Sequence record: NZ_CP024587.1 | Direction: 5' to 3' (one strand) | DNA: 64,000 nt | From: a plasmid | In this document: in pieces, positions 1-64,000 of the stretch | How positions within the stretch are numbered: the stretch's first letter is position 1 | Layout of the letters: every line of letters begins with the position of its first letter | The notes under the pieces: generated by a model | Seen by the model: the letters and a program-made list of their open reading frames with translations, nothing else | What the model was told of the DNA's origin: nothing | Database searches by the model: none | Program-made: the position numbers and the translations under genes

Positions 1-831
1 GGGATCGCGGATCGTGGCGTCGGCAAGCGTCGCGTCCGCCCGCGCGAGGACCTCGCCCGGCACGGCCAGGGGCTTGTCCGGGCCCGAAGGACCATGCCTG
101 GCATCGGCGGCCAGACCCTCGGCGAAGTCGCCCAGCAGGCTCTGGGAGGATTCCCGATCCCCGGCCAGATGCAGCGCAAAGGCCGCGAAGAGCACCCGCG
201 CCGCAGGCTGGGCCTTGCGCGAACCGCGCCAGGCGGGACCGAGTTGCCGTGTCAGGGCCCGGCGCAGGCGCGCCTCGTCGATCTCCTGGCTGTCACTCAT
301 GGCGAAGCGCTGCAGCCACTCGTCGAGGTGCAGCGCCGGGTCGGCGGGGCGCGGCGCCTTGGCGGCGGGCATCACCAGCCGGAGCCGGCGCCCCAGCATG
401 GCGCCAGCCGAGCGGTAGAAACCCGCCTGCTCGCGCAGCAGGCCGTCGAGATCGAAGCGCCGACGGAAGCGGCCGGGCGGCGCCCAGACGAAGCACACCA
501 CGGCGAGGGCGCCGATCAGCACCGCCGCCGGCAGGCGGAAGACCGTGTTGACCTGCCCGCACATCCGCACCAGCCGCTCGAAGCTGACCGTCTCGTAGTT
601 GCCCGTGATGACGGCCTCGCGCAGCGCCGCGAGCTCGGTCGTGTAGGGCGAGACGAACGTCATCTTGTGGACCTGCAGCCAGGCCACGGCCGCGACCACC
701 TCGGCGTGGTGCTCGCTCCAGAGCAGCCAGCCCAGGAACCCGAGGCCCACCACGATCACGATGAGGCAGAGCACGAAATAGTCGTCGCCCGATGCCCAGC
801 CGCGGCGGGAGCCGCCTCCCATGGTGCTCAT
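1..831 (-). CDS. Partial (N-terminal 277 aa, runs off left edge) membrane-anchored T4BSS-associated protein, possibly DotM/IcmP-like
   Basis: Not in ORF track. Manual reverse-complement translation from ATG at 831-829 (overlapping the TGA of the upstream ORF, ATGA) gives MSTMGGGSRRGWASGDDYFVLCLIVIVVGLGFLGWLLWSEHHAEVVAAVAWLQVHKMTFVSPYTTELAALREAVITGNYETVSFERLVRMCGQVNTVFRLPAAVLIGALAVVCFVW... with two predicted TM helices then a soluble domain. No stop before position 1. Frame rechecked at two places. Confidence 0.5.
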   Translation of the reverse strand, partial: MSTMGGGSRRGWASGDDYFVLCLIVIVVGLGFLGWLLWSEHHAEVVAAVAWLQVHKMTFVSPYTTELAALREAVITGNYETVSFERLVRMCGQVNTVFRLPAAVLIGALAVVCFVWAPPGRFRRRFDLDGLLREQAGFYRSAGAMLGRRLRLVMPAAKAPRPADPALHLDEWLQRFAMSDSQEIDEARLRRALTRQLGPAWRGSRKAQPAARVLFAAFALHLAGDRESSQSLLGDFAEGLAADARHGPSGPDKPLAVPGEVLARADATLADATIRDP

Positions 832-1283
832 GCCGGGGCTCCGAAGAAGACGACGTTGGCGTGGTGTCGCAGCGGTACGATGGTCTGCCGCTCCACCGGC
901 AAGCGGCTGTCATAGCCCGGCAGGTCGTCCAGCCATCGGTTGAGCGGATAGACGATGGCCTCGGGCATCGCCCACGCCTCGATCTCCACGATTTCCCCGC
1001 CAATCAGGCGGCGGAACCGCCGCCGGGTGGCCAGGGCGGCGACGGAGGACAGCTCCATGGAGAAGCGCACAGCGGTATGATCGAGGACCAGGCCGGCGTG
1101 GTCCCGCATCCAGACCAGCACCGGCGAGAGGATGCGCAGCAGGCGCGCGGCCAGGCCGCGCCACGGGCCCTGCCCCACGGCGCGGAAACCCGCCATGCGG
1201 CGCAGCAGCACCATGCGGACGGCATCGGCATCGCCATGCCGCAGGGGGTCGGGGGAACAGGGGATGAATATGGCGCTGGCCAT
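828..1283 (-). CDS. Hypothetical protein (151 aa)
   Basis: Protein-like C-terminal part of ORF 828..1925 starting at MASAIFIPCSPDPLRHG... (ATG about 1283). The upstream part of that ORF is antisense junk overlapping the lytic transglycosylase. Confidence 0.4.
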   Translation of the reverse strand: MASAIFIPCSPDPLRHGDADAVRMVLLRRMAGFRAVGQGPWRGLAARLLRILSPVLVWMRDHAGLVLDHTAVRFSMELSSVAALATRRRFRRLIGGEIVEIEAWAMPEAIVYPLNRWLDDLPGYDSRLPVERQTIVPLRHHANVVFFGAPA

Positions 1284-1339
1284 GCGAGGCTCCGATCTCA
1301 TCCCCGGAGTCTGCCGTTTCGCCGTGCGAACAGCGCCGG

Positions 1340-1915
1340 TCAGCGTGCCGGTGGGACCGCGGATCCCGAGGCGATGCGGCGCAGCCGCTCGGCGTGCTCC
1401 AGCACCCGGCGCAGGTAGCGCGTCTTGTAGACCTCGGTGCTGGAATGATAGCGGCCGACCCCTTCCCAGAAGTCGCCGCCGGCACTGTCCAGCGCGTTGC
1501 GGAGGATCCAGGCGCCGGCCTCGACATTGGCGCAGAAGTTGTTGAGCAGCGCCTCGCGCGCGCCTGCCACGCTGGTGTGCCAGCGCCGGGCCAGGGCTGG
1601 AAGGTGGATCTCGTTGACCTGCATCGGGCCGATATCCACCGTGCCGTTGGTGTTGCCGCTGGTGCGGCCGATCGCGCCCCCCTCGACGGAGAGCAGCAGG
1701 ACGATCGCGCCAGACGGGACGCGGTGCAGGACAGCGGCGGCACGGATGCACTCGGTGGCCGTGGCAACCGTCGTATCCGTCACACCCTCCGCCCGCGCCG
1801 GGGTGAGGGCCAGAAGCGCCAGGGCAGCCGTTGCCGCGATCAGCGGGGCTCTCACGGACTGGCTCCCGGCGAGGCCCGGCGTGCCGGAGCCTGCTCCAGC
1901 CGCAGCGACCTCCAC
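1340..1915 (-). CDS. Lytic transglycosylase (VirB1/TrbN-like, SLT domain); start uncertain, probably about 1860 with a signal peptide
   Basis: SLT-like motifs (...ESGGNTNGTVDIGPMQVNEIH..., YNAG-like region), signal-peptide-like N-terminus; sits in the T4SS operon. Confidence 0.7.
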   Translation of the reverse strand: MEVAAAGAGSGTPGLAGSQSVRAPLIAATAALALLALTPARAEGVTDTTVATATECIRAAAVLHRVPSGAIVLLLSVEGGAIGRTSGNTNGTVDIGPMQVNEIHLPALARRWHTSVAGAREALLNNFCANVEAGAWILRNALDSAGGDFWEGVGRYHSSTEVYKTRYLRRVLEHAERLRRIASGSAVPPAR

Positions 1916-2277
1916 ACTTCGGCAAAGTCGTTGACCAGGAGCGCGTTGGGGCTGCCGGTGCGGCTGATCGCCTCCAGGGCGGCGAGCGCGGCCACGGTCA
2001 GGGGCTCGCCCCGAATCGCCTGCACCCGGTAGCCCAGCAACGCGCCGGGATCGCGCGCCTGCTCGACCCCGAGCGAGCGGCCGGTGGCGGCCTGCCAGAC
2101 CGCATCGGCCGCCGCCATCAGGCTGGGCATCACGCCGTCCGGCGCCCCCGCCAGATCGGCGGGCAGGCGGTGCAGGCGGCCGGAGGCCTCGTCGCGCAGC
2201 AGCAGAGGGCGTCCGTCACGCTCGACCATCGCCTGCAGGACGTGGCCGAGCCGGCCAAGGTCCAGGGAAGGGCTCAT
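1852..2277 (-). CDS. Hypothetical 141-aa protein in the T4BSS operon (size and position compatible with an IcmS-like adaptor)
   Basis: Internal start MSPSLDLGRLGHVLQAMVERDG... at 2277 overlapping the icmT-like stop (ATGA). The N-terminal extension of the 242-aa ORF overlaps icmT and is rejected. Confidence 0.35.
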   Translation of the reverse strand: MSPSLDLGRLGHVLQAMVERDGRPLLLRDEASGRLHRLPADLAGAPDGVMPSLMAAADAVWQAATGRSLGVEQARDPGALLGYRVQAIRGEPLTVAALAALEAISRTGSPNALLVNDFAEVWRSLRLEQAPARRASPGASP

Positions 2278-2522
2278 GCCAGCCTCCGGCGGCGCCAGGC
2301 CGGAACAGCGGGCCGCAGCCGGCCAACCAGCCATCGCCGCAACACCCGCAGCAGTGCCGGGACGGTCAGCCCGAAGAAGCTGATAATCCCGAAGAACGCC
2401 GTGCCGGCGAGGGCGATATAGAGGGTGGTCCAGCTCCAGTAGACCACGAAGCACAGGACCGGGATGCAGGCCCGGGCATCCAGCATCAGGATCCGCACCG
2501 GCAGGGCCGTGTTGCGCCACAT
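2274..2522 (-). CDS. icmT: IcmT/TraK-like small inner-membrane T4BSS protein (about 82 aa)
   Basis: MWRNTALPVRILMLDARACIPVLCFVVYWSWTTLYIALAGTAFFGIISFFGLTVPALLRVLRRWL matches the IcmT pattern (WR...DARA.FP, two TM helices). Start overlaps the dotB stop by ATGA. Confidence 0.55.
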   Translation of the reverse strand: MWRNTALPVRILMLDARACIPVLCFVVYWSWTTLYIALAGTAFFGIISFFGLTVPALLRVLRRWLVGRLRPAVPAWRRRRLA

Positions 2523-3706
2523 CAGCCGATCTCCTTGAGCGCGCGGGCGGCGACGGTCTCGGTGATCCGGCCCTGGCCAAGCGCGTGATGAATGGAAGCC
2601 CGGAAGCTCTGCCCGTCGGTCTCCAGGACCTCTCCGGTGATGAGCGGCCACTCGCCGGGATCGGCGCGCAGCAGGCGGGTGCGTAGGGCGGAATCGAAGG
2701 GGAGGAACTCGCGGATCGCGGTCCGCCTGCCGTCGGCGGAGGGCAGCAGCCTTTGGTTGACCACGAGGCGCAGCGACTGCGCGACCGAGGCCACCAGGTT
2801 GTCGCGCTCGTCGCGCGGGCAGAGCGTGGTGATCCGTTGCATGGTCAGCGGCACGTTATCGGCGTGGATCGTGGTGGTCAGGGCATGGCCGGAGATGGCG
2901 GCATGGACCGAGGCGGCCATGGTGGCGCTGTCGCGGCATTCGCCCACGATGATGTCGGTGGGCTCGCGGCGCATGCAGCCTCGGATGAAGGCGTCGAAGC
3001 TGGGCAGGTCACGTGGCACCTCGGTCTGCGCCATGGTCGAGTTGACGGTCGGGAAGCGGTCGAGCAGAAACTCGATGGGCGCCGCCGCCTCCTGGATGTT
3101 GTAGTGCCCATCCGGGTCGGCCAGCTTGGCCACCGTCATGCCGGCGATCAGGGTGGACTTGCCCGAGCCGGTCCCGCCCGAGACGATCACCATGCCGCGC
3201 TCCGGGAAGCAGGCGGCGAGGATGCCCGGCTCGACCAGCTGCTCGGCGAGCGAGGGCGGCAGATCCGGGATCGGCCGCAGCACGATATTGGCCCCCTCGC
3301 GCCGGGCCGCGCGGATCGGGGTGGCGTTGAGCCGGAAACGCAGACGGCGGGATCGGGATAGGCCGACCTCGTAGCTGACGTCGAAGTCGGCGCCGCCCTG
3401 CAGGCGGGCGGTCCCATCGGCGCCGTAGAGGTGGTTGGTGATGTCGCCGAGCTCGACCTCGCTCAGATTGCCGCGCGTCGCCCGGTGGTTGCGGCCGTGG
3501 ATACGGACCCAGACCGGATGGCCGGTCTGGAACGCGATGCGGGACGCCCCGGCCTCGTAAGCCCAGACCAGCAGCGTATCGAGGCCTGACGCCTGCTTGC
3601 GCGGCTCCACCACCCAGCGCTGGCCCTCGCCGGGCCAGAGGTGTGGGTCGCGCGCCGAGACGGGTTCATTCCCGGGTTCGGGCGAGACCGGCGGGACAAG
3701 GTTCAC
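2522..3706 (-). CDS. dotB: DotB/TraJ PilT-family secretion ATPase of type IVB systems
   Basis: Walker A GGTGSGKST, PilT/VirB11 core (...IVGECRD...TTIHA...), DotB-like N-domain (LDTLLVWAYEAGASRIAFQTG). GTG start at 3706 overlapping the dotC stop (GTGA). The longer ORF-track N-terminus is rejected. Confidence 0.85.
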   Translation of the reverse strand: MNLVPPVSPEPGNEPVSARDPHLWPGEGQRWVVEPRKQASGLDTLLVWAYEAGASRIAFQTGHPVWVRIHGRNHRATRGNLSEVELGDITNHLYGADGTARLQGGADFDVSYEVGLSRSRRLRFRLNATPIRAARREGANIVLRPIPDLPPSLAEQLVEPGILAACFPERGMVIVSGGTGSGKSTLIAGMTVAKLADPDGHYNIQEAAAPIEFLLDRFPTVNSTMAQTEVPRDLPSFDAFIRGCMRREPTDIIVGECRDSATMAASVHAAISGHALTTTIHADNVPLTMQRITTLCPRDERDNLVASVAQSLRLVVNQRLLPSADGRRTAIREFLPFDSALRTRLLRADPGEWPLITGEVLETDGQSFRASIHHALGQGRITETVAARALKEIG

Positions 3707-4680
3707 CGGCAGCCCGCCCCCGGCTGCCAGCGCCGGATGTTGGCCTGAAGGCCGGGCTGGTCGGTGATCCGCACCACGCGGTCGCCGATGCTCAACCGCG
3801 CCCGGCCGCCCTCGGTGTTGCGGGTCTCGAAGACCACCCGGGGCTCCTCGACCAGACCCGCGCGCAGCAGCACCCGGTAGCGGGCCATGCCCACGATGTC
3901 GCGCTGCAGGCGTCCGAGATCGGACAGGAAGATCGTCACCGCCTGCTTCTCGCCCTGCGCCCAACCCTCGGCGACGCCACGGTTCCAGTAGGTGACCTCC
4001 TGGCGGGTGCGCGGCAGCGCCGCGTCGGCCGGCCGGGCCGGGCTGCCCCAGGACCGGACCAGGTAGGAGCGCCAGTCCGGTGGCGCCGAGGTCAGCTGCG
4101 CCTCACGCGTGATCTCGAAGATGCAGCTCGTCTCGCGGGCGACCTGGCCGTTCTTGCCCAGGGCAAAGGCCAGCTGCGCCTCGGAGACGATGGGGGGGCG
4201 CATCAGGGTCTGGCCACCCCCCACCGGCAGAACCAGGGGGCGGAAGTCGTAGGTCCCCGAGAGCTGCGCCTCATAGCGCCGCAGCATCTCGTTGATGGCG
4301 AAGGAGCGGGCGGCCAGCCCGCCCTGGGCGCCGTAGGTCATGGCGGCCTGCCGCAGCACCTCGGCGCGGCCGGTCTCCAGCCCGTCGCCGGGCAGGTCGC
4401 CCGGACGGGTAGCCTGCAGCGCCTCCAGCGAAGGCGGCGCGTCGCCCCCCTCCACCACCGGCAGGGTGCCGGCACCCGTGATCGGCTGGTTCAGCTGACT
4501 GGCCAGCGCCTGGGCGGCGGCGTCGTATTGCGCCTCGCCCGGCATGGGCGGGCTGGACAGGAAGCGGACCGAGCCTTCCGCCCGGGCGGCGGGCGCGCAG
4601 GCTGGCGAGAGGGCCAGGGCCACGAGGGCCGTCGCGGCGAGGAGGACGCCGCGCGAGGTGGCGGGGCGGCGCTCAGACAC
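3703..4680 (-). CDS. dotC: DotC/TraI-like T4BSS outer-membrane lipoprotein
   Basis: Lipoprotein signal (LLAATALVALALSPAC), size about 325 aa, position between dotD and dotB as in dot/icm and IncI tra loci. GTG start at 4680. The upstream 65 aa of the ORF overlap dotD. Confidence 0.6.
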   Translation of the reverse strand: MSERRPATSRGVLLAATALVALALSPACAPAARAEGSVRFLSSPPMPGEAQYDAAAQALASQLNQPITGAGTLPVVEGGDAPPSLEALQATRPGDLPGDGLETGRAEVLRQAAMTYGAQGGLAARSFAINEMLRRYEAQLSGTYDFRPLVLPVGGGQTLMRPPIVSEAQLAFALGKNGQVARETSCIFEITREAQLTSAPPDWRSYLVRSWGSPARPADAALPRTRQEVTYWNRGVAEGWAQGEKQAVTIFLSDLGRLQRDIVGMARYRVLLRAGLVEEPRVVFETRNTEGGRARLSIGDRVVRITDQPGLQANIRRWQPGAGCR

Positions 4681-5155
4681 GATGCACCACCTGGACCGTG
4701 CGGGAAGCCGGATCGAGCTGGACCGTGGCGTAGGCCCCGGCCTGCTCTCCCAGCGCCGCGAAGGCGTCGACCACCGTCGTCGCGGGCAGGTTGACCGTGA
4801 CGGGCACGGGCTGAGGCCGCTCCACGCCCTCGACGCTGGACACCACCACGCGATAACCGACCACGTCGGCAAGCGTCCGTACTCCTTCGGCGAGTGGGCC
4901 GCTCCAGGTGAAGGCGATCGGCCGCTGCAACTCCTCCGGCACCACCTGGCCGCGCCGCGCCGAGAGGTCGGCCCGGCTTACGCCGCCAAGCTGGGATAGC
5001 TGCCGGCCGACCTGCTCCATGGACTGCCGGAGCGCGATCTCCGGGTTGGGCATGCCGGGGGTTGCAATCTCCGTGGTGGGCCCCCCCGTCGCGCAACCCG
5101 CGAGGCCGACCAGTCCGATCAATGCCGGCACCAGCCGGGTGTTCATCCTCGCCAT
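4673..5155 (-). CDS. dotD: DotD/TraH-like T4BSS lipoprotein
   Basis: MARMNTRLVPALIGLVGLAGC lipobox, about 160 aa, secretin-N0-like small lipoprotein immediately upstream of dotC. Confidence 0.6.
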   Translation of the reverse strand: MARMNTRLVPALIGLVGLAGCATGGPTTEIATPGMPNPEIALRQSMEQVGRQLSQLGGVSRADLSARRGQVVPEELQRPIAFTWSGPLAEGVRTLADVVGYRVVVSSVEGVERPQPVPVTVNLPATTVVDAFAALGEQAGAYATVQLDPASRTVQVVHRV

Positions 5156-5282
5156 GCGGGGCCTCCGTTCCATGACGGCGACCATGGGCGACGGCGATGC
5201 GAATGGCGCCGGCAATCGTGGGACTGGCGCATCGTCCGCTTTCGGCAAGGGCTGTGTTCACGTTGAACACAGCCGACGCCCG

Positions 5283-8200
5283 CTATTCCGCAGCCAGCAG
5301 CCGTGAGGATGGGCTGGCAGCGGCGCCGGCCACGTCGCGCAACACGATGCCAAGACCCTTGCCGTCGATCAGCTCGGCCGCGAGTTCATCCACCACGCCC
5401 GCCTCGGCACGGGTATCGAGTTCGCCGCGCTTCAGGCGTTCGTTCTTGCGGCGTTCGATCTCCTTCACCGCTGAGCCACGGTCGAACACCCGCGCCAGCC
5501 GCCGCAGCGCCTCCGAGAAGCCCACCGCCGCGTAGAGGCGGTTGCGCAGGCTGGTGTCCCCCGGCGTCGTGCTCAAGGCCCATAGCTCGACCGGCCCGAG
5601 CGAGTTGACCAGCATCTGCTCGTATTTGGCACCCCCGGCCAGCAGCACCGCAAGGAACGGGGCGCCGTTCGGGCCAGGCCCGTTGAGGGAATAGCGCACC
5701 ACGTCGGCACTCGCGGCCGACAGGTCGAAGCGGGTGATGACCTCCTCGCGCTCCCGCTCGTCGCCGGTGCGCAGGATGAAGCGGCCGGTGCTCTGGGCCA
5801 CGATCGCCTCGCCGATATCCTCCAGGCGCTGCGACGAGAACCCCAGCTGGATGTTGTGCTTTCGCCCCTCGCGCACGTCGAGCTCGGCCTGGGCACGGAC
5901 CAGAGGGCTGCCCTTGGTGCGGTGCCACTCGTCGTAGTCGAGCCGCTTGACCGCCTCCATCGCCTCGCGCATGCGCTCGCGGTGGAAGTCGCGCACCGGC
6001 TCGGGCACCATCTCGGCATAGTCCGGGTGCAGGAAGAAGTTCCGGGCCAGCAGGTGCCGCGCCAGCATGTACATGAGCTCGGTCTGCCGGTTCGCCGCGG
6101 CGGAGCCCGAGGGTGCCACGGCGGCGAGATCGAGCACGATGATACGGGCCGGTCCGAAATCCAGCCGGGTGGGCTTGCTCAGCGAGGGGAAGCGCCGGAT
6201 CAGGTCGTAGACGTAGCGCTCGAACAGGGTGCAGGCGGATTCGCTCGTCTCGGCGATGTGCAGGTCCTTGAAGGCGTCGCGGATCTGGTCCGAGCGCGCG
6301 GCGGCGATCAGGTCCTGCAGCACCGGCACGGCATGGCGCTGCGCCACCTCGGCCAGCCGCATCTCGCCCACCGCGACGAGCGCGTCCACCGCGTCGCGCC
6401 ACCAGGGCTCGTCGCTGCCCAGGTCGATCCCATGGTGCAGCAGCGCCGCGTCGACCTCGGGCTCGACCCCGGCGCGATAGGGCTTGGGCGAGCCGCCGGT
6501 CACGTCGGTGCAGAGCCGGTAGGCCTCGTCGATGACCGCGCCGATCAGCTGCGCCATGCCCTCGAAGGGCGTGGAGGTGTCCGGTGGCGTGGTGGCCAGT
6601 GCCAGGAAGTTCTGCAGAAAGGACCGCTCGAGCGGCAGCGGGTAGTGGCAGCCGACCTGCAGGTCGAAGATGTTGACCTCGTAGCCGTGTCCGAACTGCA
6701 TGGTCACGAAGATCGCCTCATGCTCCCGCCCGGGCCCGAGCGCCTCCCGGATCAGGCGGACGAAGCCCTGCGCTGAAGGACCGATATCGGCCTTGCCGAT
6801 CAGCGGCAGCTTCGCGCCCTTGGTGCCGAGCACCGCCGGGCTGAGGACCAGACCGAGGTTGATGCAGTTGGCCAGGACCGACTTGCCCGAGCCGGGCGGG
6901 GCGATGAAGACGTCGCACACCAGCGGACGCTTGTCGCCGCCGGAGGGATCGTAGGGCCAGATCGCGCCATCGGGCCGGCGGAACAGCACCGATCCCTGCT
7001 CCCACGGCGAGGCGGTGCGGTTCCACGGAAGCATCGCGAAAGCGTCGCCCAGCAGGGCGATCTGCGGGGTGCCGGTGGAGGTCAGCGCCAGGCCCGGCAC
7101 GCTGGACAGCGCCCCCTCCAGGGGATCGCCAGCCACCGCCGTCGCCTTGCAGTTGCCCCAGCCCTCGACCCGTTGGGCCAGGGTCGAGGCGCGCCGGCGC
7201 AGCAGACGGGTCTCGCCGGTCGGTGCCCAGGTGGCGAAGGAGGCTCGCAGGCGGACGCCGATATGGCCGTCGTCGTTGCGGGCCTGACGCAGCGCCTCGA
7301 AGGCCCGCCGGATATCGGCGTTGCCTGGGAACATCGAGAAGAACGTTGCCGCGATCTCCTTGACCTGCATGGCGTTGCGGCCGCCACCCTCGACGGCGAA
7401 CGCGGCGCGCCAGGGGATGCCGTCCTTGCCGAGCCGCGCGGACAGTTCCACGAACGGCCTGGGGTCCTCCGGCCCAACCGCCATGTCGACATGGGCATAG
7501 TCATGGTCGCCGATCCGCACCCGCTGGCCGCTCAGCGTCTCCGCATCGGCATGGAACAGCTGGTCCGCCACGGCCGGCCATAGCATGCCGGGCGCTGCGC
7601 TCTCGCCTCCATCGGGATCCTCGCTCGCCCGTGGCATCACGCGGTCGCCGGGCAGCGTCGCCTTCCAGTCCGAGCCAGCGGTCTCGCGGTAGACCGCCTC
7701 GCGGATCACCCTGAGTGCCTCATGGGCGTTCAGCTCATGGCTGGCGACATCATTGTTCTGCAGCGCGGCGACGACCCGCGACACGAAGGCGGTATGGCGC
7801 GCCGCCATCACCTCGGAGCGCAGGTAATAGCGCTGGCTGTGACCCGAGCGAGGCCCCTCGCGCGACAGCGTCGCCTGCTCCTCGGCCATCTGCCGGCGCT
7901 CCTCCTTGGTCAGGACGGCGCGGCGGGTCCAGAGCACATAGTAGGCGGCCTCCCAGCGCATGATCCTCGGCCACAGCGCGGCGCGCTCGTCGAGCACGTC
8001 CGAGACGTCGAGGCCGAGCTCCCGGGCAATGGTGCGGCAGGAGGCGAGATTGAGGCGGTCGATCTCCACGCCGGCCATTTCGGGATCCGAGACGTACCAG
8101 CCGACGATGGCATGGCCGCGCTCCTCCAGCGCGCCCGAGAGGTCCATCCGTTGCGCCGTGGCGATCCTCGCCACATCGTCGCGCCTGGCCATGCGGCGCA

Positions 8201-8351
8201 TGCCATCGAGGCGAATGACGCTGAGGTAGTCGCATTGCCGGGTGACCAGCGCGTCACCATGCGCGGTCTCGATCGTGCAGTAGGCACTCAGCGGCTGCCG
8301 CAAGGACAGGGACAGTCCGGCGAGCGCGCGCGTAATGGCGGTGGCGATCAT
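5283..8351 (-). CDS. icmB: IcmB/DotO (TraU-like) VirB4-analog ATPase of type IVB systems, 1022 aa
   Basis: Length matches IcmB (about 1000 aa). Walker A FIAPPGSGKSVLANCI. Start overlaps the icmJ stop. Confidence 0.85.
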   Translation of the reverse strand: MIATAITRALAGLSLSLRQPLSAYCTIETAHGDALVTRQCDYLSVIRLDGMRRMARRDDVARIATAQRMDLSGALEERGHAIVGWYVSDPEMAGVEIDRLNLASCRTIARELGLDVSDVLDERAALWPRIMRWEAAYYVLWTRRAVLTKEERRQMAEEQATLSREGPRSGHSQRYYLRSEVMAARHTAFVSRVVAALQNNDVASHELNAHEALRVIREAVYRETAGSDWKATLPGDRVMPRASEDPDGGESAAPGMLWPAVADQLFHADAETLSGQRVRIGDHDYAHVDMAVGPEDPRPFVELSARLGKDGIPWRAAFAVEGGGRNAMQVKEIAATFFSMFPGNADIRRAFEALRQARNDDGHIGVRLRASFATWAPTGETRLLRRRASTLAQRVEGWGNCKATAVAGDPLEGALSSVPGLALTSTGTPQIALLGDAFAMLPWNRTASPWEQGSVLFRRPDGAIWPYDPSGGDKRPLVCDVFIAPPGSGKSVLANCINLGLVLSPAVLGTKGAKLPLIGKADIGPSAQGFVRLIREALGPGREHEAIFVTMQFGHGYEVNIFDLQVGCHYPLPLERSFLQNFLALATTPPDTSTPFEGMAQLIGAVIDEAYRLCTDVTGGSPKPYRAGVEPEVDAALLHHGIDLGSDEPWWRDAVDALVAVGEMRLAEVAQRHAVPVLQDLIAAARSDQIRDAFKDLHIAETSESACTLFERYVYDLIRRFPSLSKPTRLDFGPARIIVLDLAAVAPSGSAAANRQTELMYMLARHLLARNFFLHPDYAEMVPEPVRDFHRERMREAMEAVKRLDYDEWHRTKGSPLVRAQAELDVREGRKHNIQLGFSSQRLEDIGEAIVAQSTGRFILRTGDEREREEVITRFDLSAASADVVRYSLNGPGPNGAPFLAVLLAGGAKYEQMLVNSLGPVELWALSTTPGDTSLRNRLYAAVGFSEALRRLARVFDRGSAVKEIERRKNERLKRGELDTRAEAGVVDELAAELIDGKGLGIVLRDVAGAAASPSSRLLAAE

Positions 8352-9013
8352 GCGGCCTCCGTTCGGCTTGCCTGCCGGGCCGGCGGCTCGGCCCAGGCAC
8401 GCAGCAGCTCCGGGTAGATGTCCTTGTCATCCCGCATCAGGCGCCCGAGGGGGAGCAGGCGGACGCCTTGCAGCAGCGTGCTGCGGTTGACGTAGGCGTG
8501 CGCGGTGAGGCCGAGCAGCGCGCCCCCCAGGGTTCCGGGATCGGTGGTGCGAAGCCGCCGCTCGCAGGCCGCCTCGCGGGCACGCAGCGTGCTCAGGGCG
8601 CGCCAGGCCGCCACGATGACCGGGCTGTTCTGGCGAGGCAGAGTGTCGAGGGCCGGATCCTCACCCGCGGCGAGGAGCGCCAGATGGGCACTCCGCGTGA
8701 TGGCAAAGATCGCCTGCTGCGGCATCTCCGGCAGCCAGATCAGGGTGGCCGCGCGCTCGGCCGAGGCCACGTCCAGATGTTGCGTCAGGTGGCAGAGGGT
8801 GCAGGCCCAGGCGAGGTTGCCGGCCGCGTCGTTGGCGTGGTCGCCGTTCAGGTGAAAGGCCTCCTGCCGGCCCGTGGCGTAGGCGCCACAGAACCGGCAG
8901 GGGGCGGCGTGGGCGGGGGAGACAGGGGACGCCTCCCGCCGGCCTGCTCCGAGAGCCCCGCCCCAGGCGGAGGGATGGGACGAGAGTGGCAGCGACGGGA
9001 GGCGCATCATCAA
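8348..9013 (-). CDS. icmJ: IcmJ/DotN-like cysteine-rich zinc-binding T4BSS protein
   Basis: About 215 aa with CRFCGAY...ACTLCH cysteine motifs, located immediately upstream of icmB as in dot/icm loci. Confidence 0.65.
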   Translation of the reverse strand: MMMRLPSLPLSSHPSAWGGALGAGRREASPVSPAHAAPCRFCGAYATGRQEAFHLNGDHANDAAGNLAWACTLCHLTQHLDVASAERAATLIWLPEMPQQAIFAITRSAHLALLAAGEDPALDTLPRQNSPVIVAAWRALSTLRAREAACERRLRTTDPGTLGGALLGLTAHAYVNRSTLLQGVRLLPLGRLMRDDKDIYPELLRAWAEPPARQASRTEAA

Positions 9014-9023
9014 CCGCCCCGGC

Positions 9024-9467
9024 TCAGTTGAAGGTCACGGGAGCATTGGTGCCGGTGATGGTCGCGGCGCCGCCCGAGGCCGTCTGCGCGGCCTTGCCGA
9101 TCCACACCCCGCCGGTGGCGAACAGCCCGCAGAGAACGATGCCGGCGAGGCCCATCGCGACCTTGCCGCCCTCGCGGTTCTGCGGCTGGCGGGACTGCCA
9201 GAGCGCCCAGGCGCCGCCCACCAGGCAGATCAGCGCCGCGACGTACATCGCCATGGAACCGAGGTTGCCACCGGCGGTGGTCGCCTCCTGCGCCATGGTG
9301 CCGACCTGGGAACCGATGGTGGAGGACTGGGCATAGGCGGTGCCGGTGAAAAGGATGGCGGCCCCCGCCATCAGCACGCTGAAAAGTACGGTCCGGCCGC
9401 GGCGGGCGGCACCCGGCTGGTGCGGGGCGGTGTCGGACTTGAGGAGGATGGACGTCACGGGGATCAC
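9024..9467 (-). CDS. icmD: IcmD/DotP-like small membrane protein
   Basis: 147 aa, two hydrophobic helices, position between icmC and icmJ. Confidence 0.45.
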   Translation of the reverse strand: MIPVTSILLKSDTAPHQPGAARRGRTVLFSVLMAGAAILFTGTAYAQSSTIGSQVGTMAQEATTAGGNLGSMAMYVAALICLVGGAWALWQSRQPQNREGGKVAMGLAGIVLCGLFATGGVWIGKAAQTASGGAATITGTNAPVTFN

Positions 9468-9563
9468 TTTCCTGTTTCGCTACCAGGGCGCCACCTCGGC
9501 GTCCCTGTCAGCAACCTGCGGGCGCTCCATGCGAACGGTGCGGGTTTTTTCGGGGCTCGCCGA

Positions 9564-10100
9564 TCAGCTGTTCGCGCTGAACAGCGCTGCCAGGAAGGTG
9601 GCCAGCGGAAGCACGTTGATGAGCATGACGCCGAAGACGAACTGCACGAGGCAGCCGCCCTGATGGCGCCGGTTGACGCCACGCATGACGGCCCACCAGG
9701 CCAGCACGGCCATCAGTGCCATCATGGCGCCGAAGGATTGGAAGAAGCCCTGGAAGATCTGCACCACGTTGACGACGGTGTTGGCAGGCGTGGCACCCAG
9801 CACTCCGGCAGCGCCCGGCACGTAACCGAAGGCGCCGCCGGTGCCGACCGTGACGGACGAACCACCGGAGTTGTTCGCCATGGTCAGGATACGGTCGAAG
9901 CTCGCGAAGACGCCGCTCAGGACGAGCGCCACCCAGGGCAGCCAGGGCTTGCCGCGGAGCGGATTGTGCGGCTGTGCCTGTTGCCAGAAGCCCCAGGCAC
10001 CGAAGAGGAAGGCAACGATCGCGAAGATGTAGCCGAACGCTGGGACGAGGTAGGCGATCGCGATGCCGATATCGGCCGCGAAGTCGGCGAGACCCTGCAT
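9564..10100 (-). CDS. icmC: IcmC/DotE-like polytopic membrane protein
   Basis: 178 aa, several TM helices, position between dotF and icmD. Confidence 0.45.
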   Translation of the reverse strand: MQGLADFAADIGIAIAYLVPAFGYIFAIVAFLFGAWGFWQQAQPHNPLRGKPWLPWVALVLSGVFASFDRILTMANNSGGSSVTVGTGGAFGYVPGAAGVLGATPANTVVNVVQIFQGFFQSFGAMMALMAVLAWWAVMRGVNRRHQGGCLVQFVFGVMLINVLPLATFLAALFSANS

Positions 10101-10111
10101 GCCGGCCGCCC

Positions 10112-11701
10112 CTACTGGATGTTGCCGCGCTCGGTCCGCACCACCCAGGTCGCGCCCTGCTGCGCGATCGCGGTGATGCGGCCGTAGCCCGGCACCTGGT
10201 CGCCAACGGCGACCTGAAGCTGCACGCCGGACTCGCTGCTGTTGTCCACCTCGGACAGCATGGCAAGGCCCGGCGAGGCCGCCTGGACACGATAGCGGCG
10301 ACGCACGTCGTCGGCGCGCGGCGCGGCGACGGCCGTGCGCGGGGCGGCGGGGGCGACACTGGGCGCGCCGCGTGCCACGGCTGGCACAGCAACGGCCGGC
10401 GGCTCCGCACCACCCATCGCCACGGCCACGGCGCCACGTGCCTCGGCCAGGGCCACCCGCCGGGACAGGTCGGCGACCGACTCCTCGATCCGCCCCCGCG
10501 CGGCCGCCATGTCGGCACGCAGCTGACGGTTCTCCTCGCGCAGATCACGGACCATGGTGCCGATCGCAGTCACCAGTCCGAGGACCTCGACCTGCTGCGG
10601 CGTCGACATCGGCGCGGGCCGCAGATGTGCCGCGATCGCGCCCGGATCGGGCGTGGCGCCTTGCGAGGTATTGCCCGCAGGCACCGGAACGGGGTTGACC
10701 GCCACGGGCGGCGGCATGGCGATGCCTCCGGCAACGGGGGCAGTGGCTGACGCCGAAGCAGGGCGTGGTGCCTCGGGAGCCGACGCGCCGGGTGGATTGC
10801 CTGGGACGGCGGAGGCCGGTGGCAGGCCGATGGGGGCCGGCACGGTGGCCGGGGGCGGCCCTTCCGGTCTTGCAGCGGCCAGGGGCGGGGTGGCCGGCAT
10901 GGCGGCCATGGCAGTCCCGCTCCCCTCTGGCGACGAGGCGCCTGCCGATGCCGGTGCCGGTGTCGGTGCCGGGCTGGCGGGCACGGCTGCCATGGCATGA
11001 GGTGCGGACGGCGCGGCCGCGGCTGTGGCCGACGGGGACGCTGCCGCCCGTGCGGCACCCGCCTCGGCGTCCGCCCGCTGCGGTGTCTCGCCCAGGCGCC
11101 GGGCGAGCGGCACCGGCTCGGTCACGCGGGCAGCCGGGTGGGCCGGAGGGGTCTGGAAGCCGATGATCTCCTGCATCTGTTCCTCGACCGGCTGACGGGC
11201 CGGTGTCTCCCGCTGCACCGGCGGCACCGGCACCGGATCGGGCGCCGTCGCGATCCGCGCGGCCGGGGCGATCAGCTCCGGTGCGCGCTGGGCCGGCATG
11301 ATGGCCTGGCGCGCCGTCTCGACCGCGCCGCGCAGCCTGGTCGCGGTTCCACCGAGGTCGAGCGGATAGACCGTGTTGTAGGGCGAGATCATGAAGGCGC
11401 CGCCCGCCGCCAGCAGCACAACGCCGAGGGCAACCCCGGCCATCAGGCGTGTCCGGCGCCGCTCTCGGCCGGTGGCCAAGGTATCCGGCCCGGGCTGGGG
11501 AAGCGTGGCTGCGACCCCCTCCGTCTCCGGGAGCAGATCGGCGCCGCCATCGTCCGACCGCTCATCAGGCAATGTGGAGGTCCGAGGACGAAGGCCAGGG
11601 TCGATGACGAGGTGGTGGGTGTCCATGGAGAGATCCTGTGGGGATGCGGCCCACAGGATCGGACGACCCGACGCGAATGGCGCGGGTCGTGAGCGCCTCA
11701 A
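10112..11701 (-). CDS. dotF: DotF/IcmG-like bitopic protein with an expanded Pro/Ala-rich linker
   Basis: N-terminal TM (LMAGVALGVVLLAAGGAFMI), very long PA-rich low-complexity segment, coiled-coil (LREENRQLRADMAAARGRIEE), conserved C-terminal domain. ATG overlaps the dotG stop (ATGA). Confidence 0.5.
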   Translation of the reverse strand: MRRSRPAPFASGRPILWAASPQDLSMDTHHLVIDPGLRPRTSTLPDERSDDGGADLLPETEGVAATLPQPGPDTLATGRERRRTRLMAGVALGVVLLAAGGAFMISPYNTVYPLDLGGTATRLRGAVETARQAIMPAQRAPELIAPAARIATAPDPVPVPPVQRETPARQPVEEQMQEIIGFQTPPAHPAARVTEPVPLARRLGETPQRADAEAGAARAAASPSATAAAAPSAPHAMAAVPASPAPTPAPASAGASSPEGSGTAMAAMPATPPLAAARPEGPPPATVPAPIGLPPASAVPGNPPGASAPEAPRPASASATAPVAGGIAMPPPVAVNPVPVPAGNTSQGATPDPGAIAAHLRPAPMSTPQQVEVLGLVTAIGTMVRDLREENRQLRADMAAARGRIEESVADLSRRVALAEARGAVAVAMGGAEPPAVAVPAVARGAPSVAPAAPRTAVAAPRADDVRRRYRVQAASPGLAMLSEVDNSSESGVQLQVAVGDQVPGYGRITAIAQQGATWVVRTERGNIQ

Positions 11702-13065
11702 TCCTCGGCGCGCAGATCGTTCAGGAACATGATGCCAACTGGCGCATTGGCCGCGAGGTGAATGGTGGGGCCACGCGGGGCGGCCTGCTGCAGGGCGCGG
11801 CCGACCTGCTGCGCGGCGACACCGGCTCCGACCGCGAGTTGCTGCTCCGGGTTCAGGCGGGTGATGACTGAGGCGCCACCCAGCGGGCCAAGCTGCGTGT
11901 AGCTGTTCGAGGTGGTGGCCACCGCCTGCCCGATGCCCGCGATGAAGGCCGCGGCACCAGGCAGCACGAAGCGTTCCAGAACCCGCTGGTCGACGCTGGT
12001 GGCGACGGCCGTCTCCATGGTGTCGGGCGCCACGACGATGGCTTCGGCCTGGATCATCCGCCCCTGGAATTGCACGCGGTCGACACGCACCACGAGCCGG
12101 TTGCTCTGCCCGGCCGTGCTGAAGCTGCCGATCAGGCGCGCCCCCGCGAGCGGTCCGCTATCGGCCTGCAGCACGATGGGGCCGCCGGTCTCGGAGTTCA
12201 CCGCCAGCACGGTATGCGCGTAGAGGCCGCGACCGGCCGGCATCAGCAGGCGCCCCTGCCGGGACGTGGCAGTGCGGCCCTCACTGGCCGCCTCGGTCGC
12301 GTCCCGCGATGACCGGCCATCATCCGCCATCCGCCGTGCCAAAGGCGCCGCCGCGGCGGAACGTGGGCGGCCATCCGGGTCGGCCTCCCCCGCCGAGGCG
12401 GAGGAGGGCATGAGCGTCACCGTGGTTTGCGCCGGCCGCCCCTGCCAGCCGCCGAACAGGTTGTTCACCGCCGCCCGGAACGCCGGGTCGTCCGCCTGCG
12501 CCGAGGTCGTGCCGGTCTGCGCGACGGTGCGGATCGGGCCCTGCGGGCTCGCCGTGCTGGCCGGTGGCCCGGACGCGAACAGGACCGGCGGCGTGGCCGG
12601 CGCGTGTCTGGGCTGCTGTGCCGGAACCGGGGCCGCGAAAGGTGGCGAGGGCGGCGCCGTGGCCGCGGCTGGCGGCGCGGGAGGGGGCCCGACCGCGCTG
12701 GGCGGCGTCACCGGGTCCGGCAGTATCAGGCCCGTGGCCGGATTGCGCTGGCTCGCCGCGATCGGCGGGGTGAAGGACTGCCCAGCCTCCTGAGCGCGAG
12801 CCGCCTGCTGCTGGTTCGCGACGACCGCCAGCCGATCCTGGTATGGCGTGGAGTTGGTGCCACCGGGCAGGGTATTGACCAGTGGCTGCCGCGCGGTGCG
12901 ACTCTCCGGCGACACCGCCTTCTCGTGCATGGTGGCCCAGGCAATGGTCCCGATGAGGGCCACGGCAACCCCGGCGATGCCCGCGAGGCGCAACGGTCCG
13001 GCGGCCAGGGCACGGCTGAACGGGTTCCGAAAGCCCCTGCTGCGCCGGATGGCGGTGTCGGACAT
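11698..13065 (-). CDS. dotG: DotG/IcmE (TraO-like), VirB10/TrbI-domain protein, short form without pentapeptide repeats
   Basis: N-terminal TM, Pro-rich linker, C-terminal VirB10-like domain (...RLIGSFSTAGQSNRLVVRVDRVQFQGRMIQAEAIVVAPDT...). Sits between dotH and dotF. Confidence 0.7.
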   Translation of the reverse strand: MSDTAIRRSRGFRNPFSRALAAGPLRLAGIAGVAVALIGTIAWATMHEKAVSPESRTARQPLVNTLPGGTNSTPYQDRLAVVANQQQAARAQEAGQSFTPPIAASQRNPATGLILPDPVTPPSAVGPPPAPPAAATAPPSPPFAAPVPAQQPRHAPATPPVLFASGPPASTASPQGPIRTVAQTGTTSAQADDPAFRAAVNNLFGGWQGRPAQTTVTLMPSSASAGEADPDGRPRSAAAAPLARRMADDGRSSRDATEAASEGRTATSRQGRLLMPAGRGLYAHTVLAVNSETGGPIVLQADSGPLAGARLIGSFSTAGQSNRLVVRVDRVQFQGRMIQAEAIVVAPDTMETAVATSVDQRVLERFVLPGAAAFIAGIGQAVATTSNSYTQLGPLGGASVITRLNPEQQLAVGAGVAAQQVGRALQQAAPRGPTIHLAANAPVGIMFLNDLRAED

Positions 13066-14070
13066 CTAACGCTCCTCCCGCAGCTCGGCCGAAACCGTGC
13101 GGTTGTTGACCGAAAGCAGCACCACCGGCGTCTGCGGCAGCGCGTAGACCGTGGTGCCGCCCTCGCCGTACTGCGAGGCGTCCCAGGGCGGGGAGAGCAG
13201 CGTGTGGCTCGTGCGCAGATAGATCTGGTTGCCCAGGCGCCAGGCACGCACGGCATCGGGGGAGACGCCGCTGACGGCGAGCGGCACCGCATCGGCCGGC
13301 GCCACGCCTGACAGCATGGCGGTCAGGTACGGAGCGCCGGTGACCGGCGCCCCGGGCCGTGTGTCGATCTGGATGCGGGCGTTCGGCCCACGGCTGGCCA
13401 CATGGATGCTCACATCCGCGTCGTAGCGCGCCTGGCCCGCCACCAGCAGGAAGGAGATCGGCTTGGGGGCGCCCTGGAGGTTGACGAGCAGCCCACCGCG
13501 CGGTGCCATCGACATGGGCGTGATCTGGATGGTGTTCGACCCGCGGACCGGAACACAGACATGAAAGCCCGCGAGCTCGGCCGCCGGCCCGCCGGGGCCA
13601 GCCGGCCCGGCATTGGGCGAGGTGGAGCAGCCGCCGACGCCAGCGCCTCCCCCACCGGAGACATTCGCGTTGTTGGAGTTGGTGTCCCAGGCGATGGGCC
13701 AGGGCTGGCCCGTGGCATCGAAGAAGCTGAGCGCCGTGGGGTAGCCACGGACGGTCTGCACGATCGAGGTCGGCTGGCCCGGCTGGAAGCCGACATTGAC
13801 GGGACGGCTGACCGGGGCGGCGATGATGGCCACGCTTTCCTCGCGTGCCCGCTGCACCTCGCCGAAACGGCGTGCGAGCTCGCGGATCATCTCCGGCGTG
13901 AGCGGGATCGCGTCCTCCAGGATGCGATCCCGGGTTGCGGCGCGGTCTGCCGGCGTGGATGCCGGCTGTGGCGGCGCCTGGGCGGACGCCGAGGCGCTCA
14001 TCAGGGCCATGGCGAGGAGAGCCAGGGTTGCGGGGCAGGCTTGCACGGCGAGGGCTCCTGTTCCGGTCAT
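13066..14070 (-). CDS. dotH: DotH/IcmK (TraN-like), VirB9-like outer-membrane core component
   Basis: Signal peptide, about 330 aa, beta-rich C-terminus, position between dotI and dotG. Confidence 0.65.
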   Translation of the reverse strand: MTGTGALAVQACPATLALLAMALMSASASAQAPPQPASTPADRAATRDRILEDAIPLTPEMIRELARRFGEVQRAREESVAIIAAPVSRPVNVGFQPGQPTSIVQTVRGYPTALSFFDATGQPWPIAWDTNSNNANVSGGGGAGVGGCSTSPNAGPAGPGGPAAELAGFHVCVPVRGSNTIQITPMSMAPRGGLLVNLQGAPKPISFLLVAGQARYDADVSIHVASRGPNARIQIDTRPGAPVTGAPYLTAMLSGVAPADAVPLAVSGVSPDAVRAWRLGNQIYLRTSHTLLSPPWDASQYGEGGTTVYALPQTPVVLLSVNNRTVSAELREER

Positions 14071-14696
14071 CGGGCAATCGCGACCAACTGGTCGATCACC
14101 AGGCCGTCCGGACGATCCTCGTCATTGGTGCGAACCACCATCGCCGAGATCACCAGGTTGTTGGTGCTGGTCTGCTGCGAATTCTCGCAGGTCTGCATGA
14201 CCGGGAACTGGATGTTGTAGGTCAGCCGGCCACTGCTGATCCGCGTGTCCGCGATGGTGGCCGCACGCTGCGCCTGGGCGTAGCACACCATGCGGCCGCG
14301 CTTCATGGCCTCGAAGCTGCCGCCTGCCATGTAACTCTGCGCGAAGCTGTTCCAGCCCTGGATCGAGAAGCGGCGTCCGGCCGTGTTCAGCTGGGTCGGA
14401 TAGTCGTGATAGTTGACGTTGTAGGCCGCGAGGACGGCGCGCACCGTCCATTCCAGCAGCTGCGTGTCGTCCACCACCGGGCTTTCCAGTGCCCGGATCG
14501 GCCGCGGTGGATTACGACCATCGACGAGGAAGTAGCGTGTCTCGCTGGGGCGTGTCTGAAGCCAGTAGGAGTGAGCGAGTGCCGCGACGGTGACGGTCGC
14601 CATGGCGACGCAGAGCATCGTGAGCCGGTTCACCAGGCGGCCCTGGAACTCGGGATCGCTCAGCCTGTTGCTCACGGCCGCGCGGGCATTCTGCAT
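14067..14696 (-). CDS. dotI: DotI/IcmL (TraM-like), VirB8-like bitopic protein
   Basis: 209 aa (Legionella IcmL is 212 aa), single N-terminal TM (LTMLCVAMATVTVAALA), 4-nt overlap with dotH. Confidence 0.65.
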   Translation of the reverse strand: MQNARAAVSNRLSDPEFQGRLVNRLTMLCVAMATVTVAALAHSYWLQTRPSETRYFLVDGRNPPRPIRALESPVVDDTQLLEWTVRAVLAAYNVNYHDYPTQLNTAGRRFSIQGWNSFAQSYMAGGSFEAMKRGRMVCYAQAQRAATIADTRISSGRLTYNIQFPVMQTCENSQQTSTNNLVISAMVVRTNDEDRPDGLVIDQLVAIAR

Positions 14697-14763
14697 GGCA
14701 TGGTCTCCGTCCTGCGGACGGAAGTCTCAACCCCGCCGATGCGAACGGTGCCGCAGGATCGGC

Positions 14764-15711
14764 TCAGTCGCCGTAGCCGGCCTGCATCTCCCGATAGTTG
14801 ATGGTGCGCTTGCTCATGGGCGCGATGTAGGTGAAGCGGTCGCCGAAGAACAGCCGGCCGGGCTGCATGCGGCATTCACGCACGATGAGGCCGGCCTCAC
14901 GCATCCTCTCGCGGGCGATGGCCGGATCGTACTGGCGCACGAGATGGGACCGCGGCAGCGGCGGCACCCGCATCAGCGACAGCCGGGAGACGACGGCGCG
15001 GTATGGGATGCCAAGATCGTCGGCGATGGCCTGCGGATGCTGTCCGGCCCACCGAGCACTGGCAACATGCAATTCGAGCCGGGGGGTCCATGCGACCTGG
15101 TTACGGCTGATGCGGATATCGACCGCGACCGGCAGCCCGTCGAAGCTGGTGATGACCTTGATGCGCTTGAGGCCGGCTTGCGGTTCGGGAAGGCGCATGG
15201 CACAGCCGGGGGATTGCAGGCTGCCGGACCCGGCCAGCCGTGTTACCGGAACCAGCAGAGCCTGCGTCTCGCGAGCCTGCCGGGTCTGGTCGATGTCCCG
15301 TGCCGCGGGGCGGCGGATATCGCCACGCCCGCGGGCCGGCAGTCCCAGGCGGCGGACCAGCGCGTACACACCACCCCTGGTGCGCCCGAAGACCTCGGCG
15401 ATGCTTCCGACATCCCATGCGCCCAGCCAGCAGTCGATCAGCGGCAGCATGTCCCGGCCTTGCCAGGCGCGAGGATGCCCGTTGCGCCGGACCGGTCTGG
15501 AGTGTGGTGTAGAAAGGCCCAGCGCGACCACGCGCTCCAGCAGGAAGTCCTCACGGGCACACAGGTACTGGCAGAGGGCTTCTACGCCATGGCCTCTACG
15601 CACCATCCCCGCCAGAACGGTGTCGTACTGCCACTCCGGCCGTGCCGAGGCAGATTCTGTCCCAGCCTGATGCTCTGCCGCCAAGCCAGTGTTCGAACTC
15701 GTCAGTGACAT
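14764..15711 (-). CDS. Regulator with repeated GcrA-like helix-turn-helix modules; first gene of the dot/icm operon
   Basis: CWLGAWDVGSIAEVFGRTRGGVYALVRRLGLPARG fits the GcrA N-terminal DNA-binding signature (W..G.S..IA...G.TRN.V.GKV.RLGL..R). Weaker repeats at EALCQYLCAREDFLLERVVALGLSTP and AIADDLGIPYRAVVSRLSLMRV. Confidence 0.45.
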   Translation of the reverse strand: MSLTSSNTGLAAEHQAGTESASARPEWQYDTVLAGMVRRGHGVEALCQYLCAREDFLLERVVALGLSTPHSRPVRRNGHPRAWQGRDMLPLIDCWLGAWDVGSIAEVFGRTRGGVYALVRRLGLPARGRGDIRRPAARDIDQTRQARETQALLVPVTRLAGSGSLQSPGCAMRLPEPQAGLKRIKVITSFDGLPVAVDIRISRNQVAWTPRLELHVASARWAGQHPQAIADDLGIPYRAVVSRLSLMRVPPLPRSHLVRQYDPAIARERMREAGLIVRECRMQPGRLFFGDRFTYIAPMSKRTINYREMQAGYGD

Positions 15712-16013
15712 GGATGCCGCCCCGAACCACTGATTCGCGTATGTCAGATGAAAGTGACATATAGCAATGGTTCTTATAGTTTCGTGTCCAAGTTGTAATG
15801 ATGATAGATTCTCAATAAGTATGATGCGTGGTAATAGGCGGCATTATCGGGCAGAATTTCGTAGGGATTGAGGTTATCTATCACCTCACTAGACGCCGTT
15901 GCCACCGGAGGTGGTGGAGTGCCGCTTTGAGGCAGACGATATGTCATACCCTGTAGCGAGACGACATACCGGTCTGCGGGTAGAGGACGCTGGACGCGTG
16001 GCCTGTGTCAGAG
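15712..16013. promoter_or_regulatory. AT-rich divergent control region between the gcrA-like/dot operon and the XRE regulator; candidate promoters/operators (possibly oriT)
   Basis: GC drops sharply. Palindrome TATGTCA-N8-TGACATA at 15740-15761. Further ATGTCATACC/GACGACATACC repeats at 15936-15971. Confidence 0.4.
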
Positions 16014-16472
16014 CTACCGAGGAATAATGGAGCGCGTCCGCATAGCTAAGGCAAGCTGGCTCAGGCGATGGATCTCCTCCAGCACGGTGTCGAGATCCTC
16101 CATGCGCCTGAGCTCGCCAACAGGCTCAACCGGGGCCTCAGCGGGGGTTTTTGGCGGTGCCTCCACGGCATCGGCCGGCTTTTCGAGGGGCGGCAACAAC
16201 TCGACGGGCTGCACGCCGAGGCCACGGGCCAGCTTGGCGAAGGTCGTCAGGGTGAGGTTCTGAAGTCCGGCCTCGGCGCCGAAGATCGTCTGCACCTCCA
16301 CCTCCGCCTTCGCCGCCACCTCCTTCGTCGTCATGCGCTTGGCGACCCGGATCCGCTTGACGATGACGGCGATCTCCGCGAGCAGTGGATCGAGATCACG
16401 CCTGGGCGACCGGCGCTTGCGGGAGTTGGACGGCTCCTGGTGTTCCTCGCCTGAAGCCGTGCCTGAATCCAT
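16014..16472 (-). CDS. XRE-family (Cro/C1-type) HTH transcriptional regulator
   Basis: MTTKEVAAKAEVEVQTIFGAEAGLQNLTLTTFAKLARGLGVQP HTH_XRE-like. Start taken at MDSGTASG (16472). The upstream 59 aa of the ORF are rejected. Confidence 0.55.
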   Translation of the reverse strand: MDSGTASGEEHQEPSNSRKRRSPRRDLDPLLAEIAVIVKRIRVAKRMTTKEVAAKAEVEVQTIFGAEAGLQNLTLTTFAKLARGLGVQPVELLPPLEKPADAVEAPPKTPAEAPVEPVGELRRMEDLDTVLEEIHRLSQLALAMRTRSIIPR

Positions 16473-16591
16473 AAGCGCGCCCGGCGGTGATCGCTTTCCG
16501 CTCACCGGGCTTGCCCCTCCGGTACGCGGGGTCCGCCTTCTGGGTGCCATTCGCATCGCCTCCTGCCAGCAATGCGGCCAGGAGATCGCGA

Positions 16592-17017
16592 GCCATGCCC
16601 ATCCCACACATCGTCGTCTTGGCGGCGCACCTGCTGTTCCCCACCCCAATGCCCATCGACTTCAGTCTTATGACCCCAAATACCGCCCTGGCACAGCCTG
16701 CGCCCGGGGATTCCAGGGCGGCGGAACCTTATACGCGTGACACGTCCCCAGGCCCCGCCGCGCGCCGCGGCAGGGGCAGCACGGTATCGGGAGCTGCGGC
16801 CATCCAGGGCTATGGTACGGACATTCCCCTTTCGTTCGCCGTGCGACAGATCGTGCCTCCCGGTTTCAAGGTGGTGTTCGACCCAGGCGTCCAGCATGAC
16901 AGGACCATCTCCTGGGTCGGGGGCAAGCCCTGGCGGACGGTGCTGCAGGATGCGTTGCGGCCCCTTGGCCTGCGCCTCGAAGTGACAGGACAGACGGCCC
17001 GCCTCCTCCAGCGGTGA
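16592..17017 (+). CDS. Secreted PilL/TcpQ-C-terminal-domain-like protein
   Basis: Signal peptide MPIPHIVVLAAHLLF... C-terminal GYGTDIPLSFAVRQIVPPGFKVVFDPGVQHDRTISWVGGKPWRTVLQDALRPLGLRLEV resembles the TcpQ/PilL C-terminal domain found in IncI/ICE pil-tra regions. Confidence 0.45.
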   Translation, partial: AMPIPHIVVLAAHLLFPTPMPIDFSLMTPNTALAQPAPGDSRAAEPYTRDTSPGPAARRGRGSTVSGAAAIQGYGTDIPLSFAVRQIVPPGFKVVFDPGVQHDRTISWVGGKPWRTVLQDALRPLGLRLEVTGQTARLLQR

Positions 17018-17087
17018 TGCGAACACGACAGCAGCCCTGTTCGCATCACTGGGTGCCAGCCTTCCCCAAGGTTGGAGGAGGGGCCCG

Positions 17088-17546
17088 ATGCCCGATCTTG
17101 AGCGACAAGCCGTGCTGGATTGGTTGAGGCTCGCCGAGCCGGCCACAACGAGCCTCGGCGCCGGACTGGTCCGGCCCATCGAGGTGGCCGAGACCGTGGA
17201 GCCGCTGCTGGTCGGTCTCGGCCAGCAGCTGGATGGCTACTCCGACCCTCCCTCCGCCGTGAGCCTCCTGGCGGCCGGGGATCTGGCGCCGCTACGCGAG
17301 GTGCTCGCCCAACTCGGCATCGCCCGCCTCCTGCGGCTGCTCACCTGGCTCGATGCCGCCGGCACCACTCCGGAGAGTGGGCTTCCGGATGCCCTGCTGC
17401 GCGATGACAGCACCGAGGCGGGACTGGCCCTGCGGGCCACGCTGGCAACCTTGCACCGCCAGACATTGCTCGACCGGCTCTTCGCGCCCGAGCGGCTGGA
17501 GCACCTCACCGCCCTGCTGGACGAGATCCGCCAGGAGGCCGCGTGA
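17088..17546 (+). CDS. Acidic 152-aa hypothetical protein (size and charge reminiscent of IcmW/IcmS-type adaptors)
   Basis: High GC3, D/E-rich, no TM. Overlaps the next gene by ATGA. Confidence 0.35.
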   Translation: MPDLERQAVLDWLRLAEPATTSLGAGLVRPIEVAETVEPLLVGLGQQLDGYSDPPSAVSLLAAGDLAPLREVLAQLGIARLLRLLTWLDAAGTTPESGLPDALLRDDSTEAGLALRATLATLHRQTLLDRLFAPERLEHLTALLDEIRQEAA

Positions 17547-18070
17547 TGCGCTGCGTCAGGCTCGCCGCCGCCCTCGGGCTCGCCGTGGCACTCAACGCCC
17601 CCGCCTTCGCCCAGGTGCAATCCACCGGCTCCGTGGGTTGCGCCGCGCTCACCCAGGCCGCCGCCGGTGCCATCGAGGCCCGGGTCCAGGCCGACGACGC
17701 CGCCATTCCACAGCCCACCAGCGTCCGCAACCTGACCTGCCTCGACAGCTTCTTCAAAGGCGTCGGCCTGAGCGTGATCGCCTCGCTGCTCGACCCGGGC
17801 AGCCTGCTCGATGCCATCGAGGGCCAGATCTGCGCGACCGTGAGCCAGGCCTGGCAGTCCGCCCTCGGATCCGCGCAATGCGGCCTCACGATCTCGGGCT
17901 TCAACCTGGGCTTCGGCGGCCTCGGCGGCGGCTTGATGTGCCCGCGCCTGAGCTTCGGCGGCGGCGGGCCGCCGATCGGCACCTTCGGCACCGGGAACAA
18001 CACCACCGGCAGCCTCTACGTCAACGGCTCGCCGCTGGCACCCACCGGCTACACCCTGCCCGCACAATAG
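17543..18070 (+). CDS. Secreted Cys- and Gly-rich hypothetical protein (175 aa)
   Basis: Signal peptide MMRCVRLAAALGLAVALNAPAFAQ, five Cys, Gly-rich C-terminus. Confidence 0.45.
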   Translation: MMRCVRLAAALGLAVALNAPAFAQVQSTGSVGCAALTQAAAGAIEARVQADDAAIPQPTSVRNLTCLDSFFKGVGLSVIASLLDPGSLLDAIEGQICATVSQAWQSALGSAQCGLTISGFNLGFGGLGGGLMCPRLSFGGGGPPIGTFGTGNNTTGSLYVNGSPLAPTGYTLPAQ

Positions 18071-18088
18071 GCGACGAGGAGCGATCCC

Positions 18089-26880: not shown

Positions 26881-27434
26881 CCGCCCCTCGGCCAGAAGCC
26901 CTCGGCCGTGCGCAGATAGGCGCCGGCCGGGGCCAGCCGCCGCGTCCTCAGCTGCCAGTTCGCCCAGGCGTTGCGGAAGGCCAGCACGAAAAAGGCGGCG
27001 CAGAAGGGCAGGAACTGCAACGCCGCCCAGAACCGTCCGCCTCCGCCCGCCGGCATCGCCACCATCTGCCAGACCCACAGGAGCAGGGCGATCCAGCCCG
27101 CCGCGAAGCAGCCCCACGCGACCCGAGCCGTCTGCCGCCGCCTCTCCTTCCAGCGCTTCTCCAGCTCGAACTCGGTGATGCCCATGTTGAACGCCGTGGC
27201 CACCGGATCGAGATAGCCCCGCGCGTCGGCCACCGGCCCGCTCTGTCGTGCCGGTCCCCGCCGGATCGCGCCGCCCAGCCCGCGCAGCAGGCCATATCCC
27301 GAGCGGATCTCGCTGGCGCCAGCCATCTCGCCCGTGCGACGCGCCATCCAGAGAGGGCCGGCCGTCAGCCAGGCCAGCCGAGAGCGGCGGGCGGGCTTCT
27401 GGCCCGAAAGGCCGGGGCCGAGGTCAATGGCCAT
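26877..27434 (-). CDS. Membrane protein, hypothetical (possibly IcmV-like)
   Basis: Two adjacent TM helices (WGCFAAGWIALLLWVWQMVAM...FLPFCAAFFVLAF). 4-nt overlap with the downstream gene. Confidence 0.35.
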   Translation of the reverse strand: MAIDLGPGLSGQKPARRSRLAWLTAGPLWMARRTGEMAGASEIRSGYGLLRGLGGAIRRGPARQSGPVADARGYLDPVATAFNMGITEFELEKRWKERRRQTARVAWGCFAAGWIALLLWVWQMVAMPAGGGGRFWAALQFLPFCAAFFVLAFRNAWANWQLRTRRLAPAGAYLRTAEGFWPRGG

Positions 27435-27437
27435 GGC

Positions 27438-28640
27438 TCAGCCCGCCGTCGCCGAGGCGAGCACCGCCTCGATGTTGGTCGGCATCCCGTCCACCCGCCC
27501 TTCGGTCCCGTCCGCCTTGCGCCAGATCAGGGTGGGCGTGCCGCGCAGCGCGATCGCGGCCGCCGCGGCCGTGTTCTCCCGCAGGCGGGCCGGCGCCTCG
27601 GGGCTGGGCGCCGAGCGCAGGTCGCCCCGGCTCCACGCCGCGACCATCCCCTCCGCCGAATGGCTTAGCATCGCCAGAGCATCGGCCGTGCTGCGTCCGG
27701 CATTGGCGTGGTCGAGGATGGCGACCGGGATCACGGACAGCCGCAGGCGGCCGGCCGCGACCAGCGGCTGGAACCGCTGCAAGGCCTGCACGGAGTAGCC
27801 GCATTGCGGATCGACGAACATCCAGACATGCGGCGCGGCCTCGGCGCCGACCACCCCGGCATGCGCCCGCTGGGCCACCGCCAGGGGGCTGGCGGCAGCC
27901 GCACCGGATGCAGCGGCGGCGACGATGGGCACCGCAGCAGGCGGGGCCGGTGGTGCGCCAGCCGGCACGTCCCCGATCGTGACGGTCGGGATCGCTCCCT
28001 CGATGCCCGCGACGTGATCGCGGGTGAGGTTCCTGCCGGCCGCGTCCCACATGATCCCGGGGATCACCCGCTCGCCATCCGGGGTGGCGTAGAACACCTG
28101 AAAGGTGTCGCCGCTGCGCAACACCAGCCCACGCAGCCCCTCCCGCTCGCCCAGATCGGTCACGCTGGAACCGCCGGTCGCGCGCAGCCGGGCCAGGGTC
28201 AGGTCCATCGGGAAGCCCGCCACCATCGCCTGGCCGGAGGGCAGGACGGAGAGCAGCATGAACTCGGCGCCCGCGCGCGCCACCACCAGCCGGAGCCCGT
28301 GGTTGAGACCCATGTCCTCCAACGTGGCGCCTGCTTTGACGACCCGCTGAAGGACCGGCGCCGACAGGCCGGCACCGGTCGCGGCGGCAGTCCGCGTGGC
28401 ATCTGACGGAGCGGTGGGTACGGCCGCGGGCGATGCCACGGGCGCGGATGGGCGGGGCGTGGCGGCGCCATCGCCGGACGGCCAGGCTTGCGGCGTGGCT
28501 GGCATGGGCGCCGGCAGCGTGAAGGCCGGGGGTGGCGGCGGAGGCTGTCCGCTGCCGGCCTGCGGCGCGCACAGCGATTGCGCGAGGGCAAGGCCGGGAA
28601 GTCCCGCGCAGGCGCAGGTGGTCAGGAGGATGCGTCGCAT
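27438..28640 (-). CDS. DsbC/TrbB-like periplasmic thiol:disulfide isomerase homolog with monothiol CGYS active site
   Basis: Signal peptide, DsbC-like dimerisation region, thioredoxin-fold motif VWMFVDPQCGYSVQALQ (canonical ...CGYC...). Codons TGC GGC TAC TCC verified on the minus strand at 27803-27792. Confidence 0.7.
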   Translation of the reverse strand: MRRILLTTCACAGLPGLALAQSLCAPQAGSGQPPPPPPAFTLPAPMPATPQAWPSGDGAATPRPSAPVASPAAVPTAPSDATRTAAATGAGLSAPVLQRVVKAGATLEDMGLNHGLRLVVARAGAEFMLLSVLPSGQAMVAGFPMDLTLARLRATGGSSVTDLGEREGLRGLVLRSGDTFQVFYATPDGERVIPGIMWDAAGRNLTRDHVAGIEGAIPTVTIGDVPAGAPPAPPAAVPIVAAAASGAAAASPLAVAQRAHAGVVGAEAAPHVWMFVDPQCGYSVQALQRFQPLVAAGRLRLSVIPVAILDHANAGRSTADALAMLSHSAEGMVAAWSRGDLRSAPSPEAPARLRENTAAAAAIALRGTPTLIWRKADGTEGRVDGMPTNIEAVLASATAG

Positions 28641-28673
28641 GAATGCCCGTCCGGTTCTGATGACCGGACGAGG

Positions 28674-29477
28674 CTAGGCGGGCCCCATGCGAACGGGCCC
28701 GCCGTTCGGTCCGGTGTCCCAGGTCCCGATCCCGCCGTCCGCTGCGTCGAGGAGGTCCTGCACCGCGTCGATCAGGTTCAGCTGCAGCGGCAGGAAGCCC
28801 GGCATCGCCTCGAAGGCATCGCGACGATCCAGACAGGAGCCGATCAGCGTGGCCAGCGCCACGGCACCCGTGACGGTTCGGGGAATGGTCAGGGCGAGGT
28901 CGGCCAGCAGGCCGTGAAGGCGCAGCTCTTCTTCCGCGTAGAACGCTTCGTCCGGAACGGCTTCGACGAGTTGGAGCGCGTCCCGGGCCAGCGCGACGAG
29001 GTAGGCATCCCGCGAGGCTGCCCTCTCCGTTTCCCTGGCCGATGCCGGCACGGCGGCCAGCCGGGGAAGCAGGTCGCGGACGCTGCTCGCATAGGTCCTC
29101 GCGAGGTCGGCCAGTGGCTGGTTCGCTTCCCCTTCCTGATGCGCCGTGACGAGAAAGAGCAGGATCTCGCAATAGCAGCGCAGCCCTGCCGGGCTCGCCG
29201 GAGCCAGGGCGGCCGTCCGTTCGATCAACCGGGTCCACTGGCCCTGGACCACGATCTGCGCCTCGTAGGCAGCGCCGTAGGCCCTGTCGTCCGGTATCCG
29301 CTCGGCCTCGTCCAGACGAAGCAGGCCGTACACACAGGCCTTCTCCAGCGCCACGATGTTCCGCAGATGCTGCCGCAGCGCCGTGGCGTCCGGCTCAACC
29401 GCCTTCGGCTGGCAGCGGTCATTCCCCCCGGCAACCTCGTTGGTTGCACCGGACGGAGATCTCCCACGCAGGAACAT
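28674..29477 (-). CDS. Hypothetical alpha-helical protein (267 aa)
   Basis: ORF with high GC3; no recognised motif. Confidence 0.35.
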   Translation of the reverse strand: MFLRGRSPSGATNEVAGGNDRCQPKAVEPDATALRQHLRNIVALEKACVYGLLRLDEAERIPDDRAYGAAYEAQIVVQGQWTRLIERTAALAPASPAGLRCYCEILLFLVTAHQEGEANQPLADLARTYASSVRDLLPRLAAVPASARETERAASRDAYLVALARDALQLVEAVPDEAFYAEEELRLHGLLADLALTIPRTVTGAVALATLIGSCLDRRDAFEAMPGFLPLQLNLIDAVQDLLDAADGGIGTWDTGPNGGPVRMGPA

Positions 29478-29530
29478 CCTAGGCGCGGTCCCCGCCGCCG
29501 GTAGAGTTGCCGGAGCCGGTGGTGCCGGCG

Positions 29531-29920
29531 CTACGCTTTGTGGCCGCCTGCCCTGGCGTACCGTCCCTCGACCCGCAGCACGATGTCGCCCTGGTAGTCA
29601 AGGTCCACGCGCAGCAGGGACATGAGCCGGTCGAGGCTGCGGAACGTCCGCTTGCGGGTGGGATAGGCCACATGAAAGGCGTGCCAGTCTGGGTGCCAGC
29701 TACCCACCACATAAACCGAGTAGACGGTGCTGCCGCCTTCCAGAGCCTTGCCCTCGACCAGCACCGAGCGGAGATAGCCCCCGCGCCGCAGCCAGCCACG
29801 GACCTCGGGATAGGTAACCGGCAAGGGCCCTGGATCGGCCTGCTGTTCGTCGACGGACGCATGACAACAACCCTTGGTGTCGGCACCGGATTCCCGGTGG
29901 TTCTGCTTGCGTCCCGTCAT
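29531..29920 (-). CDS. Hypothetical protein (129 aa)
   Basis: ORF; no recognised motif. Confidence 0.3.
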   Translation of the reverse strand: MTGRKQNHRESGADTKGCCHASVDEQQADPGPLPVTYPEVRGWLRRGGYLRSVLVEGKALEGGSTVYSVYVVGSWHPDWHAFHVAYPTRKRTFRSLDRLMSLLRVDLDYQGDIVLRVEGRYARAGGHKA

Positions 29921-29996
29921 CGCGCCAGAATGGCGGAAGGACAGGAGGGGTGGCTAGGGGCGGCAGACTGGCAGGCTGCCCCGCTCAATCCTCGCT

Positions 29997-30392
29997 TTAC
30001 ACATCGGCCACCGCTTCCAGCGCCATCGCGAGATCCGGATAACGGCGGCTGTTGCCGTCGAACTCGTCGAGTTGCCAGCCCTGGGCGACCGGATAGGCGA
30101 TCCAGCCAGGCACACCGTCCGGCTCGCCGATCTCCACAACCCCGGCGCCCGCGGTGCCCAGGTCGCGCATCCTGGCGTGCAGGCCCCAGGGCGCTGCCCC
30201 ATGGTTCCAGCGTGCGATTTCAGCGCGCTGCGCGTCCCGGATCGGCCTCTCCCTTGCGATATGCTCGCCAAGGGCGGCGGGATCGACGCAGTACAGATCG
30301 TAGAGGTTTGCGCTGAGGCCAATTCGCACATTGTTGGCGTGGCGTTTTTGCCGTCTTGCACCGAATGGCCAAAGGTCGAATAGGGCTCCCAC
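29997..30392 (-). CDS. Hypothetical protein (131 aa)
   Basis: ORF followed by an AT-rich intergenic region. Confidence 0.3.
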   Translation of the reverse strand: MGALFDLWPFGARRQKRHANNVRIGLSANLYDLYCVDPAALGEHIARERPIRDAQRAEIARWNHGAAPWGLHARMRDLGTAGAGVVEIGEPDGVPGWIAYPVAQGWQLDEFDGNSRRYPDLAMALEAVADV

Positions 30393-30519
30393 TGCTCATC
30401 TCGCTTCTGCGTGCTTCGCCTGTGACTTGCCTAGCTTGACGCGCTTCGGTTGAGCAACGACGTAGATGATACGTCGCTAGATTGTACTTTCATCAAAATG
30501 AGTATTTTCTGAGGATCGC

Positions 30520-31854
30520 TTGTGCGTTTCATGCGTTCCACTCAGGTCGATCGCTGGCTCGGTGCGCTGCCTGGTGGGAGATCATGAAATGGCGCGTGCG
30601 TTATTAAGGAACGTCTGGAAGAGAGCCGCCTGTCCCGCCACAGATCACGAAATCGTGACCGTCTACGGACGCGGATCAACCGCGCAGGAGGCGGTGCAGC
30701 GCTGCGACGACGCCCTTCGCCAGCAGACCCTGGCCGCACCCACCCTGTTGCTGGTGTTCATTGGAGGCAAGCACAATCCCGGCGCGATGCTCTCGACACT
30801 GAGGCAATACTTTCCGGGCGTGACGGTGGTGGGCGGATCGGCGGCTGGCGTCATCGGGGCCAGCGAACTCGGTTATAGCGGCCTGGAGGTGGGCATCGTC
30901 GCCTTCTTCAATGCCGCGACCACTCCCCGGGTCCACACCACCCATGCCCTGGAGGAGAGCGACTACGACGGCGGCCGGATGCTCGGCGCCGCCGCCCGCC
31001 GCGAGCACAACGACAGCTCGGTCGTTCTCCTGCTCTACGACAGCGTGCGCTCTTTCGAGCCGCGCGAGTTGCATGTCGCGGGCTCCGTCCTCGAGGGCTT
31101 CGAGAGTTGTTGGCGCGAGGATGGCTCGGTCGTCGGCGGCGGCCTGCTGACCGATCTCAACCTCACCGACAGCTGGATGCTGCTCGATGGCGCGGTCCAC
31201 CGGCATGCCGCCGCGGCCCTGGTGTTCCCGCCCTGCGTCACAGCCACGACCGTGGTACTCCGAGCCTGCCGTCCCGTGAGTACCTACATGACGATCACCC
31301 GCATCGGGGGCGCGGAGGTGTTCGAGCTCGACAACCGCCCCGCGCTCGAGGTCATCGAGGCGCGCATCGGCCAGCCCCTCATCGACGCCGCGGGCCACCC
31401 CAACCGTATCATGACGCTCGGCGAGAAGCTGGACGATCCCTGGGAGGACGGCGGGCCCGACGACTATGTCAACCGCCTGATCCTGACCGGCAACCGAGAC
31501 ACCGGCAGCATCACCCTGTTCGAGCCCGACTTCGCCGAGGGCGCCATGGTGCAGCTCATGCAGAACGACAACGAGCTCATGCTGGCAGCGGCCCGCGACG
31601 GTGCCGTTGCCGCGATGCGGGCTGGCGCGGATGCCGGCGAGGCGATCCTGCGCCTCTACATCGACTGTGCCGGCCGGGCCAGCGTGATGAGCGGCACCGA
31701 CGAGGAGGAGGCCAGCGTGGTGACGAAGACACTGATCGACCGGGTGCCCTTCATGGGCTTCTACTCCGGCGTCGAGATCGCCCCGATCCGCCAACGCAGC
31801 CAACCCCTGGATTGGACTGGCGTCCTGACGACGCTGAAGGTGCAGCGGCCGTGA
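30520..31854 (+). CDS. FIST-domain signal-transduction sensor protein (FIST_N + FIST_C); true start possibly at 30589
   Basis: ...TVYGRGSTAQEAVQRCDDALRQQTLAAPTLLLVFIGGKHN... (FIST N) and ...VPFMGFYSGVEIAPI... (FIST C). Confidence 0.75.
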   Translation: MCVSCVPLRSIAGSVRCLVGDHEMARALLRNVWKRAACPATDHEIVTVYGRGSTAQEAVQRCDDALRQQTLAAPTLLLVFIGGKHNPGAMLSTLRQYFPGVTVVGGSAAGVIGASELGYSGLEVGIVAFFNAATTPRVHTTHALEESDYDGGRMLGAAARREHNDSSVVLLLYDSVRSFEPRELHVAGSVLEGFESCWREDGSVVGGGLLTDLNLTDSWMLLDGAVHRHAAAALVFPPCVTATTVVLRACRPVSTYMTITRIGGAEVFELDNRPALEVIEARIGQPLIDAAGHPNRIMTLGEKLDDPWEDGGPDDYVNRLILTGNRDTGSITLFEPDFAEGAMVQLMQNDNELMLAAARDGAVAAMRAGADAGEAILRLYIDCAGRASVMSGTDEEEASVVTKTLIDRVPFMGFYSGVEIAPIRQRSQPLDWTGVLTTLKVQRP

Positions 31855-32888
31855 ACCCGCCGGTGCCGCGTGCCTCCTTCGAGCGTCAGTTCCTCTACTA
31901 CCGCCGGCTCTGCGCCTCGCTCGGCGAGGATCTCCAGCGGATGCAGGACGAACGCACGCGCCTGACCGGCGAGGTCCGGCTGCATCAGCTGCAGGCGCGC
32001 TTCGATCGCGACTTGTCCCATACCGCGGCCTACGCGCTCGACACCGAGCAGCTGATGGGGCGCCTCCTCGAGTTGCTCGCCGAATACATGCTCTGCACCA
32101 AGGCGCTGATCCTGGCCGAGCGGGCGACCGGCAAGGGCGAGTTCGCCGTCGTCTCGGCGCTCGGCTGTGACGAAGACACCCGACATCTGGTCTTCGAGGT
32201 GGGCGAGCCGCCCACCGTTGCGCAGATCCCTGGCGACCATGGAACGCCGGCCAGTATCCGTCAGGCGCTGCTGCCGCTTCTCGATCACCTCGGCGGCGGC
32301 CCGATGGTCTGGCAGTACGATGCCGACAGCGGCTATGCGCTGGCCATCCTCGGCGGCAGCGGTCCCGCCGGGCAGATCTTTCGCCAGCAGGGTGCCGAGC
32401 TGGGCCATACCGCCCTGACCGGCCTGATCCACGGCCTCTGGCGGATCCGCAGCCTGGAGCGGCAGCCTCCGGTTCGCCCTCCGGCCCCGTCGCCGGTGGC
32501 GACGGAGGCGGCCGAGCGCCCGGACCGCAACGAGCGAACAGCGCCCCGGCGCATGGATCCGGCGAAGCCGGTCATCCGCGAGGGCGACATTGCCGAGGGG
32601 ATCAGGAAGGGTGGCGGCATCCGGGAGGTGGTGGTGCTGGGGCAGGACGACGGCGAATACCTGGTGCTGGTGCGCCCGAGCTGGGCGGCCGGCTTCCGGC
32701 GGGTGACCACCTATCGGGGCCTGTCGGACCGGAGCTTCCGGGACCTGAACCGCCTCGTCACCTTCGTGCGCAAGGCCTGCCGCTTCCCGGGCAGCATCGT
32801 CCTGCTCGACATCCATGCCCAGGAAGCCCGGGCACTCCGGCCGGGCGTGCCACACCTGGTCCACAGCAACGAGGCGCATGCCCGATGA
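31850..32888 (+). CDS. GAF-like domain protein, translationally coupled to the FIST gene (GTG overlapping TGA)
   Basis: VNPPVPRASFERQFLYYRRL... start. GAF-like segment ...DTRHLVFEVGEPPTVAQIP...LLPLLDHLGGGPMVWQYD...ALAILGG. The upstream 247 aa of ORF 31107..32888 are rejected. Confidence 0.45.
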
Positions 32889-33517
32889 GCGTTGCCACGT
32901 CCCCCCAGACTTCTTGGGCCAAGCGGATGGGTTCCGGCCGCCGGGCTTCCCTCGGTCAGCCCGGCCTGTGGCTTCGCCTGCCTGCGGCCCTGTCCTGCTG
33001 CCTGTTGCTGCTCGCGGCCTGCCAGGCGCCTGGACGCACGGTGTCGCCGAGCGTGGGCTCACCGCTCCCCGGCGACACCTCCATCGGCATGGCCGCCGTT
33101 CCGGAGGACGCCCGGACGGCGCGCGCCAGGGTCGGTGTGACCATGATGGTCAACAACACCATCCGCGACTTCACGGCGGCCTACGATCGCCAGGGCATGA
33201 GCGGCGTCATCGCCGCCATCGACCAGTGCTACGTCACCGCGATCTCTCCTCTCCGCACGCCCCAGGACGTCCGGGATTGCCTCGTGCTCGACATGGTGGC
33301 CTTCCGCATCGACAACGCCGCCTCCGGCAACGGCCCGCCCGGCGGACCGCAGCAGATACCCTACTTCCGGAAGGCCGCCGCGGCCCGGCGCTGGGACCGC
33401 TACGCCCCGTTGGGCAACCTTGCCCGCGGCGAGGAGGCCGCCAGCTTCATGACGAATGCCTCCGAGCTCGTCCTGCAGGAGTACAATCGCCGCCGTGCCG
33501 CGCCCCGGGTGAGATGA
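32885..33517 (+). CDS. Lipoprotein (210 aa)
   Basis: Lipobox LLLLAAC; 4-nt overlap with the previous gene. Confidence 0.45.
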   Translation: MSVATSPQTSWAKRMGSGRRASLGQPGLWLRLPAALSCCLLLLAACQAPGRTVSPSVGSPLPGDTSIGMAAVPEDARTARARVGVTMMVNNTIRDFTAAYDRQGMSGVIAAIDQCYVTAISPLRTPQDVRDCLVLDMVAFRIDNAASGNGPPGGPQQIPYFRKAAAARRWDRYAPLGNLARGEEAASFMTNASELVLQEYNRRRAAPRVR

Positions 33518-33520
33518 GCC

Positions 33521-33889
33521 ATGCGCCCCCTGCTTCTCGCGGCGGCGCTGCTCGCTGCCTCCCCGGCCTGGGCGCAGCGTCCCATCCCGGACGTCGACAA
33601 CAGCCCGGGCCTGCAATGCTGGGGCATCCGGGGCGGTCCCTCGGCGCAGGTCTTCGTGTTCGCCGCGCCAGACACCATCGCGGAGAAGATAGGCCGCGTC
33701 AGTTCCTGGACCGCCGTCACCGGTCCCGCCCGCAACGCCTTCCTGCCGGTGGAGACCCAGACCGGCGTGCGCGGCTGGGTGATGAAGGAGAGCATCGAGC
33801 GTGGCCGCTGGATCGGCATGAAATGCGTCGCCCGCCGCGACGAGCGCGGCCATGTCTACTTCGTCTACGGCGGCCAGCCGCCGCGCTGA
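33521..33889 (+). CDS. Small secreted protein (122 aa)
   Basis: Signal peptide MRPLLLAAALLAASPAWAQ. Confidence 0.45.
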   Translation: MRPLLLAAALLAASPAWAQRPIPDVDNSPGLQCWGIRGGPSAQVFVFAAPDTIAEKIGRVSSWTAVTGPARNAFLPVETQTGVRGWVMKESIERGRWIGMKCVARRDERGHVYFVYGGQPPR

Positions 33890-33896
33890 AACACGC

Positions 33897-34796
33897 TCAG
33901 GCCGAGGCGGCGGGGCTGTCCAGGCCGAACAGCCAGGCCCGCCAGGCCAGCCCGGGCTCGCTGTCGGCATCGGTCACCGAGGCAACCGGGAGATGCAAGC
34001 GCCGGCGCTTCACGGTGGCCAGGTCGTAGGGAGCCGCGTAGGCCTCCCGCAGCGCGATGCTCGCCGGCTTGTCCCGGAACACCGACAGCAGTTCGATCTC
34101 TAAACCGGGGAAGCCGAGGCGCCCCTGGTGGTCCAGGTGATCAAGCAGATCCTGCCCGAGCAGGACACCGGGCACGTCCTCCGTCGTCTGCGACATCAGC
34201 GCCAGCGGCTCCCGCGGGTCGGCCGTGTCGATGCAGAGCCAGTCGCCGCCGGCCAACGGCATGACGGGGAAGCCCCGCTCCAGATAGCCGAGCAGGTGGC
34301 GTGTCCTGTCCCGTCCCCTGGGCGTGTCATGCGGGTCCGGGGCGCGCCAATCCCGCAGGCTCCCGTGCCATTCGTGCCAGTTCGAGGCCACCTCGCCCAG
34401 GCTGATGCGGATCTCGCCCCGGTCGGCCAACGGTTCGGAGGTGTTGTATTTCTTGAGATGCAGGCAGAAGCGCGGCGGCGGCTTCAGGTCCAGCATGCTC
34501 AGCACCACTCCCTCCACGTTCCGGATTTCCGTAACCGGCAGCGACCATTCGACGGCCAGGTGGGCGGAGGTGCCCAGGAAGAAACCGCGCAACGTCGCTG
34601 GCAGAGGCCGGCCGATCTGCGCCTCGACGGCCGCTACCTCGGCCTCGCCCGCCGGCGGCGCGCATTCGGCCAGGACGGGCTCGCGCTTCCCGCCCCGGCG
34701 CACCAGGCCTAGCCGGGCCGCAGCCGCCTGGAAGGCATCGAGATCCTTGCGGATGCGCTCCCCCTGTGGCCGGTCCTGGCTGTTCTTGCTTGTCAT
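33897..34796 (-). CDS. Hypothetical cytoplasmic protein (about 300 aa; start at MTSKNSQ)
   Basis: The protein-like part of the 474-aa ORF begins at M176. The upstream part is Gly/Ala junk. Confidence 0.35.
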   Translation of the reverse strand: MTSKNSQDRPQGERIRKDLDAFQAAAARLGLVRRGGKREPVLAECAPPAGEAEVAAVEAQIGRPLPATLRGFFLGTSAHLAVEWSLPVTEIRNVEGVVLSMLDLKPPPRFCLHLKKYNTSEPLADRGEIRISLGEVASNWHEWHGSLRDWRAPDPHDTPRGRDRTRHLLGYLERGFPVMPLAGGDWLCIDTADPREPLALMSQTTEDVPGVLLGQDLLDHLDHQGRLGFPGLEIELLSVFRDKPASIALREAYAAPYDLATVKRRRLHLPVASVTDADSEPGLAWRAWLFGLDSPAASA

Positions 34797-35299
34797 CCGG
34801 ACCTCCCGATCTCGCCGCACAGGGTGTACGAACCGCCTGCAAACGTCCAAAGGCGAAGACAGGACCGGTCCCCCAGCTGACCAGACAGAACCCGCTACCT
34901 GTTGAACGGGGGCGAGGCAAGGCAGTAGCGGTTGCCGAAGGGGCCGGAGGCTCGCCATTCGCAGGGCCCAGGTCTCACTCGGAGCGGCATCGACCGTTAG
35001 GAGACCACCATGGCCGGCCCCTCCGGGGCGTCCGACGACGCCTCGTCCTCCGATTCTGCGACCAAACCCCGATGCTCCAGCGCCGGAAGCCGAGGCGCTT
35101 CCGCCAGCATCGGCCCATGAACCGAAGCCGCTTTTCACGCTCTGCCGTGGCACCCACGGAAAGACCCTGTTCACATGCCGGTCAGTGACCGCGCCAGACA
35201 GGCCGGTTACGGTATCTTGGTCGGCCGTGCGGACCGCACCTGTCCCAGCCTCTCGGTCTACATCGAGAATGTCACCGCCCAGCCGAGTGCAGGCACCAC

Positions 35300-36400
35300 T
35301 AAGTACTGTGTCGGAAGTCATGCGGGATGTGCTCCGATGATCGAGAGGGCACGTTCAGGTGACTGGTTGAGGCTGTCAAAGAAGGTGCGAGTGGCATCGA
35401 GGAGGGCGTCGATGCTTTCGTAGAGTTCGCAGTGCGTGACCTCCCGGCGGTAGTGCCGGCACAGCATCTCGACCGGGTTCAGCCAGGGACTGTAGGTGGG
35501 AAGGTAGAGCAGGACGAGACGGCCTGCAGCGCCACGCAGCACGGCTTCGACTTCGTCATCCTCGTGGGTGCTGGCGTTGTCCCAGGCGACGGTGACGGTG
35601 CCATGCGGATGGCGCTGCAGAAGGGCCTTCAGCAGTTCGGCGACTTCGCGGCGCCGCTTGTGGCGGCGCGCGATGACGACGGCCTCGCCGGTGCGCCACT
35701 CGACGGCGCCAAGGCCGTAGCGGCGTGTTGGTTGAGCGGGCGTCGGCACCATGACCTGCCGCCCTCTGGGAGCCCAGAGGGCCCGCAGGGTCGGGAGCCA
35801 ACTGATGTTGAACTCGTCGGCGTAGTAGAAGGCATCGCCCTCGTTCAGGCTGCTGCGGGCAGTTTCGAGCGCCCCTTTTTGAGGGCATATTCCGGATCAG
35901 GGCTGGTGATGCTGTGCTGCGGTCGGCTCAGCGCCATGCCGCCTTCACGCAGCAGGCGACAGATGCTCGGCGTGCTCATGCGCACCCCGGTCAATTCCGC
36001 CAAGTGGTCGGCCAGACGCGCCGCCGTCCAGAGCGAGAAGGGCAGACCCAGCGCGCGTGGGCGGGAGCGCGCGATCTGGAGCAGGCGTTCGCGGTACCCC
36101 GACGTAGCCTTGGCGGGTGCACCCGCTCGGGGTGCGTCCGACAACCCCTCCACGCCCTCTGCCTGATAACGGGCGAGCCAGCGACGCACCGTTTCCTCGT
36201 CCTGGCGAACGATCGGCGCGATCTCGGCCGCCACCATCCCCTGCTCGGCCGCGAGCAGGATCATCTGCGCCCGTGTCCGCACCCGCACGTCGTGTGTCCG
36301 GCGGTAGAGTTCGTCCAACTCCTGCAACTGCTCCGCCGATAGCGTGTCCAGGCTGATGGGGCGCATGGCAACCTCCAAACCCTCACGCCCTCAACGTCTC
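35300..36400 (-). mobile_element. IS630-family insertion sequence (orfA 35845..36378, orfB 35318..35752, frameshift between them)
   Basis: orfA HTH (…LSAEQLQELDELYRRTHDVRVRTRAQMILLAAEQGM…). orfB DDE core (VTVAWDNASTHEDDEV...LLYLPTYSPWLNPVEM). Boundaries approximate. Confidence 0.7.
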
Positions 36401-36419
36401 TCATCCCATATTAGGGCCT

Positions 36420-37240
36420 GTTGACGATCATCGTGAGGCGATGATGGCCGCGGCGAGGTTGATGCTGGCGCGAAAGCTGGTGTCAGTCTTGTCGTAGCGG
36501 GTAGCGATCGCGCGGAACTCCTTGAGCTTGGCGAAGAAGTTCTCGATCAGGTGCCTCCAGCGATAGGCATGGCGGTCAAAGTCGAAGTGGCCTTTGCGGT
36601 TGGCCTTGGGTGGGATCACGGCGATGGCACCCCGGATGTCGAGTTCGGCCCGAAGCCAGTCGGCGTCGAAGGCCCTGTCACCGAGCAGGGCACCGAAGGC
36701 GACGCCCTCAATCAAGGGCGGCACACCGATCGTGTCGTGGCGCTGACCTGGCAGCAGGACAAAGCGTGCCAGGTTGCCGAGCCCATCGATGAGGGCGACG
36801 ATCTTGGTCGTCAGGCCACCACGCGAGCGGCCGATGGCCTGATTTTGAGTCCCCCTTTTGCGCCGCTCGCCTTCTGGTGGGCGGTGACGATGGTGCCGTC
36901 GATCAGGGCGTACTCGAAGTCCGGCTCGTCGGACACGCGTTCGAAGATGCGGTCGAAAACCTCAGCCCGTACCCAACGGCGGAAGCGCTGAAACACGCTG
37001 TTCCACTTTCCAAAGCCCTCCGGCAGGTCGCGCCAAGGCAGGCCCGTGCGCACCCGCCACAGCACCGCCTCGAGGAACAGCCGGTTGTCCTTTGCAGTCA
37101 CGCCGCTGTCTGAGGCTTTGCCAGGTAACAGCGGCGCGATCTTCTCCCAGACCGCATCGCGCACCCCAAACCGATCCTGATCCATCCTGCCGCCGCCCCC
37201 CAAAGGCGGAGTTGAATCACAGCTGAGCGGCAACAGGAAT
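36420..37240 (-). mobile_element. IS5-family (IS427-group) insertion sequence with orfA (36811..37185, DUF4096) and orfB (36428..36724, DDE) in different frames
   Basis: WRDLPEGFGKWNSVFQRFRRWVRAEVFDRIF (orfA) and ...AVIPPKANRKGHFDFDRHAYRWRHLIENFFAKLKEFRAIATRYDKT (orfB). Typical frameshifted arrangement. Confidence 0.7.
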
Positions 37241-37349
37241 CCTGAATGTCAACGGACCCTAGTTCCGATACCGTACTTAGCCGCTGCATCTCATCGTGAA
37301 CAGCACGGGGTTGAAGGTGCTGGGCGAAGGGGAGTGGAAGGTCAGTGTA

Positions 37350-37745
37350 GGCGCCGAGAGGACACTGGAGCGGGGTGGTTCTGGGGAGCATGCCGAGACT
37401 GCTGGCGAACCGCAGGGTCTCGCGGGCAAAGTAGCAGCTGCCGTTGTCGCTGAGCCACTCGACGGCATTGGGCGGGCAGTCGACGAGGCCGAACCTGCGC
37501 TCGACGGCCTCGACCATCATGTCCCTGACGCGCTCGGAGGTGATACTGCAACACAGGTGATTGCCCCCCGGTCGCAGCAGTCGAGGGTGAACGCCACCCA
37601 GACCCGCTCGCCGTTGTGCGCCAAGCGATCTCGAAGCCGTCCGAGCACCAGCGAGTGTTGCGGGCATCGACGGCCATACGATCGTCGTGGCGGCGCTCCA
37701 CCCCGCCTGCGTGGCGGGTCAGGAGGAGATTGTGGGCCCTCATGA
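37350..37745 (-). pseudogene. IS3-family transposase orfB remnant (integrase core), frameshifted and truncated, preceded by a 50-bp fragment (37299-37350) of the IS1031-like element
   Basis: ...NTRWCSDGFEIAW... and ...AVEWLSDNGSCYFARETLRFASSLGM... in two frames. Plus-strand LKVLGEGEWKV matches the IS5-family tnp of 20833. Confidence 0.55.
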
Positions 37746-38512
37746 CGCGTCAGACGCGTTTGTGGTTTGGAGGTGGCCACCCCTCCAACTCGGCCCTCTG
37801 CCGCAGCAGGGCATGCATCCGTCGGTAGCCGTAGGTCGGCAGTGGGGAAGTCCAAGCCGCATAACTCTCATCACAGCTTCTCCATCCCGTGACTTTAAGA
37901 TATACAACTCATGCGGGTGCACAATGCTCCTGATTGGGCGGTTGCGGTGGTGAAGGCAGAGTGATGGACCGAGGCGCGGATCCTGGAACGGGCAAGAGGG
38001 ATCTACCGGAAGATCTGGTGGAAAAAGCGGCTAGGATGCTTATCGAGGCGGCAGAGCGCGTCCCCGGAGCCCGCGTGCCTATCATTGCCGCTGAGGAACT
38101 GGCCAGGGAAGCCATTAATGCAGTCAGTCAGGCAGGTTGCCTTCGTATGCCCTATATTCCGGAGCGTGCCTGACATGGCGGGTCGCGATTGCATCGGCCA
38201 TAGCGATGCGGATCCGGCGTCCGTGCTACTGGACTGCCACGAACCCCGGGATCTACTAGACTTCCAGGTCCGCAGCCGGGCCGGGCGCGACGAACTGCTG
38301 ATGATCTGGGACAGCCTGAGCCCGCAAGGACGACGGCCTGTGATCATCGCTGCCCGGCTGACAGCGCACGAGGAAGGGTTGCTGCCGGGTAAGCATTTGC
38401 TGCGCTAGGCCGTGGTGACGAATTACGCGAGCAGGATGGCGATGGCTGCGAGTTGGACGAAGTGAACTGCCCTGGGTTTGTCGGAGGCCCCAGACCTTGA
38501 GAGGATGGAGCC

Positions 38513-39265
38513 ATGACGACGAAGGGCAAGACAGCAGCGAGCTACTCGCCGGAGGTGCGGGAGAGGGCGGTCCGCCTCGTGCTGGAGGGCGGCGGCGACC
38601 ACCCGACGCAATGGGCGGCGATCAACTCGGTGGCCGCCAAGATCGGGTGCACCGCCGAGACGCTGCGCAAGTGGGTGCGCCAGGCCGAACGTGACGCAGG
38701 GGGGGCGGCCCGGGCCGACGAGCGCTGAGCGAGAACGGATCAAGGCCTTGGAGCGCGAGAACCGCGAACTGCGCCAAGCCAATGAGATCCTGCGCAAGGC
38801 ATCGGCGTATTTCGCTCAGGCGGAGTTCGACCGCCGGTTCAGGACATGATTGCCTTCATCGACGATCACCGCGAGGTCTACGGGGTCGAGCCGATCTGCC
38901 GGGTTCTGCCGATTGCCCCGTCCACCTACCACGCGCACGTCGCACAGCGGGCCGACCCTTCCAGGGTGTCAGCACGCAGCGTGCGGGACGCGCAGACCTG
39001 CGCTGCGATCCGGCGCGTGCACGAGGCAAACTTCGGGGTCTATGGCGCCCGCAAGGTCTGGCGGCAGCTTGGACGCGAGGGCATCGCGGTCGCCCGCTGC
39101 ACGATGGAGCGGCTGATGCGGGACATGGGGCTGCGGGGCGTCGTACGCGGCCGGGAGACCAGGACCACCGTCTCGAACCCGGCGACGCCATGCCCGGCGG
39201 ACCTGGTGAAGCGGCAGTTCCGGGCACCGGTGCCGAACGTGCTGTGGGTCTCGGATTTCACATAG
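38513..39265 (+). pseudogene. IS3-family IS, orfA (38513..38728) plus N-terminal part of orfB (38846..39265), truncated at about 39270
   Basis: orfA HTH MTTKGKTAASYSPEVRERAVRLVLEGGGDHPTQWAAINSVAAKIGCTAETLRKWVRQAE. orfB ...NVLWVSDFT then loss of homology before the ISL3 element. Confidence 0.65.
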
Positions 39266-39334
39266 ATACTGTCGGCGAATTGCGGAGCGATACGATCTGG
39301 CGGGTGGTAGGCGGTGCTCTCCTTCGTGGTGTAG

Positions 39335-41111
39335 ACGCCGCCTGAATCGTGGTTCTCCCGCATTTCCCGTGCTGTCGTTTTGTCATGCAGCGTTCAGCAC
39401 GCGGTTGCGGAGCAGATCGAACCCGGCACGGCCATACATGCTCCGCTTGATCAGCTTGAGCCGGTTGATCTGCCCTTCGACGGGGCTCGTGGTCCAGGGC
39501 AAGTCAAGTGCGGCCTGCACGGCATCGATGTCGCGGCACAGGTTGGCGGCATAGGATGCGAGTTCGGTCTTCTCCGCCGCGGCGAGCACCTCCGCGAGCG
39601 TCTCGCCTCCCTTGCGGCGCAGCACCTGGCGCAGCCGTCTTGCGACCGCGATCGCGGCGGCCAATCCGGGCGCTTCGGCCAGCATCCGCGCGGCAAACTG
39701 TCGCTCGGTCTCCTTTAGCGTGTTGCTGTCCGCCATCAGAATGCGCGCGACGCTGCGGCCCGAGGGCACCGGCCATGCCGGTGCCATTCGTGTGGGACGG
39801 GGCGCGGTCGGCGCTGGCTCGGTGCCACGGCGCCGGGTGGTCCAGGCGCGGACGGTGCCGGGCCGCCCAGCGAAACCCTGCGCAACCAGTTCGCGCCAGA
39901 GCTGGGCTGCGTTGCGGCAGCCCTCGGCCCAACGCCGGTCCAGCACGTCTGCAAAGGCCGCGAGGGTGCTGGTGCGCGGCCGCTGCTTCCAGGATGGGGC
40001 GTGCCCGAGGCGGAGCCAGCGGCGGACCGTCTTGCGCTCGGCCCCGAGGCGGGCGGCGATGCGGCTGATCGAAACCCCTTTGGCGCGCAGCCCTGCGGCT
40101 TCCTCGTAGCGCGCCTGCCTGCGGGCCAATGAGGCCTGGCTCGCCCGTGCCGCAGCGTTCGGCGGACGCGGTGGGGCGGGCGGCATCGGCTCGGCTGCAA
40201 TAGCGGCCGCCACCGTGTCCGCGATAAGCCGTCCCGCACGGCGCACGGCAGCAGCGTGCCGGTCGACAAGCGCGGGCACGGCATCACCGAGGTTGCGCAG
40301 CAAATGCCATCGATCCGCGACCTGGACCGCAGCAGGAGCACCCTGCCGGATCCCGTCCGCGTAGGCGCCGGCGCGATCACGCGCGACAACTTCGACGCCA
40401 GGATGGCGGCGCAGCCAGGTCGCGAGTGTTTCAGCTTGGCGATCGCGCAGCAGATCGACCACGGCGTTGCGCTCCAGGTCGACCAGCATCGTGCCGTAGC
40501 GGTGCCCCCGACGCCAGGACCAGTCATCCACACCGAGCACGCGCGGGGCTGGTAGTGGGTCATCGCGGCACGCAGCCGCACGCACAACACGCAGCAGCGT
40601 ATCGGCGCTGGTCGGCATGGCGAGCCTGTACGCCAGCCGCGCCCCGGCCTCTCCGCCGAGCGCGAGGCCGAGGCAGCGCTGCACCCCGCCCAGCCGTTCG
40701 GTCCGGCGCGCCGCAGCCGGTGCCACCTCGGCCAGGCGCTCGGCGAAGGTCTGGCGGGCGCAGGCCGAGTTGAGGCAGCGAAATCGCCGCGCGTGGACCG
40801 CCAGTGTCACCGGACGACCCTGCCAAGGCAGGTCGGCAAGGGTTCGACCGTAGCGGCTGTGCACGCGCCGCGAAGCCACGCCGCAGTCGGGACAGGCAGC
40901 GGCGTTCTGGCGCGGGCTCGCCTTGATGGTGATGTGCTCAGAGGTGGGCAGGACCTGCTGAACCAACAGTCCCGCCGGGATCAGGGGCAGGAGGCGCTTG
41001 GGCAAGGGAGACTTTCAAAGGAGGGCAGTGTTCCTCCTATGTGCTCATCCCGACCCAGAACGCCTACCCAGCAGCACGGGAAATGCGGGAGAACCACGAT
41101 TCAGGCGGCGT
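39335..41111 (-). mobile_element. ISL3-family insertion sequence, copy 1 (about 1777 bp), tnp 39383..41005 (540 aa)
   Basis: Terminal IRs acgccgcctgaatcgtggttctcccgcatttcccgtgctg (perfect). Transposase with zf-ISL3-like N-terminus (CPDCG...RFRC..C) and DDE domain. Identical to copy 2. Confidence 0.8.
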
Positions 41112-41704
41112 TGACATCGATGTCCGGGCGGACGGGTACGTGCCGGCGAAGGTGGCGGCGCGGCACCTTGGCATCACCTTGGGCGCCATTCGCGTCTGGG
41201 CTCATCGTGGCGTCCTCGCCTGCGATCAGAGCAGCCAAGCATCCAAGCTCTGGATCAGGCTCGATCCCGGCGACCTCGAGCGGCTCGGCGGACAGGCGGA
41301 CACCACCGGGATGGAACGGGCGCGCGACATCGCCGAACGGAGCGGCAGTTCGATTGCCGCGGTCTGGGAGCGCGTCCGTCGAAAGGAGTTCTCAGCCTAC
41401 CGGATCCAGAGAGGCCACAACCAGTGGGATTGGCAGCTCTCTGCCCAGATGCCAGCCTCGGCCCCACCACCCAGCCGCCATTCGTCCTCAGCAGAAAGAA
41501 CCACAGCACAATGAACACGTCTCGGACGATGGTGGCGCACGCTGGGCCGCCATCGCATCGCTCGTGGAAACCTGCAAGCTGAACGGCGTCGACCCGCAGC
41601 GCTACATCACCGACATGCTGACCCGCCTCGTCAACGGCTGGAGCGTCGACATGAGAGAGCCGGGAAGAGCAGTCATGGCCAGGATCCTTCTTCGCGAGGG
41701 ATGA
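41101..41704 (+). pseudogene. Mosaic remnant: MerR/excisionase-like HTH fragment (about 41112-41440) followed by an IS66-family transposase C-terminal fragment (about 41520-41704)
   Basis: ...VPAKVAARHLGITLGAIRVWAHRGVL... and ...ARWAAIASLVETCKLNGVDPQRYITDMLTRLVNGW (IS66 TnpC C-terminal signature). Confidence 0.45.
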
Positions 41705-41967
41705 ATCCTCCATTTCAACTGATCCCTGGCCTCCCAGCCATCACTGTCGTGTAGTGTGGCCGACTACCTCGCCCTGCTCCACTTCGCCCGCGGCTTCATT
41801 ACCGGGCAACCTGCCCTACCGGGGTAGGCTCTAAACAGGTCAGTCTCTGATGCCGTTGGTATGAGCCTAAGCGACCTCTGAACAGGCAGTCCGGTCTTTA
41901 TCCAGGCTGGCCAGTCCGGCAGGTCGGGACGGCAGCACCGCCATCCTTCGTGGCTTGGGCGGACCGG

Positions 41968-43089
41968 CTATTGCAGAGCCAGAATCTTCGCCACACCAAG
42001 ACGCATGGCGATCCATCTTAGCAAGAGAGGCCCGATCAGCCCGATTGCCGTCAGCAGCAGGAGCAAGGACAACAGGTCGATAGGCCCAAACAACTTCCAG
42101 AGGACGATCCGCGTGCCCGCGACGAAAATGACATGGGCCAGGAAGATGGGCATCGAGTTGCGCCCCATATAGGCCAACCCGGCCGCGAGCGGCCCCTTGA
42201 GACCCATCGCCAGGCCGATCGTCACCGCGGTGCCCAGGACCGCCATGGGAAGAACTTCGAGTTCCCAGGCCGCGCCTGCGACGCTTCCGGCCGAGGGACG
42301 CGGATCCTGCTGGAACAGCGGCAGCAGATCTACACGGATGGAAAACGACAGCGCCAGAAGCAGGACCCCTACTCCCACCGCAGCCATCCAGGGGCGTGGC
42401 TTCCTCAGCTGTGTCAGGCGAGGTGCATTCAGCACAAGGCCGAAGCCATAGAATACTCCGAAGAGCAGGGTCTGGCCCAGGATGCCTTCGATAGGCAGCG
42501 TCTGCGCGAGGATCCGGCCGACCACCATCATGGCGACGAAACCCCAGGCACCAATGCTGGGTAGCAGCATGGCGAGAAGATGCAGGATCGCCAGGGAGTA
42601 CAGGAACCAGAACTGCGACACCGCGTGCCAGGGCAGGCTGAGGATTGTCGTCCAGTAATCGTTAACAGGCGCATTCACGAGCGAACCCGCCAGATAGATC
42701 ACCGTCAGCTGAAGGATGGACCAGATGACGTAGGGGTAGACGATCCTCTCCACGATCGAGCGAGCGAAAGCCGGTCTCCCCTTCATGATCCGCGCCGGCA
42801 CCAGCACGGCGGAGAGGAGGAAGAACAAGGGCATGTGGAAGGTGTAGATGGCGAACATCAACATGTGCAGCCAGGATAGCTGCGGTTCGTTCATGTCGAT
42901 CAGGCCACCGGCGGCATGCCCGAGGACCACCAGCACGATACCCAACCCTTTTGCAGTATCGAGCCAAGTGAGCCGCTTCGCCCGAACGCCGCTGTTCTGC
43001 GCGTGATCCTGCTTGGGCGCGGCCGTGCCACGATCCAGCAAGGCGATGGCATCGGCCGGCAGCGCCGTACTCACAAGTTTTGGTGTCAC
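41968..43089 (-). CDS. Acyltransferase family 3 (OafA/ExoZ-like polysaccharide O-acyltransferase)
   Basis: 10-TM protein, RLTWLDTAKGLGIVLVVLGHA start typical of Acyl_transf_3. Confidence 0.7.
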   Translation of the reverse strand: MTPKLVSTALPADAIALLDRGTAAPKQDHAQNSGVRAKRLTWLDTAKGLGIVLVVLGHAAGGLIDMNEPQLSWLHMLMFAIYTFHMPLFFLLSAVLVPARIMKGRPAFARSIVERIVYPYVIWSILQLTVIYLAGSLVNAPVNDYWTTILSLPWHAVSQFWFLYSLAILHLLAMLLPSIGAWGFVAMMVVGRILAQTLPIEGILGQTLLFGVFYGFGLVLNAPRLTQLRKPRPWMAAVGVGVLLLALSFSIRVDLLPLFQQDPRPSAGSVAGAAWELEVLPMAVLGTAVTIGLAMGLKGPLAAGLAYMGRNSMPIFLAHVIFVAGTRIVLWKLFGPIDLLSLLLLLTAIGLIGPLLLRWIAMRLGVAKILALQ

Positions 43090-43345
43090 GCCGGGAACTC
43101 CGGAAGAATGGTCACCATGGCGGCAAGGTTCGCAACGATGGAACCTCGCCTGCGATGGGAAAAGGTGGAAATGGCAGTTCTGATGACGAAGGCGGGACGG
43201 GCATGGAGTGGCCTCTCCCGACAGAACGGGTTCAGCAACACGCAGTCATCACCATCGTTTCTGTAATCAGGGCGCGGAGGCCGACCAGGAAAACAATGCT
43301 TCCCCATGATCCGCTGACGCGGTCCTCGATGCGAATTCCGCCTTC

Positions 43346-44731
43346 TCATCGTGACCGGATCAGGAGCAGGACGGGCGAATCCGCGACACTGACCCGGATC
43401 TTGTCCACCTGCGGCAGTGTCTGGGAGGGTTCGGGCCCGGCAAGTGGCTCATAGACGGTGATGTCCGCCGGGGCGGCAAGGCGGAGCGAAGTCTCCGCCC
43501 CGGGCGTTTCGAGAGACTTGACAGCTTCGGGGTCCCAGACCCGGGGCTCGCGCCAGAGAGCCAGGATGAAGCCCTTGTTCGACTTCTGCATCAGAAGGCT
43601 GCGCATCCCGGGTGCGCCGGCGACGGAATAGGCCAGGGACGCGGGCGCGAAGCTCGCGGCGGCGCTGCCCATGTCCCGCATGACGGCACGGAGATTGCTG
43701 AAGACACGGGCTGCCAGCTTCGGTTTGTCGTCATTCTGGAACATACCGAAACGGCCATCCGGCTCGGTCGCAGGCCAGTCGCGCAGCGAGAAGAACAGGA
43801 TCTGTCCAGCGCCGAGTTGTACGGCCGAAAGATATGCATTCAGCAGCAGCTTCGCCTGGGTCCGCTCGTCGACTCCCATCCATTGGGTCCCGGGTGCCCG
43901 CTGGCCGGGCAGCGTGTACCAGCCCATCTCGGTGATGACGAAGGGCTTGTGCGGATCGACAGCCTCCTGACGGCCGATCGTGGCCTGGATCTCTTCCGTC
44001 GCCTGGTCTCCGTTGTTCGGATAGACATGCAGGTTGTTGAGGTCGCTGTCCGCGGCGACAAAGGGATAGGAGGATAGTCCCGCAACAGGGAGATGAGCTG
44101 TCGCCTTGTTGGCTTTCATGGCCGCGTAGAAGTCTTTCTGCCATGCCTGGGCGCCAGGAATGCCACTCAGCCCCGCATGGTCGACTCCCCAGTTGTTCGG
44201 CTCGTTCGGCCCTTCCACCAGAGCGATCGAGCCGGGAAAGCGCTTCTCGATCCGGGCGACGGCCGCCACGTTCTCATCGGGACTGTCGCCTGGATTGGCG
44301 ATGAGGCTCAACCGGAAGCCGGCCAGGACGAGTTGATCGACCGCGCCCGTCGCGGTGACGCGGTTGCCCTGTGTCGGGTTGAGAATCCGCAGAGTTCCCG
44401 CGCCGATCAGGTGCGCCTGCGAGATCATGGTCGAGATCGTGGACCAGTTTCCCTGGTGCAGGTCGGGCTGCACGCCGAGCCGCGCCGTGACATCGGCCGC
44501 TCGCACCGCCTGCACCATCTGGACACGGGCCCCGGCGTCCTGCTCTCCGTTGCTGTTCCCGGGCGTGGATGCAGATGAGGTCGCCGGGTCAACACCCGGG
44601 CGCGACGGCGGCGCCGCGATGGCACGGGCGACGAACGAAATGTGAAGCCCATCCGGGCAGCCGGGCTGGAAGACGGAAATCAGCGAAGCGATCGCCGCGG
44701 CCATCATGGCCCCGGAGCGGGGCCGCCGCAT
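43346..44731 (-). CDS. Secreted glycoside hydrolase, GH5-like (clan GH-A)
   Basis: Signal peptide MRRPRSGAMMAAAIASLISVF. Catalytic motifs EGPNEPNNWG (acid/base NEP) and FVITEMGWYT (nucleophile) about 95 aa apart. Confidence 0.55.
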   Translation of the reverse strand: MRRPRSGAMMAAAIASLISVFQPGCPDGLHISFVARAIAAPPSRPGVDPATSSASTPGNSNGEQDAGARVQMVQAVRAADVTARLGVQPDLHQGNWSTISTMISQAHLIGAGTLRILNPTQGNRVTATGAVDQLVLAGFRLSLIANPGDSPDENVAAVARIEKRFPGSIALVEGPNEPNNWGVDHAGLSGIPGAQAWQKDFYAAMKANKATAHLPVAGLSSYPFVAADSDLNNLHVYPNNGDQATEEIQATIGRQEAVDPHKPFVITEMGWYTLPGQRAPGTQWMGVDERTQAKLLLNAYLSAVQLGAGQILFFSLRDWPATEPDGRFGMFQNDDKPKLAARVFSNLRAVMRDMGSAAASFAPASLAYSVAGAPGMRSLLMQKSNKGFILALWREPRVWDPEAVKSLETPGAETSLRLAAPADITVYEPLAGPEPSQTLPQVDKIRVSVADSPVLLLIRSR

Positions 44732-44796
44732 GGTCCGAGCCTTGCCGGCGGTAGAGGCTTCCGGCGTGTCCGGCTGCCCGGTTCCTTGATATCCCG

Positions 44797-46216
44797 TCAT
44801 CGCAGGAAGCTCGCCGCCATCGGTATAGGCATCAGGTTCGTCCTGCGCGATCGCAGGGTGATCCGGGCAGCGGTGCCGACCACGATTCCCAGTTGCAGGA
44901 AAAAGCCCACCGACACAATCATCGGTGCCGACAGGACCGCCGCGGCGAGCTGCCCGATAAGGGCAGCCCGGAAACCATCAATGGCGGCCTGGCCAGGATG
45001 CTCCGGCACCACCCGCGCCGCTCTTCCGGACAGTCCGTAGATGTTCATGGCCAGCCAAATCAGGCAGAAAAGCCCGGGCACGCCACCATTGGCGAGCAGG
45101 CCCGGGATCAGGCTGGAGGAGCGGAAGCTGCCCCAGCCAACGCCGAGACCGAAAGTGCTGACCGTGGCCTGCACCGCATCAAGATCCCAGCTGGTGCGCT
45201 CGGCATAGGATTCGCCATCCTGCTTCGACATGGTGATCTCGGCGATCTTGTCGACGGCGTCGATGATCTCCGGCTTCAGGATCAGGAGGGGCGTCAGCAG
45301 GAGCAGGCTGCCCACGACCAGCGTGGCCAGGGTCCTGGTCGTACGCTGCAAACCCTCCCCGCCCCCGGTGACGGCGGCATAGCAGAGCGTCAGCGGCATA
45401 CCGGCCACCACTGTCACGATGCCGGTGGTGGACGTCGAAAGCAGGATCGTCAGCGTGGAGGTGATCAGAGAGACCTGTGGCCACATGACCCGGTGACCGC
45501 GGACGCAGAGCCAGAGACTGCAGAAGGCCACACCGGACATGTAGACCGCGAGGGCCGCGGGCTCGGCGAACGGGCCGCTGATCCGCGGGATGGAACCGAA
45601 GTTCTGCTCGACGATGGCGAAGCCGGTGTTGGAGTGGAAGAAGCTCGTCGGGAAGGGAACCCCCGCGACCCGTGAAGCGAACTGCCAGAGGCTGATCGCG
45701 AAGATCAGGTAGCCCCCCACCATATAGGCCTTGAGGAAGAGCTGGTAGTTCAGGTCGCGCCGCGTGACGTAGAGGGCGGTGGTCACGGCGGCGGCAACGT
45801 TGAGCAGCAGGTACATGGTCTGCGTGATATTGCCCGCGCTCGCCCGCAGCGGGGTCGCGAGGTAGAGCACCGCGTCCTTAGTGGGCTGTGGCCAGACGAT
45901 CACCTTGCCCTCGAAAGCATTCGGCAGCAGCAGCGCCGATCCCACCGCATAGGCTGCGAAGGCCAGAAGCGGCAGCAGTGCCCAAAGCACCACCGACTCA
46001 CCGGGATAGCGCATGCCCAGGGCATATTGCATGACTACGAAGCCCATGATCAGCAGGGCCGGAAGAGTGGCGGTCGGCAGGCCGAAGCCACCGATGAGAA
46101 GGGCTGCGCCACCCTCGAAGATGGCAGCGATCAGGGCGATCACCAGCAGCTTGTTCGGTTGCTGCCAGTAGATGAGGCAGAGCGGGATCAGGATCAGGCC
46201 GAGTTGCGTCGGTTGC
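44797..46216 (-). CDS. wzy: Wzy-type polysaccharide polymerase / O-antigen ligase family membrane protein
   Basis: About 11 TM helices with a large periplasmic loop. Start MQPTQLGLILIPLCLIYW at 46216 verified on the reverse strand. Upstream ORF extension rejected. Confidence 0.6.
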
Positions 46217-46226
46217 ATGGGGCGCC

Positions 46227-47474
46227 TCAGGGCAGTCCAAAGCGACGGGCCAGGCTCGAACGGCGCGCCGCCGCGGCCATGGCCGCACGATAGGCAGGAT
46301 CGTCCGCGAGGCGGCGCAGGGCCTGCGCCGCGGCCTCGATCCGCGGCTCCGCCCAATGGCTGCCGGCGCCATAGACCCCCGCGCCGTCGGCCACCGGTAC
46401 GAGCTCGTAGGGCACCAGGATGCTGTTCGAGGCATCCATGAATTCCAGATTCCCCGACCATCCGGTCGCCACGACCGGCAGGCCTTGCATCATGGCCTCC
46501 GCCATCGGCAGGCCGAAGCCCTCGGCGCGGTGGAGGGACAGGAACGCATCAGCGGAGCGATAGAGCGCCTGCAACCGGTCCTGGTCCAGATAGGCCTGCA
46601 CGACCTCGATGTTCGGCGCCTTGCCGATCTCGCGGCAGAGCGCCTCCATCTCTTCCGCGCGGCCGTTGAGCTTCACCACGAGGTTGGCGCGGTTCGAATC
46701 GGCGAAGGCAGCACGGAAGGCCTTCACCGCGGCGATCGGGTTCTTGCGCTCATAGCTCGAGCGGCTGTCGGCCATGGCGAGCACGGTGAAGGGACGGTCC
46801 GGGCCCGGCGTCCCACCCGACGTCTCGGGCATGGCGGGTACGGGCAGGTGGTGCGGCACGACATGGATCGGCAGCGTGAAACGACGCCGCAGGCTGTCCC
46901 GCGCGAAGCCGCTCGGCGTCCAGATCTCATGGATCAATCCCCGGGGATCCTGCCAATCGTCGGGAGGATCGGGGAGTTCCCAGGCCCAGTAGCCGATGCG
47001 CCAGGCCTTCGCCGCGCCGCGCAGGCAGCCCAGGATGAGGTTGGCGGTCTGCGGCCCGCCACTATGGAAGACATAGGCGCTGCCCGGCTGATGCGCGATC
47101 CGGGCCAGGGGGTTGCGCAGCGCGGGCGAAGCGTCGATCAGCTCGGCCTCCACCCCGATCTGCCGCAGCGCCTCGAACTGCAGCCGGGCACCCTCCGTGA
47201 TACCGTTGGCACGCTGCAGCGCCGCCACGACGCAGACACGCCTGAAGCTGCGCTCCGCCTGACTGGAGACGAGATACCGGGCCAGCATCTGCGAACCCAG
47301 CAGGTAGTTCCGGGTGAGCTGCCGTTTCAGCAGGCCGCGCAGGGCATGTCGCGAGGCACCGAGCCGGCCTGCCTGCGGGCGCGGTGCCTCCTGAACGCGG
47401 CGCTGCGCCTCGGGCTGGCCGAGGGGGACCGCCCCATCCTCCAGGCGGCCGGCATAGGCGGGTCCCTGCGACAT
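46227..47474 (-). CDS. Glycosyltransferase family 4 (GT1 fold)
   Basis: ...HRAEGFGLPMAEAMMQGLPVVATGWSG... E-x7-E region. Confidence 0.75.
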   Translation of the reverse strand: MSQGPAYAGRLEDGAVPLGQPEAQRRVQEAPRPQAGRLGASRHALRGLLKRQLTRNYLLGSQMLARYLVSSQAERSFRRVCVVAALQRANGITEGARLQFEALRQIGVEAELIDASPALRNPLARIAHQPGSAYVFHSGGPQTANLILGCLRGAAKAWRIGYWAWELPDPPDDWQDPRGLIHEIWTPSGFARDSLRRRFTLPIHVVPHHLPVPAMPETSGGTPGPDRPFTVLAMADSRSSYERKNPIAAVKAFRAAFADSNRANLVVKLNGRAEEMEALCREIGKAPNIEVVQAYLDQDRLQALYRSADAFLSLHRAEGFGLPMAEAMMQGLPVVATGWSGNLEFMDASNSILVPYELVPVADGAGVYGAGSHWAEPRIEAAAQALRRLADDPAYRAAMAAAARRSSLARRFGLP

Positions 47475-48385
47475 CAGACCTTCGACTTCGACAGTTGCAG
47501 CGCCCGTTCCGGCGCAAGCCGTCCGAGCAGCAGGTCGCGGAAGGCAATCATATTGCCTTTCAGCCGACCGCGGCGGTCCACATAGGCTTCGGGGCGCAAG
47601 GAGCGATAGAGGTTCGCGATCAGGTTGCGCGAAATGCGCGTCGCGGCATAGCGCCAGGGGTAGAATCGGGCACCCTGGTAGGTCTTCCGCGCCAGATAGA
47701 TCGGATTCGCCACCTGGGAGTAGCCGAAGGCCTGTCCGGGCGTCCGGCCCATCTTCGTGCCGAGATGCACGCCCTTCGCGCCCTTCAGCCGCAGCACATC
47801 GCCGAACATCGCCATGCGGCGGGAGAGGTCGACATCCTCCTGCCAGGAATACATCGGCAACCCGGCATCGAAGCGGAGCCGGTGGCGGCGCAGGGTCTCC
47901 CCACGCACCGCCATGTTGCAGCCATAACCGGAGAAGACCGGAACCACCGTGTCGCGGCCGGGCTCGGGCGGAATGGCTTCCAGCATGGCGGCACCCTGCT
48001 CGAAGCCCAAGCCCGAGCTGTTGATCCCATCGGCGACGACATGGCCGGTGGCCACCATCAGCTCCGGCCGGAGCAGGAAGGCACGCTCCGCCACCTCCAG
48101 CCAGTCATGAGCCGGAATGAAGTCGTCGTCGAAGAACACATAGATATCGGCATCGAGATTCGAGTCGATGATGGTGTTGCGCTGGAAGCTTGCGCCCGGC
48201 GTGCTCAACAGCACCTCAACCTCAAGCTGCAGTGAGGGCAGGTTTTTCACATCTTCTGGTTGAGAACCACAAACAACGATACGATCCGGCAAGCGTGTCT
48301 GCTGGAGGTAGCGCACCAGAGTCTGTTGCAGAAGTAGTGCCCTGCCTTTGGTCGCGATGCCGACCACGATCCTCGGCTTTTCCAT
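47474..48385 (-). CDS. Glycosyltransferase family 2
   Basis: N-terminal GT-A fold, VVGIATKGR..., DxD at FFDDDF. Confidence 0.75.
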   Translation of the reverse strand: MEKPRIVVGIATKGRALLLQQTLVRYLQQTRLPDRIVVCGSQPEDVKNLPSLQLEVEVLLSTPGASFQRNTIIDSNLDADIYVFFDDDFIPAHDWLEVAERAFLLRPELMVATGHVVADGINSSGLGFEQGAAMLEAIPPEPGRDTVVPVFSGYGCNMAVRGETLRRHRLRFDAGLPMYSWQEDVDLSRRMAMFGDVLRLKGAKGVHLGTKMGRTPGQAFGYSQVANPIYLARKTYQGARFYPWRYAATRISRNLIANLYRSLRPEAYVDRRGRLKGNMIAFRDLLLGRLAPERALQLSKSKV

Positions 48386-48567
48386 GGGGCCCTTCTATCA
48401 GCAAAACATGTCTAATGTTGGATTATAAGTGACAAATGAGATGAGCGCCGGTAGGTTGCGAAAATATGCTGCGCTGCACAGGTTTAGGGCAAGTGTATTT
48501 TTTGGTTTTTCCCGCTTTTTTGCTCCGGTCCGACGTCTATCGATCCTTGTCGTATATTAGGTAACTT
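48386..48567. promoter_or_regulatory. AT-rich divergent promoter region of the two EPS operons
   Basis: GC falls to about 40% (…tgttggattataagtgacaaatgagatgag… / …tcgtatattaggtaacttttgattgattcg…) between divergently transcribed GT genes. Confidence 0.4.
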
Positions 48568-49848
48568 TTGATTGATTCGCCCCTAGAATCATGCATCCAG
48601 ACCCTTCTCTCCGTGCCGCTGTCTTCACGGCAGCATCCTGTCCCGCCTCGCTGGAGGCCATGTCCGGAGTTCCCGCTGTTGGGTGAGCAGAAACCCAGGG
48701 TTGCGTCGCCTCGTCCCTCCGCCCAGCTCAGCCGGGCGGAGACGTCAGGTGCGGAGACCCCGATCTTCATCAATGGTCGTTTCCTGGCCCAACCACAGTC
48801 CGGCGTGCAGCGCTTCGCGGGGCAGATCGTGCGTGCCCTGGACGCAGGCGCCCTGGATGAGGGCGGGGGAACGGCGGCCGGACGGCAGGTCAGCCTTCTC
48901 GTGCCCACCGGCCTTGTCCGCGCCCCCCAGTATGAGCGGATCGGGATCCGCGAGGCCGGGCGGCGAGGCGGCCAGGTCTGGGAACAGGGCGAATTGCCGC
49001 GCGCGGCACGGAAGGGCTTCCTGATCAACCTGGGCAACACCGCGCCGATCATGGCCGGACGGCGCCAGTTGGTCGTCATCCACGATGCCGGTATCTTCGA
49101 TACGCCCTCCTCATACTCCTGGCGTTTCCGGACCTGGTACCGGGTCCTCCAGAAGCGCCTGGTGGAGCGCGAGACGCAGATCGTCACGGTCTCCGACTTC
49201 GCCCGCGGACGCATCGCGCAGCATCTGCGGATCGCCCCCGAAAGGATCGCGGTGATCGGCGAAGGCGCGGAGCACATCCGACAGGAGGCGGCGGATCCCG
49301 GAATCCTCGGCTGCCATGGGCTGGAGCGGGGCCGCTATGTCCTGGCCGTGGGCAACCGGGCCGCGCACAAGAAGCTCGACATCCTCGGAGCGATCGTCCC
49401 GCACTTAAAGGCGCAGGGGCTGACGCTGGCGGTGGCCGGCTCGATCGACCAGAAGGTCTTCCAGACGCAGTCGGACGATCCGCTCGGGGCAGCCTGCCTC
49501 CTCGGCCGGGTGACGGACGGCGAGCTGCGCGCGCTCTACGAGAATGCCTTCTGCCTGCTCTTTCCTTCGAGCTACGAGGGCTTCGGCCTGCCACCGGTGG
49601 AGGCGATGCTGTGCGGCTGCCCGGTCATCACCGGACGCGGCACCTCGGTGGAGGAGATCTGCGGCGAGGTCGCGCTCTATGCCGGGGATTCCCCGTCAAG
49701 CCTCCTGCAATGCATCACCGCCCTGGCGGCCCCCGAACTGCACGCGCGGCTGCGCCACGAGGGCGTTCACAAGGCTGAGCGGCTGACCTGGTACCGTGCC
49801 GCCTCCCAGCTCATGGCCGTCGCCGAGCGTCAGCTGCGGAATCTCTGA
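48568..49848 (+). CDS. Glycosyltransferase family 4; the true start is probably downstream of 48568 (possibly TTG 48679)
   Basis: ...LFPSSYEGFGLPPVEAMLCGCPVITGRGTS.... The first about 60 aa lack similarity. Confidence 0.7.
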   Translation: MIDSPLESCIQTLLSVPLSSRQHPVPPRWRPCPEFPLLGEQKPRVASPRPSAQLSRAETSGAETPIFINGRFLAQPQSGVQRFAGQIVRALDAGALDEGGGTAAGRQVSLLVPTGLVRAPQYERIGIREAGRRGGQVWEQGELPRAARKGFLINLGNTAPIMAGRRQLVVIHDAGIFDTPSSYSWRFRTWYRVLQKRLVERETQIVTVSDFARGRIAQHLRIAPERIAVIGEGAEHIRQEAADPGILGCHGLERGRYVLAVGNRAAHKKLDILGAIVPHLKAQGLTLAVAGSIDQKVFQTQSDDPLGAACLLGRVTDGELRALYENAFCLLFPSSYEGFGLPPVEAMLCGCPVITGRGTSVEEICGEVALYAGDSPSSLLQCITALAAPELHARLRHEGVHKAERLTWYRAASQLMAVAERQLRNL

Positions 49849-49851
49849 GAC

Positions 49852-51090
49852 ATGACACCCAAAGTCGCGATCGTCCATGAATGGCTCGACACCTATGCGG
49901 GGTCCGAGCGTGTCCTCGAGCAGATGCTCCGTTGCTGGCCGGAAGCGGACATCTTCGCGGTCTGCGACTTCCTCCCTCCTGGCGAGCGTGGCTTCCTGCA
50001 GGGGCGCTCGGTGCGCACGAGCTTCATCCAGCGCCTGCCCTTCGCCCGGAAGCATTTCCGGAAATACCTCGGGCTGATGCCGCTCGCGGTCAGTCAGCTC
50101 GACCTGACCGGCTACGACATCGTCGTCTCCAGCCATCATGCCGTGGCCAAGGGCGTGATCGTTGGCCCCTCCCAGGTCCATGTGAGCTACGTGCACTCGC
50201 CCATGCGCTATGCCTGGGACCTGCAGCACCAGTACCTGCGCCAGGCCGGCCTCGAACGTGGCCCGATGGGGGCCTATACACGCTGGCTGCTCCACCGGTT
50301 GCGCCAGTGGGACCGCTCCACCGCCGCGGGCGTCGACGTCTTCGTCGCCAATTCCGCTTATATAGGGGAACGGGTCCGCAAGACGTGGCGGCGCGAAGCC
50401 GAAGTCATTTACCCGCCGGTGGATCTGGAGAGCTTCTCTCAACAGAGCCCGAAGGAGGACTTCTTCCTGGTGGCGTCGCGCTTCGTTCCCTACAAGCGCG
50501 TGGACATGATCGCCGCCGCCTTTCGCGCCATGCCCGAAGCGAAGCTGCTGGTCGTCGGCGGCGGACCGGAGGAGCAGGCCGTGCATCAGGCGGCAGGCGG
50601 GGCGCCGAACATCACCTTCCTGCCGCCCGTGCCCAAGGCCGAACTCGTGCACCTGTTCCAGCGGGCCCGCGCGGTGATCTTCGCCGCCGAGGAGGATTTC
50701 GGCATCACCACCGTGGAGGCGCAAGCCTGCGGCACACCGGTCATCGCCTATGGACGCGGCGGAGCGCGGGAGATCATCCATACCGGTCCCGGTCCGCTCA
50801 CCGGCGTGCTGTTCGAGGAGCAGACGCCGGAATCGCTGATGGCCGCGGTGCGGGAATTCGAATCCAGGCGGGAGGAGTTCGATCCTATCACCTGCCGCGC
50901 CAATGCCGAACGCTTCTCCGCGCCACGCTTCCGTCAGGAAATCAAGGAGCTGGTCGAGCGCGCCTATCTGGTCCACGGGAAGGTGCCGGAACCGGCCAAG
51001 CCGCCGCTGACGATTCCACCGCCCATGGCGACGCGGCGCCCCGCCGTCCACGCCGTCCACGCCTCCGCCAGCCCGGGTGAGGTCCGATGA
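49852..51090 (+). CDS. Glycosyltransferase family 4
   Basis: ...AAEEDFGITTVEAQACGTPVIAYGRGG.... Confidence 0.8.
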   Translation: MTPKVAIVHEWLDTYAGSERVLEQMLRCWPEADIFAVCDFLPPGERGFLQGRSVRTSFIQRLPFARKHFRKYLGLMPLAVSQLDLTGYDIVVSSHHAVAKGVIVGPSQVHVSYVHSPMRYAWDLQHQYLRQAGLERGPMGAYTRWLLHRLRQWDRSTAAGVDVFVANSAYIGERVRKTWRREAEVIYPPVDLESFSQQSPKEDFFLVASRFVPYKRVDMIAAAFRAMPEAKLLVVGGGPEEQAVHQAAGGAPNITFLPPVPKAELVHLFQRARAVIFAAEEDFGITTVEAQACGTPVIAYGRGGAREIIHTGPGPLTGVLFEEQTPESLMAAVREFESRREEFDPITCRANAERFSAPRFRQEIKELVERAYLVHGKVPEPAKPPLTIPPPMATRRPAVHAVHASASPGEVR

Positions 51091-52637
51091 ACCAGGACAC
51101 GGACCCGACGCAGCCGGAAGCGCAGGCGATCACGGCGAAACGGAATTTCCTGGCCGGCGCAGGTTGGAACGCACTCGGCCGGGGCCTGCCGCTGCTCCTG
51201 GCGCTGGTGCTGACGCCGATTCTGCTGTCCCAGATGGGCGTCGAGCGCTGGGGCATCTTCACCCTGGCGCTGAGCCTGGTCGGAGTGGTCAGCATCCTGG
51301 ATCTGGGCATCGGCGCCTCGCTGACCCGGGTCGTGGCGGCGGAGCTGGCGGTGGGTCGCGAGGACCGCGCCGCGGCCATGATCACCACCGCGCTCGCGAT
51401 CCTCGCCGTGGTGCTGATCCCCTTCACCCTGGTCGCGGTGACCTTCATGCCGGCCGTGGTGGACCATGCGCTGAACGTGCCGCCCGCATTGCGGGACCAG
51501 AGTATCGCGGCGCTGCGCATCATGGTGCTGACCTTGCCGCTGGTGGTGCTCAGCGCCGCGCTATGGGGCACGCTGACAGCCTGCCAGCTCTTCCGCGCCG
51601 CGAACCTCGTCAACATCCCGGTCGGCATCTTCTACTATCTCGGCCCGGCAATCGCCCTGGCGCTGTGGGACAACATGGTGGGCGTGATGCTGTCGCTGGC
51701 TTTGCTGCGGTTGGTGACCTGCATCGCCTATTTCGTGCTCGTATGGCGTCGCTTGCCGGCATTGCACCATTGGCCGAGGCCGGAATGGCGCAATGCCCGG
51801 AGCCTGATGAAGACCGGCGTCTGGATGATGCTGTCCAACATCCTCTCGCCTCTTTCCCTTTATGGCGACCGCTTCCTGATCGGTGCGCTCTTTCCGCTCG
51901 CGGTCGTCTCCTACTACACGACCTCCTTCGACCTGCTCACGCGCTTCTGGATCGTCTCGGTCTCGGTCACCGGCGCGCTGTTTCCCGCCATGGCATCCAC
52001 CTTCTCCTCGGATCCTGCGCGGACGGGTACGCTGATGCGCCATGGCGCCGCCCTGGTGATCGGGCTCCTCTTCCCCGCCTGCCTCATCACCGTGCTGTTC
52101 GCCAAGCCGCTTCTGTCCCTCTGGCTGCATGCGGATTTTGCCGAGCACAGCTACGGCGTGCTGCGCATCCTGGCCATCGGCATCTTCTTCAGCTGCTCGG
52201 GGAGCACGGCGGGCTCCTTCCTGGATGCGATCGGCCGGCCGGATGCCGGGGCAAAGTTCATGGCCCTCCTGGCCGTGCTGTTCATCCCGCTTGCCATGCT
52301 GTTGACTTGGCGCTTCGGCATCACGGGGGCCGCGGTGGCCTTCGCGCTGCGGTCGGCCACGGAATGCCTGGGGCGCCTCGCCCTGTGCCGTAACCTTCAG
52401 CCGCAGGCGGATCGGGACAGCCGGATCATCGGTTCCGTCTCAGCGATGGGAGGACTCATCCTGGCCATCAGTATCTTCGTTCCGGCCGGGATCATGTCCT
52501 TCCTGACCGTCCTGACCGTCCTGCCCGCCTACCTGCTTTTCGGCGCCTATTGCATGTTCGAGCGTCACGAACGCCTCGTGGCTCTTGCAGGCATGCTCCG
52601 GCTTATGCCGCGCCGCATCGGCGCATCCGTATCATGA
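51087..52637 (+). CDS. wzx: Wzx-type polysaccharide flippase (MOP superfamily)
   Basis: 12-14 TM helices, oligosaccharide-flippase-like N-terminus (NFLAGAGWNALGRGLPLLLALVLTPILL). Confidence 0.75.
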   Translation: MNQDTDPTQPEAQAITAKRNFLAGAGWNALGRGLPLLLALVLTPILLSQMGVERWGIFTLALSLVGVVSILDLGIGASLTRVVAAELAVGREDRAAAMITTALAILAVVLIPFTLVAVTFMPAVVDHALNVPPALRDQSIAALRIMVLTLPLVVLSAALWGTLTACQLFRAANLVNIPVGIFYYLGPAIALALWDNMVGVMLSLALLRLVTCIAYFVLVWRRLPALHHWPRPEWRNARSLMKTGVWMMLSNILSPLSLYGDRFLIGALFPLAVVSYYTTSFDLLTRFWIVSVSVTGALFPAMASTFSSDPARTGTLMRHGAALVIGLLFPACLITVLFAKPLLSLWLHADFAEHSYGVLRILAIGIFFSCSGSTAGSFLDAIGRPDAGAKFMALLAVLFIPLAMLLTWRFGITGAAVAFALRSATECLGRLALCRNLQPQADRDSRIIGSVSAMGGLILAISIFVPAGIMSFLTVLTVLPAYLLFGAYCMFERHERLVALAGMLRLMPRRIGASVS

Positions 52638-52659
52638 TCGCCCGATCGAGGATCCCTTT

Positions 52660-54909
52660 ATGAGCCAGAGCTCAACCCCGACTACGGTGGTGTCGACAGG
52701 GTTTGATCCTGCGGCACAGATGGAGCCTATCGGAGTTCCATTCGGCCGAGTCTTCCACGTCCTGCGCCGGCGCAAGGGGGTGATCCTCGGCATCATCGTC
52801 CTGGGCATGGCTGGGGTGACCGCCGTCGTCATGCAGCTGCCGCCCCGCTATACCGCGGAGGCGCAGATCCTGATCGAACCCCGGCGGACCCAGGTGTCGG
52901 ATCTGCAGGCGATCACGACGGAACAGGTCGACGTTTCCAACCTGATGCGCACGCAGATCGACATCTTCCGCTCGCCAGCTCTGGCGGCCAAGGTGGTCGA
53001 GGCCCTGGATCTCACCAACATGCCGGGCTTCCTGCCAGAGCCCGGCGGGCTGTCCGCCCTCCTGGCGGATGCGAAGCGGTGGTCCATGGAAATGTTGGGC
53101 CTGGCCACCCCGGCCCCCCGGCTGGAAGGCCCCCTGGACCGTGAGCAGCTCGCGATCCAGAAGGTGCTGGGGCTGATCACCTTCTCGAACGAGGCGCGCT
53201 CCAATGTCCTGCGCGTCTCGGCGGAGACCGAGGATCCGCAGCTGAGCGCCAATATCGCCAACGAGATCTCCAACCGCTTCCTGGACTTCAAGAGGAACCA
53301 GAAGTTCGCGGCCACGCAGCGCGCGCATGACTGGTTCCAGGAGCGGCTGGCGGAGCTTTCCGTGAAGGTCCGGGCTTCCGAGCGGCGCATCTCGGAGTAC
53401 CGGGAGCAGTTCGGGCTGAATGACACGCCCCTGGCGCGCGATGGCGAAGCGCGGACGCCCTCGGTCAACGCGCAGCAGCTCAACGAGATCACGCGGCAGC
53501 TCTCGCTGGTGACCGGAGATCGCGTCGGCAAGGAATCGAGGCTCAATCAGGTCAACACCGTGCTGCGCAACGGTGGACGCATGGACACCTTGCCGGAGGT
53601 CGTGGACTCCCCCCTGATCCAGGCCCTGCGCCAGCAGGAGGCCGTGGCCATCGGCCGCGAGGCGCAGCTCTCCGCTTCTGCCAGCGAGCGCAGTCCGGAA
53701 TTCCTCGCTGCCCAGGCGCAGCGGCGCGGCCTGCAGCGGCGCATCCAGGAGGAAGCCTCGAACATCGTTTCCGGGCTCAACAACGAGGTCATCGCGATCC
53801 GGGCGCGGGAAGCATCCCTGCGCAACACCCTCGACAACTTGCGCAGCGGCGTGGCGGTCGAGAATGCGGCGGAGATCCAGCTCCAGGCCCTCACCACCGA
53901 GGCACGGGCCAACCGCGTCCTCTATGAGAGCTACCTCAACCGCGCGGTGCAGTTGGCCAACCTGACCGGCATCCAGGAGCCGGACGCCGAGATGGTCTCT
54001 CCGGCAGCGGTGCCGCCCTCCCCTTCCGCGCCCCAGCGCAGCCGGATCCTGGTCGCCGCCTTTCTGGTCATCTCCGTGCTGGCGATCGCCATCGGCTTCC
54101 TGCTCGAGCGCCTTCGGACCACCTTCAGCAGCGCCGAGGAGCTGGAGGCCGCTCTTGGGATCATGCCCTTCGGGCTGATCCCCAAGACGTCGCAGCGCGC
54201 CCGCGCGCTGGGTAACGCGAATAGCACAAGCGCCCTTCAGTTCGCGGCGGCCCTGAGCAAGGTGCGGGGCGGGCTACAGGTCCTCCAGGTGGAGAAGCGC
54301 CCGAAGGTGATCATGATCACCTCTGCCCTGCCCAAGGAGGGGAAGACGGTCTTCGCAACCAGCTTCGCCAAGAGCGCGGCAAGCAGTGGCTGGCGCGTCC
54401 TGCTGATCGATGCCGATATGCACCGCCCTGGCGTGGCGGCACAGTTTGGTCTTTCCCCTTCGCCCGGCCTGGACGAGGTTCTCACCAGCACGGATCCTGC
54501 GGACTATGCCCGGGCGGTGCGGACGGTGGCGGACAGGCTCGATGTACTTCCTACCTCGGTGAGCGCGGCCACGCCGCAGGATCTCCTGGCCTCCGACCGG
54601 ATGGCGGAGATCATCCGGAAAGCCCGGGAAGACTACGATGTCGTCGTGATCGACACGCCGCCGGTGGTGCCGACCGTGGATGGGCTGATCCTGGCCCACC
54701 TGACGGATGCAACGATCCTGGCGGTCAGGTGGGAGAAGACATCGCGCTCCTCAGCACAACTGGCCTTGCGCCTGCTGCGCAGCAGTAGTGCGACCCTGGT
54801 TGGAAGCGTACTGACACAGGTGGATTTCAAGCGCGCCGGCATCTCCCGGGCGCAGAACATGGCCTATCTTTACCGCAAGCATCTCAAGATCAAGCGCTCG
54901 GCGGTGTGA
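52660..54909 (+). CDS. wzc: Polysaccharide co-polymerase / BY-tyrosine autokinase (Wzc/ExoP-like)
   Basis: Wzz-like periplasmic domain flanked by two TMs. C-terminal kinase with Walker A ITSALPKEGKTVFATSFA, DxD (LLIDADMH), Walker B (YDVVVIDTPP), C-terminal Tyr (AYLYRKH). Confidence 0.8.
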   Translation: MSQSSTPTTVVSTGFDPAAQMEPIGVPFGRVFHVLRRRKGVILGIIVLGMAGVTAVVMQLPPRYTAEAQILIEPRRTQVSDLQAITTEQVDVSNLMRTQIDIFRSPALAAKVVEALDLTNMPGFLPEPGGLSALLADAKRWSMEMLGLATPAPRLEGPLDREQLAIQKVLGLITFSNEARSNVLRVSAETEDPQLSANIANEISNRFLDFKRNQKFAATQRAHDWFQERLAELSVKVRASERRISEYREQFGLNDTPLARDGEARTPSVNAQQLNEITRQLSLVTGDRVGKESRLNQVNTVLRNGGRMDTLPEVVDSPLIQALRQQEAVAIGREAQLSASASERSPEFLAAQAQRRGLQRRIQEEASNIVSGLNNEVIAIRAREASLRNTLDNLRSGVAVENAAEIQLQALTTEARANRVLYESYLNRAVQLANLTGIQEPDAEMVSPAAVPPSPSAPQRSRILVAAFLVISVLAIAIGFLLERLRTTFSSAEELEAALGIMPFGLIPKTSQRARALGNANSTSALQFAAALSKVRGGLQVLQVEKRPKVIMITSALPKEGKTVFATSFAKSAASSGWRVLLIDADMHRPGVAAQFGLSPSPGLDEVLTSTDPADYARAVRTVADRLDVLPTSVSAATPQDLLASDRMAEIIRKAREDYDVVVIDTPPVVPTVDGLILAHLTDATILAVRWEKTSRSSAQLALRLLRSSSATLVGSVLTQVDFKRAGISRAQNMAYLYRKHLKIKRSAV

Positions 54910-55400
54910 GCGGAACGAAGCGAGGCCGTGCGGAGCTATCCTCCTGTTCCACCCATAGGAGGTGCAAGAGGACCGGATTGCACGGCCGCGCAACCGCATT
55001 CGTGCGAACGGGACCAGGGTGCTATCGCACCATCCAATAGATGCCGATCCAGGCCACGACGCCAAGCAGGATAGCGAGCAGGATCCCACGCGCGGCCGAC
55101 AGCGGATGGCCGGAGGGAGCGTCAGGCCTTCCTCGCTCCCTGTGGCAAGGCTCCTGCTTGTCGATACGGTTGGTGATCTTGGTCACTCCTGGCCAAACTC
55201 CGTATGGGCTCAATCACGTTGAGCCACCGGAACCGGAAGGCCTGACCAGGCATACTGCCCGGTCATAGACCGAGTCTAACACGATTTTTTCGCCGCTTGC
55301 CGTCCCAACGCTGGCCCGGCCTACCCATTCCTGGGTAGTCGGCTTTGAATAACCCTTTCAAACGGACGGGCTGCAGAACAAGCGTAAGCGCTGCCTGGAG

Positions 55401-56895
55401 ACCCTACGTGGTCGGCTCTGAACAACCTGATCAGGCCGTTCGGCCCATTGCTGGATGGCGACTGGTCTGTGTGAGGGCCTGAACGAGGCTGGCGAGAAAG
55501 GCGAGCAAGAGAGCCCTGAGGTGGGCGAGGATCTTGCGGATATTGCGGCCGCAGCCGCAGAGGACGGCGTGGAGGGCATCGCCGAGGGTGCCCTTGAGGG
55601 CGCAGCGGGCGAGACGGCCGTCGGACTTCATGTGGCCGATCTCGGGCTCGATGGCGCTGCGGCGGCGCAGCAGCCGGCGCAGGCGGGGTGTCAGGCCGCG
55701 GCGCGTGCCGCTGACGAGCACCCTGGTGCCGGTCACGCCATGGCCGCGGTAGCCACGGTCGACCACGGCGAGGCTGGGGCGGAGGCCGGTGAGGGTCTCG
55801 ACCTGCTGGAGGGCGTCGGCGAGGGTGTGGCCGTCATAGGGATTGCCGGGCTGGCTGCGCATGCCGACGACGAAACCGTCCTCGATGGTGGTGGCGATGC
55901 TGACCTTCGTGCCGAACTCGTAGCGCACCCTGGCCTTGCCCTTGGCGATGCAGTCCACCTCCTGCTCGTGCAGGGCGTAGAGCTTGCGGGGCGTCTTCGG
56001 CGTCTGGCGCAGCAGGCGGGTGACGAGCGCCATCCTGTCGTTGATCCGATCCCGCAGCCTCCCCTCGGGGACGGCGCCGAGCTTGCGGCCCACGTCGCGC
56101 AGGACGCGGCCGGTGTAGCCCTTGAGGGTGCGCAGCGCCTTGCGCATGCGGCGGAACTGCCGGGCATGGGCGTGCCGCCCCACCTGGCCCGCCAGGCGCG
56201 GGGCCAGGCGGCTGTAGGTCTGCCGCAGGGCGATCCCGGCTTTCCGCGCCAGCGTCACCAGCGAGCGGCGCGCCTTCTCGTAGAGACGGCTGTCGGTCGG
56301 GTGGGCGATGGCCTTCTCCATCACGGTGGTGTCTACCGCGACCTCGGCCAGGCTGCGCTCCGACACCGCACCCGCGGCGCGGCCCGCCTCGATCGTCTTG
56401 GTCAGCAGCCACTCGACACCTTCCTCACCGATACGGCTGCGCCAGCGGCTGAGCGAGGAGGGGTGGATGGGCGGACGGTGCTGGAAGAACGTCTCGCCGG
56501 TGAAGTGCTGGAAGTACGGGTTCTCCACCCAGCGCGCGAGCACCGCCTCGTCGGAGAGGCCGTAGGCATGCTGCAGGTACATCAGCCCTGCCACCAGACG
56601 CGGATGCGCGGCAGGCCGTCCCTCGGTGCCGGGGAAGAAGCCTGTCCACTCCCGCTCGAACCACGCCCAGTCGATCAACGCCGCCAGCCGCACCAGTTCG
56701 TGCCGCCCATCGATCATGTCGACCAGCCGCGGCCGCAGCAGATCGTCCTGTTCCGGCGGGCGCGGGCGATGCTTCATGCCCGCCAGAATCGCAGGGTTTG
56801 CCGCTGAAAACAATTGAACCCGGCAAATCCGGGACACCCAGACCAGCAGATTCCCTGGCTAAATCAGAGCGTTGCGAGTTGTTCAAGGCCGACTC
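55401..56895 (-). mobile_element. IS5-family (IS1182-like) insertion sequence, about 1.5 kb, tnp 55431..56837 (468 aa)
   Basis: IRs GTCGGCTCTGAACAAC (55403) / GTTGTTCAAGGCCGAC (56877). Transposase with InsH-N-terminal-like domain (LLRPRLVDMIDGRHELVRLAALIDW) and DDE domain. Confidence 0.7.
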
Positions 56896-57194
56896 AGTAT
56901 GTCGACCGTTGTGCCGCCCGCTACGAGCGCGGCGCCATGATCCTGACTTCCAATCGCGGCTTTGCCGAGTGGGGCGAGGTGTTCGGCGAACCGGTGGTGG
57001 CGACCGCGCTGCTCGACCGGCTGCTGCACCATGCGGTGGTCGTGTCGATCGAGGGCTCCAGCTACCGCCTGCGCCAGCACGCGGACCTGGTGCCGGAGAG
57101 CCTGCGCCCCGCCGCCAGCACCCTCGCGCAGCCTCCACCGCGGCGCCGGGGCAGACCGCCCAAGCCAAGAGGTGCCGATCCCAGCAACGGCTGA
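56880..57194 (+). pseudogene. IS21-family IstB (ATP-binding helper) C-terminal fragment
   Basis: ...ERGAMILTSNRGFAEWGEVFGEPVVATALLDRLLHHAVVVSIEGSSYRLRQHADLVPE matches the IstB C-terminus. 5' part missing. Confidence 0.6.
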
Positions 57195-57206
57195 TCCCCG
57201 GACCCA

Positions 57207-58987
57207 AACTGGGGAATTTTACGGTTCTCCCGCACTTTCCGTGCTGCTGTTTCGGTATCACGCGGCGTGCAGGACGCGGGTGCGGAGGAGATCAAAGCCT
57301 GCTCGGCCGTACATGGTCCGCTTGATCATCTTGATGCGGCTGATCTGTCCTTCGACCGGGCTCGTCGTCCAGGGCAGATCGAGGGCGGCCTGGATGGCGT
57401 CCTGGTCGCGGCGCAGCCCGGCGGCGAAGTTCTTGAGCGGTGTTTCGTCGGCAGCGGCGAGCACGGCAGGTAGGGTGTCACCCGTCTCGTGGCGCAAGAG
57501 ACGCTGCAGCCGCTTAGCCACGGTGATCGCCTCGGCCAATCGGGGCGCCTCCTTGAGCAGGTGACCGACGAACAAGTTCTCGTCTGCCGACAGTCTGGTC
57601 TCGTCGGCCATGAGCATGCAGCCGATCCGGCGAATGGTCAGCCCTGCCCAGGCCTTGGCTCCTGCTCGTTGCTCGGTGGCGGAAGGATCCGGCTGTTCCC
57701 GGCGGCGACCGGTGGCCCAGCGGCGCACAAGACCGGGGCGCCCTGTGAAGCCCCGCCCGATCAACTCGCGCCAGAGCTGAGCGGCGTTGCGGCAGCCCTC
57801 ATTCCAGCGGCCTTCGAGATACGCGACATGGACATCCAGCCCGCTGCCGCGCCGCGGCTTGCGCCACGACGGGGCATGGCCAAGCGACAGCCAGCGCCGC
57901 ACGGTCTTGCGCTCGGCATCGAGCAAGCTGGCGATGCGGCTGATCGACAGGCCCTTGCCGTGAAGGTCGGCTGCCTCGTCGTACCGTGCCTGGCGGCGGT
58001 GAAGTGAGGCTTGGCTCGCCCGCTGCGCCGCGTTCGGTGGATGGGACAGAGGCGGCGGCACGCCCGGTAAGGGCTCGCCCTGGGCTTGCGTCTCGGCGGT
58101 CCGCTGTGCCGCCCGACCGGTGGCGTTGCCGTGCCGTTCCACGAGGGCCCGGACCGCATCTCCGAGGTTGCGCAGCAGGTGCCAGCGATCCGCTACCTGG
58201 ATTGCACCGGGCGCGCCCTGCCGGACCCCGTCCGCGTAAGCGCCCGCCCGGTCTCGGGCCACGATCTCCACGCCAGGGTGCTGGCGCAGCCACGCCGCCA
58301 GGGTCTCCGCTTGGCGGTCGGGCAGCAAGTCGACGGCGCGATTGCGCTCTAGGTCGACCAGCGCCGTGCCGTAGTGATGGCCTCGGCGCCAAGCCCAGTC
58401 GTCCACCCCGAGCACCCGGGGCGTCGCTGCCGGCATGGCGTCCCGGCCCTCCGCGCGGGTGATCCGCAGCAACGTGTCCGGGCTGGTCGCCATGGCTAGA
58501 CGCTCGATCAGGCGCGCGCCGGCCTTGTCCCCGAGCGCCAGGCCTACACAGCGCTGCAGATCGCCCAGTCGCCGGGTCCGCCGTGCCCCGGCGGCCGCAA
58601 CCTCCGGGAGCCGCTCGGCGAAGGTCTGCCGGGTACAGGTCGGGTCGAGGCAGCGGAACCGCCGTGCCTGGAGACGCAGCGTCACAGGGCGGCCCTGCCA
58701 TGGCAGATCAGCGAGGCGGCGTTGGTAGTGGCTGTGAACGCGCCGTGACGACGTGCCGCAAGCTGGGCAGGTGGCGGCCTCGGGAGGTAGCGTGGCGGCG
58801 ATGATGATGTGATCGGAAGCGGGCAGGACCTGCTGAACCAGCAGCCCCGCTGGAAGCAGAGGCAGGAGACGCTTGGACAATCCCAGCTTTCAGAGAGAGG
58901 AACGACGCCCCTCCAATGTGATCATCCCACCCCGGAACGACGAGCCACAGCACGGAAAGTGCGGGAGAACCACGATTCAGGCGGCGT
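57207..58987 (-). mobile_element. ISL3-family insertion sequence, copy 3 (diverged relative of copies 1/2), tnp 57258..58880 (540 aa)
   Basis: Same architecture and length; protein about 65% identical by eye. Right IR ...ccacgattcaggcggcgttgaca identical to copy 1; left IR diverged (ggaattttacggttctcccgcac). Confidence 0.75.
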
Positions 58988-58989
58988 TG

Positions 58990-59739
58990 ACAGTGGACAC
59001 GACGGTGATGGAAAAGGCCATCGCGCATCCGACCGACAGCCGCCTCTACGAGCGGGCGCGGCACTCCCTGGTGACGCTGGCGGGCCAGGCCGGGATCAGG
59101 CTGCGGCAGACCTACAACCATGCCCGGCAGTTCCGGCGCATGCGCCGGGCGCTGCGCACCCTCAAGGGCTACACCGGCCGCGTCCTGCGCGACGTGGGCC
59201 GCAAGCTCGGCGCCGTCCCCGAGGGGAGGCTGCGGGATCGGATCAACGACAGGATGGCGCTCGTCACCCGCCTGCTGCGCCAGACGCCGAAGACGCCCCG
59301 CAAGCTCTACGCCCTGCACGAGCAGGAGGTGGACTGCATCGCCAAGGGCAAGGCCAGGGTGCGCTACGAGTTCGGCACGAAGGTCAGCATCGCCACCACC
59401 ATCGAGGACGGTTTCGTCGTCGGCATGCGCAGCCAGCCCGGCAATCCCTATGACGGCCACACCCTCGCCGACGCCCTCCAGCAGGTCGAGACCCTCACCG
59501 GCCTCCGCCCCAGCCTCGCCGTGGTCGACCGTGGCTACCGCGGCCATGGCGTGACCGGCACCAGGGTGCTCGTCAGCGGCACGCGCCGCGGCCTGACACC
59601 CCGCCTGCGCCGGCTGCTGCGCCGCCGCAGCGCCATCGAGCCCGAGATCGGCCACATGAAGTCCGACGGCCGTCTCGCCCGCTGCGCCCTCAGAGCCCGT
59701 TTGAAAATTGCTGGTCCGCAGCCTTCTGGGGTCTGCTGA
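58990..59739 (+). pseudogene. Partial second copy of the IS1182-like transposase, N-terminus cut by ISL3 copy 3, C-terminus divergent/truncated
   Basis: ...TVDTTVMEKAIAHPTDSRLYE...RRRSAIEPEIGHMKSDGRLARCAL is near-identical to aa about 150-410 of the 55431..56837 protein, in opposite orientation. Confidence 0.7.

Positions 59740-64000: not shown

Follow-up and report, generated by a model that had tools for sequence, protein, structure and literature searches.

We analysed a 64,000-nucleotide stretch of a plasmid (sequence record NZ_CP024587.1), hereafter called the window, in which a minus-strand open reading frame encodes a 400-amino-acid protein related to the periplasmic protein DsbG (Table 1). 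The coding sequence has a GC3 of 0.87 and a GC pattern of coding type. On the plus strand, positions 27792-27803 read ggagtagccgca, which gives TGC GGC TAC TCC on the coding strand and therefore residues C280-G-Y-S283; in the protein, this tetrad sits within VWMFVDPQCGYSVQALQ. A first-pass annotation, made by reading the window without database searches, had reported the open reading frame and its CxxS site, and the serine codon (27792-27794) and residue number (S283) that it gave are exact.

Table 1. Positions in the window of the DsbG-like gene, the regions of its product, and neighbouring genes.
Feature	Position	Strand	Remarks
400-aa monothiol DsbG-like CDS	27438..28640	-	ATG start; stop codon 27438-27440; from the ORF list
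Putative signal peptide, ~residues 1-21	28578..28640	-	MRRILLTTCACAGLPGLALA then QS; read from sequence
Codon of Cys24	28569..28571	-	3-4 residues past predicted cleavage site; A-[ED]-P-x-C type context
Disordered Pro/Ala-rich tether, residues 25-92	28365..28568	-	mean pLDDT per 10-residue block 40-56
DsbC_N-like module copy 1, residues 93-156	28173..28364	-	pLDDT > 94; four strands and a helix
DsbC_N-like module copy 2, residues 157-214	27999..28172	-	aligns to DsbG residues 25-65
Low-complexity Pro/Ala linker, residues 215-249	27894..27998	-	replaces DsbC/DsbG linker helix
Thioredoxin-fold catalytic domain, residues 250-400	27441..27893	-	pLDDT 87-98; beta-alpha-beta...beta-beta-alpha order
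Active-site tetrad C280-G-Y-S283	27792..27803	-	matches CPYC of DsbG; C280/S283 invariant
Presumed cis-proline loop G367-T368-P369-T370	27531..27542	-	family-invariant; aligns to V-T-P-A of DsbG
Small membrane protein gene, 185 aa	26877..27434	-	downstream; start 3 nt past the DsbG-like stop
Putative lipoprotein gene, 105 aa	26563..26880	+	convergent; LAAC lipobox, Cys20
DotA/TraY gene	23648..26059	+	TIGR04346, E 1.2e-120
TraW/IcmX-like secreted protein gene	18089..19279	+	NF033888 conj_TraW, E 9e-8, under cutoff
Secreted protein gene, 175 aa	17543..18070	+	five invariant cysteines; Gly-rich C-terminus
IcmW-like adaptor gene	17088..17546	+	PF23130 IcmW, E 1.8e-10; marks the cluster as T4BSS (type IVB secretion)

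The basic-hydrophobic-AxA pattern of the putative signal peptide is conserved across 105 full-length homologues. A cysteine occupies the position of Cys24 in 89 of these 105 family members (85%), and in the plasmid protein Cys24 and Cys280 are the only cysteines besides those of the signal peptide. In the 16 of 105 members that lack the N-terminal cysteine, the active-site cysteine is the sole cysteine outside the signal peptide; these members belong mainly to a Methylocystis/Methylosinus group, and they still keep both CxxS and the synteny described below. We considered Cys24 as a possible lipoprotein cysteine and rejected it, because the preceding residues (QSL-C, AQQ-C, AST-C) form no lipobox and the AxA cleavage site lies upstream.

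The tether that follows Cys24 is variable in length and sequence in the alignment, and it leads into two DsbC_N-like modules. Using hhalign, we aligned module copy 1 to copy 2 with a probability of 99% (E 9.7e-18), and the module is thus tandemly duplicated; copy 1 is absent from shorter family members, such as the CPFS homologue on Gluconobacter oxydans 621H pGOX1, a plasmid that MOB-suite types as conjugative. Copy 2 holds a (near-)invariant block, FQVFYATPDG...IPG.MWD, and residues 181-206 matched the DsbC_N model (PF10411) with an E-value of 0.0016, under the gathering score. The AF2 model is confident over residues 95-215 and 250-400. The intervening linker has pLDDT <50 over residues 220-246 and varies in length among homologues; in the DsbC/DsbG family, a rigid alpha-helical linker yields a V-shaped homodimer, and with the linker of the plasmid protein disordered in the model, a DsbG-like V-shaped cleft is a candidate only. 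The predicted thioredoxin domain contains an inserted helical subdomain, as in the DsbC/DsbG family. Two structural features named in the first-pass annotation agree with these results: the DsbC dimerisation-domain pattern, based on the PF10411 match and the alignment to the DsbG N-terminal domain, and the thioredoxin domain, based on a predicted fold that is DsbG/DsbC-like.

The NCBIfam model of DsbG (NF008657) matched the protein with an E-value of 3e-24. Because the score of 85.6 bits is under the cutoff of 124, the protein is, as judged from sequence, a homologue of DsbG and not an equivalog. E. coli DsbG also provided the top matches in a sequence search of the PDB, and DsbG was the top match in Foldseek (E 6.5e-13), which also returned DsbP, DsbC, and ScsC. 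The family profile aligned to DsbG residues 79-221 with an E-value of 4e-12. DsbD keeps DsbC/DsbG family proteins in reduced form, and the family has isomerase or reductase activity. E. coli DsbG (PDB 1V57) is a periplasmic sulfenic-acid reductase and weak isomerase; it has in common with the plasmid protein a periplasmic location, a DsbC_N-type N-terminal module, a thioredoxin domain carrying a helical insertion, the active-site context DP-x-C-x-[YF], and a Thr-Pro cis-proline loop. In the HMMER alignment, DPQCGYS of the plasmid protein is paired with DPFCPYC of E. coli DsbG, so that a serine stands at the position of the resolving cysteine. Beyond this difference of CxxS versus CPYC, the N-terminal module of the plasmid protein is doubled, a disordered Pro/Ala linker is present where DsbG has a linker helix, a ~70-residue N-terminal tether with an extra cysteine is added, and 4-5 residues (D-x-x-x-x-G-x-S-T) are inserted after strand 2. 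In addition, E. coli dsbG is a chromosomal housekeeping gene, whereas the gene of the plasmid protein lies in a DNA-transfer (T4BSS) cluster.

The protein had initially been described as DsbC/TrbB-like. The DsbC/DsbG fold is borne out; kinship with TrbB is not. Homology to IncI TrbB was rejected based on a BLASTP E-value of 0.088 against R64 TrbB, the CPNC motif of the latter, and its different architecture; an NCBIfam search with the DsbG-like protein likewise returned no TrbB match. In the R64 TrbB sequence, the motif occurs in FAFLDPACPNC, and a hydrophobic segment lies near residues 100-120. TrbB of IncI1 and IncM plasmids (R64, pCTX-M3) likewise serves an I-type transfer system as a thioredoxin-like accessory protein; pCTX-M3 requires trbB for transfer, and R64 requires it to transfer at high efficiency (PMC6112013). 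However, TrbB has an N-terminal cytoplasmic part and a membrane anchor, lacks a DsbC_N module, and is encoded between trbA and trbC, not beside traX/traY. By sequence and by predicted structure, the closest family is DsbG, not TrbB, and the term "TrbB-like" would hold only as a functional analogy.

The gene immediately downstream encodes a small membrane protein. Its match to the IncI TraX model NF033887 was weak (E 4.4e-5, 23 bits versus a cutoff of 100), and BLASTP to R64 TraX was not significant; it is a candidate TraX at most. Among the 77 loci whose downstream sequence extends for at least 1 kb, 74 have a homologue of this gene directly after the DsbG-like gene on the same strand. The putative lipoprotein is conserved in 75 loci with its single lipobox cysteine invariant, and DotA occurs within 10 kb in 55 of the 59 loci having at least 6 kb downstream. 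In the window, the true start of DotA/TraY is probably downstream of the TTG; its periplasmic residues C217 and C266 are invariant (52/52). The TraW/IcmX-like protein has three conserved cysteines (C133, C192, and C202), and 50 of 51 homologues have exactly three cysteines beyond residue 25. For the 175-aa secreted protein, searches of Pfam and NCBIfam gave no match; exactly five cysteines beyond residue 25 were counted in 47 of its 48 homologues. The neighbourhood also encodes DotI and DotH, together with a TrbI-domain (PF03743) protein in the position annotated as DotG/IcmE/VirB10 on related plasmids. Five annotated plasmids, as well as metagenomic contigs, have an identical gene order, and this order is shared by plasmids of Roseomonas, Methylosinus, Acetobacter, and Gluconobacter. 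By conserved synteny, the DsbG-like gene belongs to an alphaproteobacterial T4BSS (MPF-I type) cluster. The first-pass annotation was right to place a periplasmic protein with the DsbC/DsbG fold and a naturally occurring CxxS site within a T4BSS cluster; clade-wide fixation of CxxS, the duplicated dimerisation module, and synteny with a DotA/IcmX-like module go beyond what that annotation contained.

The redox-active C-x-x-C dithiol that DsbC/DsbG family members have at the start of helix 1 is absent throughout the clade. All 120 of the closest database homologues have C-x-x-S, with C280, S283, and the cis-Pro loop GTPT invariant, and plasmid homologues down to 35% identity keep the motif. C-x-x-S was also found in 87 of 87 related loci, although the peptide patterns used in the contig scan for related loci included CxxS, and the scan cannot alone show that CxxC forms are absent. 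Unbiased evidence on this point comes from the HMM search of representatives, in which every match above ~125 bits has CxxS and CxxC relatives start to appear only from ~125 bits downwards. Clustering at 50% identity divides the CxxS family into ~120 clusters, which occur on plasmids of Roseomonas, acetic acid bacteria, and methanotrophs.

Beyond the CxxS clade, the closest relatives are DsbG-like CxxC proteins from metagenomes, at least one of them T4BSS-linked, with 21-31% identity to the plasmid protein. They share with it the DsbC_N-like module (as a single copy), the linker, the thioredoxin domain, and the G-T-P loop; in contrast to it, they keep the resolving cysteine and have no second N-terminal module, no tail cysteine, and no D..G.ST insertion. 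The gene of one such protein, P0258 (CPYC), lies beside dotI-dotH and a TrbI-domain (DotG-like) gene; adjacency was read for P0258, as the contigs of the four other CxxC relatives are too short to reveal a nearby T4BSS. Because the nearest CxxC relatives include a T4BSS-linked gene, CxxS is, on this sequence comparison, the derived state, and in the aligned family the resolving cysteine of CxxC is permanently replaced by serine. Fixation of CxxS by selection across the whole clade suggests that the single-cysteine chemistry itself is the selected function.

To our knowledge, the clients of thioredoxin-like conjugation helpers are mostly unknown, and all of the characterised redox-active helpers are CxxC proteins. 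Our literature search for a natural CxxS DsbC/DsbG, or for a T4BSS accessory gene of this kind, found nothing. The second-best structural match to the plasmid protein is DsbP of IncA/C plasmids and SXT ICEs (PDB 4ML1/4ML6). DsbP, R27 DsbC, Rts1 Orf206, and F TrbB are likewise transfer-promoting, thioredoxin-fold accessory proteins on conjugative elements, and F, R27, SXT, and Rts1 depend on such proteins for transfer (PMC10838148). These four proteins belong to MPF-F/H systems, not T4BSS, and have no close sequence kinship with the plasmid protein. All four keep CxxC (PMC10838148, PMC11315126), in agreement with the first-pass statement that conjugation-associated DsbC homologues such as F TrbB and R27 DsbC normally do so. 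F-plasmid TraF, a T4SS assembly protein with a thioredoxin fold, deviates from the canonical CxxC (PMC11315126); however, TraF lost its active-site cysteines entirely, whereas the CxxS family keeps the nucleophilic cysteine invariant.

Based on its fixed position in the T4BSS cluster and the presence of CxxS in every relative found, the DsbG-like protein is probably a dedicated T4BSS assembly helper, and a role as a monothiol chaperone or isomerase, or as a trap for mixed disulfides, is a reasonable reading. More specifically, we propose a DsbG-derived accessory factor of alphaproteobacterial conjugative T4BSS that would work as a monothiol isomerase/holdase via its single cysteine, a proposal to which we give about an even chance. 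The single reactive Cys280 would attack a periplasmic T4BSS subunit, either at a disulfide or at a free cysteine that has been oxidised, and the mixed disulfide would persist, because a second active-site cysteine is absent, until it is resolved by a cysteine of the client or of a partner subunit, or by an external thiol. An unpaired client cysteine would thereby be kept protected and assembly-competent. Capping or priming of Cys280 is a possible role of the tethered Cys24 in most members, although this role cannot be general because 15% of members have no N-terminal cysteine. The best candidate clients would be the 3-Cys TraW/IcmX-like protein and the 5-Cys secreted protein; the latter, encoded from position 17543, had already been suggested as a Cys-rich client, and its five invariant cysteines are an odd number. 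Both are candidates by adjacency and cysteine counts only. R64 TraW also has three non-lipid cysteines while R64 TrbB keeps CxxC, so odd cysteine counts are not specific to the CxxS lineage. Neither loss of the N-terminal cysteine nor CxxS covaries with the cysteine complement of the neighbours, in which the 5-Cys and 3-Cys patterns are constant. As a counter-point to a monothiol trap, an enzyme with a single active-site thiol in the periplasm is at risk of dead-end trapping.

Among PDIs, natural CxxS "trapping" members are known (PMC11443168), and the prerequisite for such trapping, an invariant cysteine with a serine at the resolving position, is present in the plasmid family. ERp44 (CRFS), TMX5, and yeast Eug1 are one-cysteine thioredoxin-fold trapping proteins that hold unpaired-cysteine clients as mixed disulfides, or that isomerise only (PMC11443168, PMC3699783, PMC13628048). 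They represent an unrelated fold branch in a different compartment and in different organisms, and the likeness to the plasmid protein appears to be mechanistic only. A more far-reaching reading, in which a T4BSS-dedicated monothiol DsbG is the bacterial counterpart of ERp44-type thiol-mediated assembly control, is tentative, and we consider it somewhat unlikely. Under this reading, an unpaired cysteine of the VirB5-like TraW/IcmX subunit and/or the 5-Cys protein would be held covalently, and the client would be freed only on arrival of a partner cysteine, e.g., as one intermolecular 3-Cys/5-Cys disulfide formed in the DotA-IcmX channel module. A built-in leaving group would be provided by the N-terminal cysteine on its tether, and the doubled dimerisation module would make a single-armed pseudo-dimer.

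The DotA-IcmX channel module has reportedly been shown in recent work to be the gatekeeper of Dot/Icm secretion, and it would be an obvious place for clients of the CxxS protein. A native CxxS protein would also be a ready-made substrate trap for T4BSS subunits that depend on disulfide chemistry. As far as we know, CxxS oxidative-folding factors have been documented mainly in the eukaryotic ER, and the plasmid family would add a bacterial periplasmic example to this branch.

We weighed the proposed isomerase/holdase against other explanations. The protein may have kept the job of DsbG, protecting or rescuing single cysteines from sulfenylation, as a catalytic monothiol that uses an external reductant (e.g., periplasmic glutathione or DsbD) and has no holdase function. 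DsbG, the closest family, acts on single cysteines and is known to reduce them when sulfenylated (PMC4624244), and the conserved odd-Cys neighbours would be plausible single-cysteine substrates. Turnover of Cxx[ST] enzymes with an external thiol is also well established, as in the monothiol glutaredoxin mechanism (PMC2757866). This chemistry bears on the earlier claim that a monothiol variant "cannot be recycled as a reductase"; the monothiol site is as described, but the claim is too strong, as an external thiol can resolve such enzymes and 85% of members have a second cysteine. However, we found no reductant gene linked to the locus in the regions examined, and a purely catalytic monothiol leaves the loss of the resolving cysteine, fixed in ~120 sequence clusters, unexplained; we therefore regard this explanation as unlikely.

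Quite improbable, in our assessment, is a protein without redox activity that serves the T4BSS as a structural subunit or chaperone, with Cys280 kept for packing or for a permanent structural link. F TraF is a precedent, as it has no CXXC and acts independently of redox chemistry (PMC11315126); tight synteny is as expected for a core machine component, and the doubled N-terminal module and long tethers suggest scaffolding. Nevertheless, TraF-type proteins lost their cysteines altogether, whereas in the plasmid family the nucleophilic cysteine, the serine, and the cis-Pro loop are invariant over 35-100% identity, which argues for retained thiol chemistry.

The protein could also be a two-cysteine oxidoreductase whose resolving cysteine was relocated to the tail, with cycling via a Cys24-Cys280 disulfide. 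Most full-length members (89/105) have a cysteine 3-4 residues past the cleavage site, a disordered tether of ~70 residues follows this cysteine, and it and Cys280 are the only ones outside the signal peptide. We consider this very doubtful, as the 16 members without a second cysteine nevertheless keep CxxS and synteny, and the tail is not placed near the active site in the predicted model.

At the nucleotide level, the serine codons of the family, counted over 82 distinct nucleotide contexts, are TCG (50), TCC (23), TCA (7), and TCT (2); all four TCN codons thus occur at this position. Although a single base separates TCC from TGC and IS elements are inserted near the gene, an error of sequencing or assembly is extremely improbable, as is decay of a CxxC dsbG into a pseudogene, given the identical protein sequence on 12 contigs, the universal CxxS in homologues from independent assemblies, the synonymous variation of the serine codon, and the intact open reading frame with coding-type GC3. 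The possible sequencing error at 27792-27794 that the first-pass annotation had raised is accordingly excluded by the homologue and codon censuses. The two middle residues of the motif vary freely across the family (SF, SY, IY, VY, PF, MY, and others), and a monothiol-glutaredoxin-like CGFS Fe-S site, hinted at by CGYS in the plasmid protein, was on this basis rejected as a family feature.

The DsbG-like open reading frame has a GC3 of 0.87 in a window of 68% G+C, and the base composition at its three codon positions is of the coding type. At positions 27792-27803, the plus strand is ggagtagccgca; the codons on the complementary, coding strand are TGC GGC TAC TCC, for Cys280-Gly-Tyr-Ser283 inside VWMFVDPQCGYSVQALQ, and the residue numbers and coordinates that the first-pass annotation gave for this tetrad are exact. 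The 8 kb around the gene share 92.5% identity with Roseomonas mucosa AD1 plasmid unnamed2; the source of the window is a Roseomonas-type plasmid. In the AD1 plasmid, the RefSeq start of the homologous gene (L001 12343-13221) is ~110 codons too late, and the annotated protein lacks the tail cysteine, a portion of the first module, and the signal peptide, which is conserved; several homologues are annotated merely as "hypothetical protein."

Pfam matches to the DsbG-like protein (DSBA, DsbC_N, and Thioredoxin_2) were all sub-threshold, and the NCBIfam DsbG model (NF008657) matched with E 3e-24 and 85.6 bits vs a cutoff of 124. A PDB sequence search returned E. coli DsbG entries only; in this search, DPQCGYS pairs with DPFCPYC of E. 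coli DsbG, and the segment GLRG..FQVFYATPDGERVIPGIMWDAAGRNL pairs with the DsbG dimerisation domain. A profile of 120 family members aligned to DsbG residues 79-221 (E 4e-12), with G-T-P-T of the CxxS family opposite the V-T-P-A cis-proline loop. The AlphaFold2 model based on the family alignment is confident at residues 95-215 and 250-400 (pLDDT mostly >90) and disordered at residues 1-90 and 220-246. Foldseek against the PDB placed DsbG at the top (E 6.5e-13), followed by DsbP, an isomerase of IncA/C plasmids and SXT elements, and then by DsbC and ScsC. Based on these sequence, profile, model, and Foldseek results, the protein is a homologue with the DsbG/DsbC fold. The initial description "DsbC/TrbB-like" holds for the fold and fails for TrbB: R64 TrbB, the classical I-type system's thioredoxin-like protein, has CPNC and an N-terminal membrane anchor and lacks significant similarity to the DsbG-like protein, and it is analogous rather than homologous as far as can be detected here.

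C-x-x-S was found in all 120 best homologues (43%-100% identity) from a collection of 5.8 billion proteins, as CGYS (41), CSFS (31), CSYS (18), CIYS (14), and other tetrads; plasmid homologues at 35-41% identity are also CxxS (CMYS in Acetobacter pasteurianus, CPFS in Gluconobacter oxydans pGOX1). When 1.84 billion cluster representatives were searched index-free with an HMM, 1476 matches had E ≤1e-3. Among the 150 of these 1476 matches that were listed, C-x-x-S is present in all those that score above ~125 bits and extend over the active site except P0157, in which G-R-G follows the cysteine close to the protein end, and CxxC proteins (CPWC, CPYC, CPFC) are seen only from 124.9 bits downward. 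CxxS is also present in 87/87 copies from the related loci and the window; because the peptide patterns used in this genome scan contained the CxxS motif, the scan documents synteny, not motif frequency. Across 82 distinct nucleotide contexts, the serine codon is TCG (50), TCC (23), TCA (7), or TCT (2), and the cysteine codon is TGC (73) or TGT (9). Synonymous codon change with the amino acid unchanged indicates purifying selection on the serine, which rules out the sequencing error raised as a possibility in the first-pass annotation. In the 120-sequence alignment, D277, C280, S283, G367-T368-P369-T370, and W373 are among the columns without variation; within the DsbG fold, strong constraint acts on the nucleophilic cysteine, on the serine in the resolving position, and on the substrate-binding cis-proline loop. 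Both the identity of the protein and its fixed CxxS state are nearly certain.

The protein has two DsbC_N-like modules (residues 93-156 and 157-214; hhalign probability 99%, E 9.7e-18), each modelled as four strands and one helix. Only the second copy is present in shorter members (the pGOX1 protein, for example) and in the CxxC relatives. We infer that the two N-terminal modules may associate in a single chain, which would give a one-armed pseudo-dimer. DsbC and DsbG have a linker helix, whereas the DsbG-like protein has a variable Pro/Ala-rich stretch. The signal peptide is ~21 residues long, and 89 of the 105 full-length members carry a cysteine 3-4 residues past the start of the mature protein, followed by ~70 disordered residues; in 16/105, mainly from the Methylocystis/Methylosinus group, the active-site cysteine is the only one outside the signal peptide. 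The tail Cys24 (window 28569-28571) lies in an A-[ED]-P-x-C context, which is AEPQC or ADPQC in many homologues and resembles the active-site D-P-x-C. The CxxS clade also has an insertion of 4-5 residues (~306-317; window 27690-27725) with near-invariant D310, G315, S317, and T318, whereas E. coli DsbG and the CxxC relatives lack this insertion; it might compensate for the missing cysteine.

P0258, a CPYC protein among the nearest CxxC relatives, is encoded on a 415-kb contig beside dotI, dotH, and a DotG-like gene with a TrbI domain; the other CxxC relatives looked up lie on contigs too short to show T4BSS context. The P0258 context shows that a T4BSS-linked DsbG-like lineage exists with CxxC, from which the alphaproteobacterial CxxS clade seems to have branched off as a derived, monothiol form. 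Transfer of pCTX-M3 requires trbB, and R64 needs trbB for high transfer efficiency (PMC6112013); in F, R27, SXT, and Rts1, transfer is aided by DsbC-like proteins that retain CxxC (PMC10838148). In the literature that we searched, neither a natural CxxS DsbC/DsbG nor the T4BSS accessory family to which the DsbG-like protein belongs was described.

A T4BSS is present in the window, and the DsbG-like gene is encoded as part of it. A gene for a 185-aa membrane protein, which matches the TraX model only weakly, begins 3 nt past the DsbG-like stop codon, and the pair is convergent with a lipoprotein gene and dotA/traY. A matching arrangement is annotated on Roseomonas, Methylosinus, Acetobacter, and Gluconobacter plasmids and is also found on long metagenomic contigs. 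The small membrane gene is directly downstream in 74 of the 77 fetched loci with at least 1 kb there, and a DotA homologue is ≤10 kb away in 55 of the 59 with at least 6 kb. The DsbG-like protein represents a monothiol form of DsbG that is found clade-wide, is dedicated to the T4BSS, and has its dimerisation module in duplicate.

Coordinates of the DsbG-like gene, T4BSS genes, and other features in the window
Feature	Coordinates	Strand	Remarks
TraI/DotC-type lipoprotein (PF16932) and T2SSE-family ATPase	2522-4872		
221-aa ORF	8348-9013		in T4BSS operon; CxxC pairs C39/C42, C71/C74
TrbI-domain protein	11698-13065		DotG/IcmE/VirB10 position in related plasmids
DotH	13066-14070		
DotI	14067-14696		
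IcmW	17088-17546		
175-aa secreted protein	17543-18070		
TraW-like (TraW/IcmX-like)	18089-19279		
477-aa gene	19292-20725		
IS5-type element	20798-23597		
Perfect direct repeat, ≥300 nt	20798-21097 and 23170-23469		
IS5-type transposase ORF	20833-21693		PF13737 + PF01609
IS5-type transposase, second copy	23205-23597		truncated
DotA/TraY	23648-26059		TIGR04346, E 1e-120
185-aa membrane protein	26877-27434		
DsbG-like CDS	27438-28640	minus	ORF, 400 residues
FIST N/C-domain gene	30520-31854		
540-aa ORF	39383-41005		ISL3-family transposase domains
540-aa ORF	57258-58880		may be related to the other two
540-aa ORF	62091-63713		composition statistics identical to those of 39383-41005

Two secreted proteins encoded in the conserved block strictly keep an odd number of cysteines: past residue 25, 47/48 homologues of the 175-aa protein have exactly five, and 50/51 homologues of the TraW/IcmX-like protein have exactly three. 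Two cysteines of the DotA periplasmic domain are invariant in 52/52 homologues. In Legionella, IcmX (VirB5-like) and DotA (VirB6-like) constitute the central pentameric protochannel. With an odd number of cysteines, a protein must either leave one thiol free or form a disulfide with another molecule, and the established role of DsbG is action on single cysteines (PMC4624244); the TraW/IcmX-like and 5-Cys proteins are therefore reasonable candidate clients, albeit on circumstantial grounds. The presence of three non-lipid cysteines in R64 TraW as well counts against this link. The two genes are adjacent, and the eight cysteines of their products together would allow one intermolecular and three intramolecular disulfides.

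We propose that Cys280 would form mixed disulfides with T4BSS subunits and that, with no resolving cysteine, these would persist until the client, a partner, or an external thiol resolved them; the resulting behaviour would be that of an isomerase or holdase, like that of CxxS members of the PDI family (PMC11443168, PMC3699783, PMC13628048). The chances that the protein is such a mixed-disulfide assembly factor are roughly balanced. It could instead be a monothiol reductase that works catalytically, with glutathione or DsbD recycling it. The first-pass annotation, in which the observation is confirmed and strengthened and the interpretation is right in part only, had claimed that the protein cannot be recycled as a reductase; inability to turn over is not a necessity. 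Another alternative is an inert scaffold similar to F TraF, which has a thioredoxin fold without the motif and a role independent of redox chemistry (PMC11315126); in the DsbG-like family, the nucleophilic cysteine is retained under strong constraint. A further alternative, a dithiol enzyme in which the tail cysteine takes the resolving role, cannot be the general case because 15% of members have no tail cysteine. For the mixed-disulfide assembly factor, the chemistry itself is familiar from eukaryotic CxxS PDIs, and a naturally trapping periplasmic Dsb tied to a DotA/IcmX-like module would provide a direct experimental route to disulfide-dependent T4BSS assembly steps.

A syntenic block of CxxS gene and DotA also occurs in four contigs assigned to Terriglobus/Acidobacteriaceae (L021, OZ241387.1; L023; L028; L051), one of which is a 165-kb record titled "plasmid: 2"; these copies mean that either the T4BSS plasmid lineage has spread between phyla or the contigs were wrongly binned. 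In the R. mucosa AD1 plasmid, the 477-aa gene and dotA/traY are adjacent. Because the IS5-type element separates these genes in the window, dotA may be uncoupled from the operon, and this T4BSS copy may be impaired. The 221-aa ORF has the look of a zinc ribbon, and Pfam gave no match for it. The FIST N/C-domain gene, just past the DsbG-like operon, is conserved in the R. mucosa plasmid. The 540-aa ORFs suggest that the window contains multiple IS copies.

Follow-up and report, generated by a model that had tools for sequence, protein, structure and literature searches.

How does a plasmid-borne exopolysaccharide (EPS) cluster of the Wzx/Wzy type start its repeat unit, when no gene for a priming glycosyltransferase lies within it? 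We examined this for positions 41968-54909 of a 64-kb window of the plasmid record NZ_CP024587.1, the window being the whole stretch of DNA that was analysed. The source plasmid is identical or near-identical to that of Roseomonas mucosa strain FDAARGOS_362, and the interval is an ordinary Wzx/Wzy-type EPS gene cluster on a conjugative plasmid of this species. A sequence-only reading had described nine genes; their content, strands and coordinates held in Pfam and NCBIfam searches, and three ORFs without Pfam match (43346-44800, 44797-46218 and 47474-48385) were examined by other means. The genes of this island (block 1) were:

41968..43089, minus strand: Acyl_transf_3 membrane O-acyltransferase, 373 aa (PF01757, E 9.6e-27)
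43346..44800, minus strand: hydrolase GH1, 484 aa, predicted glycoside hydrolase of clan GH-A, similar to PslG (alignment and model)
44797..46218, minus strand: Wzy-like polymerase candidate, 473 aa, polytopic membrane protein (WaaL/Wzy_C superfamily fold)
46227..47474, minus strand: GT4 glycosyltransferase, 415 aa (Glycos_transf_1, E 1.4e-14)
47474..48385, minus strand: 303-aa probable glycosyltransferase of GT-A fold (GT2-like), encoded first in the minus-strand set
48386..48678: divergent intergenic region
48679..49848, plus strand: GT4 glycosyltransferase, 389 aa by gene callers (Glyco_trans_1_4, E 5e-17)
49852..51090, plus strand: GT4 glycosyltransferase, 412 aa (Glycos_transf_1, E 1e-25; Glyco_transf_4)
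51087..52637, plus strand: Wzx (MOP-family) flippase, 516 aa (Polysacc_synt, E 7e-18; Polysacc_synt_3; MatE)
52720..54909, plus strand: ExoP/GumC-type PCP-2a co-polymerase with BY-kinase domain, 729 aa (alternative starts 52660 and 52585)

The proposed Wzx/Wzy-dependent locus with two divergent operons was supported; its two gene sets are translationally coupled, its co-polymerase is of the PCP-2a (ExoP/GumC) type, and the operons are presumably active. The region between them was AT-rich, as had been noted, with a G + C content of 44.7% in 48386-48600, compared with 67.9% for the window. No consensus sigma-70 site was found in 48386..48678. The acyltransferase and GT-A-like genes, the left arm of the island, had 61.6-62.7% G + C, against ~68% in the window.

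The acyltransferase had ~10 hydrophobic segments by hydropathy and a weak NolL-like match in NCBIfam. Among the repeat-unit glycosyltransferases of the island, the three GT4 enzymes scored above the Pfam cut-offs; for the one at 48679..49848, the longest ORF starts at TTG 48568. The GT-A-like protein had an FFDDDF motif, no Pfam match, and NCBIfam matches all far below cut-offs (HpsN, E 4e-7; MftF, 3e-6; EpsD, 1e-3). These are of the GT2 type, but at sub-threshold scores they do not support the GT2 label given earlier as it stood, and GT2-like is the better wording. The Wzx assignment rested on Polysacc_synt (65 bits, cut-off 28.2) and Polysacc_synt_3 (42.6, cut-off 23), and ~12 hydrophobic segments were recognized.

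The ExoP protein matched Wzz (40 bits, cut-off 25.5), GNVR (21 bits, below its cut-off of 27.7) and AAA_31 in Pfam, and TIGR01005 in NCBIfam (E 6e-88, 296 bits). Transmembrane segments at residues 63-87 and 484-512 are consistent with a PCP-2a. The P-loop kinase domain passed TIGR01007 (110.7 bits, cut-off 108.05) and had Walker A (ALPKEGKT), A' (VLLIDADMHRP) and B (VVVIDTPP) motifs, with only two tyrosines (YLY) in the last 30 residues. Wzc/Etk models of NCBIfam gave E values of 1e-34 to 1e-35, with scores well short of the model cut-offs. The protein was 100% identical to an NCBI 'GumC family protein [Roseomonas mucosa]', and at most 54% identical to its nearest relatives outside this species.

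The 473-aa protein had no Pfam match itself. Its family counted 1488 representatives at E<=1e-3, and 20 of 46 aligned members matched Wzy_C (PF04932). The AF2 model (pLDDT 93) had one significant PDB match, the WaaL ligase 7tpg (E 2.9e-7). We regard the protein as a Wzy polymerase candidate, of a sequence and fold that do not separate Wzy from WaaL-type ligases. A 554-aa version starting at 46461 is unlikely, since it overlaps the GT4 gene and gene callers give 473 aa.

The island hydrolase had been called GH5-like, a family to which we do not assign it. Neither Pfam, with its Cellulase family (PF00150), nor NCBIfam gave a match at E<=0.01, and a PDB sequence search gave only E 0.2, to enzymes of CAZy family GH2. 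The AF2 model (pLDDT 81, pTM 0.79) had a confident (beta/alpha)8 barrel, followed by a C-terminal beta-sandwich, and its best Foldseek matches were PslG structures (4zn2/5bx9/9g17; E 7e-20 to 2e-18, TM 0.53-0.64), at a sequence identity to PslG of only 16-17%. After PslG, which is GH39-like, came GH39, GH51 and CAZy GH2, and also GH30 and GH5 structures. Because the modelled barrel and sandwich are closest to PslG, the protein is predicted to be a retaining-type glycoside hydrolase of clan GH-A. The putative acid/base is E200 (GPNEPNNW) and the putative nucleophile E291 (ITEMGW); GPNE(200)P and TE(291)xG were invariant or nearly so in 16 aligned sequences, with the motifs NEP and TE(M/T)G conserved. 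Its N-terminus is Arg-rich with a hydrophobic export or anchor segment.

No Bac_transf or WecA-type gene was found among those ORFs of the 64-kb window that were scanned with Pfam, and tblastn with three Bac_transf proteins gave nothing in any frame of it. Neither Poly_export (Wza) nor LMW-PTP/LMWPc (Wzb) was found by Pfam in the scanned window ORFs or in block 2, described below. The earlier statement that a priming transferase, Wza and Wzb are all absent from the interval is thereby borne out. That the island "lacks" priming is very probably an effect of the window's boundary: in other assemblies, a Bac_transf gene lies in a second EPS block past its right end. The flanks show how the two blocks are placed. 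On the left of the island we found:

39330..41116, minus strand: ISL3-A, complete ISL3-family element (Pfam DDE_Tnp_ISL3, Zn_ribbon_ISL3)
41117..41641, plus strand: fragment of an IS66-family transposase, incomplete on either side (PF13817 DDE_Tnp_IS66_C, E 6e-12, profile 1-30 of 39)
41642..41765, plus strand: 124 bp left from one end of a DDE_Tnp_1 IS, whose transposase has 320 aa in other strains

And on the right:

~55414..56894, minus strand: IS1182-like element, 468-aa transposase at 55431-56837 (DUF772, DDE_Tnp_1; terminal repeats)
56895..57204, plus strand: putative IstB-like (IS21 helper) fragment, translation inspected by eye only
57205..58992, minus strand: ISL3-B, diverged ISL3 copy, 65-79% identical to ISL3-A over repeat blocks D1-D6
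58993..~59780, plus strand: 3' part of another IS1182-like element, interrupted by ISL3-B
59835..60839, minus strand: GalE, UDP-glucose 4-epimerase, 334 aa (TIGR01179, 411 bits, cut-off 262; Epimerase, E 3e-52)
61032..61607, minus strand: IS630-type DDE_3 transposase fragment (PF13358, E 1.4e-29)
62038..63824, minus strand: ISL3-C, 100% identical to ISL3-A, in direct orientation
63825..64000, plus strand: segment Q, start of IS debris that runs gap-free into block 2 in other assemblies

The bracketing by an IS66 fragment and ISL3 on the left and by IS1182-like and ISL3 elements on the right was thus as first described, with further debris added. ISL3-A encodes a 540-aa transposase (39383-41005) and has 45-bp terminal inverted repeats (repeats D1-D7, I6). 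Within the 58993..59780 fragment, a tract of 575 bp repeats 55595-56169 in inverted orientation at 99% identity. The 124-bp remnant had 99.2% matches in L091-L095 and L097, next to the gene of a 468-aa hydrolase; there this DDE_Tnp_1 IS end, inverted, abuts the far end of block 2. An intact copy of this IS adjoins the acyltransferase in L006. The galE gene (50% G + C) sits in the IS debris between both EPS blocks. The island lies among IS elements on a plasmid whose backbone is of the Dot/Icm (T4BSS) type.

In other R. mucosa assemblies, the end of the window is contiguous with block 2. Two independent contigs free of Ns run on into it from a match to the window end: L091 (ENA ERZ28604720), whose positions 9909-10144 equal window 64000->63765 (236 bp, 100%), and L094 (GCA_054574535.1), whose positions 7911-8090 equal window 64000->63821 (180 bp, 100%). 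GCA_054574535.1 also holds the left junction of the window, acyltransferase - IS66 fragment - ISL3-A (L008). In FDAARGOS_362, accessions ATR19579-19582 are GT4, GT4, flippase and ExoP, and ATR19591 is the priming transferase, nine proteins after ExoP by accession order. Each of these last two is on a 143,864-bp contig, presumably the same one. From this identity and accession order, the priming enzyme is very probably encoded ~13 kb downstream of the island, just beyond the window end and separated by IS. The only record to show block 2 directly beside the acyltransferase, JAVVDR010000024.1, was discarded as adjacency evidence because it is a scaffold whose 10-N gaps fall precisely on these junctions. 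In window-equivalent positions inferred from other assemblies, block 2 comprises:

~65.9-66.9 kb: GT8 glycosyltransferase
~67.0-67.6 kb: PAP2 protein
~67.8-68.5 kb: Bac_transf priming transferase, 255 aa
~69.0-70.4 kb: hydrolase GH2, 468 aa

The Bac_transf protein matched PF02397 over residues 58-249 (E 6.5e-62, 208.7 bits, cut-off 27). In TIGR03022 (WbaP), whose full-length cut-off is 403, the C-terminal 200 positions were matched at 296 bits. Together with a hydrophobic stretch in the sequence, this makes it a small enzyme of the ExoY/WbaP-C-terminal type. The GT8 weakly resembled LPS alpha-galactosyltransferases. Hydrolase GH2 is a paralogue of GH1 (34% identity over 391 aa, E 6e-72) without the export or anchor segment that GH1 has at its N-terminus; RTX (HemolysinCabind) repeats occur in some relatives of GH2. 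A word-indexed search of 5.8 billion proteins gave only 17 matches for the hydrolase family, and a homologue in Methylobacterium frigidaeris likewise adjoins a Wzx/GT4/GT8 cluster. This rare PslG-like pair is the most novel element of the locus.

We consider it probable that an R. mucosa Wzx/Wzy EPS locus on this plasmid has been cut by IS into two blocks, of which the interval represents the larger half. From what is known of the protein families, the block-2 phosphoglycosyl transferase (ExoY/WbaP type) would prime undecaprenyl phosphate. Gal-1-P is probably what it transfers, and GalE, encoded between the blocks, may supply the UDP-Gal. Five glycosyltransferases, namely the three GT4 and the GT-A-like enzyme of block 1 and the GT8 of block 2, would then assemble the unit. 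With the priming transferase this allows up to six sugars, in place of the at least 4-5 predicted earlier; the sugar specificities of all these enzymes are likewise family-based predictions. The unit would be O-acylated by the Acyl_transf_3 enzyme, flipped across the inner membrane by Wzx, and polymerised by the WaaL/Wzy_C-fold protein under control of the ExoP/GumC PCP-2a BY-kinase. The hydrolases GH1 and GH2 would trim or release the polymer. Both blocks would still work together, and the system may be impaired, with ~9 kb of IS debris between them. Of the choice offered before, chromosomal dependence or truncation by IS, disruption by IS comes nearer to the truth, the locus being split and not truncated. 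Chromosomal dependence is possible for Wza and Wzb only, and outer-membrane export must use an OPX protein encoded elsewhere. In clusters around ExoP homologues (48-49% identity), a Bac_transf gene lay within ~5 kb and Poly_export was not seen within 10 kb, so a missing Wza is typical of the group.

That Wza and Wzb must come from elsewhere anyway would also suit the first of the options offered before, an island that borrows a chromosomal priming transferase along with them, the GT8-PAP2-Bac_transf-GH2 block serving a different glycan. The ~9 kb of IS elements between the blocks, which are not co-transcribed, and the IS junctions, which differ among strains, left ones included, so that the arrangement is not fixed, point the same way. 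We nevertheless find this unlikely: the rare hydrolase of the island has a paralogue in block 2, and the blocks are complementary, block 1 being without a priming transferase and block 2 without Wzx, Wzy and PCP. They are also similar in G + C content (59-62% in block 2, near the island's left arm and below the window's 68%), and the related clusters keep Bac_transf close to ExoP. An uncoupling by IS insertion and rearrangement so complete that no polymer is made, leaving a decaying remnant, is improbable to much the same degree, if not slightly more so. The density of IS, at least eight of them whole or fragmentary in 25 kb, the inversion of a 2.9-kb segment in another strain, the variable left junctions, the missing OPX and phosphatase genes, and the lack of any match to the region among 72,556 PLSDB plasmids, closely related T4BSS backbones included, would fit decay. 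Against it, each of the nine ORFs of the island was full length, as were GalE and the four ORFs of block 2, with coding-type GC3 and intact catalytic motifs. The island was 99.8-100% identical among several isolates and skin metagenomes, with no frameshifts in its gene calls, and every IS falls between genes, none inside.

The fold of the 473-aa protein bears on a further explanation, that the product is an O-antigen or lipid-linked capsule (K-LPS) and this protein its ligase. WaaL was the only significant match of solved structure, Wzy_C is common to ligases and polymerases, and the weak likeness of the GT8 is to LPS alpha-galactosyltransferases. Neither block has another polymerase candidate, however, so that a ligase here would leave a Wzx pathway without Wzy. 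From what is known of the families, EPS and capsule systems typically have glycanases of their own and a PCP-2a that bears a kinase domain, in place of a PCP-1 of the Wzz type. We hold this explanation to be very improbable, and compare the split EPS locus below with known EPS and capsule systems.

With the E. coli group 1 capsule and colanic acid systems (Wza-Wzb-Wzc), the locus shares Wzx and a Wzc-like PCP-2a with Walker A, A' and B motifs, and it has a candidate for their Wzy. It differs in the absence of Wza and Wzb from the R. mucosa window and block 2, in its minimal tyrosine tail (YLY), and in a priming enzyme of the short, catalytic-domain form only. The xanthan gum cluster of Xanthomonas (GumB-GumM) also depends on Wzx/Wzy and has Acyl_transf_3 acyltransferases and a Bac_transf priming enzyme, and NCBI names the R. 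mucosa co-polymerase after GumC. GumC itself has no kinase domain, in contrast to the PCP found here, the OPX protein GumB adjoins it, and the gum genes form one operon that no IS disrupts. Like the Psl locus of Pseudomonas aeruginosa, the R. mucosa locus encodes its own endoglycosidase with TIM barrel and beta-sandwich (PslG there, GH1 by prediction here), at the low identity given above and with GH1 having no Pfam match. The Psl operon, however, encodes the OPX protein PslD and a large priming enzyme, PslA, whereas R. mucosa has two hydrolase paralogues.

The succinoglycan genes (exo/exs) of Sinorhizobium meliloti are likewise alphaproteobacterial, replicon-borne and Wzx/Wzy-dependent, a likeness drawn from family knowledge rather than alignment. 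The R. mucosa locus has no ExoF-type OPX, and its set of glycosyltransferases is different (three GT4, one GT-A-like and one GT8). Shared are the kinase-bearing ExoP-type PCP-2a, a small ExoY-like Bac_transf, an ExoZ-like Acyl_transf_3 and two glycanases, here PslG-like of clan GH-A and not of GH16. In S. meliloti, ExoK carries a signal peptide and ExsH is an RTX-type glycanase secreted by a T1SS; the N-terminal export segment of GH1 and the HemolysinCabind repeats in relatives of GH2 parallel this pair.

The sequence-only reading had proposed a nine-gene, two-strand island flanked by insertion sequences (IS) at 41968-54909. ORF listing, codon-position GC, Pfam and NCBIfam confirmed it, with more debris in the flanks than had been listed. 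The locus is a Wzx/Wzy-dependent exopolysaccharide (EPS) locus, split by IS activity. The proposed disruption by IS thus stands, and the proposed lack of a priming enzyme does not, as a Bac_transf gene is present in a second gene block (block 2) on N-free contigs. Six of the nine island genes (block 1) scored above curated cut-offs. The G + C content of the window was 68%.

Genes of block 1.
41968-43089, minus strand: Acyl_transf_3 protein; a 256-nt gap separates it from the GH1 gene
43346-44800, minus strand: hydrolase GH1, 484 aa; 4-nt overlap with the 473-aa gene
44797-46218, minus strand: membrane protein, Wzy candidate, 473 aa
46227-47474, minus strand: GT4; 1-nt overlap with the GT-A-like gene
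47474-48385, minus strand: GT-A-like protein, 303 aa
48679-49848, plus strand: GT4
49852-51090, plus strand: GT4
51087-52637, plus strand: Wzx
end at 54909, plus strand: ExoP/GumC-type PCP-2a (ExoP)

The intergenic stretch 48386-48600 had a G + C content of 44.7%. A sigma-70 promoter scan gave zero sites in the island and was uninformative on promoter positions. The 303 aa GT-A-like protein had a DDD motif; its GT2-type matches were all sub-threshold, and comparison with PDB sequences was uninformative (E > 0.2). ExoP was 100% identical to a R. mucosa "GumC family protein", and the protein-cluster members included accessions from Roseomonas sp. FDAARGOS_362.

Pfam on the scanned ORFs of the window and tblastn revealed no Bac_transf, WecA-type, Poly_export or LMW-PTP protein, so the earlier statement that a priming glycosyltransferase (GT), Wza and Wzb are missing from this stretch held up. 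The acyltransferase look-up returned a record with a 6.4-kb segment following the acyltransferase, with a 468-aa ORF, Bac_transf, PAP2 and GT8. A priming GT directly beside the acyltransferase (GCA_032251555.1, JAVVDR010000024.1) was rejected, due to 10-N gaps at exactly both junctions. Because these gaps make JAVVDR010000024.1 a scaffold, its adjacencies at IS junctions are no evidence. The end of its 6.4-kb segment was 100% identical to the final 265 bp of the window. Two independent, N-free contigs, from ENA ERZ28604720 and GCA_054574535.1, matched 236 and 180 bp of the window end at 100%. In both, the order was the end of ISL3-C (an ISL3-family copy at 62038-63824), the last stretch of the window, IS256/IS630 debris, GT8, PAP2, Bac_transf, the 468-aa ORF and a DDE_Tnp_1 IS. 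The window's own left junction was also found in GCA_054574535.1.

In FDAARGOS_362, ATR19579-82 are GT4, GT4, flippase and ExoP, and ATR19591 is the priming enzyme; ExoP and the priming enzyme are each recorded on a 143,864-bp contig, presumably the same one. The eight accessions between them, an inferred count, can be accounted for by the proteins of IS1182, ISL3-B (57205-58992), GalE, DDE_3, ISL3-C, HTH, GT8 and PAP2. From the identity of the window end with the N-free contigs and from this accession order, we place the predicted priming enzyme ~12.9 kb downstream of the ExoP stop codon, ~3.8 kb past the window. Queries with GalE and with the exact sequence of the priming GT led only to short or scaffolded contigs, the 143,864-bp contig not being among them. 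Searched against genome contigs of GTDB representatives, the Bac_transf protein had nothing closer than 52% identity; these genomes, presumably including that of R. mucosa, are therefore without block 2 and offered no extension of the window. When a step seems "missing" at a window edge beside an IS, other assemblies should be compared before this is read as biology.

Several findings link block 2 to block 1 as parts of one system. The two blocks are functionally complementary, and the G + C content of block 2 (59-62%) resembles that of the left arm of the island. The 468-aa ORF (GH2) is a paralogue of GH1, with 34% identity over 391 residues (E 6e-72) and shared catalytic motifs. Further, ExoP homologues at 48-49% identity lie in clusters with a Bac_transf gene at most ~5 kb away. 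Wza and Wzb were absent from both blocks. Related ExoP clusters had no Poly_export within 10 kb either, so a distant outer-membrane exporter seems normal for the group. In ExoP, Walker A, A' and B were all complete, but the tail was YLY only. Between the blocks lies GalE (59835-60839; TIGR01179, 411 bits against a cut-off of 262). It fits a priming enzyme of the WbaP subfamily, probably for galactose-1-P, a link that we infer. The G + C content of GalE was 50%, versus 66% for the island and 68% for the window, and in public assemblies it was on short IS-bounded contigs only. GalE seems to have been acquired separately.

Three other explanations are less likely than a split EPS locus. It is unlikely that a chromosomal priming enzyme is used instead of the one in block 2. 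At least as doubtful is that the locus is decaying and non-functional.

A lipid-linked, ligase-based glycan is very improbable. It bears on the 473-aa protein, whose model (pLDDT 93) had the WaaL ligase 7tpg as its sole structure match. The family of this protein had 1488 representatives at E<=1e-3, and 20 of the 46 aligned members matched Wzy_C. Given the context, Wzy is a sensible assignment, not a proven one. A 554-aa start for Wzy was rejected because it overlaps the GT4 gene by 235 nt and gene callers choose 473 aa.

GH1 had been called GH5-like, which the structural matches did not bear out. Its AlphaFold model (pLDDT 81) showed a (beta/alpha)8 barrel followed by a C-terminal beta-sandwich. 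The top solved structures were three PslG entries (E 7e-20 to 2e-18), with GH39, GH51, GH2, GH30 and GH5 family enzymes behind them. We therefore name it PslG-like, clan GH-A, family unassigned. In the alignment, GPNE(200)P, H258-x-Y260 and T-E(291)-x-G, the clan GH-A signature, were invariant or nearly so. Comparison with PDB sequences was uninformative (E > 0.2). The GH1 family is rare, with only 17 matches in a word-indexed search of 5.8 billion proteins, several of them carrying HemolysinCabind repeats. Neither GH1 nor GH2 is covered by Pfam or NCBIfam, and the only names they bear in public databases are 'calcium-binding', 'carbohydrate-binding' or 'hypothetical'. A more distant paralogue (33-35% identity), annotated as 'carbohydrate-binding domain-containing protein', was found on R. 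mucosa HV2 plasmid NZ_CP025064.1 (71183-72703), and such paralogues occur on other R. mucosa plasmids. It was rejected as an EPS-cluster member, being a stand-alone gene in HV2, the single context checked.

The left flank of the island consisted of ISL3-A (39330-41116), an IS66 fragment and a 124-bp IS remnant, and the right flank of an IS1182-like element, an IstB-like fragment, ISL3-B and a second IS1182 fragment. The IS end at 41642-41765 adjoins both outer edges of the EPS region (41766 to ~70.4 kb). This shared DDE_Tnp_1 IS end, inverted between the two edges, is in keeping with both blocks belonging together and suggests, without proving it, that the ~29-kb region is a composite-transposon-like module. 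The DDE_Tnp_1 IS (320-aa transposase) and a 517-aa ISL3 variant formed a repeated composite unit (837-3484 in the ERZ28604720 contig; 10419-12158 in locus L006), which in some strains adjoins both the acyltransferase and GH2. The ISL3 variants have a 499-bp end in common with ISL3-B and diverge beyond it, and are thus mosaic. ISL3-A and ISL3-C are 100% identical, in direct orientation and 22.7 kb apart, around block 1 and GalE; if the two copies recombined, this segment could be deleted or excised. The 2.9-kb segment 56170-59117, with ISL3-B, sits between 575-bp, 99%-identical inverted IS1182 repeats (55595-59692). It is reversed in GCA_032251555.1, so it was flipped by recombination. Beside the 99% tract the IS1182 copies are just 81% identical, indicating a mosaic.

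From position 1 to ~39.3 kb the window carries a Dot/Icm-type T4BSS conjugation backbone (DotM, DotB, DotD, DotG/TrbI, DotH/IcmK, DotI/IcmL, IcmW and a FIST protein). This region is interrupted by an IS5-family transposase gene (DDE_Tnp_1_5, 20827-21693), with a truncated copy of identical N-terminal sequence at 23199-23597. The backbone was 95% identical to R. gilardii plasmid NZ_CP015585.1 and, as far as ~39.26 kb, 90-93% identical to R. mucosa AD1 plasmid NZ_CP025190.1. Past this point AD1 has NRPS/CysCD/MFS cargo and an IS66 element in place of the EPS region. By megablast the island matched no PLSDB plasmid, including the R. mucosa and R. gilardii plasmids with 90-95% identical backbones. 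This makes the EPS region variable cargo, not always found with this replicon family; whether it travels with the T4BSS replicon was a check that the sequence-only reading had suggested.

Also in the ExoP 90%-identity cluster were entries under the label 'MAG: Azospirillum brasilense' and a fungal protein of 2054 aa (Zopfia rhizophila, KAF2174613.1), named 'glycosyltransferase family 4 protein' and perhaps a gene model in which GT4, Wzx and ExoP are fused. In both cases the probable cause is contamination with Roseomonas or a wrong label in the public databases.

On human skin, R. mucosa lives as a commensal and can act as an opportunist; topical use as a biotherapeutic has been tried. Biofilm formation and host interaction are likely to depend, in a strain-specific way, on surface polysaccharides. 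We found no specific literature on R. mucosa exopolysaccharide genetics. As strain-variable plasmid cargo, the EPS locus could help explain phenotypic differences between R. mucosa isolates. The paired PslG-like hydrolases are a candidate new EPS-degrading enzyme family, with possible use in biofilm dispersal. A tentative and rather doubtful joint reading is that GH1 and GH2 form an undescribed EPS-processing family of clan GH-A, with one form bearing an export signal and one lacking it (the latter with relatives that carry RTX repeats), and that the ~29-kb region can pass from one Dot/Icm plasmid to another as a composite transposon.

The closest analogue of the locus is the S. meliloti succinoglycan system, with ExoP, ExoY, ExoZ and the two glycanases ExoK and ExsH; for the hydrolase it is Psl/PslG. 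Under the proposed joint reading, PslG would be the structural analogue of both GH1 and GH2, and their export-signal and signal-less forms would mirror the division of labour between ExoK and ExsH.
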